Source: a bacterium (lineage in GTDB: Bacteria > Patescibacteriota > Microgenomatia > UBA1400 > PJMF01). From it: a stretch of DNA of 64,000 bases. The stretch spans positions 77,324-141,323 of the forward strand of contig JAFRKQ010000021.1 in assembly GCA_017431625.1 (NCBI GenBank). The letters are read 5' to 3'. Below, piece after piece: positions 1 through 64,000 of the stretch; position 1 is the stretch's first letter; the number at the start of each line of letters is the position of its first letter. The notes under the pieces are model-generated. The model saw only the letters and a program-made list of their open reading frames with translations, did no database searches and was not told the DNA's origin. The position numbers and the translations under genes were made by a program.

Positions 1-2957
1 AGGTTTTTGGCGAAAATTTTTACCTGGAACTTGAAAGCCACGTTAATTTAGCTGGACAAGACGAGTGCAATAAGCAATTGATTGAGTGGGGGAGAAAATA
101 CGATATCGAACTGGTGGCCACCAATGACGTCCACTATCTCGAACCCGATGACGCCTTGGCCCAAGATGCCATTTCAGCCGTGGCCGCCAGGCGTTTGATG
201 TCTGATAAAAAACGCTACACGATGATTGACTCGCCCGATTATTATCTGCGTTCAAGTGAAGAGATGGCTGAGCTTTTTTCCGGTTATCCCGAGGCTTTGG
301 CCAATACAGTTAAAATTGCCGATCAGTGTCAAGTAGAAATTGAGCGCGGTCACCTTCATTTCCCCGAGTTTCCCGTACCCGAGGGCGAAACCCAAAAAAG
401 TTATTTTCGCAAGCTCACTCTAGCTGGTCTCAAGAAAAAATTTCGCACTGATGTCTTACCCAAGGATGTGCAAGAGCGTGCTGACTACGAAATGGATGTC
501 ATCTGTCAAAAAGGCTATGCCAATTATTTCTTGATCACTCAAGATTTTGTCAACTGGGCCAAAACTCATGGTATTGGTGTCGGACCAGGACGTGGTTCGG
601 CCGCAGGTTCACTGGTGGGCTATGGCCTCAATATCACCACGATCAATCCCCTCCAGCATGATTTACCTTTTGAACGTTTTCTCAATCCACAAAGACCCAC
701 TCCACCCGATATTGATATGGACTTTGCCGATGAAAAGCGTGATCAAGTTTTTGCCTATGTAGCAGACAAATATGGCGCTGACAAAGTCGCTCATGTCATT
801 ACTTTTGGCAAAATGGAGCCACGGGTGGCCGTCCGCGACATGGGACGAGTCTTGGGAATGCCTTTTGAAGAACCTGATAAAATTGCCAAACTAATCCCCA
901 ATGAACCTGGCAAACATATTACTATCGATCAAGCTATTGCCCAAGTACCCGAGTTGGCTGAATACGCCAAACAACCCAAATACGAACAACTTTTTGGTCT
1001 CGTGCGCAAGGTAGAGGGTATTGTGCGTCAATCTGGTGTGCACGCGGCCGCAGTTATTGTCGCTGACAAAAGCCTCACTGAATACATGGCCATCCAAAAA
1101 GACTCCAAAACCGGCAAAACTATTACCCAGCTGGATATGTATGTCGTTGATGTTAATGTCGCTGATGATGCAATCGGCTTGCTCAAATTTGACTTTTTGG
1201 GTCTGCGCAATCTTTCCACCATCAGCAAAGCCTTAGAACTAATCAAAGAACACAAGGGTGATGAGATTGACTTTGAACACTTACCTCTTGATGACGAACT
1301 CACTTTCAAACTCCTCCAGACTGGCGAAACCAGTGGCATTTTTCAACTCGAGTCGGCAGGTATGAGACGAGTGTGCAAAACAATGCTACCATCAACTTTT
1401 GGCGATATTACCGCTCTTTTGGCTCTCTACCGGCCTGGACCAATGGATCTGATTCCCACTTTTATCGAGGGTAAACAGCATCCGGAAAAAATTCAGTATT
1501 TACACCCCGATCTCAAGCCGATTTTAAGCCCGACTTATGGCGTTTTGGTCTACCAAGAGCAGGTTTTGAGTATTGCCAATAAATTAGCCGGCTATTCACT
1601 AGGCGAGGCAGACATTTTGCGCCGAGCCATCGGCAAAAAAAAGAAGTATCTGCTTGATGAAAATCGCAAGCGTTTCCTTGATCAGGCCGCTGCCAAAGGT
1701 TATGCTCGGACTGATATGGAACAAGTTTGGGCATACATTGAAAAGTTTGCCAGTTATGGTTTTAATAAGTCTCACGCTGCCGGCTACGCCATGATTACTT
1801 ATGAGACCGCCTATCTTAAGGCCCATTATCCTGTTGAGTACATGGCCGCGCTTTTGAGTATTGAGTCGGCTTCTACCTCGATGAATCGCGATGAAAAAAT
1901 CGCTATTGCCGTGGATAATTGTAAAAAGATGAAAATCAAGGTCTTACCTCCTCATATAAATCGCTCAAGTAAAGACTACGAAATTGAAGCTAACTCAGAT
2001 TCACTCCAAAATTTAGCCATTCGCTATGGTTTTACTGGTATTAAGGGTATTGGTATGGCCGCCATTGATCACATTGTGGCCGCTCGCGAGCGTGTGGGTG
2101 GCTTTAAGTCATTTACGCACTTTTTGCAAGAGACCGAAAAAAGCAAAGTCAATAAAAAAACTTTGGAAGCACTCATTAAAGTTGGCTGTTTTGACGACTT
2201 CGCCAATCGCGCCACTTTACTGGAAAATCTGGCAGTCATTCGCGCCGGTGCTATTGTGGACAAAGTCGATGGCCAAGATGATCTTTTCTCTGATATCGAG
2301 CAAGCTGATGTGCGTGACAATTTTCCCTTAACTCAAGAATATCCGCCCGCTGAGCTTTTGTCTTTTGAAAAGGAGCTGCTAGGCTTTTACCTCACGGCTC
2401 ACCCCATGGCTGCTGCTCTCGAGGCCGTGCGCCAGCGTGCCAATAAAAAAATTGGCGACCTCATTTTGGAAACTGACAAAGACAATACTTACACTTTCGG
2501 CGGTCTGATCGAGCAATTCCGGCAAGTTACTACCAAAAAAGGCGATGCCATGGGTTTTGGTCAATTTAGTGACGGCACCGGCAGCGTGGAATTTGTGGCT
2601 TTCCCTCGTGTTTTCGCTGCTACACCAGAGTTTTTTGCTCCTGACAGTGTGGTTAATTTACGCGCCCGCGTCCAGGATAAAGACGGTGATCTCAATCTAG
2701 TCGTCGAGCAAGTTGGTCGACCGTCCAATAATATTTTACAAGAAAAAGAACTGGAGATGGCTCACAAAATCCTCATTCCTCGCTCCACACCACGCCAAAA
2801 TCTGACTCTTATCGGCGACTTGCTCAAAGCCAGTCCTGGTCATGACAAGGTTGTTGTCGCTGTTTCTGGTCCCACAGGGATTGAAAATAAGCTCTTGCCC
2901 TATACCGTCGGTTGGTCAAGCGAGCTTGAAACCAAAATTAAAGCCTTAACAGCCTAA
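1..2957 (+). CDS. dnaE: DNA polymerase III alpha subunit (DnaE-type), 5'-truncated by window edge
   Basis: Frame stays open to position 3 (…FGENFYLELESH… PHP-domain motif). Downstream conserved DnaE blocks (GYANYFLI, GVGPGRGSAAGSLV, FGLVRKVEGIVRQSGVHAAAVIV, C-terminal OB region). Stop TAA at 2955-2957. Confidence 0.95.
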   Translation, partial: VFGENFYLELESHVNLAGQDECNKQLIEWGRKYDIELVATNDVHYLEPDDALAQDAISAVAARRLMSDKKRYTMIDSPDYYLRSSEEMAELFSGYPEALANTVKIADQCQVEIERGHLHFPEFPVPEGETQKSYFRKLTLAGLKKKFRTDVLPKDVQERADYEMDVICQKGYANYFLITQDFVNWAKTHGIGVGPGRGSAAGSLVGYGLNITTINPLQHDLPFERFLNPQRPTPPDIDMDFADEKRDQVFAYVADKYGADKVAHVITFGKMEPRVAVRDMGRVLGMPFEEPDKIAKLIPNEPGKHITIDQAIAQVPELAEYAKQPKYEQLFGLVRKVEGIVRQSGVHAAAVIVADKSLTEYMAIQKDSKTGKTITQLDMYVVDVNVADDAIGLLKFDFLGLRNLSTISKALELIKEHKGDEIDFEHLPLDDELTFKLLQTGETSGIFQLESAGMRRVCKTMLPSTFGDITALLALYRPGPMDLIPTFIEGKQHPEKIQYLHPDLKPILSPTYGVLVYQEQVLSIANKLAGYSLGEADILRRAIGKKKKYLLDENRKRFLDQAAAKGYARTDMEQVWAYIEKFASYGFNKSHAAGYAMITYETAYLKAHYPVEYMAALLSIESASTSMNRDEKIAIAVDNCKKMKIKVLPPHINRSSKDYEIEANSDSLQNLAIRYGFTGIKGIGMAAIDHIVAARERVGGFKSFTHFLQETEKSKVNKKTLEALIKVGCFDDFANRATLLENLAVIRAGAIVDKVDGQDDLFSDIEQADVRDNFPLTQEYPPAELLSFEKELLGFYLTAHPMAAALEAVRQRANKKIGDLILETDKDNTYTFGGLIEQFRQVTTKKGDAMGFGQFSDGTGSVEFVAFPRVFAATPEFFAPDSVVNLRARVQDKDGDLNLVVEQVGRPSNNILQEKELEMAHKILIPRSTPRQNLTLIGDLLKASPGHDKVVVAVSGPTGIENKLLPYTVGWSSELETKIKALTA

Positions 2958-4034
2958 TTATTTCTTTTTGGCTTGAGAGAAAATCTCCAAAAGTGTCAAT
3001 TCAAGCTCCAAGTAAGGAACAATCGTATTGGGCGTCACTCGTATTAACTTTTTGAGCAAAAACTCAGTCTGTTTATAATTAAGTTTGGTAGGACCAGTTT
3101 TCTTGATATTGGCGATCAACTGATCATACAAAAAAGTCAGCAAGGTCTTGAGAAAAAATGATTCGTCAAGGTTGAGCGCACGCAAATTGGCAAAATAATC
3201 TACCAAGGCTTGTTCGTCTTTGTTCAAAGTAATAGTCACCAAGGTCTCAATTTGTTGATCAAGTCCCCCCACCAAGAGTTTTTCCACTTGAGCAACACTA
3301 ATCTCACCACTTTGAGCCACATTTTGGAGCAATTTGACTCCATCACGAAAACTCCCATCTGCCAGGGAAGCAATTTGTCTCAAGGCTCTGGCATCAGCCG
3401 TTAATTTTTGTTCGGTCAAAATCCGCTCAAAATTGGCCACCAGCTCATCTTCACTGGCCCGACGATAATTCACCACCAAACAGCGTGACACCACTGTCGC
3501 TGGAATTTTGTGCAATTCGGTGGTCGCCAAAATAAAAAAAGCGTAGGCTGGCGGCTCTTCCAAAACCTTCAACAAAGCATTGAAAGCCTCGGCAGTAAAC
3601 ATATGGACCTCGTCTAAAATATAGACTAAAACTTGAGATAAAGGCGGGGGCACATAGACTTGCTCTTGCAGAGCACGTACATCATCAATCCCTCGATGAG
3701 AAGCAGCGTCAATTTCCACGACTGCATAAGAATTGCCTTGCAAAATATCCATAATCCCTGGTTGGTCGAGCTCGGGATCGGCCAAGCCTGTAGCCGGCTT
3801 CTGACCGGAAGGATGTAAATAACACTGTTGTATCAATGCTTTATTGGCTGGCGTATTGAGCGTGGCCGCCAAAATCCGGGCTGTCGAAGTTTTCCCGGTA
3901 CCCTTGGGACCAGCAAAAAGCATCACTTGGGGGAAATTCACCCCAGCTTGCAATTGTAACATTTGCTCACGAACACTGGTTAGCTGTAAATCAGCAAACC
4001 GATGCGGTCGATAATAATTAGTCCAGGCAATCAT
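2958..4034 (-). CDS. dnaX: DNA polymerase III tau/gamma subunit
   Basis: MIAWTNYYRPHRFADL…FAGPKGTGKTSTARI (Walker A)…ILDEVHMF (Walker B). Start moved to internal ATG (4034), 6 nt after an extended -10. Stop abuts dnaE stop (convergent, 0-bp gap). Confidence 0.9.
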   Translation of the reverse strand: MIAWTNYYRPHRFADLQLTSVREQMLQLQAGVNFPQVMLFAGPKGTGKTSTARILAATLNTPANKALIQQCYLHPSGQKPATGLADPELDQPGIMDILQGNSYAVVEIDAASHRGIDDVRALQEQVYVPPPLSQVLVYILDEVHMFTAEAFNALLKVLEEPPAYAFFILATTELHKIPATVVSRCLVVNYRRASEDELVANFERILTEQKLTADARALRQIASLADGSFRDGVKLLQNVAQSGEISVAQVEKLLVGGLDQQIETLVTITLNKDEQALVDYFANLRALNLDESFFLKTLLTFLYDQLIANIKKTGPTKLNYKQTEFLLKKLIRVTPNTIVPYLELELTLLEIFSQAKKK

Positions 4035-4040
4035 GCGCGC

Positions 4041-4066
4041 ATTATACCATAATTTTGTGGTATAAT
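4041..4066. promoter_or_regulatory. Palindromic bidirectional promoter: ATTATACCA-N8-TGGTATAAT gives an extended -10 on each strand for leaderless dnaX (-) and fpg (+)
   Basis: TGGTATAAT at 4058-4066 on + with fpg ATG 6 nt downstream. Its reverse complement at 4041-4050 on - with dnaX ATG 6 nt downstream. Confidence 0.6.
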
Positions 4067-4072
4067 CAAGGC

Positions 4073-4933
4073 ATGCCAGAGTTGCCAGAAGTTGAAACCG
4101 TTGCCCGAAGTCTAAGACCATTCTTACTGGGACAAACAATCACCCGCATTGAGATTTTTAAAGACAAAAGTTTTCCCGATGTAGCCCAGCAAAAACATGT
4201 TTTGGGCGTGAAAATTGTCGCTATCAAACGTCGAGCTAAGCTTATCATCATCGATTTTGCCAATAATTATCATTTGGTCACCCACCTGAAAATGACCGGC
4301 CAGCTTTTGTATCGTCACCAAGGCCACAATCAAGCTGGCGGTGGCCACCCCACAGCTGATATTTTTGCCGACTTACCAAGTAAACACACCCGTGTAGCCT
4401 ATACCCTTAGCAATCAGGATCACTTATTTTTTAATGATCTGCGTATTTTTGGCTGGCAAAAGATTTTCACCACTTCCCAGTTGCAAAGTGAACTGGCCAA
4501 ATATGGTCCCGATGCCAACGCCTTGAATTCCCACGACATCCATGCTCTTGAGATCAGCTGGGCTCGCTGTCGCCGGCCAATCAAACAGGTCTTGATGGAT
4601 AATAAATATTTAAGCGGTCTGGGCAATATTTATGCCGCCGAAGTTTGTTATCGCACTCGCTTGGATCCGCGCACACCAACCATGAAAGTCACCCCTGGTC
4701 AAATTGAGGCCCTCGCACAACAAGCTCATGATTTACTGACAGAAGCCATCAAATATGGCGGGACGACTTTTGATGGTCGCTATGTTGATGCCAATGGTCA
4801 GGGTGGTAACTTTGAAAGCCATTTGGATGTTTACGGTCGTGCCAATCAGCCATGTCATCGATGTGGTCATTTGCTCGAAACTCTCAAAATTGGCGGACGT
4901 AGCACAGTATTTTGCCCGGAGTGTCAACGATGA
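4073..4933 (+). CDS. mutM: Formamidopyrimidine-DNA glycosylase (Fpg/MutM)
   Basis: N-terminal MPELPEVE catalytic motif and C-terminal zinc finger CHRCG…CPECQ. Start corrected to MPELPEV. Confidence 0.9.
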   Translation: MPELPEVETVARSLRPFLLGQTITRIEIFKDKSFPDVAQQKHVLGVKIVAIKRRAKLIIIDFANNYHLVTHLKMTGQLLYRHQGHNQAGGGHPTADIFADLPSKHTRVAYTLSNQDHLFFNDLRIFGWQKIFTTSQLQSELAKYGPDANALNSHDIHALEISWARCRRPIKQVLMDNKYLSGLGNIYAAEVCYRTRLDPRTPTMKVTPGQIEALAQQAHDLLTEAIKYGGTTFDGRYVDANGQGGNFESHLDVYGRANQPCHRCGHLLETLKIGGRSTVFCPECQR

Positions 4934-5427
4934 TTATCATGGGAATTGATCCAGGATTCGATCGGATTGGCTGGGCAGTCGGTCAATTACTCGGTCAGCA
5001 CCAACTTAATCTTTTGAGTTATGGACTCGTGGAAACCAATAAAAAAGCCGATCTTTTTACTCGCTACGCTCAAATTGAGCGTGAATTTAATGCGCTTACT
5101 AAAGAATTCCAAGTAGACGAAGCCGCCCTAGAAACCCTAGTGTTTTTTCGCAATTACACGACCGTGATCCCAGTAGCTCAGGCTCGAGGAATTATTCTTA
5201 GCAGCCTTATTCGTCATCAAGTGAAAATTTTTGAGTATTCACCACCGCAAATCAAAATGAGCGTCACGGGTTTTGGTCGTGCCGATAAAGCAGCCGTAGC
5301 CAAAATGGTCAGACTACAATTACACCTAGATGAACAGACAAAAATTATTGATGATACCTATGATGCCTTGGCAGTTTTACTCACTCACCTTGGTAGTCGT
5401 GGCCTACAACAGCAAACAAAGGTTTGA
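4930..5427 (+). CDS. ruvC: Holliday junction resolvase RuvC
   Basis: MIIMGIDPGFDRIGWAV…DALAVLLTHL. ATGA overlap with fpg stop. Confidence 0.8.
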   Translation: MIIMGIDPGFDRIGWAVGQLLGQHQLNLLSYGLVETNKKADLFTRYAQIEREFNALTKEFQVDEAALETLVFFRNYTTVIPVAQARGIILSSLIRHQVKIFEYSPPQIKMSVTGFGRADKAAVAKMVRLQLHLDEQTKIIDDTYDALAVLLTHLGSRGLQQQTKV

Positions 5428-5689
5428 CGAACTTTCAATCTTATGGGATTTTAACCCCAATTTTCAAAAAAAATCCAGACGGAAAAATTGTTAAATATCC
5501 TATAACATATTTATATTAAAATTTTTCCTCAAGGAGGTCAAAAATATTATCGGTCTTTTTTGTACAATTTATTTATACAATTTAACAAATAAATACTTAT
5601 ATATAAACATATATTAATAATAAATATTATTAAAAGTTAAGAAAAAACTGCTTTGGTTTTCGAGAGTTTTGGTTGTATAATAGGAAAAT

Positions 5690-6532
5690 ATGGATTACGT
5701 GGAAATCATCGAAAACTACGTCAAGCAAGCCTGGGAACAAGGAGAAGCCACCGCCGATATCAAGGCTCAGCTAATTGCTAAGCGTTGGCCAGAGGAAATG
5801 GTCACCGCTGTCATTGATCGACTGGTCAAGCACCGAGTGGAGACAGACGAGGGGAAGCTACCAGAGATTAATGGCCCCGACTTCTGGTCGCAACCAACTT
5901 GGCCGACTGACAGTAGTGGTTGGAATGCACCACCGGCACCACAGCAACAGACAGTCAAAAATGAAAAGTCTAGTCCGCTTTCTCAGATATCTTTGCCCCA
6001 AAAACCTCACAAAAGGCGTTTTAGCGCTCTGATTGCCGCCAATTCTCACGCCCATCAGCCCAGTACGCTACCAGCAGCATCCTTAACCACGAATTCCCAG
6101 CCTACCAGCACAATAGCCAACAATCAATTACCCAACACCAATCAAGCCCAGCCTACTGATTCATCAACTAGTATCCAAGCTGATCCTCCAGCCCAAAACC
6201 CGACACCAACTACTATCAATTCCCCTCAAGTCAATCCTCAACTTCACACCGATAATGTTTTGCCAACTGCCCTAAGCGCCAATAATTTGCAGACTCAGAC
6301 AGATGAGCCACCATTGGCTATCAGTCCCAATTCACCCAAAACAAAAGCCGAAATTATCACTTCACTACAAACGCGTGACCATCAACAAAAGAAATTACCG
6401 CAAAAACTGCAAGAAAATCGGATTGCGCGATTTGAAGACGAAAAAATCCAGGTTCGCAGTCTAATTTTCCTCGCCTGTCTGTTTTTTGTGTTGGTTTTGG
6501 CACTTTTGTGGCGTTTTTTTGTGGTACAATAA
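5690..6532 (+). CDS. Hypothetical protein: folded N-terminus, long Pro/Gln/Thr/Ser-rich low-complexity region, C-terminal TM anchor
   Basis: Long ORF after a 262-bp AT-rich promoter region. RBS aggaaaatATG. C-terminal hydrophobic segment IFLACLFFVLVLALLW. Confidence 0.5.
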   Translation: MDYVEIIENYVKQAWEQGEATADIKAQLIAKRWPEEMVTAVIDRLVKHRVETDEGKLPEINGPDFWSQPTWPTDSSGWNAPPAPQQQTVKNEKSSPLSQISLPQKPHKRRFSALIAANSHAHQPSTLPAASLTTNSQPTSTIANNQLPNTNQAQPTDSSTSIQADPPAQNPTPTTINSPQVNPQLHTDNVLPTALSANNLQTQTDEPPLAISPNSPKTKAEIITSLQTRDHQQKKLPQKLQENRIARFEDEKIQVRSLIFLACLFFVLVLALLWRFFVVQ

Positions 6533-6537
6533 GGAGT

Positions 6538-7089
6538 ATGCAAATGAATCGTGAGGAAAAATTTTTTCGTTGGTCAGTGATCGCAATGGTGGTTGCTATT
6601 GCCTTCTGGTTGGTACCAGGTTGGCTTGATCAGGCCACCAGGGTTCAAAAACAAAAACAAAAAGAAGCCCAAAAACAAGCTGTTATCAAGGAAACCCCCG
6701 AGCCAACTCCAATCACTGGGATTGTTGTAGATGGCGATGAGGCGGGTATGGAAGTCGATATGAGCGATGCTTTATTAATCATGGACATTAAGGACGGAGA
6801 AGGGCCAGAGGCCAAAGCCGGCGATCACATCAGCGCCCACTATGTTGGCACTTTAAGCGATGGTACCGTTTTTGACAGCTCTCGCGATCGTGGCGTTCCA
6901 TTTGACTTCACCCTTGGCGCTGGACAGGTAATCCAAGGCTGGGATGAAGGAATTGTTGGCATGAAGGTAGGCGGCATTCGCAAGCTCACTATTCCTCCAG
7001 AAATGGGCTACGGCGATCGCGCCGTTGGCTCCATTCCGGCCAATAGCACTCTGACTTTTGAGGTGGAACTAATGGAGATCTTGCCATGA
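6538..7089 (+). CDS. FKBP-type peptidyl-prolyl cis-trans isomerase, membrane-anchored
   Basis: N-terminal TM helix. C-terminal FKBP domain GDHISAHYVGTLSDGTVFDSS…GWDEGIVGMKVGGIRKLTIP. RBS aaggag before ATG 6538. Confidence 0.85.
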   Translation: MQMNREEKFFRWSVIAMVVAIAFWLVPGWLDQATRVQKQKQKEAQKQAVIKETPEPTPITGIVVDGDEAGMEVDMSDALLIMDIKDGEGPEAKAGDHISAHYVGTLSDGTVFDSSRDRGVPFDFTLGAGQVIQGWDEGIVGMKVGGIRKLTIPPEMGYGDRAVGSIPANSTLTFEVELMEILP

Positions 7090-7388
7090 AGTTTGACCGC
7101 CAGTTTGTCTACCAAATAGCCAATCTCGCCAAAATTCCCGTCGGCGACGATCAAGCAGACACTTTAGCAGGTGAATTTGAAGAGTCCATGAAGGTAGTTG
7201 ATCAGCTCACCAAAATCAAAACTGATGGCATCAAGCCAACTTTTCAAGTCAACAATCTAGTCAACGTCTGGCGCGAGGATGTTGTTGAGACAGACCAGAT
7301 GTTGACTCAAGCGCAAGCCCTACAAAACGCCCCCAGAACCCACCAAGGTTATTTTGTCGTAGAAAGGGTAATTGACCATGAAGCTTAA
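7086..7388 (+). CDS. gatC: Glu-tRNA(Gln)/Asp-tRNA(Asn) amidotransferase subunit C
   Basis: About 100 aa, overlapping operon position immediately upstream of gatA. GatC-like sequence. Confidence 0.85.
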   Translation: MKFDRQFVYQIANLAKIPVGDDQADTLAGEFEESMKVVDQLTKIKTDGIKPTFQVNNLVNVWREDVVETDQMLTQAQALQNAPRTHQGYFVVERVIDHEA

Positions 7389-8760
7389 TCAACTCACTTT
7401 TGTGCAGGCCCTGGAGGGCATTAAGGCCAAGAAATTTTCTGGTCGTGAGGTTTTTGCTGACTGTCTGCAAGCTATTAAGGAAAAAAACCCCACCCTCAAT
7501 GCTTACTTGGACGTCGCCACGCCTGATGATTTTCCACAAAAACCCGGCAAGTATGCTGGTTTGCCCTTGGCCGTTAAGGACAACTTTTGCACTCTTGATT
7601 ATTACACTCGGGCTAGTAGCCGAGTTTTGGACGGTTTTCGCGCCCCTTATCAAGCCACAGTGGTACAAAAACTCGCCGATAGTGGTTTTAGTTTTTTGGG
7701 CAAAACCAATATGGACGCTTGGGCTCATGGCTCCAGCACCGAAACTTCTGACTACGGACCAAGCAAAAACCCGCGCAATCTCAAGCATGCTCCCGGAGGC
7801 AGTAGTGGTGGTTCGGCCGCGGCGGTCGCCGCCGATATGTGTTTGGCTGCCTTGGGCACTGAGACTGCTGGCAGCGTGCGCCAACCAGCCGCTTGGTGTG
7901 GCTGCGTGGGCTTTCGCCCCAGCTATGGCCGCGCGAGTCGCTATGGCGTGATCTCCATGGCTTCAAGCACCGATTCACCAGGATTTTTAACCAAAACAGT
8001 CGCTGATGCGGCCGCGCTCACACCCTTGATTTGTGGACCCGATCCCCATGATGCCACCAGCAGCTGGGAGCCATTCCCTGATTTGACCCGCAGTCTGCGC
8101 ACTGACCTTAAAGGCAAGAAAATTGGTTTTTTGTATCTTGATATCCCTGGTCTTGAGCCAATGCGAGCTCATTATGAGCAAGCTTGGAAAGATCTCGAAA
8201 AGCTTGGTGCCAAAGTTGAGACTGCCAAGGCACGCGATCCACAAGAAGCCATTGGTGTTTATACTGTGGTACAGCGCAGCGAAGTCAGTAGCAATCTCGG
8301 CCGATTTGATGGCGTGCGTTATGGTCACGGACGAGATACTTTTGGCGCTGAGGCTAGACGGCGGATTATTTTGGGTACTTTTTTGCTCTCCCAAGGCTAT
8401 GCTGACAAATATTATCTCCAAGCCCAAAAGGTGCGAACTCTATTTATGCAAGATTTTGCCTCACTTTTTTCTCAATATGATGTCTTAGTGAGCCCGACTT
8501 CGCCCTCTTTTGCCAAGACACTAGGCAGTAGCGAAAACTCCGCTCTTTTTGGCGAACTAGAAGATATTTTTGTCGAGCCAAGTGCCATTTGTGGCCTTCC
8601 TAGTGGTTCTGTGCCTTGCTATCATGACCCCAAAACCAATCTTTACCTGGGATTAAATGTCATGGCGCCATATCATCACGAACAAGCCGTCATTGAAGTC
8701 ATGAGTGCCTTTGAACATGCCACTGCATGGAATAGTTGGATAAATCAAGACAATTTGTAA
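7372..8760 (+). CDS. gatA: Glu-tRNA(Gln) amidotransferase subunit A
   Basis: Amidase signature GGSSGGSAAAVAA, 462 aa. Confidence 0.95.
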   Translation: MTMKLNQLTFVQALEGIKAKKFSGREVFADCLQAIKEKNPTLNAYLDVATPDDFPQKPGKYAGLPLAVKDNFCTLDYYTRASSRVLDGFRAPYQATVVQKLADSGFSFLGKTNMDAWAHGSSTETSDYGPSKNPRNLKHAPGGSSGGSAAAVAADMCLAALGTETAGSVRQPAAWCGCVGFRPSYGRASRYGVISMASSTDSPGFLTKTVADAAALTPLICGPDPHDATSSWEPFPDLTRSLRTDLKGKKIGFLYLDIPGLEPMRAHYEQAWKDLEKLGAKVETAKARDPQEAIGVYTVVQRSEVSSNLGRFDGVRYGHGRDTFGAEARRRIILGTFLLSQGYADKYYLQAQKVRTLFMQDFASLFSQYDVLVSPTSPSFAKTLGSSENSALFGELEDIFVEPSAICGLPSGSVPCYHDPKTNLYLGLNVMAPYHHEQAVIEVMSAFEHATAWNSWINQDNL

Positions 8761-8767
8761 AGGAATT

Positions 8768-10102
8768 ATGTCGTATCATTTGGTGTGCGGATTAGAAATC
8801 CATACAGAACTCAAAACCAACAGTAAAATGTTTTGCGGTTGTAAAAATGATCCTTTTGGCGCTCCCAAGCCCAATATTTACACGTGCCCAGTCTGCTTGG
8901 GGCTACCAGGAGCTTTGCCTGTCGCCAACAAAAAGGCAATCGAGTGGACCATCAAACTCGGACTCTTTTTGGGCTGTAAGATCAATCTTGACTCCAAATT
9001 TGATCGCAAGAATTATTTTTACCCAGATCTCCCCAAAAGTTACCAGATCAGCCAATTTGATCTCCCATTTTGTTATGCTGGTCACGTCGACACTGATTGG
9101 GGAGTGGTACGTATCAACCGTATTCATTTAGAGGAAGATACCGCCAAACTACTCCACCAAGAAATTGATGGCCAAAAAGTCACCCTGATTGATTTTAATC
9201 GCTCAAGCGTGCCTTTGATTGAAATTGTCACTGAGCCAGACATTATCAATAGTCAACAAGCCAAACAATACGCCAAAAAAATTCAAGAAGCCGTTCGCCT
9301 TTTGGGTATTGGCGATGCCGACATGCAAAAAGGTGGTATGCGCCTGGAGGCTAATATTTCTTTGCGTGACGATCAACAAGTCAAAAACAACCAATTGCCA
9401 GACTATAAAGTTGAAGTGAAAAATATTAACTCTTTTAATTTTATGGGCCAAGCGATTGATTATGAAATCAAACGGCAAACACGCCTCTTGGAAGCCGGGG
9501 AGAAAATCAAGCAAGAAACCCGCGGCTGGGATAGCGTCAATAATAAAACTTTCCTCCAGCGTAGCAAGGAGAATGCCGCTGACTACCGTTATTTCCCCGA
9601 TCCTGATTTACCAGTAGTTCATTTTGAACCCGAACAAATTGAAGCTATTCGGCAAACTCTGCCACTCACTCACGATGCTCATTTGTCAGCTTGGGAAAAG
9701 GACTATGGCATTGAGCCTAAGTACGGCCAAAAATTCATGGAAAAAGCTGACCAAGTAGCTTGGGCCGATGAGCTTTGGCAACAAGCCAAAAAAGACCAGC
9801 TTGACCCCAATAAACTTGCCAATTTCCTTGCCAATGGCAAAATTGATTACCACTCAGGTGAGACGGTAGCGGTGATTATTGAGCGCTTCCGAGAACTTAC
9901 CAAAGTCGCCAGTTCGAGCAATGATGAGCTTACCCGTGTCATTGATCAAGTTTTGAGGCAAAACTCTGCCGAAGTCACTCGCTTCCAAGCAGGTGAAAAA
10001 AAGCTTTTGGGCTTTTTTATGGGTCAAATCATGAAAGCCGCGGGCAAAAAACTTGATGCTGCCAAAGTCAATCAACTCTTGCGCCAACAATTACAAGCCT
10101 GA
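8768..10102 (+). CDS. gatB: Glu-tRNA(Gln) amidotransferase subunit B
   Basis: MSYHLVCGLEIHTEL…CPVCLGLPGALP. 444 aa. Confidence 0.95.
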   Translation: MSYHLVCGLEIHTELKTNSKMFCGCKNDPFGAPKPNIYTCPVCLGLPGALPVANKKAIEWTIKLGLFLGCKINLDSKFDRKNYFYPDLPKSYQISQFDLPFCYAGHVDTDWGVVRINRIHLEEDTAKLLHQEIDGQKVTLIDFNRSSVPLIEIVTEPDIINSQQAKQYAKKIQEAVRLLGIGDADMQKGGMRLEANISLRDDQQVKNNQLPDYKVEVKNINSFNFMGQAIDYEIKRQTRLLEAGEKIKQETRGWDSVNNKTFLQRSKENAADYRYFPDPDLPVVHFEPEQIEAIRQTLPLTHDAHLSAWEKDYGIEPKYGQKFMEKADQVAWADELWQQAKKDQLDPNKLANFLANGKIDYHSGETVAVIIERFRELTKVASSSNDELTRVIDQVLRQNSAEVTRFQAGEKKLLGFFMGQIMKAAGKKLDAAKVNQLLRQQLQA

Positions 10103-10119
10103 GTACCAAATACATTGAT

Positions 10120-10148
10120 TTGACGCTGACAAGGAAAAATGATATACT
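10120..10148 (+). promoter_or_regulatory. Sigma70-like promoter TTGACG-17-TATACT, leaderless for cyclophilin gene
   Basis: -35 at 10120-10125, -10 at 10143-10148, ATG at 10156. Confidence 0.55.
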
Positions 10149-10155
10149 AAAAACT

Positions 10156-10941
10156 ATGTCGAGAAATGGAAAAAACAGCTTGTCGAGTGTGAGTCGAGCA
10201 GCACTTTTGGGCTTGGGAATTGTCGTCATTTTGTTCGCAAGTTTGTTTATGGCTTTACTGTTTCGTCATTTTCAACGTCATCATCAGGCTATTCCCACCA
10301 GCTTTCCGACTCCAGTCAGCGAGATAGGCAGACTGGAATTTGTTGACGGTCAGCAAATGCATTCGGATAATTACAATTTTACAACCGAAATTGATGGCCC
10401 GACACCACTGCAATTGCCACTGCGTACCCTTGCTGATTTTTCCGCTAGCGAGACAGCCACTCTCGCTCATCTTGACACCAATCGTGGCCGACTAACCGTA
10501 GAGCTCTATCCTGATCAAGCACCACTAACAGTAGCTAATTTTGTACACTTGGTACGTCAAAATTTTTACAATGGACTCCATTTTCACCGCGTGGAGCCAG
10601 GATTTGTCGCCCAAATCGGCGACCCAGCTAGCCGCAACGTCAGCAATCCTGAAGATTTGATGCAACTGGGCACTGGTTACCCTGGCTACCGGCTTGAAGA
10701 TGAATTTGGTGTTGGCCTGAGTCACAATCAAGTCGGGATTTTGTCTATGGCCAATATTAACATCAATGGCAATTATCCTCACTCTGGTGGCAGCCAGTTT
10801 TTTATCACGCTCGCGCCAGCTACCTATTTAGATGGCCGTCACGCAATTTTTGGTCGCGTGATCGAAGGACAGGAAATTTTGCCACAACTAGAAGTCGGTG
10901 ACGAAATTACTGCTATTACTCTTGATGACACCAACAATTAA
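10156..10941 (+). CDS. Cyclophilin-type peptidyl-prolyl isomerase, N-terminal TM anchor
   Basis: TM helix followed by cyclophilin domain (…HFHRVEPGFVAQIGDP…GILSMAN…SQFFITL). Track start 10120 is TTG inside the promoter. ATG 10156 preferred. Confidence 0.85.
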   Translation: MSRNGKNSLSSVSRAALLGLGIVVILFASLFMALLFRHFQRHHQAIPTSFPTPVSEIGRLEFVDGQQMHSDNYNFTTEIDGPTPLQLPLRTLADFSASETATLAHLDTNRGRLTVELYPDQAPLTVANFVHLVRQNFYNGLHFHRVEPGFVAQIGDPASRNVSNPEDLMQLGTGYPGYRLEDEFGVGLSHNQVGILSMANININGNYPHSGGSQFFITLAPATYLDGRHAIFGRVIEGQEILPQLEVGDEITAITLDDTNN

Positions 10942-12103
10942 CCTCCCTCGGAGAAAAATTATCGGCTTAAGTCTAATCACTGGATTGCTGTTTTGGTTGG
11001 TTGTGATTGTTAGTGGTTGGTTTTTTCATGATTGGCACATAGTCATTTTGTGTCAAAATGCCGATGAGATCAGGGCTACCGGTGGTTTTTTGGGCTCAAT
11101 TGTGTGGTTGCATTCTCGCCGCCAAGGGGTAGAGATCACCTTCCATGATATTTATGATTTTGACGCTCAGATAGGTTTTTTCCCGTCAGCCCCCATGCCA
11201 GTGCGTCGCTATCTGAGCGCTGGACTTGACCGCTTACACTTACAAGATGCCAATTGGGAAAGAGATTTTGCCATCGCTGCCCAACAAATTAGCGATCTAC
11301 TAGCGCAAGCACGCCAACCAAAACCAGATTTAATCATCAGTCTCAATTCTACCTTGATAGAAAATATTATCGATTATTTCTCTTTATTGGGTGCTGATTT
11401 CTCATTCGCCGACGAACACCAGAGGCTTATTACTAGTGATAATTTCAGCACTCTAGCACGCCTTGACCACCAGCTAACAGCCACTCCCAGACAGCCAAAA
11501 ACTCGCTTTTTGCGTTTTTTTGCCCAGCAATTGCGCCAAAACTTCAATCAAGCCAGTTTAAAACAAAAAATCGGCCTGATTCATTTAATCTACGAGAGTA
11601 AAAATCAACGTCTCTGGCAAGCTTATTCGCCACACCCATCAGTGCAATATTTACTGGCAAAACTTGGTACTAGTGGTCAGCTGCAGACAACAAAAAATTG
11701 TCACCAAATCTATTTTGTTCCTAGCAATGTCGGTGTCAACAAAAGCAATCACGCTACTAGTTTACAAATCAAGCCGATCGAGACGCAAAATCTGGCTGCC
11801 GGACACACACAACAAACCTATCGACTCACTATTGTCAATAGTAATTCCGCCCAAACACCCACTTATGATAGCAGCAATTTAATTTTCGCTGATTACCAAC
11901 GTTTATTGTTACCCCTAGATACACGGCTGGTAAACGTCAGTAGCGATGGGCAATCGCTCGCAATCGAGAGCCGTCTGATTCATGATAGCCGAGGGCGAGT
12001 ATGGGCTGAGTTTGGTTTTCTCGTGATTATCCCACCTCAAAGCCAAAAATCAATCGACATCACTCTTGAAGGCTGGGGAAAGTGCTGGCAAATCAATCAA
12101 TAA
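10925..12103 (+). CDS. Hypothetical membrane protein (tentatively DUF4012-like: QNADEIRATGGFLGS motif)
   Basis: N-terminal TM and large extracytoplasmic domain. Start uncertain (track 10898). Confidence 0.45.
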   Translation: MTPTINLPRRKIIGLSLITGLLFWLVVIVSGWFFHDWHIVILCQNADEIRATGGFLGSIVWLHSRRQGVEITFHDIYDFDAQIGFFPSAPMPVRRYLSAGLDRLHLQDANWERDFAIAAQQISDLLAQARQPKPDLIISLNSTLIENIIDYFSLLGADFSFADEHQRLITSDNFSTLARLDHQLTATPRQPKTRFLRFFAQQLRQNFNQASLKQKIGLIHLIYESKNQRLWQAYSPHPSVQYLLAKLGTSGQLQTTKNCHQIYFVPSNVGVNKSNHATSLQIKPIETQNLAAGHTQQTYRLTIVNSNSAQTPTYDSSNLIFADYQRLLLPLDTRLVNVSSDGQSLAIESRLIHDSRGRVWAEFGFLVIIPPQSQKSIDITLEGWGKCWQINQ

Positions 12104-12143
12104 TCACCATGAAAGCTCCCTAAACACTGTCCAAATTTGCCCC

Positions 12144-12172
12144 TTGACAAAAACGCACAGATGTGATATAAT
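12144..12172 (+). promoter_or_regulatory. Consensus sigma70 promoter TTGACA-17-TATAAT for the efflux operon
   Basis: Perfect hexamers at 12144-12149 and 12167-12172. ATG 12183 lies 10 nt after the -10. Confidence 0.65.
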
Positions 12173-12182
12173 ATGTGGATTA

Positions 12183-13511
12183 ATGCCAAAAAATAATAAA
12201 AAAACTATCATTAACAAGCAGTCCCCCCTGGACATATTTGTCGGGTGGTTGAAGAGGTTTGCGCCGGCGATCGCTATTATCGGCATCATTGTGCTAGCAG
12301 GTTTGATCTTCTGGAGTCGCAAGATTACTCCTGATGACGAGCCACAAGAGCCATTGCCAGAACAAACAACCTTTGTGGAACTATATCAGCCAGGTCAAAG
12401 TTATTTGACCACTCAGGCCAAAGTGACCGATGAGGGAGTGATTACTGTAGTCGCCCAAAGTAGCGGCGTCGTACAACGAGTCAATATCAGCGAGGGGCAA
12501 AAAGTCCGCCGTGGCCAACAACTGGCTAGTCTCTCAAGCAACTATCAAGGGGCCAATGCCTCCGCTCTCCAGTTAGAGTTGGCCGAAAAAAATTGGCTCA
12601 TGACTCACGCCAACTATTGGGATCAGGAAAAAGTGGATGATATCAATCATGAACTCAATCAAAATACTGCCTGGGTGACTCGCTGGGAAACCAATCCTAG
12701 CCGGAGCCTTGGTGGCAATGGCGATGCTTACACATCATTTTCTGGCTTGCAAAATCAAGAGCTTTTGAATCTTTCCGAGACTATGACCCAGCGCGGCCAG
12801 CAGCTAAGCCTGGATCAAGCCGAAAACAATTATTTTGCAGCGCAGATTGCCGCAAGTCTGATGTATCCAGCTACACCAGTAGCTGGTAGTATCGAAAAGG
12901 TCTATGTCAAAGTAGGGGACATTATTGCTGCTGGCTCACCGGTCGCGATTATCAAATCTGATAAAGCTGATGTCAAACTCGAGCTTTCTGTACCCGAACA
13001 CGTGATTCGCAATTTGTCACTTACCGCACCTGCTTGGTTTACTATCAATGGTACTCGGCAAGAAGTTAATTTGGACTTTATTCCCACCACACCCACTACT
13101 GGCAATAGCTATTTTCTGACAATGACACTGAGTCCTGAGGTGGCCAGTCTCGTTGCCAATGGCACTTACATTGACATTAATCTCCCACTTGATACCGTCC
13201 AAGACGACCGTCTGTTGCTACCACTTAATGCCATTTATCAGACTCAAGATCATGCCTACGCTTACGTGGTGGACGTCAACGAGGACAACCAACCCATTGC
13301 CAAACAAAAAGAGGTGACACTAGGAGCCGTGATTGGCACTCTGGTGACAGTGGAATCAGGCGTGCAGGCACAAGATAGAATTATCCTCAATAACAATTTA
13401 CTTGATGGTGACCGTATTACTTTCACTTTGGAACAACACAGCGCTGACAGCAATTATCCTATTCTCAATTTACCGATGGCAAGCATGAGCGCGATTACAT
13501 TCTTGGAGTAA
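12183..13511 (+). CDS. Periplasmic adaptor (HlyD/membrane-fusion-like) of RND efflux system
   Basis: N-terminal TM, lipoyl-like hairpin motif (GQKVRRGQQLASL), immediately upstream of and translationally coupled to the RND pump. Start corrected to MPKNNKK. Confidence 0.55.
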   Translation: MPKNNKKTIINKQSPLDIFVGWLKRFAPAIAIIGIIVLAGLIFWSRKITPDDEPQEPLPEQTTFVELYQPGQSYLTTQAKVTDEGVITVVAQSSGVVQRVNISEGQKVRRGQQLASLSSNYQGANASALQLELAEKNWLMTHANYWDQEKVDDINHELNQNTAWVTRWETNPSRSLGGNGDAYTSFSGLQNQELLNLSETMTQRGQQLSLDQAENNYFAAQIAASLMYPATPVAGSIEKVYVKVGDIIAAGSPVAIIKSDKADVKLELSVPEHVIRNLSLTAPAWFTINGTRQEVNLDFIPTTPTTGNSYFLTMTLSPEVASLVANGTYIDINLPLDTVQDDRLLLPLNAIYQTQDHAYAYVVDVNEDNQPIAKQKEVTLGAVIGTLVTVESGVQAQDRIILNNNLLDGDRITFTLEQHSADSNYPILNLPMASMSAITFLE

Positions 13512-13514
13512 AAT

Positions 13515-16500
13515 ATGAAAAAATCAGGGATTGCAAGATACCTAGGCAACTTACGCCTCTCATTCTTTGGCTACGTCATCGTTATTGCCGTGGGTCTATG
13601 GGCGTGGTTTACCCTCCCACGCGAGGAAATGCCCGCCATCAAGCTACCCGTCACTTTGGTGTCGGTAGTTTTGCCTGGTGCTAATCCCCAAGACGTTGAG
13701 CAATTAATCACTGTTCCTCTTGAAGACAAACTCCGCGGCATCAAAGGCATTGACTATATTCGCTCCTCCAGCATGGAAAATGCCAGTGTATCCATTATAA
13801 TGTTCAAAGAGGATTTTAACACTGAGACCATGGTGCAAAAAGTCCGCGAAAAAGTAGATGCGACCAACTTGCCTAGCGATGCACTTGAGCCCACTATCAT
13901 GCAAATGGACTTTGATGAAGTGCCAGTGTGGACCTTTGCCCTCACGGGTAGCGATAGAGTTGGTCTGACTCATGTTGCCGAAAAACTAGAAGAAGAACTC
14001 GAGCGTCAAGCCACCATTGATCGGGTGGAAATTACCGGCGTTCAGGACAGAGAAATCGTTGTCCATATGGATCAAGCTGACATTGCCAAATACGGTGTCA
14101 ACCCTGCGGCTTTGGCCACTAACATCGCGGCAGCGACTGCCAATGTGCCCGCTGGCAGCGTCAACTTAGGTAATTATTCCTACTCCGTATCCATTGACAA
14201 GGAAGTAGCCGATATTGATCAGCTGCGACGGATGGCGATTATCCTCAATGGTGTGGAATATCAGCTCGGCGACATCGCTCACATCTACGAACAAGAAAAA
14301 CCTGGCAACACCAATTCTTATCAGCTAAGCAGTGATGGTCAAGTCTCTCAAGTAGTCACTCTCAATGTCTACAAAACTGCTGGTTCTGACATTGATGCCA
14401 ATGCTGAGTTGGCTCATCAGGTCGTTGATCGAGTCTTGCTCGACTATCCCCAATACAATATCACCAGTTTGTCAGATACTGGAGAAGAAATCAAAGACAC
14501 TTTTAATGATTTGTACAAAAATATTATTGAAACAATCGCTTTGGTGTTTTTGATCATGTTTATCTTCCTTGGTGCTCGCGAAGCCACCATTGCAGCAGTC
14601 AGCATTCCTGTAGTAATGTTGGTCACCTTTGGTGGCATGATGGCTGCTGGTCTCTCTCTCAACTTTGTTTCTCTTTTCGGTTTGCTTATTGCCCTGGGTA
14701 TGCTAGTAGACAATGCCATTGTGGTTGTGACGGCCCTGTCACGTTCGTACTTTGAACGCCGCGACCAGGGAGTAACTGCTTTACAAGCCGGGGTCGACGT
14801 CTGGAATGAGTTTTTTGTGGCGCTCATTTCCACCAACCTTACCACTATTTGGGCCTTCTTGCCACTGTTGCTCGTGACTGGCATTATGGGACAAATGGTG
14901 TTCCCCGTCGGCATTGTGGTCACTGTGGCCATGTTGGCCTCCGCTTTAGTAGCTTTTTTGCTCACTTTGCCCTTGGGTATTTACGTTTTGGAACCCCGAG
15001 TGCCAGTGCGCTTGCAAAAGTTTATTGCCGTCGCTATTGTTTTGGTAGTCACGATTGCTTTGATAGTGGCCTTGCCAAAAAACTGGTTGCTCATCCCCAT
15101 TATCCTTGTAAGCTGGTTGCTACTGTTTGCTCTTCTGGCCTGGAGACTCAAGTCTCGCCACCAACGCCAGCAACAGTCAACAGCCAACTCCAGAGGCAAG
15201 ATCTTGACCGTGATCCAGGACGGTTTAATCAGCACTGCCAAAATCGAAAACGCCTACCAAAACGTCATCGGTGCTATTCTCGCCAAGCGCTCACGCATGT
15301 GGATTAGCATCATTGTTATCTTTGTCATTACTATTGCCTCATTTTCTCTACCTTTGATTGGCTTGGTTCATAGTGAGTTTTTCCCCAAAGAAGAAGCTGA
15401 TTATTTTGACATGATCCTCACTTTACCAGTGGGTACCAATATCGACCAGACTGATCGCGTAGCGCGGGAGCTTTTGCCACAATTGGCTGAGAATGTTCCT
15501 GATCTCAACTATATCACCGCCCAGGTAGGTCGCGGTAGCGGCAGCTCGATTGCCAGTGCTGGCAGCAATGACAATAAAGTGGTCTTTACTTTCAATCTCA
15601 TTCCCGAAAAACAACGTCATTCAAGTTCTATTGCCACCGCTGCTCAGGTGCGTGAACGTTGGCAAGACAATCCTTATGGTCAGATTGAAGTCAATGAAAT
15701 GAGCTCGGTTTCATCTGGCGGTGGCGATATTCAGCTCTACTTAATTGGTGAAGATATGGATGTTCTCAGCGAAAAAGCTGGTGCTATGGTTGATTGGCTC
15801 AAAGCTCAGCCTGGTGTAGTTGATGTCAAATCAGATATTGACAATACTAGCAAGCGTTTGGTCTTCCGCCCCGATGATCAACTCATTACCAGTTATGGTT
15901 TGAGCAACTCCAGTCTAGGCTTATGGTTGCGTAGCAGTTTGAGTGGTTGGAATCTGGGTAGTTTGCGCAAAAACAAAAAAGATGTTGATATCACCTTGCG
16001 CCAGCACGATAGCACCCCCAAAATGGAGACTTTGAGCAATATACAAGTACCCATCAGCGAGGTCGGTTATGTACCGCTTGAAAGTCTGGGACAAATCACC
16101 ATTGAACCCAATCTAGCCCAAATCTCCAGACGTGATTATAATCGAGCCGTTGAAGTCTCCGCCTCAGTCGAAAATGGCTACTCGTCCACAGAAATAAATG
16201 CCCAGTTTGAGCAATTTATCCAAAATGAACTCAACTTGCCCGCTGGCTACAAAACCACCCTTGGTGGTGTCCAGGACATGAACAATAACGCTATCCGCGA
16301 TCTCGCGCTGGCGATGGTAATTGCCTTCATGCTGATTCTTATCACCCTCGTCATTCAATTGCGCTCTTTCCGCAAAGCTTTTATCGTCATGAGTGTCATT
16401 CCGGTCGCCATCTCTGGTGTCTTTATCAATTTTGCCATCTTGGGTTGGTCACTTAGTCTGCCAGCGGTCATTGGTGTTTTGGCTCTTTTTGGCATTGTGG

Positions 16501-16826
16501 TCAATAACTCCATTCTCATTATTGAGCGTATCAACCAAAACCTAGATGCTGGCCAAGACTTCATGCCTGCTGTCATCGAGGGGAGTGTCAGCCGCCTTCA
16601 ACCAATCCTCCTCACCTCACTGACAACTATCATCGGGATGCTACCAATCACTCTTTCCAGTCCACTTTGGCAGGGCTTGGGAGGGGCGATCGTCTGTGGT
16701 CTGACGTTTTCGGGAGTGCTCTTGCTTTTCTATGTGCCATCACTGTTTGTGATCATGTTTGAGCCCAAATTCCGTCGCAGTAGTGATGATCAATGGCGCG
16801 CTTTGCTTGACAAACTCTCCAGCTAA
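13515..16826 (+). CDS. RND family efflux transporter (AcrB/HAE1-like)
   Basis: 1103 aa, 12-TM architecture with two large periplasmic loops. Conserved RND blocks (…GLLIALGMLVDNAIVVV…, …GIVVNNSILIIE…). Confidence 0.95.
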   Translation: MKKSGIARYLGNLRLSFFGYVIVIAVGLWAWFTLPREEMPAIKLPVTLVSVVLPGANPQDVEQLITVPLEDKLRGIKGIDYIRSSSMENASVSIIMFKEDFNTETMVQKVREKVDATNLPSDALEPTIMQMDFDEVPVWTFALTGSDRVGLTHVAEKLEEELERQATIDRVEITGVQDREIVVHMDQADIAKYGVNPAALATNIAAATANVPAGSVNLGNYSYSVSIDKEVADIDQLRRMAIILNGVEYQLGDIAHIYEQEKPGNTNSYQLSSDGQVSQVVTLNVYKTAGSDIDANAELAHQVVDRVLLDYPQYNITSLSDTGEEIKDTFNDLYKNIIETIALVFLIMFIFLGAREATIAAVSIPVVMLVTFGGMMAAGLSLNFVSLFGLLIALGMLVDNAIVVVTALSRSYFERRDQGVTALQAGVDVWNEFFVALISTNLTTIWAFLPLLLVTGIMGQMVFPVGIVVTVAMLASALVAFLLTLPLGIYVLEPRVPVRLQKFIAVAIVLVVTIALIVALPKNWLLIPIILVSWLLLFALLAWRLKSRHQRQQQSTANSRGKILTVIQDGLISTAKIENAYQNVIGAILAKRSRMWISIIVIFVITIASFSLPLIGLVHSEFFPKEEADYFDMILTLPVGTNIDQTDRVARELLPQLAENVPDLNYITAQVGRGSGSSIASAGSNDNKVVFTFNLIPEKQRHSSSIATAAQVRERWQDNPYGQIEVNEMSSVSSGGGDIQLYLIGEDMDVLSEKAGAMVDWLKAQPGVVDVKSDIDNTSKRLVFRPDDQLITSYGLSNSSLGLWLRSSLSGWNLGSLRKNKKDVDITLRQHDSTPKMETLSNIQVPISEVGYVPLESLGQITIEPNLAQISRRDYNRAVEVSASVENGYSSTEINAQFEQFIQNELNLPAGYKTTLGGVQDMNNNAIRDLALAMVIAFMLILITLVIQLRSFRKAFIVMSVIPVAISGVFINFAILGWSLSLPAVIGVLALFGIVVNNSILIIERINQNLDAGQDFMPAVIEGSVSRLQPILLTSLTTIIGMLPITLSSPLWQGLGGAIVCGLTFSGVLLLFYVPSLFVIMFEPKFRRSSDDQWRALLDKLSS

Positions 16827-16912
16827 AAGCCAGGTTACCCGCTAATACCCTATATTATATCACATAGAGGCCAATTTGTCAAGAGGCAATTTCCAGGCAA
16901 AACTTGCTCAAA

Positions 16913-16941
16913 TTGACAAAACTTATGACAGCGAGTACAAT
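16913..16941 (+). promoter_or_regulatory. Sigma70-like promoter TTGACA-17-TACAAT
   Basis: -35 at 16913-16918, -10 at 16936-16941. ATG 16955 lies 14 nt downstream. Confidence 0.5.
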
Positions 16942-16954
16942 ACACACAAGTTTT

Positions 16955-17770
16955 ATGACACAATCACGACTCAAAACCACCACCAGTAGTATAAGCCCTT
17001 CTTTTTATTCTCAGCGCCGGCGCACCCAAACTCCAGCTGGCAGCTCACGTCTGGAGGCTCAGGCCCAAAGACTAGAACAAGAAAAATACGCCTGCCGTTA
17101 TTTGCGTCTACAAATCCTTTTGCTAATATTACTCATCATTGGTAGCGGGGTTGTTTATCTCATTTTTATTTTCCCCTTTTTGGTACAATGGACTGGCCAG
17201 CTCAATTCGCAAAAATATGAGGCCCCTGATCACTCCATTCGTCCCCAAGTACCCCTTCTCAATGCGCCGTCAAGTTATACCAATGAGCCGACGCTCAAAT
17301 TATCTGGTTTTGCCACCCCAAGCACCTGGGTGCAATTTATTGTCAACAATCAAGTCGTTCCCGAAGGCAAGGTGCCGGTGGGTCTTAATGGTGAGTTTGT
17401 AGTGGATTTATCACTTCAAGAAGGCGAAAATACTCTTCAGGCATATAGTTTTGATGATCAAGGCTTACAATCCAATGATACCAAACTCTATACCGTCACT
17501 CTTGACACTCAGCAACCAGACATCGATCTAGAATCGCCAGAAAATCACCAACAATTCCACGGACGTGCCAGCCAGATCGTGATCATCAATGGTCACACCG
17601 AGCCAGGCGCGCGAGTTTTGGTCAATACTAGTGCTACCAGAGCAGATGTGGATGGTTTTTTTGAGCTGGAATATCGCCTGAGCGAAGGGGATAACAACCT
17701 CGAAATTGTCGCAACTGACAAGGCTGAAAACGAAAACAAGATCACAATCAACGTCAATTTTCAACCTTAA
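16955..17770 (+). CDS. Membrane-anchored protein with two bacterial Ig-like domains
   Basis: TM helix, then repeated Ig-like segments (…TLQAYSFDDQG…, …NNLEIVATDKAEN…). Track start 16904 is TTG. Confidence 0.55.
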   Translation: MTQSRLKTTTSSISPSFYSQRRRTQTPAGSSRLEAQAQRLEQEKYACRYLRLQILLLILLIIGSGVVYLIFIFPFLVQWTGQLNSQKYEAPDHSIRPQVPLLNAPSSYTNEPTLKLSGFATPSTWVQFIVNNQVVPEGKVPVGLNGEFVVDLSLQEGENTLQAYSFDDQGLQSNDTKLYTVTLDTQQPDIDLESPENHQQFHGRASQIVIINGHTEPGARVLVNTSATRADVDGFFELEYRLSEGDNNLEIVATDKAENENKITINVNFQP

Positions 17771-17788
17771 ATATGATATAATATCCCT

Positions 17789-18364
17789 ATGACCATTACA
17801 AAACAAAAAGTCATTGATTGGGTGCTGGATTTTGTGGAGACGATTGTATCTTCACTGGCGATCTTTTTTATTATTTATATTTTTATTGTCCAGCCACATC
17901 AGGTCAATGGCCACTCGATGGATCCCAATCTACAAACAGGGGAATTTTTGCTCACCGAAAAAGTGTCTTATCGCTTTCACCAGCCACATCGGGGCGATGT
18001 CGTTGTTTTTCAGGCACCGGTCAGTAGTGGTTGTATTGGTGATGATTGCGATTATATCAAAAGAATTATTGGTCTGCCTGGAGAAAAAGTCAAAGTTAGC
18101 AACGGCAAAATTTTTGTCAACGATCAGCAGCTAGACGAAACGTCATATTTGTCTGCGAGTGTGATCACGGGAGCAGGCAGTTTTACTGCTGGTGAGAAAG
18201 AAATCATTCTGGCGGAGAATCAATATTTTGTTTGCGGCGACAATCGGTCGGCCTCATCTGATTCACGAGCTTGGGGGCCAATTGAGCGTGACAGCATTGT
18301 AGGGCGAGCTTTCTTTTCTTACTGGCCAATTGGGACTTTTGGTCTAATCAAACAAGGTCACTAA
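17789..18364 (+). CDS. lepB: Signal peptidase I
   Basis: S26 motifs NGHSMDPNL, RGDVVVF, YIKRIIGLPGE, GDNRSASSDSR. -10 TATAAT at 17777-17782 only 6 nt before ATG (leaderless). Confidence 0.85.
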   Translation: MTITKQKVIDWVLDFVETIVSSLAIFFIIYIFIVQPHQVNGHSMDPNLQTGEFLLTEKVSYRFHQPHRGDVVVFQAPVSSGCIGDDCDYIKRIIGLPGEKVKVSNGKIFVNDQQLDETSYLSASVITGAGSFTAGEKEIILAENQYFVCGDNRSASSDSRAWGPIERDSIVGRAFFSYWPIGTFGLIKQGH

Positions 18365-19056
18365 GCGACCGGAAAAATAGCAATTGCCATTGTGCCACCA
18401 TTAGGTCGAGAAACATAATCCAGCTGAGCATCAAATTTTTCTTGCAAAAGACTGCGTACCCGATAAACTCCTTGACCACTGGGTAGTACTTTATGCTTGC
18501 GACTTAGAGTTTTGACATTTTTACTCGTGTGACGTAAACGATACAAAGGCGCTTGTTCCATACCCTGGCCATTATCAGCAATCAACAAAATCAAACTACG
18601 CATCAGTGGTAACAAAAAAATATCAATTTCCCGTCCCACCCGAATATCATGATAACTTTCAGCCGCATTATTAAGCAAGTGAGTAACAATCAAAGCAAAA
18701 TCCTGCGGCGAACCAAAAAGGCAAGGTAAATTAAAATCATCCAAATGATGGTACTGACACTGGACACGATATGGTTTGCGGTAATCATTAATCACTTGAC
18801 GGACTATATCTACCGGTGCAAAAATCTGTCTTTCCAAATAAACCGCATCGCGACTGTAAGGACGCAAAAGCGTCATAATCTGATCCATTTGTTGGCAAGC
18901 ACTTTCAACATCAAGTGGCGGCCACACGTGGCTTTGAGTGGATTTTTGTTGTCGCCAAGATTCTAAATCAAGCGCCAAATTTGTCAACGGTGTCGCTAGA
19001 TCATGCAGGAGTTGTTGTTCAGGAGACACGTTCTGCCCGATGTCCATAATCGACAT
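18361..19056 (-). CDS. Soluble histidine-kinase-like protein (H-box HDLATPLT plus HATPase N-box LLNNAAES), no TM or sensor domain
   Basis: HisKA-like H box near N-terminus, ATP-lid motifs in C-terminal half. 4-bp convergent overlap with lepB. Confidence 0.55.
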   Translation of the reverse strand: MSIMDIGQNVSPEQQLLHDLATPLTNLALDLESWRQQKSTQSHVWPPLDVESACQQMDQIMTLLRPYSRDAVYLERQIFAPVDIVRQVINDYRKPYRVQCQYHHLDDFNLPCLFGSPQDFALIVTHLLNNAAESYHDIRVGREIDIFLLPLMRSLILLIADNGQGMEQAPLYRLRHTSKNVKTLSRKHKVLPSGQGVYRVRSLLQEKFDAQLDYVSRPNGGTMAIAIFPVA

Positions 19057-19350
19057 GTATCTTTCTTATGCACTTTGATAGCTTAACATGGCAGCAGCGT
19101 TTTTTATTATTTATTATAAAGTCTATTCTATCATAAAAAAAGCTATTTGTCAACATATAAAACACATCCGTTCATAAAATCACTACAATTTTCCAGGCGA
19201 GAAAATTTGATCCTAAATTCGTTTTATTTTGGTCTTTTTTTGGGGTAAAATTATGTATGCGCGATGAGGCAAGCTAAACTGCTGCTTGACAAAAGCCTGA
19301 AAATGATATATAAAAAGCAGGTAGCAAGCAGAAATAGATAGAAAGAGACA

Positions 19351-19971
19351 ATGGCAGTGACTCTCTACAAAAAACAAAAACAGATTTACGACTATCTGTG
19401 TCAGTATATTCAAAAAAATGATTTCGCCCCGACGCTCAAAGAGATCGCTGACGCTATGCATGTCAATTCTGTCGCCACCATCCACGAGCATCTCAAAGCT
19501 TTGGAAGATAAAAATCTCATCCGGCGCTCCAAAGGCAAAAACCGTTCTATCGAACTCACCAATCGGACTTTCCTCAAGCTAACCGAGGGGGTTGATTTAC
19601 CTATCACTGGCTTTTTGCGCCACGGTGAGCCTTTGATTACCAATGTTCGCACTGATCAGACCTTTCGGGTGTCTCCAGAGCTAATTACTGGCAAAAAGCG
19701 AGCCTTTATCCTCCAGATTCAAGGTGATAACTGGGACGAAGACTTGCTAACCAATGGCGATTATTTGGTGCTAGAGGAAGAAAAAGAGGTGGCCAATGGC
19801 ACACCGGTCGTCGTAGTCTTGGAGAATGGCGCCATCACTATCTGCAAGTATTTCCGCGAAGCCACTCGTTTGCGTCTGGAAAAGATGTACAATCTGGACG
19901 CGATGCCAATTTATGCTGGCCAAGTCCAGATTTTGGGACAAATTATGGGGATGATCCGTAAAAACTTCTAA
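19351..19971 (+). CDS. lexA: LexA-family repressor homologue (wHTH + S24 peptidase-like domain) with catalytic Ser replaced by Asn
   Basis: N-terminal LexA DNA-binding domain, C-terminal …ILQIQGDNWDEDLLTNGDYLVL…ITICKYF aligning to E. coli LexA GMSM…VTVKRL. Codon AAC (Asn) at 19729-19731 where Ser (AGC) is expected. Confidence 0.75.
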   Translation: MAVTLYKKQKQIYDYLCQYIQKNDFAPTLKEIADAMHVNSVATIHEHLKALEDKNLIRRSKGKNRSIELTNRTFLKLTEGVDLPITGFLRHGEPLITNVRTDQTFRVSPELITGKKRAFILQIQGDNWDEDLLTNGDYLVLEEEKEVANGTPVVVVLENGAITICKYFREATRLRLEKMYNLDAMPIYAGQVQILGQIMGMIRKNF

Positions 19972-20053
19972 AACAAATTGCGCAAAAAGCCACCAAAATC
20001 AGCCAAAATTGACTCCGAAAAAGTGACCAAACGGGTGTATAATACAGCTAATT

Positions 20054-21076
20054 ATGATAGTACGACCAATCGCCTTTGAAGAGAAAGACATATACAATCA
20101 AATCGTGACGCACCCTTTGCAGTCATGGGAATGGGGAGAATTCAAAAAAGTCACAGGGCAAAAGGTAGAGCGGATTGGTTTTTTTGATGGTCACAAGCTC
20201 ACCAACGCTATCCAAGTCTCTTTTCATGATATCCCTGGAGGCTACACTGTGGGCTACTTACCCAAAGGCCCAATGCCTGACGAAGAGCAAATTAACGCCA
20301 TGCAAGAAATTGCCAAAAAAAATAATGCTCTTTTTATTAAGATTGAACCCAATATTTTAAGTCCTGTGGACTCCAAAAACTCCGCTTTTGACTCGATTAA
20401 TACTTTTATCACTGCTCGCGGCGGCAAAAAGTCTCGCAACATTTTCACTCATTACACTTTTTTGCTCGATCTGACTCGTTCTCAGGATGAGCTTTTTGCC
20501 AATCTCCACTCCAAAACGCGTTATAATGTCCGTCTTGCTATCAAAAAAGGGGTGCAAATCATTGATGATACCAGCAGTGATGGGGTAGAAAGCTTCATTC
20601 GTCTTTTGGAAGAAACCACCAATCGCAAAAATTTCCACGCCCATGACGCCAATTATTACCGGCAAATGTGGCAAACACTAGGCCACAGTGGGATGATGAA
20701 GGTTTTTCATGCGGTTTATCAAGACACTGTCATTGTCTCTTGGATTATCTTCCTGTTTAATAACAAACTTTATTATCCCTACGGCGCTTCTTCCATTCTT
20801 CATCGCGAGGTCATGGCCTCCAACTTGATGATGTGGGAAGTCATTCAATATGGCAAAGAACACGGTGCCACCTCTTTTGACATGTGGGGAGCCCTGGGCC
20901 CCAACCCCAATAAAGCTGATCCTTGGTATGGTTTTCATCATTTCAAACAAGGCTACGGGGCCACGCTAGTGGAGAATTTCCCTACTTATGACTTTGTCTA
21001 CAATCAGAGTCTTTATTATCCTTTCCTCATGGCTGACAAGGCCAGACAAATGTGGCTTAAGCGCAAGAAACAATAA
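20054..21076 (+). CDS. FemAB-family peptidoglycan interpeptide-bridge peptidyltransferase
   Basis: 340 aa GNAT-like Fem family resemblance. Extended -10 TGTATAAT at 20036-20043. Confidence 0.65.
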   Translation: MIVRPIAFEEKDIYNQIVTHPLQSWEWGEFKKVTGQKVERIGFFDGHKLTNAIQVSFHDIPGGYTVGYLPKGPMPDEEQINAMQEIAKKNNALFIKIEPNILSPVDSKNSAFDSINTFITARGGKKSRNIFTHYTFLLDLTRSQDELFANLHSKTRYNVRLAIKKGVQIIDDTSSDGVESFIRLLEETTNRKNFHAHDANYYRQMWQTLGHSGMMKVFHAVYQDTVIVSWIIFLFNNKLYYPYGASSILHREVMASNLMMWEVIQYGKEHGATSFDMWGALGPNPNKADPWYGFHHFKQGYGATLVENFPTYDFVYNQSLYYPFLMADKARQMWLKRKKQ

Positions 21077-21097
21077 AAATTAAGCGAAAGGCAGTAC

Positions 21098-21832
21098 ATG
21101 CAGACACGCTACAAACGGATCATGATCAAGGTGACCGGTGAATCTTTATTGGGTCAACGTGAATACGGCATCGACCCGCAGGCTGCACGCGAGCTAGCAC
21201 AAAAAATCAAGAGTGTGGCTGATTTGGGAATCCAAGTGGCCATTGTCATCGGCGGTGGTAATATTTTCCGCGGACTGTCTGGCTCCAAAAATGGCATTGA
21301 TCGTGCGACCGCTGATTACATGGGGATGCTCGCCACCGTGATGAACGGCATGGCGCTGGAAGATGCTTTAATCAAAGTGGGCGTGCCCGTACGCTTGCAA
21401 TCAGCACTGACTATGACCAGTGTCGCTGAGCCTTTTTTGCGCAAACGCGCTATTCATCATCTCGAAAAGGGGAGAGTAGTCATTTTGAGCGCTGGTACTG
21501 GCAACCCATATGTCACCACCGATACGGGCGCGTCATTACATGCCTTGGAGTTGCATTGTGAGGTCTTGATGAAGGCGACCAAAGTGGACGGTGTCTACAA
21601 TGCCGATCCCCAAACTCATCCCGAAGCCAAACGCTATAAAACATTGAATTATCGTGATATTTTACATGATAGACTCCAGGTGATGGATGCTGCTGCCCTG
21701 TCAATGTCGATGGATAACAATCTCACTACACAAGTGTTTCAATTATTTGAAGGTGACTACCTATTGCGCGCAGTCAAAGGCGAACCCGTGGGTACAATCA
21801 TGAGCAATGACGTCACCACGCAATTTGCCTAA
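21098..21832 (+). CDS. pyrH: Uridylate kinase
   Basis: …IMIKVTGESL…IVIGGGNIFRG…DYMGMLATVMNG…. Confidence 0.95.
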   Translation: MQTRYKRIMIKVTGESLLGQREYGIDPQAARELAQKIKSVADLGIQVAIVIGGGNIFRGLSGSKNGIDRATADYMGMLATVMNGMALEDALIKVGVPVRLQSALTMTSVAEPFLRKRAIHHLEKGRVVILSAGTGNPYVTTDTGASLHALELHCEVLMKATKVDGVYNADPQTHPEAKRYKTLNYRDILHDRLQVMDAAALSMSMDNNLTTQVFQLFEGDYLLRAVKGEPVGTIMSNDVTTQFA

Positions 21833-21838
21833 AAACAA

Positions 21839-21866
21839 TTGACATCAAGCCGAAAATTGCTATAAT
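21839..21866 (+). promoter_or_regulatory. Sigma70 promoter TTGACA-16-TATAAT, leaderless for histidine kinase gene
   Basis: -35 at 21839-21844, -10 at 21861-21866, ATG at 21873. Confidence 0.6.
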
Positions 21867-21872
21867 AATAGT

Positions 21873-24014
21873 ATGCTAGCACTCGTAGCAATGGTGATTG
21901 TGGCCATTCTTATTGTAGCGATTGGTTGGAAAGTGTGGCGTTTACGACCACACAGTCATGATCGCATTTTATTTTTTACCCTGACTTTAATCATCAGCTC
22001 TTGGATGCTTTGCAATTACTTTTCCATGACCACCACTGACCCTGGTGCCTTTTTGCTTTTTGTGCGTTTGGTGATGATTATTACCGATTTGCTACCACCA
22101 GTTTTATTTCTTTTTTCTTTAAGTTTTCCGCGCCAACAAATTCACATGCGCCGACGTCGGCAAATTGCTCTGGCTTGCTGGACGCTTGTAGTCACTGGTC
22201 TGAATTTTACCACCTATGTTTTCCCCAGCTGCTACTGGAAAAATGACAAACTCCTCCCTCAGCCAGGTTGGGGGTTTGTAATTGTGCTGATTAATATGCT
22301 CGTGTTGATTTCTTTGGCTTGTTATAATTTTTTTCAAAAAAGTAAACAGGCTCGAGGCTTGGAAAAAATTCGTCTGACTTACTTTGCATTTTCCTTTAGT
22401 TTGGCGATGGTGATTGCGGTAGTTTTCAATTTAATCCTACCAGCATTATTCCAAAACTCCAGCTTCATGAATATTGGGATTATGTTCATGGGTTTGACTT
22501 TCATTGGTGTTACTGGATATTCTATGCTCAAAACTACTTTTTCCAGTCTGGATTTACTTATTGCCAAGGGGGTGTTTTATTTGGTTTTGCTAGTGTGGCC
22601 CACGCTGCCTCTTGTCGCTCATTATCATTTGCCTGTCAATGATACACCACTACTGGCAGGGATTACTTTTATCTTGTTTTTGGCTTGGATGGGAGCTTTT
22701 GTCTATATCTACAATCACCTTGATAAATTTTTGATCAAAAAAATTGTCAATCATGGTGCCGACTGGCAACACGAAAAACAAAAGTTTTTGACCAGGCTCA
22801 GAGATGAGCTTGATTATGAAACTATCATTACCGAAACACTGAATTTTTTTGCTAAACTCATAAAAAACTCTGGTAATTTAATTGTGGGTGATTTTATGGA
22901 CGAAGATGAAATCAGAGCCTGGGGACAATTGGCACCAGCAGCGCAAAAAATCTATTCACTCGTACGCGGCTTGTGGTTACATAAAAATACTGGCCCTTGG
23001 CTGCTGGAACAAATTGAAACTGATCCTCAATTATCCAAGCTCACGATCGCTATGAAACGCTATGGTATTGCTGCTGTTTTTCCCATTGTGATTTATGACG
23101 AGTATAAAGGCGTATTACTTTTTGGCAATAAGATCAATGGCAACCCTTTTTTTATTCAAGACATTGACTTGATCGAACAAACATTAGATGAGCTCGCGCC
23201 ACTGCTTAATAAAGCCATTATCCACCAAACGACTGAAGACTTCAACACTCACTTGCAACGAAGAATTAATAGTGCCACTAGTCGTCTTAGGCGTATGAAC
23301 CAAAAACTAATTGCCGCCGATAAACTCAAAGATGAATTTGTCTCTGTGGCGAGCCACGAATTGCGCACCCCCATGACCGCCATCAAGGGTTATCTATGGC
23401 TAGTCGCCAAAAATAATACCCCCGAACAACTAGCTACCAATCAAAAATATATTGAAATCGCTCTTAATTCCACCGAAAGACTGATTGCGCTTGTCAATGA
23501 CATGCTGACAATCTCACGCATTGAGGGTGGTCGCTTTGCTCTCAATCTTGATATTATTGACGCTAGACAACTCGTCAGTCAAATCCAAACCGAATTACTG
23601 CCTATTGCCGCTGATAAAAAACTATTTTTTAAGATCAAAAACCCACGCGAAAAAATGCTAATCAAAGCTGATAGCAAAAGAATTTTGGAAGTTTTACACA
23701 ATCTCACCGGCAATGCTCTCAAATTTACTCCCCAAGGAGGGGTAACAATGATCACTCGTGCCGACGACAAATACGTGTATATTGATGTCATTGATACCGG
23801 CGTGGGCATTGATGAGCAAGATTTCAACAAACTCTTTTCTAAGTTTGCTCGGATGGAAAAATCATATGTAAAAATTAAAGAAACTGGCACGGGTCTTGGA
23901 CTTTACATTTCCAGACAGATTATGAAAATGCATCATGGCGATATTACTTTTTCGAGTCGTCGTGACCACGGCAGTACTTTCACAATTTATTTGCCTCGCG
24001 CTCCCCAAAAATAA
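21873..24014 (+). CDS. Sensor histidine kinase with polytopic N-terminal membrane domain
   Basis: About 8 TM helices, HisKA (…SVASHELRTPMTAIKGYL…), HATPase_c (…HNLTGNALKFT…DTGVGI…GTGLGL…). Confidence 0.9.
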   Translation: MLALVAMVIVAILIVAIGWKVWRLRPHSHDRILFFTLTLIISSWMLCNYFSMTTTDPGAFLLFVRLVMIITDLLPPVLFLFSLSFPRQQIHMRRRRQIALACWTLVVTGLNFTTYVFPSCYWKNDKLLPQPGWGFVIVLINMLVLISLACYNFFQKSKQARGLEKIRLTYFAFSFSLAMVIAVVFNLILPALFQNSSFMNIGIMFMGLTFIGVTGYSMLKTTFSSLDLLIAKGVFYLVLLVWPTLPLVAHYHLPVNDTPLLAGITFILFLAWMGAFVYIYNHLDKFLIKKIVNHGADWQHEKQKFLTRLRDELDYETIITETLNFFAKLIKNSGNLIVGDFMDEDEIRAWGQLAPAAQKIYSLVRGLWLHKNTGPWLLEQIETDPQLSKLTIAMKRYGIAAVFPIVIYDEYKGVLLFGNKINGNPFFIQDIDLIEQTLDELAPLLNKAIIHQTTEDFNTHLQRRINSATSRLRRMNQKLIAADKLKDEFVSVASHELRTPMTAIKGYLWLVAKNNTPEQLATNQKYIEIALNSTERLIALVNDMLTISRIEGGRFALNLDIIDARQLVSQIQTELLPIAADKKLFFKIKNPREKMLIKADSKRILEVLHNLTGNALKFTPQGGVTMITRADDKYVYIDVIDTGVGIDEQDFNKLFSKFARMEKSYVKIKETGTGLGLYISRQIMKMHHGDITFSSRRDHGSTFTIYLPRAPQK

Positions 24015-24076
24015 TTAAATTTAAGGTTTCACCAAACACTTAGGCAGTTATTCTGTAAGAAAAATAAATGTGAGTT

Positions 24077-24136
24077 TGCGGAGCTTGGTGCGGAGCTCGG
24101 CAGTCTAGTGCGGAGCTCGGTGCACAGCTCGGCACT
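24077..24136. repeat. Repeat element copy A: four 12-bp units (TGCGGAGCT[T/C]GG / TGCACAGCTCGG) with an 8-bp spacer after unit 2, ending CACT
   Basis: Read directly from the sequence. Near-identical organisation recurs at 35680-35739 in the same orientation. Confidence 0.8.
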
Positions 24137-24209
24137 TATTAGTGTTTGGGTAACGTCAACAATTATTTTCCTCTCGCTTTCATCTCTATCTTCGTGTATA
24201 ATCAAGCAC

Positions 24210-25493
24210 ATGACAATGACCAATCATTATTATGCTGGTGGTCTGACCGACCTCAATCCCCATCCCACACCTATTAGTGCTGAATGTTGGCAGCGATGGT
24301 TAAGTCTTGATGAAGCATGGGGAAAAGCTTGGCGCGATTTTTTGCACTGGCCAGCCGCTCAAGAATCATCACCACTTACCCAAATTGTTGGCGACGAGTG
24401 GTTACTCGATATTGCGGCTATCGATACAGCTTTCTGGCAGCACACTGGTTGGCAATTAATTCCCGGAATGACTCTTGACTTGAGTCCACAATTGCAATTT
24501 AATCATCAGCGTTTATTAACCATTCATGGTTGGCAGGCCTACCACTTGGTGGCCAAAACTCGCTCGCGCTGGCGCCATGATCCACCAGCCGCCGTCACTC
24601 AAGCTCAACAAATCATGTCTGGTCTGCCCACCACTGGCACTCCACCAACTGCCGAAAAGGTGATTGTCAGCGATATTCTTCCGCGTCTGATCGCTGTTGA
24701 CTTGATCACTCAATTGATGACCGCGCGCGCCTACCAGCAATTGCCTTATCAACAACACCAATACCTGACCACCTATTTGCGCCAAGAAATTGCCAAAAAA
24801 AATTGGTTTTTTACCTCAATTATTGATTTACTCAAAGTCCGCAATCGTGTCTGGACGCCAGAACAGTACCTACAAGAGTATGGTCATCGGGCTGATCGCG
24901 ATTTTGAACTTACCTGTCCGCGCTGGCACGAGCTGACGGCACAAGAAATTACCACCAAAGCCTCACTCATGGTTACACCCCAGCCCAGCGACGACCTTAA
25001 TCTTGACGCTCTGCACTGGCGCAGCCGCGATAAAAGGGTTGTTATGGCCACCATTGAACTCCACTGGTTGCGCCTCGAAATGCTAAAAAGCCTGAGTCAG
25101 TTTTTTGACCTTTACCGTCAGTGGTGGCTCCAAACAGCACCAGCGGATCTGGAAGTCGTCACTAATTATCAATACCCACCAGCCACTCACATCGACGGGG
25201 CTGGTATCAGTCTTTATCCCGGACAAGTAGAGGGTCGGGTCCTCAATATCGCTCGCCAGCGACCACTACCTCCCGACACCATCGGCATTTTTCCCGATGG
25301 GAGTTTGGAGTTTGCCCCCCTCGTGTCCCAATGTCGAGGACTAATTATTGGTCGAGCCTATTGGCTCTCACCACTAGTTTTACTAGCTCAGCACTATCAA
25401 ATTCCCACCATAAGTGACCGACAAGCCTTGGGACTACCCGTGGGAGCTACCATTGTTGTGGATGCTGATCGCGGTCATTGGCACTTACAATAA
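24210..25493 (+). CDS. Hypothetical protein; C-terminal region resembles a PEP-utilising-enzyme mobile domain without the phospho-His
   Basis: C-terminus …GIFPDGSLEFAPLVSQCRGLIIGRAYWLSPLVLLAQHYQIPTISD…VVDADRGHW. Start corrected to ATG 24210, 7 nt after -10 TATAAT (24197-24202). Track N-terminus overlaps the repeat. Confidence 0.4.
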   Translation: MTMTNHYYAGGLTDLNPHPTPISAECWQRWLSLDEAWGKAWRDFLHWPAAQESSPLTQIVGDEWLLDIAAIDTAFWQHTGWQLIPGMTLDLSPQLQFNHQRLLTIHGWQAYHLVAKTRSRWRHDPPAAVTQAQQIMSGLPTTGTPPTAEKVIVSDILPRLIAVDLITQLMTARAYQQLPYQQHQYLTTYLRQEIAKKNWFFTSIIDLLKVRNRVWTPEQYLQEYGHRADRDFELTCPRWHELTAQEITTKASLMVTPQPSDDLNLDALHWRSRDKRVVMATIELHWLRLEMLKSLSQFFDLYRQWWLQTAPADLEVVTNYQYPPATHIDGAGISLYPGQVEGRVLNIARQRPLPPDTIGIFPDGSLEFAPLVSQCRGLIIGRAYWLSPLVLLAQHYQIPTISDRQALGLPVGATIVVDADRGHWHLQ

Positions 25494-25879
25494 TAAGTAT
25501 TTGTTTGTTCTTTATAATAAGATGTTTTATAAGAAAGTTGCTGGTTGATTATCATGACTCGCACACCCGAGCAATTGCATAAAAAATACTCGCAAAAGAC
25601 GGATTAATAAAAAGTTACAAGTGACTTTTTGTTTTCGTGTGTCACTAAAAACCAGGCTATTTTGTTAAACGTTTGTTTAACACTGTTGATATTTTGTGAA
25701 CATCTTTGCGGCTATCTTACTGATTCACGAGAGCAGTTTTGACGGCTGTATTTTCATCACCGAAAAACTCATTTTTCTTGGTGGCATTTTCTCAATCCAT
25801 GATATAATCAAGTTTGCTCGTCACCAAACTGAGTATTATTAAAAATAGTTGAAAGCTGATTTTTGGTTAATGGAGTTTT

Positions 25880-26587
25880 ATGAGACAAACAAAAAAAGAC
25901 ACACAAGAAACAGTACAAGCACCGGTTTTGACCCGTCACTTAAGTTGTCAAGAACAATTGGATTTTGCCCGTGAGCAATTCGGCAAACTGGTAGATGCGG
26001 GCGCTTTATCAATTGAAAAAGAAGTTTTTGACTTGGCTATTGTTTTGGGTTTCTACGGCGCGATGCCGGCGGCCGCTTGTTCTGGCCACGAACAGAGTGA
26101 GGATGACCCCAAGACGGTAGAATTTCCCTGGGTACGTTTTGAGCCGGCCAAAATTAATAAGTCAGCGCAAAAAAAACTCGAACAAGCCCTGGATAAAATT
26201 GAAGCCCTAGGAGATGATATTTTTGCCGCTGAGTATGCCCTTTTACGTCAAAAATGGCGCCAACATTATCTCCGCGCTCGTGAACCCAATCTCAAATTGT
26301 GTCGCTATTTGTATCAATTGCTTGATGACTTCTATCGGATTCATCATGCCCCCAGCTATGAAGTCCAGCTCACCATCCAAGACATTGACTTAGATGGCTC
26401 GGTATTGCAAAGTATGGGACAAGAAGTTTTTGGCGCTATGAGCAGACGCGAACAACTACGTATGCTCAAACTCTGTCGCGAGGAGTTGCGTGAATTTGGC
26501 AATTTTTTGCAAGAACGTTTTTTGGCTAGTGATGCCGGACGTCAGCAACTCAATAAATATGTAGTCAAAGGACATTTTGAAGCCTAA
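25880..26587 (+). CDS. Hypothetical cytoplasmic protein
   Basis: 235-aa ORF after a 386-bp AT-rich intergenic region. No recognisable motifs. Confidence 0.45.
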   Translation: MRQTKKDTQETVQAPVLTRHLSCQEQLDFAREQFGKLVDAGALSIEKEVFDLAIVLGFYGAMPAAACSGHEQSEDDPKTVEFPWVRFEPAKINKSAQKKLEQALDKIEALGDDIFAAEYALLRQKWRQHYLRAREPNLKLCRYLYQLLDDFYRIHHAPSYEVQLTIQDIDLDGSVLQSMGQEVFGAMSRREQLRMLKLCREELREFGNFLQERFLASDAGRQQLNKYVVKGHFEA

Positions 26588-26657
26588 TGAATGACAAGTC
26601 CCTCGCCAAATTATGAAATCTTATGATATAATATGATAGTTAAAGGAGAAAAGTGAC

Positions 26658-27308
26658 ATGACACAACGACCCGATTTTCGCGCTCACTTAAAAGGAAAGC
26701 CACAGGATATGAACAAAAATAATCCCGCCCCGCAAACCACTGATGATAATCGCTGGCAAGCAGTAACTGCTTTGATTCTGGCAATTCTAGGCATTTATTT
26801 TGTCTGGGTACCAGGACTTAATTTTATCCTGGGACTTTTGGCTTTATTTTTTGGCATCCGTGGTTTGCGCAGTCAAGAAAAAGTCGCTAGTGTCACTGCT
26901 ATCATTGTCAGTGCTTTTAATATTTTTGGTTCCTTACTTGTTATTGGGACGATTGCCATTTTGTTGCGACTTTTTGGCGGGAGTCAAACACCAGCCACCA
27001 ACAAAAATGATGATTACTATCCCCAGTCCGCTATTCATCAGTCATCAGGAAAACTCCTACCAAACAGTGATGAGCAGTCGCTTAATGATCACACCAATCG
27101 TCAATCAACAAGCACTAGCACTTCCAGACATCAAGATAGTGCTTCCGCCAAGACAAACCGTCAGGAAGCAGCGACACAAACTGTTGACGATAACTTAATG
27201 GTCGAGTTTCCACCACAATTTTTGCTGCTCGATCCAGATGAGTGGCAATCAATCATGGAGTCACAGGAGTACACTGTTCCCTTGCAAACTCCACAAGACT
27301 GGCGCTAG
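26658..27308 (+). CDS. Hypothetical membrane protein (2 TM) with long Ser/Thr/Gln-rich tail
   Basis: RBS aaaggag before ATG. TM hairpin ILAILGIYFVWVPGLNFILGLLALFFGI. Confidence 0.5.
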   Translation: MTQRPDFRAHLKGKPQDMNKNNPAPQTTDDNRWQAVTALILAILGIYFVWVPGLNFILGLLALFFGIRGLRSQEKVASVTAIIVSAFNIFGSLLVIGTIAILLRLFGGSQTPATNKNDDYYPQSAIHQSSGKLLPNSDEQSLNDHTNRQSTSTSTSRHQDSASAKTNRQEAATQTVDDNLMVEFPPQFLLLDPDEWQSIMESQEYTVPLQTPQDWR

Positions 27309-27321
27309 GTGGTAACAACAA

Positions 27322-28518
27322 CTAGCAGCGTTGGTGTTTGGTTTGGCGCCACACGAGGTAGATATTGACTATCACCAACAGGCACTCACCGCCGATCATC
27401 GCCCAAACACTGCCATACATACCCAAACTTGGTACTAGCCACCAATTAAGACCAAGATTGGCTAGAGTGGAACCAAGTAAAAAAGGTACATAGCAAGCAA
27501 CTCGATCACCGCTTTGCAAAACAGTGTTTAAAGGAGCATTGAAAAAAAACAAAACCACCACCACGGCCAGCAAACGCAGTATCCCGGCCGCTGGAGCATA
27601 ATCAGCTCCCAGTAAAGTCACTGTCAAAAACTGACTCAGCGTCACCATCGCGACCGCCACCGCTAGACCAGCAGCAGTCATCACTACCACCATCTTGACA
27701 ATTTGCCTCCGGCTCAAACCACCCTTTTTAGCCGCTAGAGGGAAAAGGTTGTGAAAAAGCGCTTGGGGCAAGAGATTGAAAGCATCCAAATAACGATAAG
27801 CCGCCCCATAAAGCCCCAGGGCATAAGTATCCAAAAATGAATTAATAATCAACTGGTCAGCTCGCGAATAGATCACGCCCAGCGAATCAATCGCTGCATA
27901 TGGCCAAGTTGACCAAATATTGGGCCAGTGCTGACAACCCCGGCACCAACTCGTCCACACTGCTCGCCACGGAAAATAAAAAATTATAATTAATGTCCAA
28001 GTCAGCAAGTAACTTTGATAAAAATAATTAATGTCAGCGGGCGTCCTAATCAACCACAAACTTGCAAAAAACAAAAGATTACGGACGATTAATTTATAAC
28101 CCAAATACAAACTCTGCCCGCAAGCCAAATAATAACTATCAGCCACCGTGATCAGACTTTCAAAAAATAAACTCACCCAAAAATAACTGCTCACACCAGC
28201 AGGCAAGGGCGACCACCACCATTGAATCACCATCATCACCAGAATGCTAATAACCGCCAAACTCAAACGCCAAGCTAAAAGTTGGCCCAAAAGTGCCGGT
28301 TGTTTTGAACTCGCCGATTGTTTGAGATACCAATTTTTCAGCCCCACATCAAAAATAGTCGTCACCAATTGCACCAAAGTGGTAAAAAGCATCACCTCAC
28401 CGAAGCGATCAGGCAAAAGCACGCGCGCGAGAATCATGAAATACACCGCCGACAAGAGTTTACCCCCCACCAAAGTCGTAAAATAAATCAATGATTGTTG
28501 TAAAAGTTTACGCAACAT
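27322..28518 (-). CDS. Polysaccharide/oligosaccharide flippase-family (Wzx/MOP-like) membrane protein
   Basis: Polytopic, Wzx-like N-terminus MLRKLLQQSLIYFTTLVGGKLLSAVYFMILARVL. Trp-rich loops. Confidence 0.5.
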   Translation of the reverse strand: MLRKLLQQSLIYFTTLVGGKLLSAVYFMILARVLLPDRFGEVMLFTTLVQLVTTIFDVGLKNWYLKQSASSKQPALLGQLLAWRLSLAVISILVMMVIQWWWSPLPAGVSSYFWVSLFFESLITVADSYYLACGQSLYLGYKLIVRNLLFFASLWLIRTPADINYFYQSYLLTWTLIIIFYFPWRAVWTSWCRGCQHWPNIWSTWPYAAIDSLGVIYSRADQLIINSFLDTYALGLYGAAYRYLDAFNLLPQALFHNLFPLAAKKGGLSRRQIVKMVVVMTAAGLAVAVAMVTLSQFLTVTLLGADYAPAAGILRLLAVVVVLFFFNAPLNTVLQSGDRVACYVPFLLGSTLANLGLNWWLVPSLGMYGSVWAMIGGECLLVIVNIYLVWRQTKHQRC

Positions 28519-29782
28519 ACCGCCCTTGTGAGAGATTTGTCAATCCCAAAACTACCAACAAGACACTCACCACCACGATATTGACCAGCATCACCGCCAA
28601 AGCTGATGTGTGCCAACAAGCAATCCCGACAATTTGAATCACCGGCGCCAGCAAACCAATGAACAAACCCGCACGTTCGCGAGCTAAAAAATTTTGCAAA
28701 GTGAGCATACACAGGCAATAAAGACCACCAAAAATCGCTGCCAACCACAAAATGGGTGCTAAAGCCAAATATTCTTGAGTACCAACATAGACAATTAAAA
28801 ACTCTGGAATGAGACGATAAATCAGACTCATGCCGGCAGTAAATAAAACTATTAATCCCACCGACAACCAATAAATACGTCGCTTCAAAGTCACTGACTC
28901 ATGTGAATTAAAAAACGTAAACGCTACATTAATTAAAGGCTGACTGGCATACACAATGACTTTTGCCAACAGTGAATACAAACCATACTGCCCGGCCAAT
29001 AATGCCGGACACAACATCTTGACTGTGATGACATCGACATTGAGTAAGGCAGTGGTGACCGTGACGGCTGTCAATGTCAGCCACCAATCACGAGCAGTGG
29101 CCAATTGTGACCATAAGTAGGGGAGAGCCCGATTGTTACTCGTCAATGTTTGTCCGCGACGGCACAAACCCCACACATGCAAACCAGTTTGCAACCACAT
29201 AGTCACCCCCAAACTCACATACAAACTCGCCAAACTAGCAGCAAAATGCAAGGCCAGAGCACCACCAAGCAAACGAAACAACATCGACACCACCGACACC
29301 AGTGATAACACCCCAAACCATTGCAAACCGGTAATCTGAGCTGATAAAAACGTGGTCACGCAATTGGCTACCAACAACACTAAAACCAAAATAACTGAGG
29401 TGGGATACAAAAAATTGGCGTGCTGACACAACCACCACACAATGGCCAACAATCCCAGTACTACCAACCACCACCAAGATCTCAAGGTGGCCAAAATGCG
29501 ACTATTGAGACGACACAAATAATCCCGCCGCCCTGACTCAGGACGAGCACTGATTTTTTTAGTGATCAAAAGTGCCACCACTGTCAGCGGCAAACTCAAA
29601 AGAGTAACATAAGACATCACTGATGAGTATTCGCCATAATCGGCTTGAGTCACATTTTGGACTACCAAAAAATTAAACAAAAAAGCCAAAAAACTCGCGA
29701 CTGCATTCCCGATCAAATTAAGCGCACTTTGCCAATAAAAACGCTGGAACTGAGTTGACTGTTTTGCTCTCACAAGACTCAT
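28508..29782 (-). CDS. Polysaccharide flippase-family (Wzx/MOP-like) membrane protein
   Basis: About 12 TM, N-terminus …NLIGNAVASFLAFLFNFLVVQNVTQADYGEY typical of Wzx. Confidence 0.55.
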   Translation of the reverse strand: MSLVRAKQSTQFQRFYWQSALNLIGNAVASFLAFLFNFLVVQNVTQADYGEYSSVMSYVTLLSLPLTVVALLITKKISARPESGRRDYLCRLNSRILATLRSWWWLVVLGLLAIVWWLCQHANFLYPTSVILVLVLLVANCVTTFLSAQITGLQWFGVLSLVSVVSMLFRLLGGALALHFAASLASLYVSLGVTMWLQTGLHVWGLCRRGQTLTSNNRALPYLWSQLATARDWWLTLTAVTVTTALLNVDVITVKMLCPALLAGQYGLYSLLAKVIVYASQPLINVAFTFFNSHESVTLKRRIYWLSVGLIVLFTAGMSLIYRLIPEFLIVYVGTQEYLALAPILWLAAIFGGLYCLCMLTLQNFLARERAGLFIGLLAPVIQIVGIACWHTSALAVMLVNIVVVSVLLVVLGLTNLSQGRYVA

Positions 29783-29794
29783 TATACCACCAAC

Positions 29795-30709
29795 CTATTT
29801 TCCCCACAAATCCAGCGGATAAACCCCTTGTTTGATCAAAGAAGCTATCGCCTCCACCGTGGTGCGTTTGTCCTGTGCATAAGTGACGCCAAACCAATGA
29901 CTCTGCGTGGGCAAAACTTGCATTTGAGCGATTTGGTCTTGAATTAAATGATTCACCACATTGGGCGTAAAAAACTCAAGTTTGTCGTCGTGGCCATGAG
30001 CTTGAATAAATGTACACAAATCTTGCTCTAAATAGTCAAAAAAATCTGGTGTAAAGGCAAAAAGCACCATGGATACTAAACGATTTTTATCAATTAAGTG
30101 ATCAATATTTTGCTTGTCACGACTCACAATTTGCCCCTCAACCCAGCCAATTTTGGTGTGTTCATGGATAGAAGTCAGCCGCATATTGCCATCGGCCATC
30201 AAAAGCCCCCGCGACACCCAACCATTGGGCGACAAAGTGTGAGCCAACTTATAACCTACCACGGCATAATGAGCACGCGAGTCCACCGGCAGACTTTCCA
30301 ACCACTTGGCAGTATCCTTCAAAGCCTCACGACCATAAAAGTCATCCGCACTAATGACTGCAAAAGGCTCGTGGATCAAATCACGAGCCACCCAGACTGC
30401 ATGACCCGTACCCCACGGCTTAGTGCGTGTAGTCTGCAACTGACAGCCAACCGGCAAATCATTCATTTCTTGATTGACAAATTTGATCTCTATATCAGGA
30501 GAAAACTTGTCACCATTAAAATGGCGACAAAATTCAGTGGCAAAATCTGACCGGATCACAAAGACAATCTTGTTAAAACCAGCTTGAATAGCATCATAAA
30601 CTGAATAGTCGATTAAATATTCGCCATTGGGACCAACGCTATCAATTTGCTTGAGTCCGCCATAGCGCGACCCCATACCCGCCGCCATAATCAGAAGTGT
30701 TTTTCTCAT
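29795..30709 (-). CDS. Sugar-phosphate nucleotidyltransferase (NTP_transferase fold)
   Basis: N-terminal MAAGMGSRYGGLKQ nucleotide-binding loop. Exact specificity not determinable. Confidence 0.55.
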   Translation of the reverse strand: MRKTLLIMAAGMGSRYGGLKQIDSVGPNGEYLIDYSVYDAIQAGFNKIVFVIRSDFATEFCRHFNGDKFSPDIEIKFVNQEMNDLPVGCQLQTTRTKPWGTGHAVWVARDLIHEPFAVISADDFYGREALKDTAKWLESLPVDSRAHYAVVGYKLAHTLSPNGWVSRGLLMADGNMRLTSIHEHTKIGWVEGQIVSRDKQNIDHLIDKNRLVSMVLFAFTPDFFDYLEQDLCTFIQAHGHDDKLEFFTPNVVNHLIQDQIAQMQVLPTQSHWFGVTYAQDKRTTVEAIASLIKQGVYPLDLWGK

Positions 30710-31073
30710 ACGCTATATTGTACCATAAACCCATCGTTTTGTATCAAGTAAATGTGAAAGCCAACGGCCTTGTTTTTTTAAAACGCTTATGTTATAATGA
30801 CTATTATGGCAAAAAGCAAAACCACCTCCAAAAAGAAAACTACCCTTGGGACGAAAAAACCGCACTGCCCACTAAACAAAAAACCATTCCTGCTGGTGTG
30901 CTGGTAGTGGTCAGTATTGGCATTATAGTTGTTATTGTGTGGCTTTTGGGCACTTACACTCGCGATTATCTCGATCATGACGCTCAAGTACGTGAGCGCA
31001 AGGCTGCTCTCGAACGAGCTCGTTATTAAATTTGCTCACCGATTTCATCATTAATTGCGGTATAATACCCACT

Positions 31074-31967
31074 ATGCTGCAGTTAAAATCTGGTTTACCG
31101 GTTGTTGACCCAGTGTTCCCTTCGGGGAGTGTAAATATTTGTTTTGCCACTGACCAAAATTACTTACCTTTTTTGGCAGTCACTATTCTCTCACTGCGCG
31201 ATCATGCCGATCCTCACTGCAACTATGATATTTGCATTCTCAATGATGGTCAATTGGACACTAGTCGTTTCCCCTTTGACAAATTGCAAACCGATCACTT
31301 CAAAATTCGCTTCCTCACTATGGACTTAAAAAAATACCCTTATGACTTTAGCACTCACTTGAGTGGCTATTATACCATCGCTACTTATTATCGTTTTTTT
31401 ATTGGTGAAATTTTCCGTCGTTTTGATAAAATTCTTTATCTTGATACCGACATGATTGCTATGAGCGATCCCCAGGAGCTTTTCGCCCTCCCGCTTGACG
31501 ATAAAATTTTTGCTGGTGGTACTGATCGGTGTCATTTTTTACCTATCGAAGACAATTGGCGCTCTTACGTGGCTACTACTCTTGGCATCCCCCTGGCGCA
31601 GTATTTTTGTGCTGGGATTATGCTGATGAATATTGCCAAAATGCGCGCGGCACAACTTTTGATACGCTCACTACAAAAACTTGATGAATTAGGAACACCC
31701 CAGCTAGTTGATCAAGACGTACTCAATAGTCTTTTTGCCGATAAAACGCTAGTCTTACCACCATGCTGGAATGTGATGTGGAGTGTGTTTTTGCAAGGCA
31801 GTAAGCGTGAACAAACTCTTTACAAAAAACAAGCCTTACCCGCCAAAATCATTCATTATGACTCCAAAGTCAAGCCTTGGAACACTCCTAGTGCATATTT
31901 GGCCGACCATTGGTGGTATTACGCTCGCCAGTTGGGACTCACTCCCAAAAAACTGACGTGGGATTAA
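31074..31967 (+). CDS. Family 8 glycosyltransferase (LgtC/RfaJ-like)
   Basis: NICFATDQNY…YLDTDMIA (DxD)…HYDSKVKPW. ATG 31074 lies 7 nt after -10 TATAAT 31061-31066. Track start 31032 is TTG. Confidence 0.75.
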   Translation: MLQLKSGLPVVDPVFPSGSVNICFATDQNYLPFLAVTILSLRDHADPHCNYDICILNDGQLDTSRFPFDKLQTDHFKIRFLTMDLKKYPYDFSTHLSGYYTIATYYRFFIGEIFRRFDKILYLDTDMIAMSDPQELFALPLDDKIFAGGTDRCHFLPIEDNWRSYVATTLGIPLAQYFCAGIMLMNIAKMRAAQLLIRSLQKLDELGTPQLVDQDVLNSLFADKTLVLPPCWNVMWSVFLQGSKREQTLYKKQALPAKIIHYDSKVKPWNTPSAYLADHWWYYARQLGLTPKKLTWD

Positions 31968-31975
31968 ATTGCGAG

Positions 31976-34120
31976 TCATTGATTAGGGGGCACGCTACCA
32001 GGACTCCCCATCAGCTGACGCTGACCGCGATCACCACGTCGAGCCGCGCCGCTTGCTTCCCCAGACCGATTACCACCAAAACCACCGCCGGGATTCATAC
32101 CGCCGCCGCCAAAACCGGTGTTTCCGCCCACACTGATAGCGTCTTGGGTGACAGTTTGCGTTTGCGCGCCCACGCTCACTGTATAAGTCTGACCGACTTG
32201 AAGTTCAGGATGCGAAAAAACGACACTATTACCAGTTTTTTGCACTCTGTACGAGACTAATTCTCTCTGGGAGCTATCACTAATAGTCAAAGTCTGACCA
32301 CTGGTATAATTGGTGGCAAAATTAACTTTAAATGCGGCTTGAGTTGAATTGGCCGAAAAAGTCTCCGCCATGCCCGACGAGCCTAAAGCCAAAATTGTCC
32401 CACCATGAATCACAATATCGCCGCCGCTTTCCGAACCTGAGTCCAAAGCACCATTGCCACTATTAGTGGGCCCGTCAATAATAATATCACCACCATTGAT
32501 AATTAAGTTGCCGTTGGAATCCAAACCATCGCCATCAGCGTGCACTCGTAGTATGCCACCGTCAATTTGCAACCAAGCTAAATCTTCATTACTGACAGTC
32601 ACTGTCTGTCGCCAACCAAAATCCTGGCTCTCACCGTTGCTAGCATTAAAACCATCATCTTGGGTAGTAACATCGTAGTTGCCACCAGTCACATAAATCC
32701 GCGCTCCTTCAACTCCTTCATAGCTAGCAGTCACTTGCAAATCTCCACCTTGTAAATAGACGTTATTGTCAGCATGGACGGCATCATCACCGGTAGTGAG
32801 TGTGATTTGCCCACCGGCCAGAGTGAGATCGCCATCACTATGCAGAGCGTCATCGCGACAATCCAGCACCAGTGTTCCCGCCATAATGGCCATGCTGCTC
32901 CCAGCCTTCAGACATTTGGCTGACGCCTCGCCATCTTCATCGGTATAATTGACATCACGCTGCCTAGTGGCCAAATCTGGCGGCTCAAAACGGGTCTCAT
33001 TAGACAAATTTTGATCAAAATCACTAAAATTTGGCTGTAAATCAATATTTTCCATTGGTGATAAATTACCCCATTCTGGTGGCATCGGCGGTCTGTCGCC
33101 ACTACTAGCCAGCATAGCAGTAAAATTTTCCCAGTTGTCATCTTCTGATGGGGGACTCGCAAAAGCGCGCGCTTGCTTGTCATCGCCAGTGTCAGTAGTC
33201 GCTTCCGGTCTCATCGCCCCCGGGCCAGTTTCTTGATGAGAACTAGCGGCCGCACTGCCACCACCAGTCATGATGGTAAAATGACCACCATTAAGCGTTA
33301 GATCGGTTTCGGCTTGTAAACCATCACCATCAACGTCAAGAGTAAACTGACCATCATTGATGACAATATAACCTTTGTCAGCTTTGGCGATATTATTAGC
33401 TTTAATACCCTCGCCACCACGCAAATCAAATTCACCAGTAGCGATCCGCACCGAGTCTTTGCCCAAAAGAGTGGTGCGAGTGGCCGTGATTTGGTAGTGA
33501 CCACCAGTAATCACCAGATCATCGCTGCTTCTAATCCCATGACCACCGGTCGCCGTCACACTTAGAGAGCCATCGCCATTAAAAGCCAAATCTGCTTTGG
33601 CGTAAATTGCCGCCGTCACGCCCGCGCTACTCGCCTCGGGACTGATTAAATTAGCCGCCACAATACTATTGTGAGTGTCGTCTGGGAGGGTCACAAAAAC
33701 CTTGTCTGCGGCTTTAATCCAGATCGGTGCCAAGGTCTCATGACGCAAATCCACATTGTTAAGTACCAATTGTACTTTGCTATCTTGGGCGTCCACGATT
33801 ACCTGCTGATTGTCCAAACTACCAGATAAAACATAGCTACCGGCGGTCACAATATGAACATCACCATTCAAAACATAAGCCCCGCCATTATGACCCAAAT
33901 TGGTCAAATCATTAAGATCGATTTTGATCGCGCTCGTCTCACTCCATGAACTATCATAATCGCGAGCCGAAAAGCTACCGCCACGATCAGCACCGCCATC
34001 AGAAATAATTTTACTCACACCCAGCCGCTCACTATTGATAAAGATCACTGTTAAAGCTACCGTCGCCGCTACAATGAGACCGCAAATCAAATCTGTATGT
34101 CGATGCAGAGACCAATTCAT
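31976..34120 (-). CDS. Large secreted/anchored protein with parallel beta-helix-like repeats and Gly-rich C-terminus
   Basis: N-terminal signal anchor, recurrent GG/DGDGL/ITGG repeat pattern, C-terminal GGNTGFGGGGMNPGGGFGG. Confidence 0.4.
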   Translation of the reverse strand: MNWSLHRHTDLICGLIVAATVALTVIFINSERLGVSKIISDGGADRGGSFSARDYDSSWSETSAIKIDLNDLTNLGHNGGAYVLNGDVHIVTAGSYVLSGSLDNQQVIVDAQDSKVQLVLNNVDLRHETLAPIWIKAADKVFVTLPDDTHNSIVAANLISPEASSAGVTAAIYAKADLAFNGDGSLSVTATGGHGIRSSDDLVITGGHYQITATRTTLLGKDSVRIATGEFDLRGGEGIKANNIAKADKGYIVINDGQFTLDVDGDGLQAETDLTLNGGHFTIMTGGGSAAASSHQETGPGAMRPEATTDTGDDKQARAFASPPSEDDNWENFTAMLASSGDRPPMPPEWGNLSPMENIDLQPNFSDFDQNLSNETRFEPPDLATRQRDVNYTDEDGEASAKCLKAGSSMAIMAGTLVLDCRDDALHSDGDLTLAGGQITLTTGDDAVHADNNVYLQGGDLQVTASYEGVEGARIYVTGGNYDVTTQDDGFNASNGESQDFGWRQTVTVSNEDLAWLQIDGGILRVHADGDGLDSNGNLIINGGDIIIDGPTNSGNGALDSGSESGGDIVIHGGTILALGSSGMAETFSANSTQAAFKVNFATNYTSGQTLTISDSSQRELVSYRVQKTGNSVVFSHPELQVGQTYTVSVGAQTQTVTQDAISVGGNTGFGGGGMNPGGGFGGNRSGEASGAARRGDRGQRQLMGSPGSVPPNQ

Positions 34121-34128
34121 GAATGCCT

Positions 34129-34797
34129 TTACATGTATTCACCATTAAAACTAACCAATACCGCGCTCGTCACGCCATCCAGCTGACTCAATTCGTTGAC
34201 AAAATCTGTCCGGCCATCATTAAGGCGCAGTTCGTAGGTAAGTTCAAACTTGCCCGCACGAGCCGTTTTACTTTTGAGATTGACCTTGCTTGCTTGGGCT
34301 CGTAAAATTTTATCTGCCATTTGCTCACTTACATCCCCATCACAAGTAATAATGGCCATAAAAGGCTTGGTCTTGGTTTGGCGATTGGCAAAAAGCATGA
34401 TCACCACTCCGATCAGCAAACTACCAAAAACTCCCAGCGGGAACATACCGGCAGCCAGCACAATGCCGACCGCAATTGACCAAAAAAGGAAAGCAATGTC
34501 CAATGGCTCTTTGATTGCTGCCCGAAAACGAACAATTGACAACGCCCCCACCATACCCAAAGAAAGAACAATATTGGAAGTCACGGCCAAAATAATAAGC
34601 GTGGTAATTAGCGATAGGGCAATCAAAGTCACCCCAAAACTGGTGGAATACATAACCCCTTGATAGGTCCGGCGGTACACCCAAAATATAAAAACACCAA
34701 TGCCGAAGGCCAAAAGCATCGCCAGTACCATATCAAACATTGATACCGCGGTGACATTTTCCAAAAAACTCGACTTAAAAATATCACTTAAACTCAT
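34129..34797 (-). CDS. DUF4956-like polytopic membrane protein
   Basis: 4-TM N-terminal half plus soluble C-terminal domain. Sits next to VTC-domain gene, a recurrent pairing. Confidence 0.5.
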   Translation of the reverse strand: MSLSDIFKSSFLENVTAVSMFDMVLAMLLAFGIGVFIFWVYRRTYQGVMYSTSFGVTLIALSLITTLIILAVTSNIVLSLGMVGALSIVRFRAAIKEPLDIAFLFWSIAVGIVLAAGMFPLGVFGSLLIGVVIMLFANRQTKTKPFMAIITCDGDVSEQMADKILRAQASKVNLKSKTARAGKFELTYELRLNDGRTDFVNELSQLDGVTSAVLVSFNGEYM

Positions 34798-34864
34798 TTT
34801 TCCTTTCTCTCTTGCATTTTTTATTCATTGTTTTCATACTATTATTACATATTGCCATCAATTC

Positions 34865-35560
34865 CTAACCAAACACCCGGCAATTGGCGTACTTAGAAAA
34901 TGGTGCTGTTCGTCGCCCCGTCAGTTGTACGACTGCCTTCACTACATCGGGCAAAAAAGTATCCCATTTCACCTCCATCACTGCTGGGTTATCAGGCACG
35001 CTGACCGTAGGTAAATCAGGACTTAAGGCCTCAGTGCTCGTCACCCCCGTACGCAAGTCATAATCCAGAGTCACCCGCACACCACCAGCAGGATAAAAAT
35101 AAGCCTCGCGTTGATAATCCACGATAGTCTTGGGACGCAAACCTTGGGTGAGCATTTTGTAGTAAAGCTCGCGCAACAAATCAAACTCACTGTCAGCCAA
35201 CCACAACCAATCGCCAGCGATTATTTTTTGTGTTTCTTTGCTGGTTAGTGGTGCCATTGTTTTATTGCCAACACTATTCCACTTGTATTTTTTCTCCAAG
35301 CGAATAAATGACAAATCGTGATTGTAATAACGAATGCGAAACTTCTCACGTTTATTAACACCATCAAGTTTTTCGCGCAAAGCTTTATTTTCTGGAGTGT
35401 CAAAATAAAGACTCCTGATAAAATAAAGTCCATCGCCATGCAAAGAGTAGGGGTCAGGAGTCAGCACCGAGCGCAATCGTGTGCGTAAAATCTGCAAATC
35501 CATTTGATTAATGGCAATTTTCCACTCGTAGCGATAATCTCGCAAACCTTCAACACTCAT
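34865..35560 (-). CDS. VTC-domain (CYTH-like / polyphosphate-polymerase-like) protein
   Basis: …DYRYEWKIAINQMDLQILRTRL…LYFIRSLYFDTPEN…KFRIRYY… resembles bacterial VTC domain proteins. Confidence 0.55.
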   Translation of the reverse strand: MSVEGLRDYRYEWKIAINQMDLQILRTRLRSVLTPDPYSLHGDGLYFIRSLYFDTPENKALREKLDGVNKREKFRIRYYNHDLSFIRLEKKYKWNSVGNKTMAPLTSKETQKIIAGDWLWLADSEFDLLRELYYKMLTQGLRPKTIVDYQREAYFYPAGGVRVTLDYDLRTGVTSTEALSPDLPTVSVPDNPAVMEVKWDTFLPDVVKAVVQLTGRRTAPFSKYANCRVFG

Positions 35561-35679
35561 GAGAAGTATTATACCACATCTAGTTTAAAAAATAGTTAAA
35601 ATCCATACTAATTACATTAACTAAAAATCATTTAAGAGTCATTGGTCACCAACCGAAACACTGCCCGCTACCAACTTAG

Positions 35680-35739
35680 TGCGGAGATCTGTGCGTAGCT
35701 CGGCACTAGAGTGCGGAGCTCGGCGCACAGCTCGGCACT
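35680..35739. repeat. Repeat element copy B (same 12-bp unit architecture as 24077-24136, direct orientation)
   Basis: Units TGCGGAGATCTG, TGCGTAGCTCGG, 8-bp spacer, TGCGGAGCTCGG, CGCACAGCTCGG, CACT. Confidence 0.8.
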
Positions 35740-35832
35740 AAAGCGCCAAGCTGTGGCGGACGGCGACTTTCTATCAATACCGAATAAGTGAATTAACTAA
35801 CAAAAAACTGACAATTATCAACAAAAAACATT

Positions 35833-36717
35833 TTATGTGGTCACAAAAGTAGGATAAATTAAACCAGTGGTAATTGCTTGTGGACGCAAGTCTTCAATTT
35901 CTGCCAAACCCACTTTACCCCAATACAAATCACGAATATCATGAGTGGGATCACGCAAATAAGCCGCCACTTGATGATAGCCTTCCCAATAAACCAAATC
36001 CTTGGTAAATCCCCCGGGCTGACTGGTATCGCGAACACCCCGCTTGACGCGCAAACTATTGGTAAAAGCGCGCGCCGGCGATAAACCTAAACGCAAATTT
36101 TGCTGGTACACCGTCTTAAAATCCGCCGTCTGTGCTAAATAAACCAAGGTATAAAGCAAAGCAGCTTGTCGCAGATCGGGATTGTTTTTATCCTTACTAT
36201 TATAAATGGCCAGACCTTCTTCTGTTTTTTTCCAGTATTTTTGACGTTGACGCATCTGTGCGTGCCACGGCTGGTGCTCATCATTGAGTCGACGCAAAAG
36301 ATGGGTTTGGATTTCGTGATTGAGGACACTGACGAATTGCTCTTGACTGACTTTGGCCGGCCACTGGACGCTGAGAGTCAGATCATCGCGCATCATAAAG
36401 CGACTATTTTGCTGGCGACTTTTGACTAAAGTAATGGGTGCCATGCCCAAGCGCACGCACAAATCTCGCAATAAAACTTCCAGCTCAATAAAACTCAAGG
36501 GGTGATCAATCACACTCGTCGCTTTGAGAGAGTGTTGATGCAAATAAGCTTGTGAGTGCTCATACTCCAAGCGGCTAGGAAGGCCATATTTGGTCAAAAC
36601 AGCCAGTGAATAATCTCGAGCATAAACAAACTGAGGATTGTAATCACCCCCACGCTCCCAAAATATTTGCTTTTGTTCGTCTAAATTTAATGGTACCAAA
36701 TTACTAATCAAACTCAC
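35833..36717 (-). CDS. DUF1704-like protein (QEGLA-motif Tyr/Phe carboxypeptidase-like family)
   Basis: …NHEIQTHLLRRLN… and …KKTEEGLAIYNS… (EEGLA variant of the QEGLA motif). Confidence 0.45.
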   Translation of the reverse strand: MSLISNLVPLNLDEQKQIFWERGGDYNPQFVYARDYSLAVLTKYGLPSRLEYEHSQAYLHQHSLKATSVIDHPLSFIELEVLLRDLCVRLGMAPITLVKSRQQNSRFMMRDDLTLSVQWPAKVSQEQFVSVLNHEIQTHLLRRLNDEHQPWHAQMRQRQKYWKKTEEGLAIYNSKDKNNPDLRQAALLYTLVYLAQTADFKTVYQQNLRLGLSPARAFTNSLRVKRGVRDTSQPGGFTKDLVYWEGYHQVAAYLRDPTHDIRDLYWGKVGLAEIEDLRPQAITTGLIYPTFVTT

Positions 36718-36741
36718 CCCAGTATTATACCATATCAGACA

Positions 36742-38373
36742 CTACTTTTTACCCCATTTTGGCAAGCGCAACTTGAAGCGCTGATTTTGATAATCGACAA
36801 TATCGGAAAGTTTTTCAATTTCGCGTGAACTATTACCCAGACGAATATAAAATTTTTCTTGCTTGACCCCATTTTTGTCCGTAATATTGGTATATAATGC
36901 CGAGTGACCTTTTTTGACTTTGACCACGCAGACTTCTTTATTTTCCAGCACCGGAAAAAAGATTTCAATCCTTCTGGCGGCAAAATGTTGACCGTAAGCC
37001 TGAGAAATCATCGCTCGCAAGTGTAACTCAAAACCATCTTTGTCAGGTTTTTTGAGCGTGGTGTAGTCATTTTCCAACCCCAAGACGCGAGCATCGTCGC
37101 TCACCCCAATAATTAATAAACCACCATCAGTATTATTGAAAGCGGCTACACTTTTGAGAATCGCATGTTCCAAATTTTTGTTGAGTTGTTTTTGATTGAG
37201 ATCAAACCGCAGTGTAGACTTGAACTCGAGTCCCGCATTTTCCCCATTTTTGATAATGTCCTTGATCTGATTGGTAAAATAAAAGCGTTTGGAATAACGA
37301 GCATAGTAATAGAAAAAAGTTAGCAAATTGGCCGCAATAAAAATCAAAAGCACCCAAGTGATCCACGATGTGCGAATGCCCCAAAAGCCAAAAGGCTCAA
37401 CTTCAGGCACAATAATGGCCAACAAATTATACTCAGTACGCGTGACTGCCGGCGAGATTTTGACCCAATACGTCTGACGATCTAGCTGATAGGGGAAGAT
37501 ATCTCGTCCCGTCTCAAGATATGTTTGCCACAAGTGATTATCCAAAAAACGTCCGCGCCGCTCGGCCAAAAGACCACCGGGTATATTCTCACCGTCAAGA
37601 GGCAACAATTCTGCCTCGAGGCTGGCTTGTAGCGACATGGTCAAATCCCAAAAGTAAAGCTGATGAGTAGCGTGACTGCTAGCAAAAGTAATCGCTCCAA
37701 TTTGTTTTTGATGAGGCCGCAAAGCCGTAAACTCTCCCGGAAAATCTATTGCCGCCAAAAAATATACTTTTTCGCCACTATCATCTTGTGTCAACCAAAA
37801 AAGTGCGATTTCACGGGATTTTTCTGGTTTGGCGGCATACCAATAGATCTGATCGGGTGGAAGTTCTTGCGTCAAAAGCCAAGCGACAAAATCCTGGTCA
37901 ACACCGGTTTCGAGCTGCCAAGTCACGTCACCAGTATCTTCATCTCGAGTGGGACGCGCGAGCCACTGATTATTGACACCGACACGGCCAAACTGTAAAT
38001 ATTTGAGCGCTGGCAATTGTTTCAAGGTGGGAGTCAAACTGGCGACAAATTGCTCGCCGTCTGTCTCGCTAGTCACTTCGCTCACAACTCTGGTAGCAAG
38101 ATTTCCTTGATAATCCAACCAAAAATATAAACTATCATAAGCAGGATAAAATTGCGTGACAAATTCATTTTCCACGCGCTCCAGCTCATCACGATTGATC
38201 AGCAAATGAATTTGCCGACTACTCAATAAATATTGAGCCACCAGAGCCAAAACCACAAAAACTAACAACCAACGCGCTCGATCAAACAGTGTCCGACCGC
38301 TGACATCCCGCACTTGAAAAGGCTGGAGAAGGCGATTGTTCTGTACTGACTGCCAAAAAGGTATTTTTGCCAT
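36742..38373 (-). CDS. Membrane protein: TM1, ~310-aa extracytoplasmic domain, TM2, cytoplasmic AlbA_2 (Schlafen-like) DNA-binding domain
   Basis: C-terminus …ENAGLEFKSTLRFD…AFNNTDGGLLIIGVSDDARVLGLE…CVVKVKKGHSALYT…KFYIRLGNSSREI matches AlbA_2. Start corrected to MAKIPFWQ (ATG at 38373). Confidence 0.6.
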   Translation of the reverse strand: MAKIPFWQSVQNNRLLQPFQVRDVSGRTLFDRARWLLVFVVLALVAQYLLSSRQIHLLINRDELERVENEFVTQFYPAYDSLYFWLDYQGNLATRVVSEVTSETDGEQFVASLTPTLKQLPALKYLQFGRVGVNNQWLARPTRDEDTGDVTWQLETGVDQDFVAWLLTQELPPDQIYWYAAKPEKSREIALFWLTQDDSGEKVYFLAAIDFPGEFTALRPHQKQIGAITFASSHATHQLYFWDLTMSLQASLEAELLPLDGENIPGGLLAERRGRFLDNHLWQTYLETGRDIFPYQLDRQTYWVKISPAVTRTEYNLLAIIVPEVEPFGFWGIRTSWITWVLLIFIAANLLTFFYYYARYSKRFYFTNQIKDIIKNGENAGLEFKSTLRFDLNQKQLNKNLEHAILKSVAAFNNTDGGLLIIGVSDDARVLGLENDYTTLKKPDKDGFELHLRAMISQAYGQHFAARRIEIFFPVLENKEVCVVKVKKGHSALYTNITDKNGVKQEKFYIRLGNSSREIEKLSDIVDYQNQRFKLRLPKWGKK

Positions 38374-38545
38374 TTGCTCATATTTTACCCCAAAAAATAC
38401 TATTTTGAGAGGCAATTTGCCAACAAGACAAAAAACCTTGGCACACGCGCCAATGTGACCACAGATGTTCACTGCTTGACCCGCAAACATCATTTTGCCT
38501 TAGCAAAATGTGCACATGTGAGGTATAATAAGCAGTATTAACAAT

Positions 38546-38631
38546 GGAAGCATCGCCTAGCGGCTATGGCAACAGTCTTGAAAACTGTCGGGGTTTCCCC
38601 GTCGTGGGTTCGAGTCCCACTGCTTCCGCCA
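38546..38631 (+). tRNA. tRNA-Ser (anticodon TGA), long variable arm, encoded CCA
   Basis: Cloverleaf read manually: acceptor GGAAGCA/TGCTTCC, D-arm GCC…GGC, anticodon stem ACAGT/ACTGT with loop CTTGAAA, 15-nt variable arm, T-arm GTGGG-TTCGAGT-CCCAC, discriminator G + CCA. Confidence 0.9.
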
Positions 38632-38700
38632 AACCTTTCTCGTTTTGGCATAACTTAAATATCGACTCACCTAAAATCTGCATCAAGCGGATTTATTGTT

Positions 38701-38937
38701 ATGAGACGATATTATAACATACAAATTGATACAAATGTGACTAATTTCACTGATGGTGCCGATCTTTTGTGTCGCGAAATCAAGAAATTACACTCATGGG
38801 AGCGTATCAGTGTTATTAAAAATTTGCTCCAAAAAGGCTTAAGTCAAGCAAAAATTGCCAAGATTCTGGGAGTAAGTCCTCAATCAATCAGCCAACTGTT
38901 AAAACAAAATCCCACAAGAAAGGAAGACCATGAGTGA
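38701..38937 (+). CDS. Small HTH DNA-binding protein (Cro/excisionase-like candidate)
   Basis: C-terminal helix-turn-helix GLSQAKIAKILGVSPQSISQL. Confidence 0.5.
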   Translation: MRRYYNIQIDTNVTNFTDGADLLCREIKKLHSWERISVIKNLLQKGLSQAKIAKILGVSPQSISQLLKQNPTRKEDHE

Positions 38938-39238
38938 AGTCGTTTTGTCATTATTTTGACTTTAGTGTTTGTCAGCATCCTTTTTATCCTTTCTGGCGAA
39001 CCAAGTATAAAGTAGTTGTGAGTTTCACAGATGACTTTAAGGAATTAAAGCCATTCAATGAGACAAACGTAATAGTTCTTTGACATCGGGTGGCAAATGG
39101 CAAGCGGGGTTTTCGTTTTTTTCGCCCCGTTAGACATAATCATTAATAATTTCTAACTTTTTGCACCGCAGTTATGCTTTAGTTTGTCTTTGGCATCTTG
39201 TCAGCCAGTCGCCCGATGGTCCAAAGATAGGTGGACAT

Positions 39239-40129
39239 ATGAAAACAAGATTAATACAAACAGACTTTTGGAATGATGAGACCATCCAAGAATTGTCATT
39301 GGAAGCACAGCACTTGTATATTTTTCTTTTGACGTGTCCGCAAATAAATTTGTGTGGGATTTTCAAGCTATCTGCTCGACAAATTTCACTGATGTGCAAC
39401 CTAAACCGCGACCAGCTAGAAAAGGCAGTCAGTGAGCTGACAGCTATTAATAAAGTCCACTTCTTTGATGGCTTTGTATTTGTCGTCAATGCTTTAAGCA
39501 AGAACGGTTATCTGATTTCCAGCAAAACCACAAAGGCTTGCCTCAAGCAATTAGCCGAAATTCCAACTGAGGTGAAACAGCATTTTTCGCAAGTCTCAGG
39601 TAAAAATTTAGATAATCCACTGTCCGAACAGAAAGATAGTGTATCGCCAAAAGTAAAAAAAGAAGATACTGTATCGGTGGACTATCCATGTGCCATGGAT
39701 AGTACTAACATTAACAATAACAATAACATTAAAGAAAAAGGGGGTGTGGGGGAAAAGGAAGAACTAATTTTAGTAAATTTGCACCCAACTCTCGAAAGTG
39801 TTGGCGAAGTGGAAATCAACGAGATCGTCAAATTGTATCATGTGCGGCCGGATTTTGTCCGCTCCAAACTTGATGACCTTAAGCATTATTGCCGATCTAC
39901 CGGTAAACAATACGTTGAATACATGGAAGCATTGATGCGTTTTGTCAAAAATGATAAACATTTTGAGCAAAACGTCATTAAAGCTGATATACCGTCAGCG
40001 TATGTCAATTTGCCACCTAAAACTCCGGCAAGTCTTGAGCAGCAACAGGTCGCCAGGCAGGCTTTGCCGCCAGCACTGCGAGCGCGCATCGAGCGCAAAT
40101 ATCCATTGAGAGGGGAAAATGCAAACTAG
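39239..40129 (+). CDS. Putative phage replication initiator/organiser (winged-helix N-terminal domain)
   Basis: RBS GGTGG before ATG 39239. N-terminus …ELSLEAQHLYIFLLTCPQINLCGIFKLSARQIS… wHTH-like. Poly-Asn linker. Confidence 0.35.
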   Translation: MKTRLIQTDFWNDETIQELSLEAQHLYIFLLTCPQINLCGIFKLSARQISLMCNLNRDQLEKAVSELTAINKVHFFDGFVFVVNALSKNGYLISSKTTKACLKQLAEIPTEVKQHFSQVSGKNLDNPLSEQKDSVSPKVKKEDTVSVDYPCAMDSTNINNNNNIKEKGGVGEKEELILVNLHPTLESVGEVEINEIVKLYHVRPDFVRSKLDDLKHYCRSTGKQYVEYMEALMRFVKNDKHFEQNVIKADIPSAYVNLPPKTPASLEQQQVARQALPPALRARIERKYPLRGENAN

Positions 40130-40355
40130 ACTCATTGATACTCACGAGATGCTGCAACGCAAAAATATCGTCATGACAAAATTGCTAGAGTATATTTATG
40201 CGCGTCTGCAACAAGCCATTCGCGAATGTAAACAAGCACCTTTGGATAAAGATGGCCTGAAAGATACTCGCAAAGTCAATATAGCTGGCTTTTGTGTTCA
40301 ACTACTAAGCGATATTTCCCGAGAAAAAGAAAAAATTATCAAGAAAGGAAAATAA
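40119..40355 (+). CDS. Hypothetical phage protein (78 aa)
   Basis: Compact co-oriented ORF. 4-bp overlap with upstream gene. Confidence 0.4.
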   Translation: MQTRLIDTHEMLQRKNIVMTKLLEYIYARLQQAIRECKQAPLDKDGLKDTRKVNIAGFCVQLLSDISREKEKIIKKGK

Positions 40356-40753
40356 TGTCCAGATCTCGTTTCTATCCAACTAAAGTTACCAAAAAGGTTT
40401 TTGAGGCGATCAAATTAGATTTAACTTGTTACCACCCCTATAGCTACATCAAAAACAGATATAACATCGCCCGCGAGACATTGAGAATAATCAAGAGCTG
40501 TAATTCATATGAAATGTACAAAAAACATTACGCAGATAAACGTCATCGCCGTTTAGCTTTGAAAGTTTGCCTAACCAACGAAAATATTGCTGCCCTTGCG
40601 AGCGAGCAGCAAGTAATTCGTGACCGAATAGATATACAAGCCCTAATTGCTCGCCAAATGAGCGGCACGATCAACAAATTACGCTTGGCAGTTTTGTTGA
40701 CTGAGATTAGTGTAGCGATGATTCTTGTCGGATTGTTAATGAGAATGTATTGA
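40355..40753 (+). CDS. Hypothetical phage protein with C-terminal TM anchor
   Basis: RBS aaagg before ATG 40355. C-terminal hydrophobic helix. Confidence 0.4.
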   Translation: MSRSRFYPTKVTKKVFEAIKLDLTCYHPYSYIKNRYNIARETLRIIKSCNSYEMYKKHYADKRHRRLALKVCLTNENIAALASEQQVIRDRIDIQALIARQMSGTINKLRLAVLLTEISVAMILVGLLMRMY

Positions 40754-40773
40754 GTCAAAAAAGAAAGGTTAAA

Positions 40774-41010
40774 ATGTCCAGAAAAAATAATACTTCACTT
40801 GTACTCAAAGATGTACCTGTCATTGACGTGATTATCGTCAAAGGGCGAGTATTTCATTGGGTACAAAACAAATCTGACTGGAAGGTGCAAAAGCCCAAAG
40901 ACCATCAATTTATTGATAGTCTACTTAAAATGTTTGAGTCCGGTATCGATAAGTTGTCAGATTATTGTCGCCTGGCCCGCTCAAGCCGGTTGAAAGGCTT
41001 TTATGTTTAA
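40774..41010 (+). CDS. Hypothetical phage protein
   Basis: RBS aaagg + ATG 40774. Confidence 0.4.
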   Translation: MSRKNNTSLVLKDVPVIDVIIVKGRVFHWVQNKSDWKVQKPKDHQFIDSLLKMFESGIDKLSDYCRLARSSRLKGFYV

Positions 41011-41536
41011 GCGGTGGCGAGCGGCAAAACTATCAATCTGTCGGTTTCTTTTGTGCCAAATTGAACCTGATATTGATAAAATCATTGGTGAGTCAATTGG
41101 ACAGGCTATTGATGAAAAGATGAGCGAGTGGGAAATAGCTTTGCTATCGCTTCAAGCAGAGGTGGCTGAAGATTTTGACGGTGGACTCTTACACGGCGTG
41201 CCTAGCGTGGCAGCATTGCGTGAAAAAATCCGCAAAGAAACAAGGGCCTGGAAACTTGCCCAGCTGCGCGAAAACAAACTGTCAAGAATCATGAATGTGG
41301 ATCATCAAGGACAATTAGTCTCTCGCGCCCGAGGTTTGGTTAAAATTGACTCCACACGTGAGCGGGAGCGCGTGATTTTTGACAACGCTTTGCTTGAGGT
41401 CAAAAAGGCCAAAAACGCTTTTAACCAAGCGCTAGTGATTCTTTATGATTTGCAGCGCTCCTTTGACCTTGAGTACCGCGTGCACAACGTGTTGGATTTT
41501 GAAGAAGCAATCGAAAAGGAAAGTAGAAATGAATAA
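41003..41536 (+). CDS. Hypothetical phage protein (177 aa)
   Basis: Overlapping operon arrangement. Confidence 0.4.
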   Translation: MFKRWRAAKLSICRFLLCQIEPDIDKIIGESIGQAIDEKMSEWEIALLSLQAEVAEDFDGGLLHGVPSVAALREKIRKETRAWKLAQLRENKLSRIMNVDHQGQLVSRARGLVKIDSTRERERVIFDNALLEVKKAKNAFNQALVILYDLQRSFDLEYRVHNVLDFEEAIEKESRNE

Positions 41537-42079
41537 ATGTCAAGATATGATTTTTCCAGCGTACAAGGAGAGATTAGAGGTGGCGGCTATCAAGCTGGTC
41601 CGACGATTTTGCAAGTGGGCAAGTGGTCATTTGAAGAATCAAAATCGGGCAAGCCATATTTACTGATGGAGTGGAACAAAGAAGGGGTTATCCGAGACGA
41701 CGGGCGGCCGTTTACCTCATCCCGATTGTATTTTTCCTCCCCTAAGGCGATTCAAATCGCCCGCGGGAAGCTCCACGATCTTTGCGACATCCTCAATGTA
41801 GACTATGATGCTGATCTAATGACCGATGATGATTACATCATCAACTTTGGCGAAAAACTGCACGGTCGAAGTTTGAATGCCGAACTGGTGGAAACTGGCG
41901 GCAAAAGTGAGAAAGGGCTTCCGTTTTTAGGTGTCCGTTTGCGTGGACAAGATGGCCAAAAGGTAGATTTGTTTATAAAGGAAAAAGGTGATGCCAATTA
42001 TAGTTCGCCTCGACACAAACATCCAAGTCCCCGTATGGAAGACATGGACACGCAAGATAGCAGCGACATCCCATTTTAA
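41537..42079 (+). CDS. ssb: Single-stranded DNA-binding protein-like (divergent OB fold, acidic tail ending DIPF)
   Basis: C-terminus …MDTQDSSDIPF matches the SSB protein-interaction tip motif (D-I-P-F). Confidence 0.5.
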   Translation: MSRYDFSSVQGEIRGGGYQAGPTILQVGKWSFEESKSGKPYLLMEWNKEGVIRDDGRPFTSSRLYFSSPKAIQIARGKLHDLCDILNVDYDADLMTDDDYIINFGEKLHGRSLNAELVETGGKSEKGLPFLGVRLRGQDGQKVDLFIKEKGDANYSSPRHKHPSPRMEDMDTQDSSDIPF

Positions 42080-42102
42080 GGGCAAAAGCGAAGAAAGATG
42101 AA

Positions 42103-42423
42103 ATGCAAGTACAGCTAAATCTTGACACGGTCAGTTTGCAGGAGTTGTTAGCAGCGACAGCAGAAGGTTATCGCTCACGTATGAACACCTTATCTGCTTG
42201 TGTCGGGCGGATAAATGAGCTTTTGGCTCAAATTGAGAAAAAGTCTAACCTGGAAAATGATTTAAACGCCGCAAAAACGGCTCAAAAACAGATGGATGAG
42301 ACCCACAGCCAACTTGAAAAAGAAAACAGTAGGCTTTTTGAAGAAAATGCGGCACTTAAAACTGAAATTCAAAAACTCGAAGAACAATTGAATAAATCGA
42401 CGACAAGAGAGGAAATTTTATGA
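42103..42423 (+). CDS. Coiled-coil phage protein
   Basis: Heptad-rich sequence throughout. Confidence 0.4.
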   Translation: MQVQLNLDTVSLQELLAATAEGYRSRMNTLSACVGRINELLAQIEKKSNLENDLNAAKTAQKQMDETHSQLEKENSRLFEENAALKTEIQKLEEQLNKSTTREEIL

Positions 42424-42695
42424 TTACCGAACAGAAAAAACAGTTGTCAAGGGTAAACGACCACAAACCCACTATTCGCCAGTTGATGGCCAAACCACCG
42501 CTGTCAAAAGGAACAAAAATCCATGCTGAAGATATCTGCGTCACCTTCAAATACAAGCGCTATCGCCAGTTGCTTTACCTTAAGCGTGACAAGGCAGCTG
42601 AAGATCAAGAGCTGAGGATGCTTAATGAACTGAGAGTCTTTCGGCGCAACATTGAGTTGCCGTCATTTATAAGTGAGTACGGACTGGATAAATAA
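42420..42695 (+). CDS. Hypothetical phage protein (91 aa)
   Basis: Overlaps upstream stop. Confidence 0.35.
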   Translation: MITEQKKQLSRVNDHKPTIRQLMAKPPLSKGTKIHAEDICVTFKYKRYRQLLYLKRDKAAEDQELRMLNELRVFRRNIELPSFISEYGLDK

Positions 42696-42821
42696 CGATG
42701 AAAGCTGTGTAGACAAATTGTCTAATGACTGGTGAAAATTCACCAAAATTCACCACCCCCTACTTGAGGTAATTTGAAAAGTTTCGGGTCGGCAAAAAAG
42801 ACAAAATGTGAACAACTAAAT

Positions 42822-43226
42822 ATGCCAAAAACAGCCAAACTAACCACCATCCCCAAACCACAAAAGCAAGCGATTGCTATTGCCATGAGAAGTGAAGGGG
42901 TGAGTTTACGCCAAATTGGCAAGACTCTAGGCGTTGACCACGTCACGGTGAAAAACTGGACCAGCAAAGAAGCAGTGGGTAATCGTCTGGCAATTGTGGC
43001 AGCATCTTATCAAGAGGAATTGGCCGAGCGTAACAAAGGACTTTTGGATTTGGCGCTCACGAGACTTGAGGAACTGATACCAAAATCTGAATCAATCAGT
43101 GAAGTGCTTAAAGCGGCTGAGTTTGCTCGGGGCAAACCAGAGCAACAAGCTGGTAATAATGTACAAGTGAATGTGACCGGGTTTGCACCAGCGGCCAAAA
43201 TAAAGGATCAATATGGGGAGTTTTAA
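42822..43226 (+). CDS. Terminase small subunit-like HTH protein
   Basis: HTH (GVSLRQIGKTLGVDHVTVKNW) and position directly upstream of, and overlapping, the large terminase. Start uncertain (track 42774 is TTG). Confidence 0.45.
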   Translation: MPKTAKLTTIPKPQKQAIAIAMRSEGVSLRQIGKTLGVDHVTVKNWTSKEAVGNRLAIVAASYQEELAERNKGLLDLALTRLEELIPKSESISEVLKAAEFARGKPEQQAGNNVQVNVTGFAPAAKIKDQYGEF

Positions 43227-44001
43227 CTACCAGAAGTTCTGTGCCGATCACCTGACTGTCATCAACAAACAGGCAGAGCGTGTTCCGTTTGTCTTGAATG
43301 GCGTCCAGGAGAGATTCCTTCGTGAGCGAGGACGCCTCAACCTGATTCTAAAAGCACGTCAACAAGGATTTTCGACGCTCTTGGTCGCTATGGCTGTAAT
43401 CCGTTTCCTTTTTCAAGAAAACTTCTACGCCATGATTATTGCTAACGATGCCGACAATGCCATTGGTCTGCTTGACCGAGCCAAGTTTTTTCTCAAGTCA
43501 GCGGAAGAATCGTACGGAGCAAAGGTACCCCTTAAATACAATTCACGTTATGAACTGCACAATAGCGAAAATAACGCTACAATCTTGATTGGCACGGCGC
43601 AAAATGTAGACGTAGGCCGATCAAAAACAATTCACTTCCTCCACGCTAGCGAGGCAGCGTTTTTCCGTGACCTTGATCGGATCTTATCATCAGCCTTGCA
43701 AGCCGTTCCAGAAACTGGTGAAGTTTACCTGGAGTCTACGGCTAATGGTTTTAATGAATACAAAAAGCTCTGGGACGCAGCAGTATTGAAGGAAAATAAT
43801 TTTACACCGTTGTTTTTCCCGGCGTCAGCCTTTTATGAGTCTGAATATTTGGAAATTAAGAAAAAAGAGCTAGGACGGTATTTTCCTCAAGAATATCCAG
43901 AGACGTCAGAGGAAGCATTTTTAACCAGTGGCGACACGTATTTTGACAAGGAAGCACTTGAGTATTATTTGAAAAATGTAAAGGAGGTTCAACATGATTA
44001 G
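43213..44001 (+). CDS. Terminase large subunit, ATPase domain only
   Basis: …KARQQGFSTLLVAMAV… (Walker A-like), …IHFLHASEAAF… (Walker B), …QEYPETSEEAFLTSGDTYF. Ends where the nuclease domain normally begins. Confidence 0.7.
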   Translation: MGSFNYQKFCADHLTVINKQAERVPFVLNGVQERFLRERGRLNLILKARQQGFSTLLVAMAVIRFLFQENFYAMIIANDADNAIGLLDRAKFFLKSAEESYGAKVPLKYNSRYELHNSENNATILIGTAQNVDVGRSKTIHFLHASEAAFFRDLDRILSSALQAVPETGEVYLESTANGFNEYKKLWDAAVLKENNFTPLFFPASAFYESEYLEIKKKELGRYFPQEYPETSEEAFLTSGDTYFDKEALEYYLKNVKEVQHD

Positions 44002-44097
44002 CAATAACATACATTTACACCTAGGAAATACCTGGGAAGTTCCTAGGTACTGCTTGTAGCTAAGTTCATATAAAAATTTGTAAACATGAAAGGAGAT

Positions 44098-44325
44098 ATG
44101 TCACAAACGCTTAGAGAACTGATAAACAAAACTAATCTCAACCGCATTAACCTGCATGTAGTGGCGTACGATGGTGCTGAAGGGTTTATTACTGACTACC
44201 CGTCAGCGGAGGCTTTGGAGGCGGAACGCCTTGACCACTTCGTGGAGGTGACGGCTGACCACAGTATGAAAGACAGCAAACCTGTCGTTAAAGTGAAATT
44301 ATTAAAAAATAGGAAGGAAAAATGA
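44098..44325 (+). CDS. Hypothetical protein inside the terminase-interrupting segment
   Basis: RBS aaaggag + ATG 44098. Confidence 0.4.
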   Translation: MSQTLRELINKTNLNRINLHVVAYDGAEGFITDYPSAEALEAERLDHFVEVTADHSMKDSKPVVKVKLLKNRKEK

Positions 44326-44419
44326 ACAAATTTGAAAATTTTACAGAAAGCGAAATTAGAAGCTATGATCTTGACGGGAATCTTATCAAGAGATTTTATG
44401 AAAAATAAGAAAGGGGAAA

Positions 44420-44818
44420 ATGAAATACTTTATATCAATGCCGATGAATGGAGTGCCAGACGACATAATAAATACTGTCATGCGAGAAGTTCGAGATTAC
44501 ATAAGTCAAAGAACTGGCGGAGAGTGGATCAATAACATCATTTCTAGCGATTTACAACACCCGCTAGAATATCTTGGCGAATCTATTAGGCGTATGGCGC
44601 AAGCAGACGCTGTATTCTTCGTATCAATTGATTCAAGAGAGTTACAGTATAGATGGATAGACAGAAGAGGTTGTAATGTTGAATTTGTTGCCGCTAAAGA
44701 GTATGGGATAGATTGCTTTTATTTACGTGCAATTGAAAAACCAAATAACTCATATGAAATAGTACAAGAAACAGGTAATGTAAGAGCTCACCATGAAAGA
44801 ATTAGTTGGGATATGTGA
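44420..44818 (+). CDS. DUF4406 / nucleoside 2-deoxyribosyltransferase-like protein (tentative)
   Basis: RBS aagggg + ATG. MKYFISMPMNG… and …QADAVFFVS…NVEFVAAKEYGIDCFYL pattern. Confidence 0.35.
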   Translation: MKYFISMPMNGVPDDIINTVMREVRDYISQRTGGEWINNIISSDLQHPLEYLGESIRRMAQADAVFFVSIDSRELQYRWIDRRGCNVEFVAAKEYGIDCFYLRAIEKPNNSYEIVQETGNVRAHHERISWDM

Positions 44819-44832
44819 AAGGTTAGATTTGT

Positions 44833-45480
44833 ATGAGCAACCAATTCCGACAATACCGAGATTTTCAAAAGGGAGAGTTTATTCTGGCGTTTGCTGACAC
44901 TGCGGTCGGTGGTCACGATTACTGTGCTTGTCAATTCCTCTCGCAAGATCAATTAGACGTCCCACTGGTTTTTCACTCACAAGTTTCAGCGACCTTAATG
45001 ACGCCTGCTTTACATCTAAAACTTGAAGAAATCTATGACATTACTGGCGTGCAGCCCTGTATTGCCTATGAACGTAATAACGGTGGGCAATTTGAGCTGG
45101 AGCGACTAAGCGTCCTAAATAAAAACCAGAAATATTATATTTATGAACAGCGTGACAAAGATGGTCAACCGAATGGCAAGCTTGGGTGGGATACCAATGC
45201 AGCCACGCGACCAAAAATGCTCCAAGAGCTGCAAGAGTGTATCAACGCCAAACTCATTACACTTTATGACGAGCCGACAGTCAATGAGTTATTTTCGTTT
45301 ATAATCTCAAAGTCTGGTAAACCAGAAGCAGAAAAGTCAGCTCATGACGATCTAGTCATGTCACTGGCTGGCGTGTGGCAGTTGTACCAAAGTGAAAGCA
45401 AGCCTCAAAAGATAGATTACACTCAGTTTTCGCGAAGTTTGCCAGACCAACAGCTGTTTTCAAGAAATGGGTTGTTTTAA
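44833..45480 (+). CDS. Terminase large subunit, RNaseH-like nuclease domain only
   Basis: …FILAFADTAVGGHDYCA…AHDDLVMSLAGVW… typical terminase nuclease motifs. Own RBS gaaagg + ATG. Confidence 0.65.
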   Translation: MSNQFRQYRDFQKGEFILAFADTAVGGHDYCACQFLSQDQLDVPLVFHSQVSATLMTPALHLKLEEIYDITGVQPCIAYERNNGGQFELERLSVLNKNQKYYIYEQRDKDGQPNGKLGWDTNAATRPKMLQELQECINAKLITLYDEPTVNELFSFIISKSGKPEAEKSAHDDLVMSLAGVWQLYQSESKPQKIDYTQFSRSLPDQQLFSRNGLF

Positions 45481-45786
45481 TTCGTTTTTATTTTTAGATC
45501 TAATCAAGCAGATTATGTTTATAAGATGCATGATGCCGATGATAACACAAAAACCGATATTGCCATTATAAAGACTAGCTGCCAATCCTAAAATAAAAAA
45601 CAAAATAAACAGCGGCACGAATCCAGTTATAAAAAAAGAGCCAATTCCAATGACACTCATAATAAAACCCCAAAAGTGATAGTTGTATACCAGTTCTATG
45701 AAAGTGAAAACCATAGTAATATTTGTTAAGTATATTGACGTACGATAATATTTGTTTACATTATTTTTTGACATTTGTTCTTTCAT
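45460..45786 (-). CDS. Small 3-TM membrane protein encoded antisense to the structural module (moron candidate)
   Basis: Only minus-strand ORF between terminase and structural genes. Three hydrophobic helices. Confidence 0.45.
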   Translation of the reverse strand: MKEQMSKNNVNKYYRTSIYLTNITMVFTFIELVYNYHFWGFIMSVIGIGSFFITGFVPLFILFFILGLAASLYNGNIGFCVIIGIMHLINIICLIRSKNKNELKQPIS

Positions 45787-45957
45787 TGTCTAAAATGTTT
45801 GGATTGTTATATAAACTCTGGACATGCTGTCTGGCGTAGTTTTCCGAACATCATTGGCTCGTTACAACCACGTGTATTATACCACAATCAAATACTGTAT
45901 CGTTATTGTATTGTGACTCTATCTATACTCTATCCATATACTATTTTTAACTCTGGC

Positions 45958-45985
45958 TTGACAACAGACACAAAATAACTATAAC
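45958..45985 (+). promoter_or_regulatory. Phage promoter-like element copy 1 (TTGACA-16-TATAAC)
   Basis: cTTGACAacagacacaaaATAACTATAAc. Two more copies at 48643 and 57961. Confidence 0.55.
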
Positions 45986-45992
45986 TACACTC

Positions 45993-46640
45993 ATGCTGAT
46001 GACCGTTGATGATATCCAAAAACAAATCCACGTAATGTATGAAGGTGACGTGGATGCACCTGCCAATACTAGCGATGAAGATTATCAGATCCGCTTGCGC
46101 CTGATTAACCAAGCCATTGCCGAGTGGGAAGCAGTCCCCAATGTCTTATGGCGAGAATTGGTTAAAGTGATTGTCACAACCTGCCAGACTGATGAGGAGA
46201 ATATGAGTTTAGATTTGCCGGCGGATTTTGCCAAGATGTACTCAGGTTACATCACCATTGCGGATCAAAAAATCCAGGAAGTGCCTATAGAGTATGTGAC
46301 GGCAAAAATCGGTGAAGATTCAATCGAGCCTTTCTTTTATGTCACTGGCAATTCTGCCCAAGGTTATAAGGCGAATTTTATCAACCTGGATGCGTGCGAG
46401 GGTGCAATTATCAGCTATAGCTATATCAAGCAGGCAGAAGCCATGAACACCCCAACTGATGTCCCAGAGCTTTCAGATCCCACCTATATCATTCACCGGG
46501 TAGTAGCTGAACTTTTTGCGCAAGATTCAGATCCTAAATCTACCCGTGAGCTGTCGATCTCTCAGTCGCTTTTAGAGCAGATGATTGTCCGCAATAGCCT
46601 CACCTCTATCGATGGCGAGAACACTTATGAAAGGAGTTAG
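45993..46640 (+). CDS. Hypothetical phage structural protein (215 aa)
   Basis: First gene after promoter copy 1. Confidence 0.45.
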   Translation: MLMTVDDIQKQIHVMYEGDVDAPANTSDEDYQIRLRLINQAIAEWEAVPNVLWRELVKVIVTTCQTDEENMSLDLPADFAKMYSGYITIADQKIQEVPIEYVTAKIGEDSIEPFFYVTGNSAQGYKANFINLDACEGAIISYSYIKQAEAMNTPTDVPELSDPTYIIHRVVAELFAQDSDPKSTRELSISQSLLEQMIVRNSLTSIDGENTYERS

Positions 46641-46642
46641 TC

Positions 46643-48646
46643 ATGCCTTTCTCTGTCAGCGCAATGGATTCGGAACAACCCAAAGTCAATTTACAAATTG
46701 ACAAATTTGAAGGTGTCAACAATCTGGTGCGCGACGCTCGAACTAAGCCGTCAGAGGCCGTGACTGCACTTAATCTTTACCAAGTGGAGGATGGTGTCTG
46801 GACACCCAGACCCGGAACAATTCAATTTGGTCAAGCCTTGCCTGGTAGTGACAATTCAGTAATTAACGGCGCGGCCGAATATGTAACCACCGATACTCAC
46901 AACAATGAGGTGCGATCAATTATTGTCGTTATTGACGGGAAACCATACAAATCTACCGATGCGGGAGAAACTTGGGTGCGGATTAACGGTACAACTTTTG
47001 ATGCGACTGCCAAAATTCGCTTTTTGCAACTAGGCGGTCAGATGTATATTTTTAATGGAATCAATCCTTTGGCCATTTATGAAGGCTCGACACTGACAAC
47101 TTATGCTGGCATCTCGGCGCCCACAAATCTGTCTGCCAGTCTTGGCAGTGGTTTGTCAGCCGGCAGCTACAAACAATACTATCAAGTGACAGCGATTAAT
47201 GACGTGGGTGAAACTGCCGCTTGCAGTGAAATTTATATTGCTACCTCCAAAGAGCGAGATATGTGGTCAGCTGGCAACAACGAGAGTGTAGTTTTAAGCT
47301 GGACTGCCGTTTCTGGAGCTACTGGCTATCAAGTGTATTGGTCGGATATTTCAGGCCATGAAAATCTGCTTGCTCGGGTCACTACCAACTCATTCACTGA
47401 TGACAATACCAATACTGCCAATCCTTACGTCGACACGCCTGACGACAACACCACCGCCGCCCCAGTTTTCGCCAGCGCTTGGATTAGTGATAATGCCATT
47501 TACGCTACCAATGATCCTGAGCATCCTTATCGAGTTTATCGCACAGGAACAGGGGTTAATTTGGGCAAGTTTAGCGCATTTTATGATGGATTTTGGATCG
47601 ATTTGGAACGTGGAGGGCGTGAAAAACCCAAAGCGGGACGACATTATCAGTCGGGTAGCGGTGAGGGGCGCTCGACAATTTTTTGCTCAACCCCAGAAGG
47701 ACATGGTAGTGTCTGGCAAATTGTGGTGGACACGGCAACTGTGGGTGAAGATTCTTTCCCCGCACCAGCTGCTTATAAAATTACAGGCTCAGTAGGGACA
47801 GACTGTGTCGATGGTGTCATCAATGTAGAAAATGATGTATTCTTTCCCAACAAGCAAGGTATGTACGCACTTGGACCGGAAAAAAACTATTTTGGAATAT
47901 TACGAACAAATAACTTAGCCGCGATAATTATCGAGTACTGGAATAGTCTTAAAGGTGGGAAAATCAAGGATATTGCCGCTTATTATTGGAAAAACAAGGT
48001 GCTTATATCAGTCTCCACAGATGGTATCACCAATAACCGCACCATTATTTACGACCGCGAACGTTTGCGCTGGTATACAGATTGGTCGATTGGCTTTCGC
48101 TCGTTTTTTGAGTTTACCGATAGCGCCGGAACATCACACTTAATTGGCATCCACGAACATGGTAATACTCTGACTGAAATTTCCGAAAATGTCAAAGGTG
48201 ATTTGGGAAAACCATTTCGCTGTATTTATTTATCTGGGCGGCTGCCTCTTAATAAATCCTGGAATAAATTTGCGAAAATCAAAAAAGCCTACGTGATGCT
48301 TGGGCGGCTGCGAGGGACAGTGAAATTTTCAATTTTGGGCACGCTTAAGAAAAAGGGTTACGCGGCCCTGGCCTCAAGAGCGATTTCCATTTCGCTTTCC
48401 GGAGCAGGAATTGGCTGGGATGTGATTGGTCTGTCCTTAATGGGTGCAACCGATGGCAAACCCGCTTCATATTCAGAATCATCAGACATCCGCTACCTTA
48501 AGGTCAACAAAAAGATCCGCGATATCCAATTCAAGCTCGAATCTGAATCCATTGACAGTGAATTTACGCTTTTAGGTCTCAAGGCCGAAGGCTTCCAAAT
48601 TAACACCTCTGACCCAAGTGTTTGGAAGCTTAAAAAACAGGCTTGA
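46643..48646 (+). CDS. Phage structural protein with BNR/Asp-box (KSTDAGETW) and FN3-like regions (candidate tailspike/depolymerase)
   Basis: 667 aa. Asp-box SxDxGxTW, FN3-like segment …SAPTNLSA…YYQVTAINDVGETAA…. Confidence 0.45.
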   Translation: MPFSVSAMDSEQPKVNLQIDKFEGVNNLVRDARTKPSEAVTALNLYQVEDGVWTPRPGTIQFGQALPGSDNSVINGAAEYVTTDTHNNEVRSIIVVIDGKPYKSTDAGETWVRINGTTFDATAKIRFLQLGGQMYIFNGINPLAIYEGSTLTTYAGISAPTNLSASLGSGLSAGSYKQYYQVTAINDVGETAACSEIYIATSKERDMWSAGNNESVVLSWTAVSGATGYQVYWSDISGHENLLARVTTNSFTDDNTNTANPYVDTPDDNTTAAPVFASAWISDNAIYATNDPEHPYRVYRTGTGVNLGKFSAFYDGFWIDLERGGREKPKAGRHYQSGSGEGRSTIFCSTPEGHGSVWQIVVDTATVGEDSFPAPAAYKITGSVGTDCVDGVINVENDVFFPNKQGMYALGPEKNYFGILRTNNLAAIIIEYWNSLKGGKIKDIAAYYWKNKVLISVSTDGITNNRTIIYDRERLRWYTDWSIGFRSFFEFTDSAGTSHLIGIHEHGNTLTEISENVKGDLGKPFRCIYLSGRLPLNKSWNKFAKIKKAYVMLGRLRGTVKFSILGTLKKKGYAALASRAISISLSGAGIGWDVIGLSLMGATDGKPASYSESSDIRYLKVNKKIRDIQFKLESESIDSEFTLLGLKAEGFQINTSDPSVWKLKKQA

Positions 48647-48670
48647 CAAAATCACTCAAATAACTATAAG
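48643..48670 (+). promoter_or_regulatory. Phage promoter-like element copy 2 (TTGACA-16-TATAAG)
   Basis: gcTTGACAaaatcactcaaATAACTATAAg. Upstream gene's TGA stop lies inside the -35. Confidence 0.55.
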
Positions 48671-48677
48671 TTGGGAC

Positions 48678-49772
48678 ATGGCAAACGCAAAATTATCACG
48701 CTTTACGTCACTATTTACGACCACACTGGCTCAAACACTCGAGGCGAGTGATACAACGATGGTTTTGACCAGTACCGAGCATCTAGTGCAAGGCTCGATG
48801 GTGACACTTACGATTGACCGGGTTGACGCCAATAATTCAGCCACGCTGTCGCAACGTGAAGTAGTGCGTGGCATTGTTTCTGACGATAACATCATTGCCC
48901 TCGAGCGTGGTTTTGACGACACAACAATTCAAGCTCATTCAACTGGTGCGATTGTAGAAGAGATTTTTACGGCCGGCGACTGGAATATCATGAAAGACAA
49001 GGTTAATAGTGTCGATGGCTTGATCACCAATGAAATCCCAACTGGCACTGTTGACGGCGCTAATACTGTTTTTACCCTTTCTCTATCCCCAGGATATCGC
49101 GGATGTAGCGTTTATCGAGGGAGCGTGCGCCTTAATCCATGCAGTCTCGATGAGAATGGCGATCCTATCACTTCTAGTGGTGATTACTATCTTGATGGCA
49201 ATGAACTTCATTTCGTTGATGCACCGTGGCCGGAAACATCTTTACTGGTAGACTACAAGCTATCAGATAACGATCTGGCCTCCGCTGACACAGACTATGA
49301 GGACGGCAGTGGCAGTATTTCTGCCCTGGAGCTGCAAGAAATTCGCCAAATGTTGCAATCAGTAGTGTCACAAAACGAGCAAACAAGCCAAACCCTCTCT
49401 AGTATCCAACAAACTCAAACGGCGCAAGGTAACACGATGGCGCAAATGGCCAGTGTAGAAATGGGACTTGTCGATGACGTTTATGCCCTCAAGCGAGCCA
49501 ATGGCAGTGTTGCCAATGTAACTTCAGTTGAAGAGGAACCAGTGGGACTGGTTGACGGGAGTAATCAATATTACACACTCACTTATACGCCGGTTGCACA
49601 ATCACTTAAAGTCTCCCGCGCTGGTCTGCGAATGACTAAATTTAAGGACTTTGAACTAGCGCCAGCAGATTATCTACCAAGTCCAAACGACCCCAAGGTA
49701 ATTAAATTTTACAATGCGCCAGACAATGTTAATTTACTTGTGAACTATGACACAACGGAAACTGTAACTTAA
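48678..49772 (+). CDS. Tail fibre/baseplate-associated protein
   Basis: Start corrected to MANAKLSRF after promoter copy 2. Confidence 0.45.
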   Translation: MANAKLSRFTSLFTTTLAQTLEASDTTMVLTSTEHLVQGSMVTLTIDRVDANNSATLSQREVVRGIVSDDNIIALERGFDDTTIQAHSTGAIVEEIFTAGDWNIMKDKVNSVDGLITNEIPTGTVDGANTVFTLSLSPGYRGCSVYRGSVRLNPCSLDENGDPITSSGDYYLDGNELHFVDAPWPETSLLVDYKLSDNDLASADTDYEDGSGSISALELQEIRQMLQSVVSQNEQTSQTLSSIQQTQTAQGNTMAQMASVEMGLVDDVYALKRANGSVANVTSVEEEPVGLVDGSNQYYTLTYTPVAQSLKVSRAGLRMTKFKDFELAPADYLPSPNDPKVIKFYNAPDNVNLLVNYDTTETVT

Positions 49773-49794
49773 TTAACGAGTCAGAAAGGTAAAA

Positions 49795-50889
49795 ATGGCA
49801 CTCACTAAAGTTAAATCACCAGAAGTAGATTTAGACGATCTCGGTATTGTGGCACTACAGTCTGATGTATCGACGCTGCAAACTAGTCTTGACACCCTGC
49901 AAACAACCGTGGGCGGTCACACCGCCCAAATTGGGACACTAGAGTCAAATGTTTCTACCCTGCAAACTACTACCACCGACCACGGCACGCGGATTACAGC
50001 CTTAGAGACGAACGACACAGCTCAAGATAGTGCAATCACAGCGCTACAAGCTGCTGTGGCTAATCAGCAAGGCGCAACGACATACATAGGGACGGTCAAC
50101 GCCACCAATGCCGCGGTGACAGCCAATACTGGACTACTCGACACGCGAGCAAGTGAACTTGGTCGCACACCCTTGCAAGTGGGTTACACACTCACCGATA
50201 CCGATGGTCATGAATGGCGTTATGAAGGCTCAACGCTGGGTTGGGTGGATACCGGTTATTTTGGCGTGCAACAAGCGACCAATTCCTCTTTGGGCATTGT
50301 GAAGGGCACTGCAACTGACCTTGGGATTAGCGTGGCTCTGGATGGTACAATGAGTGTTAATGGCTTAAGCGATGCTTTATCTGGCAAGGTGGATAAAGTC
50401 ACTGGCAAAGGTTTATCCACCAACGATTATGATGCTACAGCCGTGGCGCAAGTGGCCAAAATCGCCACTCTTGAGACAGATTTGAGCAGTTTAACTTCAA
50501 CCGTAAGTGGTCACACCAGCTCTATCTCAACGATTAATTCAACCATTGGCGATATCCAAACCGTTAATACGGCTCAGGGAACGGCAATTACTAATTTGCA
50601 AACGGCAATTGCAGCCATCACTTTGTCAAGTTTTGTCCAACAGGGAATTATTGATATTTTAACAGACTCAGCATCAGGAAGTGTGGCTGCATTTACGCTT
50701 AATCGGACACCACTTGTAGCTGATAAAGTTGACGTTTACAAAAATGGCCTCAAGATGGCACCAAACACTAGCGGACAAACGGATAGGGATTATACTTTAG
50801 CTAATGGTGTGGTTACTTTCAACACCAATCCTCGCGCTGGCTCAAGAATTTGGGCACAGTATTATCCCGCACCCGCATCTGGCAGCTAG
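49795..50889 (+). CDS. Tail fibre protein with coiled-coil heptad repeats
   Basis: VSTLQTSLDTLQTTVGGHTAQIGTLESNVSTLQTT… repeats. Conserved RBS agaaaggtaaaaATG. Confidence 0.55.
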   Translation: MALTKVKSPEVDLDDLGIVALQSDVSTLQTSLDTLQTTVGGHTAQIGTLESNVSTLQTTTTDHGTRITALETNDTAQDSAITALQAAVANQQGATTYIGTVNATNAAVTANTGLLDTRASELGRTPLQVGYTLTDTDGHEWRYEGSTLGWVDTGYFGVQQATNSSLGIVKGTATDLGISVALDGTMSVNGLSDALSGKVDKVTGKGLSTNDYDATAVAQVAKIATLETDLSSLTSTVSGHTSSISTINSTIGDIQTVNTAQGTAITNLQTAIAAITLSSFVQQGIIDILTDSASGSVAAFTLNRTPLVADKVDVYKNGLKMAPNTSGQTDRDYTLANGVVTFNTNPRAGSRIWAQYYPAPASGS

Positions 50890-50907
50890 ATCACAAAAAG
50901 GAGTGCA

Positions 50908-52020
50908 ATGGCGGCAACCAAAATTGATCTCGAGCAGATAAACATGGCCTCACTATTATCTGATGAGGCTAACAATGGTTTGTCTCTTGGCCAAGACGGT
51001 GGTTTATTTGCCGCAGCAAATCAATCTTCACTGCAGATTGAGGCAGGAAGCAATATTTCACTGTCTACAAACCAAAATACAGGTACTACCATCATTACTG
51101 CTACTGACACTATTTATGACGATTCAGCCCTTGTTTCTCGAGTAACTAGCATTGAGAGCACCAATACTTCTCAAGCTACAGCAATATCCGAACTGCAAAC
51201 GACAATTACTGGTTTGACGGGAGCGATGGTGTATCTTGGTGATATTAATGAGTCAACGGCCGATGTCACCCAAGTGAAACTAAACAACCGCATGGTGGCG
51301 CTTGGTAAAAACAGCGCACTACAAGGCTACACGATTGTCGATAGCGATGGCAATGATTGGGTGTATGACGCGACCTCGAGTCAATGGCGTAATATTGGTT
51401 ATCAGGCGATTCCGGTGGCTTCAACAACAACTCCGGGTATTGTCCAGCTTAATGATAGCATCAGCTCAACATCAACATCACAAGCAGCTACTGCTAATGC
51501 CGTCAAAACAGCGTATGATCTCGCTGCCTCTAAAGGTACTGGAACTATCACTCAAGTCAAAGCTAATGGTACAAGTGTGGCCACTTCTGGCGTCGCCAAT
51601 ATTCCGGCCGCAAGTACAAGTGCTTACGGTGTTACTAAGCTTTCAAGTTCAACATCGTCGACAAGTACAGCTCTTGCGGCTACAGCTAGCGCGGTTAAGG
51701 CAGCGTACGATCGTGGATCAACTGGCGTTACTAATGCGGCGACAGCGCAAAGTACGGCAGTGGCTGCCGCTAAGACATTTGACAATATGATTTGGAACGA
51801 AACACCGTCGGGCACTAAAAATGGCACCAATAAGACCTTTACGATTGCTAATACGCCAGTCGCAACAGACAAAATACATTTCAAAATGAATGGCGTCGAA
51901 CTGACACAAGGGTCAAGCGCAGACTACACAGTCAGCTCGACCACACTAACTATTACTGCTAACTATCATGCACCAGAAAGCACCGACACGCTGACGGTAA
52001 GCTACGAGAAAGCGAGCTAA
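50908..52020 (+). CDS. Tail fibre protein with phage-tail-fibre repeat motifs
   Basis: Repeated …SSTSTSQAATANAVKTAYD… / …SSTSTALAATASAVKAAYD… units. Confidence 0.6.
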   Translation: MAATKIDLEQINMASLLSDEANNGLSLGQDGGLFAAANQSSLQIEAGSNISLSTNQNTGTTIITATDTIYDDSALVSRVTSIESTNTSQATAISELQTTITGLTGAMVYLGDINESTADVTQVKLNNRMVALGKNSALQGYTIVDSDGNDWVYDATSSQWRNIGYQAIPVASTTTPGIVQLNDSISSTSTSQAATANAVKTAYDLAASKGTGTITQVKANGTSVATSGVANIPAASTSAYGVTKLSSSTSSTSTALAATASAVKAAYDRGSTGVTNAATAQSTAVAAAKTFDNMIWNETPSGTKNGTNKTFTIANTPVATDKIHFKMNGVELTQGSSADYTVSSTTLTITANYHAPESTDTLTVSYEKAS

Positions 52021-52022
52021 TA

Positions 52023-52406
52023 ATGTCATTAATTAAAATTGAGCAAATCAACAATTTATCTCAAGCACTTCAATTATATTCTAAAACCGTGAGTGGACTG
52101 GGGCATTTTTATCGTGTCGGGAAAATTGTCTATTTTGTAGCGGAACCGAATTTGAAACGCGAATCTACTATAAACGCGTGGCAAGTGTTACAAATCGGCA
52201 CAATTCCCAGCGGTTACAAACCTAATTTTCCTGACGGCCAAAGTGATTTCATGGTGCCAGTCCAGAATGGCCCAATTATTGGCTTCATGATGCGTGTTTA
52301 CAACACAGCAATTGATTGGTGTAATTTGTCTGGTTCGGCAATCACCGTTCCGACGACACCGGTTTTTACGCTGACGTGGTGGACAAACGATGACTATCCA
52401 AGCTAA
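52023..52406 (+). CDS. Small tail-fibre-associated protein (paralogue A; N-terminus MSLIKIEQINN)
   Basis: N-terminus paralogous to the interrupted gene downstream. Confidence 0.45.
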   Translation: MSLIKIEQINNLSQALQLYSKTVSGLGHFYRVGKIVYFVAEPNLKRESTINAWQVLQIGTIPSGYKPNFPDGQSDFMVPVQNGPIIGFMMRVYNTAIDWCNLSGSAITVPTTPVFTLTWWTNDDYPS

Positions 52407-52417
52407 GAAAGGACTAT

Positions 52418-52812
52418 ATGAGTTTAATAAGACTTGATCAAATCAAGAATCCGTTGGGGGGGGCGGCCTCTCAGTAGATACCGTGCCAACTGGTGGAAGC
52501 AATAATTTGGCAACAAGTAGTGCAGTAGCTAATTTAATTAAAATTGTGTCTTACAACCAAAGCGTATCACTGACAAACACACAAGGAGATAATAGAGTTG
52601 AATGGTCTGGACTCGCAGTTGATGGTTATACACCTACCCGGATATTTTCTTTTATACACGGGTATGCTGGTTCTGTACAATGCGATTGTGAAGCATATGA
52701 CCTCATTGACAACACCATACATTTTGTGGGCTACGCCCGCAATCTTGATACTCCGTCACAACTAAGAACTGTCAACTTCACCTTAATAACACTCTGGATT
52801 AAAGTGAGTTAA
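52418..52812 (+). pseudogene. Paralogue B (MSLIRLDQIKN…) interrupted at a G8 homopolymer; +1 G would fuse to the 52483 reading frame
   Basis: ATG 52418 reaches TAG at 52475-52477 just after G8 (52456-52463). Frame +1 is open from 52432 to 52812 (…LSVDTVPTGGSNNLATSSAVANLIK…). Confidence 0.55.
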
Positions 52813-53031
52813 GCAGTTCGTTTAAGTAGTTGGTCCACTCATCCAATTAGGAGAGCTATCAATAGTGTTATAATAGGTATACAACAGTCAGACTTCGACA
52901 TAACAACGAATTTCTTATCTGGTCTTGCCGCAATTGTGTCATATCGTGATTATACCACATTATATCACAAAAAACATATAACCACACATAAAACGCGGTT
53001 ATCATCAATAATAGCAACACAGAAAGGCATA

Positions 53032-53217
53032 ATGGCACTTTACACAATCCGTTCCGGCGTCAACAACCACCCAGAAAGAACAGTCTTACAGTTTACCAGC
53101 GACATGGTGCGGCGAGGCGGGGTAATTTCTGGTTTTGTCACCAGTGAAAAAGCTGGCGGCGTGGGTATGAGTGTGGATGTATCCGCCGGCACCCGATTAG
53201 CAAGAGTTTTCCCCTAA
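53032..53217 (+). CDS. Small phage protein (61 aa)
   Basis: Conserved structural-gene RBS acagaaaggcataATG. Track start 52936 is an alternative codon. Confidence 0.35.
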   Translation: MALYTIRSGVNNHPERTVLQFTSDMVRRGGVISGFVTSEKAGGVGMSVDVSAGTRLARVFP

Positions 53218-53351
53218 AGACAGGTTGTATCACTTAGAAGATTCCCCCCCCCCAACGAAGCTGGGATTTGCTTTTGTTTAATAAGTGACATTTCTGAAAG
53301 AAATTTTAGTTAATCGCAAGAAAATGTCAATATAACAATGTATATAAAACG

Positions 53352-53380
53352 TTGACAAAAACGTAGGTGAGTGGTAAAAT
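53352..53380 (+). promoter_or_regulatory. Sigma70-like promoter TTGACA-17-TAAAAT upstream of Panacea-domain gene
   Basis: -35 at 53352-53357, -10 at 53375-53380. Confidence 0.5.
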
Positions 53381-53449
53381 ACCAGTTCCTCATATTGCTA
53401 AAGTGTGTCCAGTGTGAGATAATGATAAACACATAGGTAGAAAGTTGAA

Positions 53450-53908
53450 GTGCAAGCGATAAATATAGCAAACTATTTGATATTGTTAGCAACAAATATT
53501 GGAGAAAGTATCACAAATATGAAACTCCAAAAGCTGCTTTATTATTCGTATGCTTGGTACCTAGTTGATACAAGAAATGAACGAAGATTGTTTAATGATG
53601 ATATCGAGGCCTGGAAATATGGACCGGTGGTGAGATCTGTGTATGATGTATTCAAGAATCGCGGTGCCGATTCAATTAAACATCCATATGTTTTGGGCAC
53701 GCACGATGAAAATTATGGTCTTGACTTGGCTCAACAGGAGGTAGTTGAAGATGTATATAAAAGCTATGGAATGAAAAACGCAATTGAGCTGATGGAGATG
53801 ACGCACAATGAAGAGCCGTGGATTAAGACGTATCAAGAGGGCAAAAACAACGTGATTGATCCACAGATAATCTATCAGTTCTACTCCCAGCTTAGTCAGA
53901 GTGTTTAA
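53450..53908 (+). CDS. Panacea-domain (DUF4065, SocA-like antitoxin family) protein
   Basis: …IANYLILLATNIGESITNMKLQKLLYYSYAWYLVDTRNERRLFNDDIEAWKYGPVVRSVYDVFK… matches the DUF4065/Panacea core. GTG start. Confidence 0.65.
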   Translation: MQAINIANYLILLATNIGESITNMKLQKLLYYSYAWYLVDTRNERRLFNDDIEAWKYGPVVRSVYDVFKNRGADSIKHPYVLGTHDENYGLDLAQQEVVEDVYKSYGMKNAIELMEMTHNEEPWIKTYQEGKNNVIDPQIIYQFYSQLSQSV

Positions 53909-53914
53909 TGGGCT

Positions 53915-54370
53915 ATGTCATCTGATCGAATTAAAAGATATCTTGATAGCGTTGCTAAACAGCAGACTGCGGTTAAAGTTCGGCACAAGTTTGCGTTAGC
54001 ATGTAACATGAGTTTTTCTTTTGCCAATCTTAATGTTGCTTATGAAGGCTTTGATTTACGTCATGATCAAGATAAATGTCCAGATCAAGAAGTAAAAATC
54101 GATAGATTAGTTAATGCGTTTGAGCTTTTATCGCAAAGATCTATTGGATTAATCGCCAAAGGAGAGAATCATTGTCATCCGATTGAGCGTGAGAAACTCG
54201 TTGGATGTGGAATGAAGTCATTAGTTGATTTTTACCCAAATGAAACGTTTTATCAACTCGGATCAAATTATTATGCGAGACCTGAAAGAATAATTGGGTA
54301 TTACGATCGAAAAACTAATATCTTTCAAGTCTGTATTATCGATCTCCATCATCAAGTTTATCCTAAATAA
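53915..54370 (+). CDS. Unknown 151-aa protein immediately downstream of Panacea gene (candidate toxin/effector partner)
   Basis: 7-bp spacing, same strand, no recognisable domain. Cys/His-containing (…GENHCHPIEREK…IIDLHHQVYPK). Confidence 0.4.
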   Translation: MSSDRIKRYLDSVAKQQTAVKVRHKFALACNMSFSFANLNVAYEGFDLRHDQDKCPDQEVKIDRLVNAFELLSQRSIGLIAKGENHCHPIEREKLVGCGMKSLVDFYPNETFYQLGSNYYARPERIIGYYDRKTNIFQVCIIDLHHQVYPK

Positions 54371-54395
54371 CAATGTTTATTGGTTTGTGCTTTTG

Positions 54396-54466
54396 TTGTG
54401 AAGCCCGGACTCGAACCAAGATTTGCGGGGCCAAAACCCGCTGTGCTGCCATTGCACTACTCCACA
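54396..54466 (-). tRNA. tRNA-Gln (anticodon TTG)
   Basis: Manual fold: acceptor TGTGGAG/CTTCACA, D GTGC-AATGGCA-GCAC, anticodon stem GCGGG/CCCGC with loop TTTTGGC, T-arm CTTGG-TTCGAGT-CCGGG. Confidence 0.8.
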
Positions 54467-54468
54467 AT

Positions 54469-54542
54469 TGGCAGATGTCCCAGGATTTGAACCCAGATTA
54501 CTGGTTTTGGAGACCAGTGTGCTGCCGTTGCACTAGACATCT
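54469..54542 (-). tRNA. tRNA-Trp (anticodon CCA), CCA encoded
   Basis: Acceptor AGATGTC/GACATCT, D GTGC-AACGGCA-GCAC, anticodon stem CTGGT/ACCAG with loop CTCCAAA, T-loop TTCAAAT. 2-nt spacer from tRNA-Gln. Confidence 0.8.
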
Positions 54543-54565
54543 ATTATTGTATCATCATTTCGATG

Positions 54566-54637
54566 TTGCGGAGGCTGGACTTGAACCAGCGTTTTGCCCT
54601 TATGAGAGGCCTGCGATACCGCCTCGCTCACTCCGCA
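54566..54637 (-). tRNA. tRNA with CAT anticodon (elongator Met or Ile-lysidine type; not initiator-like)
   Basis: Acceptor TGCGGAG/CTCCGCA, anticodon loop CTCATAA, T-arm GCTGG-TTCAAGT-CCAGC. D-arm one nt short. Lacks the 3 GC pairs of initiator. Confidence 0.65.
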
Positions 54638-54670
54638 AACGTTTATTATATCATTACTTCACAATAATCA

Positions 54671-55117
54671 TTATTCCTTTTGGCTCTGTTTACCGTTGAC
54701 CTGAGCCAGCTTTTGAGTAATAATCTCGGGGATCGGTACACCCCACTCGGTTAAGTTTTCAGTAATACTGACTAAATCATTAACCAAAAACATCCCCAGG
54801 AAAATGTCGCGCATGGGCGTTTGCCATTCATTAAAAACAGGCACGACCCCACTAAACTCAGGAATCAGGGTGTCGACCCGGTAGACGATTGTGATCATCA
54901 AAAGCGTTCCCACCTTTTTCCACAATCCAGAGCGCATTTTGCTGCTGGAAAAATCATTATTGCGCACGGCTGAAAGACAGCCGGTGATAACGTCTACTAG
55001 CATCAAGAAGAGTACACTGTAAAAAATAGCATTCAGCGTGCCAAAAAGCCAGGTAAGTACTGACAAAGCCACCACCTGCACTGCTCCGATAAAGTTTAAT
55101 AGCCATTTCTCTTTCAT
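54671..55117 (-). CDS. Holin (phage holin family 4_1/TcdE-like)
   Basis: 3 TM. …LMLVDVITGCLSAVRNNDFSSSKMRSGLWKKVGTLLMI… Overlaps endolysin stop. Confidence 0.6.
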   Translation of the reverse strand: MKEKWLLNFIGAVQVVALSVLTWLFGTLNAIFYSVLFLMLVDVITGCLSAVRNNDFSSSKMRSGLWKKVGTLLMITIVYRVDTLIPEFSGVVPVFNEWQTPMRDIFLGMFLVNDLVSITENLTEWGVPIPEIITQKLAQVNGKQSQKE

Positions 55118-56103
55118 GATAGTAACTCCTTGAGGCGAGCTACTAATAGTTCCCAAAGCGCCCCGCCATTGGTTTTTTTGAGACTATCCACTCGCGCTTG
55201 TAGCGCGTCAATAGTTTTATTTTTTTCTTCAGTTAGTTTGACTTTTTGGTCCAGCTCTTGCTCTAGGTCTTTAATTTCTACTCCCTGCACGTCCAGTAGT
55301 TCGTGTAGTCGATCCCATTCAGCCTGAGTGTGATAAACAGTCATACCCTGCATTTGGGTTTTGAGTTGTTGCACTTGCGCCTGTAAACTGTCTATCGTTT
55401 TGTTTTTCTCGCTGATCGTCTGATCAAAGACGTCAACCTGTTTTTGTAGCTCTGCTATCTGTGTTTCCAATTTTTTGCTCTTGGCTCGCTCATCACCCAA
55501 ATGACCGTGATTAACCGTTTCTGGGTCACCATATGCGCATCTACCTTCTTTTTCGCCCAAATACTCAAAAAGAAGGGGCTTGAGCGTCTCCCAACTGTTT
55601 ACCTCAGATTTATTAAACCATGACCAATCAATCATCTTATCCTCGATTTCTGTCTTACTTCCATAATTAGTGATTCTAATATTCGCTTGATTTTTAGGCC
55701 TTAAAACGCCGTAGACGTATTTATAGGCGTAGTCTTTGAGTACACATGCACTCTCACTGGGATCGTTTTGCGAGAAGCACTGGAACTTCGAGATGGTTGC
55801 CGTGGCGTAGGATTCAATCGCCACATGGCCGTATTTGCCGTAGTTGGCTGTCCAAATCCACACATCCCCTGGTTGAGGGACAAAATCTGGTGTATTAACA
55901 ATCCGCTCAAAATTGTTATACAGATTCGGATCAGTGAGATAATTTGTCCATAAGTCTTTTGCGCCAGTCACACCTTTTGGCTGGTTGATTCCTAAAACCT
56001 CTTTGCAGTAGAAACGAAACAGATCTACACACTGTGCGCCATATGCGCCGTCATAGTCAATCTTTTTACCTTGGTATTTAGCGATAAAGTCTGTAAAGTG
56101 CAT
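55114..56103 (-). CDS. Endolysin with N-terminal CHAP domain and C-terminal coiled-coil region
   Basis: …YDGAYGAQCVDLFRFYCKEVLG… (Cys) and …YGHVAIES… (His). Confidence 0.75.
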   Translation of the reverse strand: MHFTDFIAKYQGKKIDYDGAYGAQCVDLFRFYCKEVLGINQPKGVTGAKDLWTNYLTDPNLYNNFERIVNTPDFVPQPGDVWIWTANYGKYGHVAIESYATATISKFQCFSQNDPSESACVLKDYAYKYVYGVLRPKNQANIRITNYGSKTEIEDKMIDWSWFNKSEVNSWETLKPLLFEYLGEKEGRCAYGDPETVNHGHLGDERAKSKKLETQIAELQKQVDVFDQTISEKNKTIDSLQAQVQQLKTQMQGMTVYHTQAEWDRLHELLDVQGVEIKDLEQELDQKVKLTEEKNKTIDALQARVDSLKKTNGGALWELLVARLKELLS

Positions 56104-56113
56104 GATATCCTTT

Positions 56114-57346
56114 CTAGCGATCTAAAAGTAGTAAAAGCGCTGGTCCATAACCATCACTTAAAGCCGTTTGCGTGGCCATGATGTAGCGCACGCGAATATA
56201 TGGAGGTTCCCAAGAAGTTTCACCAGCGGACATGCTCGCTGCTTGCCAAGTCATATTTACAGTGGAAATATTGGTAATGGTATGAGAGTGGTTTTGTGAG
56301 GCTTTTAGTGTACCACCATATGCTCCATGACCACCTTGATTTGTATTGGTCGTCACGCTACCGCCATGGTTATGTGATTGCGAGTGCGTATGTGAATTGC
56401 CGCTTTCATGAGTATGCTTTACTTTGCCACCCGTGCCGCTTGTTTGACTATTGCGAACATAAAAGCCACTAAGTTTTGGCGTACCATTAGTGCCATCACA
56501 TGTAATCCAGCCAGTAGGATTGCTCGAAGATGTAGTGATCGCAATATCTCCAACCGCAACATTAGTTTGACTTGCGGCCTTGTAAAGACCCAAATTGGTA
56601 TAAGTCGGTAAATTAGTTTCACTGGGACTAGTACCAGTGAAAGTATCGCCAGTCAAACTCTGACTGAAACTAAAAGTATGAGTGTGTTGGCCAATGACTG
56701 AGCCACCATCGGCTTGACGTCTATCAGTATCTGTAGACTCACCGGTAGTGCCGGAATGAGTATGAGAAACAGCGGTGTGAGTATGAGTTACAGAGTGGGA
56801 ATGAGTGTTGCTCCCGCCAGTACCCCCAGCATTGCCACCAGCAACCGCCCCTTTGAGAAAACGGTTTTGTGAGGCCGAATGAAAACTCAAGCCCGAGCGC
56901 GCACTCGAGCGATAGACCAAACTCTCGGCAGGAATTTGGCTGTCGGTATCGGCTTTGATAAATATTACTTCATAATATGGCGGCAAAGCAGTAGTGCTGG
57001 CATAATCTACTTTGTCAGATAAAGCATTACCAGAAAAACTTGCATTTGACACTTGTGCTTTGTGACGATGTCCTTCTGACACTGTAGATTTTGGATCATC
57101 ATTGCTCGAGTATCCTTGCTCACCATTGGCGGAGCTTGTATATTCATCGCTCGAATGTACATGAGAATTTGGTTGATGAGTGTGAGTGCTACCCGTGTGC
57201 GAGTGAGCGCTGCTTCCACCGGTTTGCCCAAGTGTACCTGAAATAGCCGACGGAAAACGCCCATCAAAACGAGTATCACGGCTCCAGCCAGCAGGAATAG
57301 CTGTATTATTGCCATCAAATGGTAAAATAACACCAGCAGGAATCAT
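56114..57346 (-). CDS. Tail collar/fibre-like protein with three His-rich HSHTGSTHTH-type repeats
   Basis: Gly/Ser/Thr/His-rich 410 aa. Repeats AHSHTGSTHTHQPNSHVH, NTHSHSVTHTHTAVSHTHSG, KHTHESGNSHTHSQSHNHGG. Confidence 0.45.
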   Translation of the reverse strand: MIPAGVILPFDGNNTAIPAGWSRDTRFDGRFPSAISGTLGQTGGSSAHSHTGSTHTHQPNSHVHSSDEYTSSANGEQGYSSNDDPKSTVSEGHRHKAQVSNASFSGNALSDKVDYASTTALPPYYEVIFIKADTDSQIPAESLVYRSSARSGLSFHSASQNRFLKGAVAGGNAGGTGGSNTHSHSVTHTHTAVSHTHSGTTGESTDTDRRQADGGSVIGQHTHTFSFSQSLTGDTFTGTSPSETNLPTYTNLGLYKAASQTNVAVGDIAITTSSSNPTGWITCDGTNGTPKLSGFYVRNSQTSGTGGKVKHTHESGNSHTHSQSHNHGGSVTTNTNQGGHGAYGGTLKASQNHSHTITNISTVNMTWQAASMSAGETSWEPPYIRVRYIMATQTALSDGYGPALLLLLDR

Positions 57347-57579
57347 TAGGGGATCTCCACAATGCGAAATACTTCATATTGATCTCGTGCAACCAACTCT
57401 CGCGCCTGGGTCAACGCAGTTTGTTCACTCGAAGCTGTAACACTAACGTCAGTAGAATCGGTGTAAACCGGCAAACCCTGTTGATTGGTCTTTTTGTCAT
57501 TGTAAGCAACCACATGATACTCAAACTTTTTATTTGTCAACATCCCTTGAGCATAAGTTTTAATTTCTGAGTCTGACAT
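57346..57579 (-). CDS. Small phage protein (77 aa)
   Basis: RBS aaggag before ATG. Confidence 0.4.
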   Translation of the reverse strand: MSDSEIKTYAQGMLTNKKFEYHVVAYNDKKTNQQGLPVYTDSTDVSVTASSEQTALTQARELVARDQYEVFRIVEIP

Positions 57580-57590
57580 ACGATCTCCTT

Positions 57591-57911
57591 TTAGAGTACG
57601 AAGCCTTTAATAGTTTCACCTTCATTTATAAAGACAATTAAATTAGTGGCGTTGGCCGTAGTAATGACTGTTCCATTAACAGTCGCCCCTGAAAAACTCG
57701 GTGTTGCGCCTGAGGTTGAGATTTTAAGCCGCAAAAGTAGGACCTGTCCTGTGGGTAAATTAGCAGGCGACAAATTAAAAGTCGTGTTGGCAGATATTGT
57801 CGCACTCAAGCGATTACCAGATTTAATGCTAACCGTCGCGGTGTTGTTGGCAACCTCAACGGTTTTGAAATTAGTGTCAAATGCTTGTGGGGTTATATAT
57901 GATTTCGCCAT
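57591..57911 (-). CDS. Small phage structural protein (106 aa, beta-rich)
   Basis: Start corrected to MAKSYITPQ (RBS gagggg). Confidence 0.4.
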   Translation of the reverse strand: MAKSYITPQAFDTNFKTVEVANNTATVSIKSGNRLSATISANTTFNLSPANLPTGQVLLLRLKISTSGATPSFSGATVNGTVITTANATNLIVFINEGETIKGFVL

Positions 57912-57960
57912 AATAGCCCCTCTTATAGTTGTTTTAACCCTTTTGTCAAGCGCGAATGGC

Positions 57961-57988
57961 TTGACAAAATCGCTCAAATAACTATAAA
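57961..57988 (+). promoter_or_regulatory. Phage promoter-like element copy 3 (TTGACA-16-TATAAA)
   Basis: ggcTTGACAaaatcgctcaaATAACTATAAa. Sits in the divergent region between the lysis/fibre minus block and the head module. Confidence 0.55.
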
Positions 57989-58014
57989 AGGCCCTGTAAA
58001 ACAGAAAGGCAACA

Positions 58015-58236
58015 ATGGCTAATCAAACCAACGATTCCAAAAATAAACGCACACAAGAGATGGCAAACAAACAAGCATCACCAGCTCCTCAAACTCCAGC
58101 CAAACAACCAAAACATATGTGTGTCGTTTGTGCCGCCAAAAAGGGCCTTTCCTTGAAAAAGGGTCATTATAGCGAGGTCTTATGTGAGTTTTGTGGTGAG
58201 CGTCACACGGGAGGATTAGAGACAGATTTTGAGTAA
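58015..58236 (+). CDS. Small zinc-ribbon protein (CxxC…CxxC)
   Basis: CVVCAAKKG…CEFCGERH. RBS gaaagg. Confidence 0.4.
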   Translation: MANQTNDSKNKRTQEMANKQASPAPQTPAKQPKHMCVVCAAKKGLSLKKGHYSEVLCEFCGERHTGGLETDFE

Positions 58237-58241
58237 AGATT

Positions 58242-60131
58242 ATGAGTGAGACTAAAAAATCATCGGTATCAGTGCAGACGCTCAAAGAAAACTTTGAGGT
58301 GTCACGTCAGGCATTTAGTGTATACAAAGGCAAGCTTTCAGAGCGCGAGCGCTATCTTTACGGTAAGCCAATGGAGCGCACAGCTCAAGAAACCGCGGAC
58401 AACAAGCCTAATGTCAATGATCCTCGGCTTTTTAGTCAAACGTTTGAACGCTCCATTCGGGTTATGTCCCAGCTGGCCACTGGCAAATTCAAGGGAGTCT
58501 CGAGTGACGATATGGGCAAAAATTTACTCATGAACTTAATCCTTGACCGTTATGTCATTCCTAATGCCAACTCTCAGTATGATTTCTTAACCAAACTACG
58601 CCTAATCGACTGGTACTCACTCGCTTATGGCTGTATGGTGGCGCTCGTGGACTGGATTGTAACACCAAACTATATTGGGCCAGAGTTGTTTTTAATTCCC
58701 ATCCGTAATGTCTATCCGCAACCTGGTGTCAGTTTCCATGACATGTCTTGGTGCCAGATTGTAACAGATGTGGACAAATCTTTCATTCAAGCTAAAAAAG
58801 ATCAAGACGGTTGGCAGAATATTCCAGAGTTTTTGGATCTAGTACAAGACTCCAGCGGTGATAGTTTGGCAGATAAACCGCCAGATGAAATGTCGCTTAA
58901 CGATAATGAAGCTGGCGGCCTAGCCCAAAACTCAAAGAAATTTCCGCGTTTCCGTCTAATTACCGAATACAGACGCGATCGTTGGATTACATACGCTCCC
59001 AACCAAAATCTGGTTCTGCGAGACATTCCCAACCCCCACGAAAATGACAAATTGCCACTTGTTGCTAAATATTGTTTCCCGCAAATAGATTCCACTTTTG
59101 GTTTGTCTGAGGTGGAAATTTCCAGCTCGATGGCCGACGTGGTCAATTCACTGTACAATCTGGCGATTGAAGATGCTCACATGCAACTATTTCCACCTAT
59201 GGCTATTGACCCAACCTCAGTTGCGCCTTGGACAATTAAATTCAGACCCGGTGAACGCTGGATGCTCAACAACCGCCAAGCGCGCGTGCCTGAACTTTTG
59301 CCCACTTCCAATCGTGGAGCAACCTCAGCCTTGGAAATGCGACAAATGGCGATTGGGTCACTTCAGACTTTGGCTGGGACTTCTGACACCACGGTCAAGC
59401 AAGGTGAGGAAGCATCAATGGGTAAAACCCCACAGGCGCTTAAAATGCAAGAGGCTAGGCAGTCAACCCGCGATGAATTTGACCGTTTTTGCATGGAACA
59501 GTTTATATCCGAAGTTTATTCGCGCTTTGCCAATTTAATTGTCAAAAAAATGCCCAAGGAGATTGCCTTGAGACTTTTTGAAACAGAAATTGAGCAATTG
59601 ACCCAATACTATCCGGACATTAGAGAATTGGTTGAACAAACAAACCATCTCTCCAACACTAGTGGCACTAAAATTCCGGCGAAGTTTTTCCAAAATTATA
59701 TTTTTGACTACGAAATTACGCCTGGTAGTACCTACAAAATTGACCAACAAACTCAGGCTAGTAATCTACAATTTATCCTCGAGATGGCGCAAAATCCGAC
59801 CATTAAAGAGGCCTTGGAAGCCTCGGGCAAACGTTTGGATATTGCTGAGACTATCAATAGACTGCTGATTAACTCCGGTATTCAAGACTCAGACAAAATC
59901 CTCATTGATATTCCTCAAGAAACAGCGCAAATGCCAGCCACACCAGAAGCAAGCCAACTGATTGGTGACCAAACCCAACTGTCAATGCCACAACCACAAC
60001 CCGAAGAGATGCCGCAACAAATGCCGGCGGCATATCCAATTCCCACGCAACCGGAAAACACTCAAGGTCCTGATCCACAAATTGAAGCCATGCGTCAAGC
60101 AATAAATCAACGAGCAGGAGTAGTATCATGA
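58242..60131 (+). CDS. Putative portal (head-tail connector) protein with Gln/Pro-rich C-terminal extension
   Basis: 629 aa, directly upstream of scaffold-like and capsid-like genes. No diagnostic motif. Confidence 0.4.
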   Translation: MSETKKSSVSVQTLKENFEVSRQAFSVYKGKLSERERYLYGKPMERTAQETADNKPNVNDPRLFSQTFERSIRVMSQLATGKFKGVSSDDMGKNLLMNLILDRYVIPNANSQYDFLTKLRLIDWYSLAYGCMVALVDWIVTPNYIGPELFLIPIRNVYPQPGVSFHDMSWCQIVTDVDKSFIQAKKDQDGWQNIPEFLDLVQDSSGDSLADKPPDEMSLNDNEAGGLAQNSKKFPRFRLITEYRRDRWITYAPNQNLVLRDIPNPHENDKLPLVAKYCFPQIDSTFGLSEVEISSSMADVVNSLYNLAIEDAHMQLFPPMAIDPTSVAPWTIKFRPGERWMLNNRQARVPELLPTSNRGATSALEMRQMAIGSLQTLAGTSDTTVKQGEEASMGKTPQALKMQEARQSTRDEFDRFCMEQFISEVYSRFANLIVKKMPKEIALRLFETEIEQLTQYYPDIRELVEQTNHLSNTSGTKIPAKFFQNYIFDYEITPGSTYKIDQQTQASNLQFILEMAQNPTIKEALEASGKRLDIAETINRLLINSGIQDSDKILIDIPQETAQMPATPEASQLIGDQTQLSMPQPQPEEMPQQMPAAYPIPTQPENTQGPDPQIEAMRQAINQRAGVVS

Positions 60132-60466
60132 CCAACGCGATCGTCCCAGATTTTGCAGTGGCGGCAAAAATCAAAACCGAAAGGCGGCAGCGCCTTGAAG
60201 CCGCTCTAATTGCTAGTAAGGATGGACCCACCAAGACGGACCAAGAAATTGCCAAGCTCGCACTCACGCCTGGTTGGGAACATATCGAAGACTTTATCAG
60301 CGAGCAGATTGAGGGCTTACACTCAATGGTGGGCCAAGCAATAAGCAGTGGTGCCAGTTTCCAAGAAATCGGCGAGCGAGCCACACTGGCTCAACTAGCC
60401 GGAGAAGAACTGCAAACGATAATTGATTTCGTCAAAGAAAGGGCCAAAAGTGTCGGACAAACTTGA
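60128..60466 (+). CDS. Hypothetical head-module protein
   Basis: Overlapping start/stop with portal-like gene. Confidence 0.35.
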   Translation: MTNAIVPDFAVAAKIKTERRQRLEAALIASKDGPTKTDQEIAKLALTPGWEHIEDFISEQIEGLHSMVGQAISSGASFQEIGERATLAQLAGEELQTIIDFVKERAKSVGQT

Positions 60467-60716
60467 ACAGCTACCAGATTACAAGGATGAACAAGCAGCA
60501 CTTGGCCAAGAAGGCATCAAAATCCCGCCTCTAAAAGAGCTGGAGAATCGGGTCAATGCTGATCCCAAACATCATCAGTGGCGACAAAAGGGGCCATATT
60601 TAGTTTGTAGTGCATGTAAGTCTCGACACGCCGTATATTTGGGTCTTGACAAAGTACTTAAAACAACTAAAAACAATGGTGAGATCGTTCTTGAAGCAAT
60701 AACGCCCCAGGAATAA
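60451..60716 (+). CDS. Small protein with CxxC zinc-binding motif (GTG start inferred)
   Basis: RBS aagaaaggg 8 nt upstream of GTG. …CSACKSRH… No ATG in frame. Confidence 0.3.
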
Positions 60717-60781
60717 TCTTGAAAACTTGGTGGCTCACGGCCAAGATGCAGTAAGCGTGGAGTAACAACAGAAAGGCGACA

Positions 60782-61717
60782 ATGGCAGAAAACGCTGAAA
60801 ATGTCCAGAATCTGGACCAAGACGGAGTAACTGGAGTCACGCCCCAGACAGATGACGGAAACGCACCGAGTGAGGAAACTCAAGCAGTGCAGCCAGAAGA
60901 AAGCGGCGACAAACCTCTTGAGGAAATGTCTCTTGAGGAATTGGAAGCCAAAATCCAAACTGGCGACGCGGAGCAGAAGGCAGACGGTGATAGGCAACAA
61001 ACAGATTCAAGCCAAACACCAGAAAAACCAACTACTCCACCGGCTCTTTTACAGCCAGATTCACCTGAAACCTCGCATAAGGCTCAATCGCGATGGCAGC
61101 AGTTGGCTAATTCCAATCGGGCAAAAGACGAAGAAATTGCAGCTCTGAGAGCACAAATTCAGTCTTTACAGACCAGGAATCTTAATATTCCCGCACCTCC
61201 GTGGGAAACTGATCCGACTGCAAGCGCAAAACCATTACCTTTACCAGAAGTGAAACCGGGAATGGAAATCACGCCTGAGATTTACAATCAGCACGTCCAA
61301 GCACAAGCTCAAGCAATTGCTCAGGGGCATATCCAAGCGGCCAAACTCCAAATGGAAGCGCAAGCAGCTAGGCAAGAACAAGCTCGCAGCCTTAACGAAG
61401 CTGTCAGCTATATCCGCCAAGCCTATCCAGAGCTTGATCCGAACTCACGGCAATACTCAAGAGAATTGGACGAAAAAGTGGGCACTTTGATTGAAGGGAC
61501 AATCAACAACAACCCGGCAGCACTGCGCAAGCAAGTGGACGCGATCATGGGGATGCGTGCCGCAACACTTAATACCGAAAGACAGCATCAGGAAATTAGT
61601 AAACAAGCAGCGCAATCTGCTTTAATTCCTGGATCGAGTATTGAGGAAAAGCCAATTGATTACAACGCATTAACGCTTGAGCAAATTGAAAAGATGGCGG
61701 GGACTGACGGCGAATAA
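60782..61717 (+). CDS. Scaffolding-like protein (acidic, coiled-coil, Gln/Ala-rich)
   Basis: Composition and position immediately before capsid-like gene. Conserved RBS acagaaaggcgacaATG. Confidence 0.45.
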   Translation: MAENAENVQNLDQDGVTGVTPQTDDGNAPSEETQAVQPEESGDKPLEEMSLEELEAKIQTGDAEQKADGDRQQTDSSQTPEKPTTPPALLQPDSPETSHKAQSRWQQLANSNRAKDEEIAALRAQIQSLQTRNLNIPAPPWETDPTASAKPLPLPEVKPGMEITPEIYNQHVQAQAQAIAQGHIQAAKLQMEAQAARQEQARSLNEAVSYIRQAYPELDPNSRQYSRELDEKVGTLIEGTINNNPAALRKQVDAIMGMRAATLNTERQHQEISKQAAQSALIPGSSIEEKPIDYNALTLEQIEKMAGTDGE

Positions 61718-61777
61718 TCTGGATGTGAAAAAGCCATTAGTAACTAGATACAGAGTAAATCTGTAGAAAGGATAAAA

Positions 61778-62716
61778 ATGGCAGTACAAACAACTGGAAC
61801 GCAAGCTATTAGCTCGCTGATGACCACTTACTATGATAAGCGTTTTTTGAAGCGACCGAATACGGACTTTGTTTTCCGTGATCAAGCAACTTTGCGCAAA
61901 ACGGTCAAGCTCAATGCTGGCAAAGTGGTGCAATTTGCCCGTTACACACCGCTGAGCGCGGCTACTACTCCGCTCACCGAGGGGTCGAGTGGCTCAGGCA
62001 CGAGCTTGGCTAGCGATAGCGTGACTGTCACCGCAAAAGAATATGGCAATTGGGTGGAAGTTTCCAATCTCCTTTATCTCACTTCAATCGACTCCAACTT
62101 TGCCGAAGCGGTGGATGTGGTGCGCGAGAACATGCACTTGACTCTGGATATGATCGCCAGAGATGAGCTTAAAGCTAATCTCCACGCCGAGTCACTGGGC
62201 GAAGCTTTGAGTGTGGCAGCCATCAAGGAGCTTAATCGCTATTTGAAGACTAAGGGCGCTTACAAGATGAGTGATGGCTATTATCACCTGATTGTTGGCC
62301 CCAATGCTGAGTTCGCACTCAAGAATGATCAAGATTGGATCAAGGCCAATGGTGTCGCTAACTCTAATGTCCAACACTTCAAAGACGGAGTGATTGGTCT
62401 TATTGATGGTGTCAAGGTGATTTACTCTTCCACCATGGAAGAGGGTGACGGTACTGGCCAAACTCCGACTTATCACTCGATCCTTTTGGGTGGTCATGCC
62501 TTTGGCGATGTGGATTGGGAGAAAGATCGTCCGCACTTGGTGTTTGACGGCCGCAACATCACCGCCGGTAAAGAATTTGTCCCAGGCAGTGGTGACAAAT
62601 CTGATCCGCTTAATCGCAAGCACACCCTTGGTTGGGCGGCTACGGCTGCTCCTAAGGTGCTTAATGCTAACTGGGGTATCTGCATCACCTCCACTCCTTA
62701 TACTTCCGGATCCTAA
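61778..62716 (+). CDS. Putative major capsid protein
   Basis: 312 aa after the scaffold-like gene. Strong RBS agaaagg. Followed by a stem-loop. Confidence 0.45.
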   Translation: MAVQTTGTQAISSLMTTYYDKRFLKRPNTDFVFRDQATLRKTVKLNAGKVVQFARYTPLSAATTPLTEGSSGSGTSLASDSVTVTAKEYGNWVEVSNLLYLTSIDSNFAEAVDVVRENMHLTLDMIARDELKANLHAESLGEALSVAAIKELNRYLKTKGAYKMSDGYYHLIVGPNAEFALKNDQDWIKANGVANSNVQHFKDGVIGLIDGVKVIYSSTMEEGDGTGQTPTYHSILLGGHAFGDVDWEKDRPHLVFDGRNITAGKEFVPGSGDKSDPLNRKHTLGWAATAAPKVLNANWGICITSTPYTSGS

Positions 62717-62731
62717 TTCGTACCTTTACAT

Positions 62732-62755
62732 CTGGCCCAAGGGAACTTGGGCCAG
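62732..62755 (+). terminator. 10-bp perfect stem with GGAA (GNRA) tetraloop just after the capsid-like gene; no U-tract
   Basis: CTGGCCCAAG-GGAA-CTTGGGCCAG. Confidence 0.35.
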
Positions 62756-62792
62756 AGAATAAAGGCAGGAATAAAGATAAAGAAAGGTAAAA

Positions 62793-63986
62793 ATGGCAAC
62801 ACTTTATACGGATTTGGTCAAGAGAGCCCAATCTGGAGCTAACAGCAATAGTAGTTACTCTCCATATCGAGATCAGATGGATAATGGTAGGCGTGATGGT
62901 TCGACTCAATATGCGCCGTCTTCACAATATACTCCAACTGCTTCAAGTACACAATCAAGACCACAAGCGAGTACTTCTTCGAGCAATCAAGCGCCATCTT
63001 TTGATGTTAAAAACCGCGATGCTAACCCTGGCGATGGGTACTTTTGGGATGCCGCCGACGGCTGGAAACAAATTAGCCAAAACGTCAGCAATGATTATGA
63101 CGCCCAACTTGAAGCCGCACGCAAAGCCGAAGAGGAACGACAGGCTCGACTACGCGCTGAGATTAACAATGGTTGGGATCAAGTGGACTCGAGACTTAAT
63201 AGCATTGCTGATCGCATCCCCACCCAACGCGATGAGCAAACAGAATCAATTGGCAATATGTATGATACTTCCGCCGGCAAGCTCAACACTGCCAGAGATT
63301 ATGCCAATTCACAAATTGATGCTAACCAAAAAACCACTCTCAATGATCTTTCTGATCGTCTGCGAGCAGCTTTGCAAGCAGGCAATACTTATTTGGGTGC
63401 GCGCGGCTCATCTGATTCATCGGCCAATGATCGCTACTCCACGGCTTTACTCAAGCAGGCCAACAAACAACAAGGTAACGTGATGATGCAGGCTGACAGT
63501 CAACGTTCATCAGTGCAAAACACTTATGACAACAACATGGCTCAACTTGACGAGTGGAAAAACACCAAAACCTATGAAGTAGGTCAGTGGTATAACGAAG
63601 CACTCAACAACATTGATCGCGAACGCGCTAATGCCAGTGGTGAGCGCGCCCAAGCTCTAGCTCAACTAGAAGCTAATTTGCACCAGCAGGCGTTGACGAG
63701 ACTGGCACAAATCGAAGACGCGGCCAACAGTTGGAAAAATTCTGTCAATGCCTGGTTGCTTGAACAACAAGGCAATACCAGTAATGGTGTGAATCTGCTT
63801 AATGCGACGCCACAAGCTCTCTCTTATGAAAACTTTGGCAATCTGCAAATGGGCAACCAAATCACGACACCAATCTTGGGAGCAAACTACAACGCCACAA
63901 ATGACGATGATAAAGCCGGTACCTCCAGCCTTTACTTTAACTACAACGCCGCCAATCCTGTCACCAATACTAAAATGACGTATTAA
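62793..63986 (+). CDS. Phage structural protein, Gln/Asn/Ser-rich (397 aa)
   Basis: Conserved RBS agaaaggtaaaaATG. Follows the capsid-like gene. Confidence 0.4.
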   Translation: MATLYTDLVKRAQSGANSNSSYSPYRDQMDNGRRDGSTQYAPSSQYTPTASSTQSRPQASTSSSNQAPSFDVKNRDANPGDGYFWDAADGWKQISQNVSNDYDAQLEAARKAEEERQARLRAEINNGWDQVDSRLNSIADRIPTQRDEQTESIGNMYDTSAGKLNTARDYANSQIDANQKTTLNDLSDRLRAALQAGNTYLGARGSSDSSANDRYSTALLKQANKQQGNVMMQADSQRSSVQNTYDNNMAQLDEWKNTKTYEVGQWYNEALNNIDRERANASGERAQALAQLEANLHQQALTRLAQIEDAANSWKNSVNAWLLEQQGNTSNGVNLLNATPQALSYENFGNLQMGNQITTPILGANYNATNDDDKAGTSSLYFNYNAANPVTNTKMTY

Positions 63987-64000
63987 AGAAAGGGAAGATG

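Follow-up and report, generated by a model that had tools for sequence, protein, structure and literature searches.

Genomic Context of the Gene Pair

The window analyzed here (the whole stretch of 64,000 nt) is part of a large uncultured phage. In the part around positions 78-4139 it encodes a DnaE-type Pol III alpha subunit (phrog_405, E 2e-258), to which no protein of the phage collection reaches 40% identity, and, on the opposite strand, a clamp-loader subunit. No integrase turned up among those window ORFs that were scanned, and the region had no megablast match in 50,697 phage records. The two genes that concern us, ORF A and ORF B, and the features around them are the following:

50908-52020, tail-fibre gene (Phage_fiber_2)
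53352-53380, plus strand, sigma-70-like promoter candidate (TTGACA, 17-nt spacer, TG-n-TAAAAT)
53450-53908, plus strand, panA (ORF A), putative antitoxin of 152 aa with a GTG start, Pfam PF13274
53915-54370, plus strand, panT-like ORF B, putative toxin of 151 aa with an ATG start
54395-54637, minus strand, tRNA-Gln, tRNA-Trp and tRNA-Met
54671-55156, minus strand, holin
55114-56103, minus strand, CHAP endolysin

The first-pass annotation of this DNA had placed the pair between tail-fibre genes and a cluster of tRNA and lysis genes, and these neighbors were confirmed. It had also put ORF B tightly behind ORF A on the same strand, which holds, with a measured gap of 6 nt (53909-53914) in place of the 7 bp given there. 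The promoter proposed for the pair is present as a consensus match only, with 11 of the 12 consensus positions and an extended -10 TG; it lies 70 nt 5' of the start of panA, and no operator-like inverted repeats were found near it. The GC content of the pair is 0.366, compared to 0.444 for the window. With this lower GC and a promoter-like site of its own, the pair has the appearance of an accessory cassette that the phage acquired horizontally.

The 637 nt that precede panA (52813-53449) are devoid of any convincing ORF. A poly-C tract found there, ca. 100 nt 5' of the promoter-like site (53244-53253), has ten Cs in the window and thirteen in two independent contigs of the same phage (L001 4066-4078; L002 555-567), a difference that could come from a length-variable homopolymer or from assembly noise. 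On the minus strand, two promoter-like sites (53330-53303 and 53358-53329) point away from that of panA, and a terminator-like hairpin is located at 53002-52978; taken together, they could define an unannotated transcript of ca. 300 nt (window 52978-53358). An Rfam scan of positions 52000-56000 returned the three tRNAs only.

Two other regions deserve mention. Beside the endolysin, a gene on the minus strand (56114-57346) codes for a 410-aa protein in which Ser, Thr, Gly and His abound and SHTH/HTHT-like motifs are repeated; it has no match in Pfam. Farther away, positions 27322-36717 of the minus strand hold a block of genes unusual for a phage, possibly an auxiliary island for surface modification or polyphosphate:

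27322-28518, minus strand, polysaccharide-biosynthesis (flippase-like) protein
29795-30709, minus strand, nucleotidyl transferase
34865-35560, minus strand, VTC-domain protein
35833-36717, minus strand, MATCAP-like peptidase domain

The Panacea Gene

The DUF4065/Panacea core recognized in ORF A at first reading (KLQKLLYY...EAWKYGPV) is present, and the protein belongs to Pfam PF13274 (SocA_Panacea), which it matched with E 3.9e-20 and 73.3 bits (gathering cutoff 25.7) over residues 26-124, i.e., profile positions 1-112 of 113. It is a standalone Panacea domain, with no second domain in Pfam, and it also matched phrog_1281 (2e-43). The score against the NCBIfam SocA equivalog NF047745 was 88.9 bits (E 2.9e-25), below the cutoff of 190, which leaves ORF A outside that equivalog. 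We found 154 homologs, the nearest of them at 68% identity. The 23 residues preceding Met24 are kept in the homologs, indicating that the GTG start is correct. The protein deposited at NCBI has only 129 aa and begins at Met24 (window positions 53450-53518 are missing from it); this form is probably truncated at the N-terminus.

The Downstream Gene and Its Family

ORF B had no significant match in Pfam, PHROG or PADLOC. Six metagenome contigs of this phage, independent of each other and up to 151 kb long, carried it with identical sequence. An exhaustive phmmer search against 1.84 billion cluster representatives gave 19 hits at E <= 1e-3, including ORF B itself and 16 true relatives (15 of 144-167 aa and one fragment of 89 aa); the remaining two were long repetitive proteins and were discounted. 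The other searches returned very little. A word-indexed homology search, by single sequence and by profile, recovered essentially ORF B alone, a single-motif scan (F[QEN]VC[LIV][LI]D[LHM]xH) found no relative in 185,579 GTDB species genomes, and a pattern scan of IMG/VR gave one locus. By tblastn against 50,697 phage records there was only a chance hit (E 0.6), and the family profile searched against PDB sequences found nothing meaningful (one alginase, E 0.39). To judge from these searches, the family is rare, so far metagenome-only, and new as a sequence family.

Over 31 family sequences the residues S76, H88, G116, R125, G128, F137, V139, D143 and H146 were invariant (numbering of the window protein), and the family motifs were FSF, HCH and ER(I/V)xG(F/Y)F...N(L/I)FQVC(L/I)(L/I)DLxH.

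Conservation of the Two-Gene Pair

The clearest evidence that both genes form a unit is the recurrence of the same gene order, Panacea followed by an ORF B homolog, in at least 11 divergent loci. We checked the neighbors of six Panacea homologs (P0003, P0004, P0005, P0010, P0013 and P0017), with identities to ORF A of 68, 54, 50, 51, 47 and 46%, and in each of them an ORF B homolog was located directly downstream. Starting from the other gene, the JGI metagenome hits to the ORF B motif that had upstream DNA carried a Panacea gene directly upstream in all cases except one (L014). The Panacea genes paired with the ORF B family belong to one and the same subclade. The intergenic distance was between -8 and +7 nt in nine of the 11 loci, those with a clear downstream start. 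The flanking genes differ from locus to locus and include a restriction-modification methylase, a tRNA synthetase, a phage Dit gene, a resolvase and an RCC1-repeat protein. The pairwise identities of both proteins over the 11 loci were correlated (r 0.75, Mantel p ~4e-4), indicating that they diverge together. ORF B is, therefore, a conserved and co-inherited partner of the Panacea gene, as its position had first suggested, and a chance adjacency can be ruled out by the conservation of the pair and this co-divergence. A more distant Panacea homolog, that of Bacillus dakarensis (34% identity), is instead paired with a membrane protein of 650 aa, in line with the partner swapping known for Panacea. 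The conserved pairing, the varied flanks, the co-divergence and the partner swap all indicate an autonomous, mobile and co-evolving two-gene module, and with its 6-nt gap, its unrelated flanks and its co-divergence over at least 11 loci the pair qualifies as a PanAT module under the criteria of Kurata et al. (2022; PMC8832971).

Two of the loci are irregular. The exception L014 (3953-4222) is the 89-aa fragment, which corresponds to the C-terminal part of an ORF B homolog and adjoins ribosomal-protein-like genes in a 725-kb contig with no Panacea gene next to it; it resembles what would be left of the module after decay. At another locus (L013 523-1025), the Panacea gene 5' of the ORF B homolog comes as two overlapping fragments that are read in different frames, the result of either a frameshift in the antitoxin gene or an error in sequencing.

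Probable Relationship to PanT Cluster T1

The only library model that was hit recurrently by the ORF B family was NCBIfam NF046006, the MAG6450 family. ORF B itself reached 18.3 bits (E 0.0026) over its C-terminal 28 residues only, under the curated cutoff of 40 bits, and is not assigned to that family by the model. Still under the threshold, MAG6450 was nevertheless the best match in 17 of the 20 family members, and it was also the best, equally sub-threshold, match in all 24 members tested of the Panacea-partnered toxin cluster T1. The literature lists MAG6450, from Mycoplasma agalactiae, only among conserved hypothetical proteins. In Kurata et al. (2022), Dataset S1 places a M. agalactiae Panacea pair in T1, together with pairs from many other taxa, from Salmonella phage vB_SemP_Emek and from Clostridium cadaveris, and the T1 members tested in that study carry the label "mRNase" in its SI. 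In agreement with Dataset S1, orf149 of Emek is a Panacea protein and is overlapped by orf161 (161 aa). Relatives of orf161 turned up in 80 GTDB species, and in 77 of these a Panacea gene immediately preceded them.

Neither phmmer nor tblastn connected the ORF B family with T1. The connection appeared by profile-profile comparison, in which hhalign aligned both families with Prob 86% and E 5e-6 over 114 columns, and with Prob 80.3% and E 1.4e-5 when the tool's own alignments were used (113-114 colinear columns in the two comparisons), a result that points to homology at the superfamily level. The two families share a basic N-terminal tail, the FSF motif, a helix, an invariant His and a C-terminal hairpin of the type GY...F.V..D...Y, all in the same order. 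The common Panacea partner and the common architecture strengthen the case for homology, for which the support can be considered moderate. The distance is nonetheless large, only about 16-17% identity over the aligned profiles, and the conserved residues coincide only in part: the terminal His of T1 is absent from the ORF B family, and R125 and H146 of the ORF B family are not conserved in T1, so that the catalytic set proposed below is not common to the whole superfamily. We regard ORF B as a probable divergent and rare branch of the T1/MAG6450 group of Panacea-partnered proteins. Hence the expectation of a new kind of toxin was not borne out, since ORF B appears as a remote homolog of a family already catalogued.

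The genetic arrangement is also alike. The T1 pairs of Emek (orf149/orf161) and C. cadaveris (WP_074844973/WP_074844970) consist, like the pair in the window, of a standalone Panacea gene directly upstream of a partner of ca. 140-160 aa, with both genes tightly linked or overlapping.

Predicted Fold of ORF B

From the single sequence, AlphaFold gave an unusable model of ORF B (pLDDT 36), but with a shallow alignment of 18 sequences the values rose to pLDDT 83.1 and pTM 0.71. This model starts with a helix (residues 3-14), a poorly defined linker and a strand (33-35), continues with helices 58-73 and 77-81, strand 87-90 and two short helices within 92-106, and ends with strands 112-116, 125-131 and 136-143. 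An N-terminal strand, two helices and an antiparallel sheet of three to four strands are what defines the RelE/ParE fold, and the model contains them all. The predicted fold is thus RelE/ParE-like, extended at the N-terminus and with two additional helices inserted, even though the protein had been described as having no recognizable fold. The role of a structural phage protein was discarded given this toxin-like predicted fold and the absence of PHROG structural hits.

At the sequence level ORF B has no detectable similarity to RelE, HigB, YoeB, YafQ, ParE or BrnT. The Pfam and NCBIfam models of RelE, ParE, HigB and YoeB had no match at E <= 1 in ORF B or in 20 family members, no signal was obtained when the family was compared by hhalign with YoeB and RelE of E. 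coli, and Foldseek against the BFVD viral structures found nothing. ORF B is, besides, ca. 60 residues longer than the toxins of the RelE/ParE superfamily, with the N-terminal extension and the inserted helices (92-106), and it is partnered by a Panacea protein, whereas those toxins are accompanied by RelB, HigA, YefM or ParD.

Four of the invariant residues stand out in the model. His88 is located in the first sheet strand that follows the helices, Arg125 opens the penultimate strand, and Asp143 and His146 are found at the C-terminal end, at or after the end of the last strand. The catalytic residues of YoeB, YafQ and HigB occupy these kinds of position, and from the secondary structure of the model we infer that H88, R125, D143 and H146 may be placed like them.

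Proposed Mechanism and Alternatives

Taking all this together, the pair is probably a type II-style PanA-PanT toxin-antitoxin module with a RelE-like toxin, carried in a horizontally acquired phage cassette. The large uncultured phage would have acquired the module horizontally as an accessory. ORF A and ORF B would be transcribed together, probably from the promoter-like site at 53352-53380, and coupled in translation over the 6-nt gap. ORF B would be the effector, in which an N-terminal extension of ca. 30 residues precedes a core of the RelE/ParE superfamily (beta1, a helical hairpin and an antiparallel sheet of three to four strands), and would most likely act as an endoribonuclease of the RelE/HigB/YoeB style that arrests translation by means of His88, Arg125, Asp143 and His146. 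The standalone Panacea protein would most likely neutralize this putative toxin by direct binding. The cassette might serve for superinfection exclusion or abortive infection, or for stabilization of the phage genome. We infer the RNase activity and the toxicity of ORF B, its direct neutralization by ORF A and the biological role of the pair from the relationships described above.

Direct neutralization has been shown for standalone Panacea antitoxins, one of which contacts an unstructured N-terminal region and a short helix of its toxin (Ernits, 2023; PMC10440598). By analogy, it is plausible that the N-terminal extension of ORF B is the counterpart of that region. The PanATs tested by Kurata et al. 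(2022) form stable type II complexes; the nine validated in that work include no T1 pair. Of the T1 proteins, that of C. cadaveris showed toxicity, which its PanA failed to relieve (Kurata et al., 2022).

A different explanation is that the pair does not arrest growth of its host as a toxin-antitoxin system and that ORF B is a non-toxic protein with the RelE fold, such as a regulator or RNA-binding factor, or else that the Panacea protein works mainly as a sensor for the phage, or to decoy PanT-like toxins of the host in anti-defence. In favor of this, and against the module proposed above, neither the T1 homolog of phage Emek nor that of E. coli MOD1, from a prophage-flagged locus, was toxic in E. 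coli (Kurata et al., 2022). Furthermore, for 1,004 of 2,281 Panacea proteins no toxin partner is predicted, Panacea genes are found in 181 deposited phage genomes, and Panacea has been proposed to be primarily a sensor (Ernits, 2023). Against it, the two genes are strictly co-inherited and diverge together across unrelated contexts, which ties the Panacea protein to ORF B and not to toxins of the host; furthermore, the catalytic-looking residues of ORF B are invariant and one T1 member is toxic. We consider this explanation unlikely.

Alternatively, the pair could be a PanA-PanT module with a toxin that acts like ParE and poisons DNA gyrase, instead of a RelE-type RNase. The RelE/ParE fold by itself cannot tell the two types apart. 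The residues speak for an RNase, as the four that are invariant in the ORF B family (His, Arg, Asp, His) lie along the sheet edges and at the C-terminus, a pattern typical of catalytic toxins of the RelE/YoeB/YafQ/HigB type. The "mRNase" label of the related T1 members points in the same direction, and a gyrase poison appears rather improbable.

A bolder version of the favored module would see the ORF B family as a functionally distinct offshoot of the RelE fold and T1, used as a weapon by a large and probably virulent phage. Were this the case, the offshoot would be marked by its own invariant His-Arg-Asp-His set and its N-terminal extension, the function would be a timed shut-off of host mRNA or the exclusion of rival phages and not that of a classical addiction module, and the adjacent tRNA-Gln/Trp/Met cluster might buffer the translation of the phage itself. 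We give it little credence.

Finally, a type VI mechanism like that of SocAB of Caulobacter crescentus, in which the Panacea protein would be a proteolytic adaptor handing the toxin to ClpXP with no inhibition by binding, is highly improbable, for although SocA is the founding Panacea protein, has the same Panacea/DUF4065 domain as ORF A and provides the only NCBIfam model matched by it, the score is far under the equivalog cutoff, SocB, which blocks the DnaN clamp, is no relative of ORF B, and the PanAT pairs tested by Kurata et al. (2022) were stable type II complexes.

Comparison with Known Panacea Systems

The PanA-PanT pair of the window is a real but fairly ordinary find, in which ORF B appears to be a very divergent member of the Panacea-partnered toxins already described. 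Panacea proteins with partners like RelE, ParE, HigB and YoeB have been catalogued (clusters T14, T28 and T59), and T1 pairs are known in Emek and in several Pseudomonas and Escherichia phages. Given that both kinds of partnership were documented, the current picture of Panacea systems does not change. What the T1/MAG6450 group gains is a rare branch seen only in metagenomes, together with a predicted RelE/ParE-like fold and a set of candidate catalytic residues.

The setting is also new, as this PanAT module is carried by a large uncultured phage with a DnaE polymerase, clamp loader and tRNAs of its own. PanAT modules have mostly been reported from temperate phages, and a phage that encodes its own replisome is a less usual location. 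Members of T1 and of the ORF B family alike are found both in accessory slots of phages and in chromosomes. The Emek pair (L029 14764-15637) is located between the genes for injection proteins and the immI/tailspike region, an accessory slot in the late region that resembles the position of the window pair between tail fibre and lysis genes.
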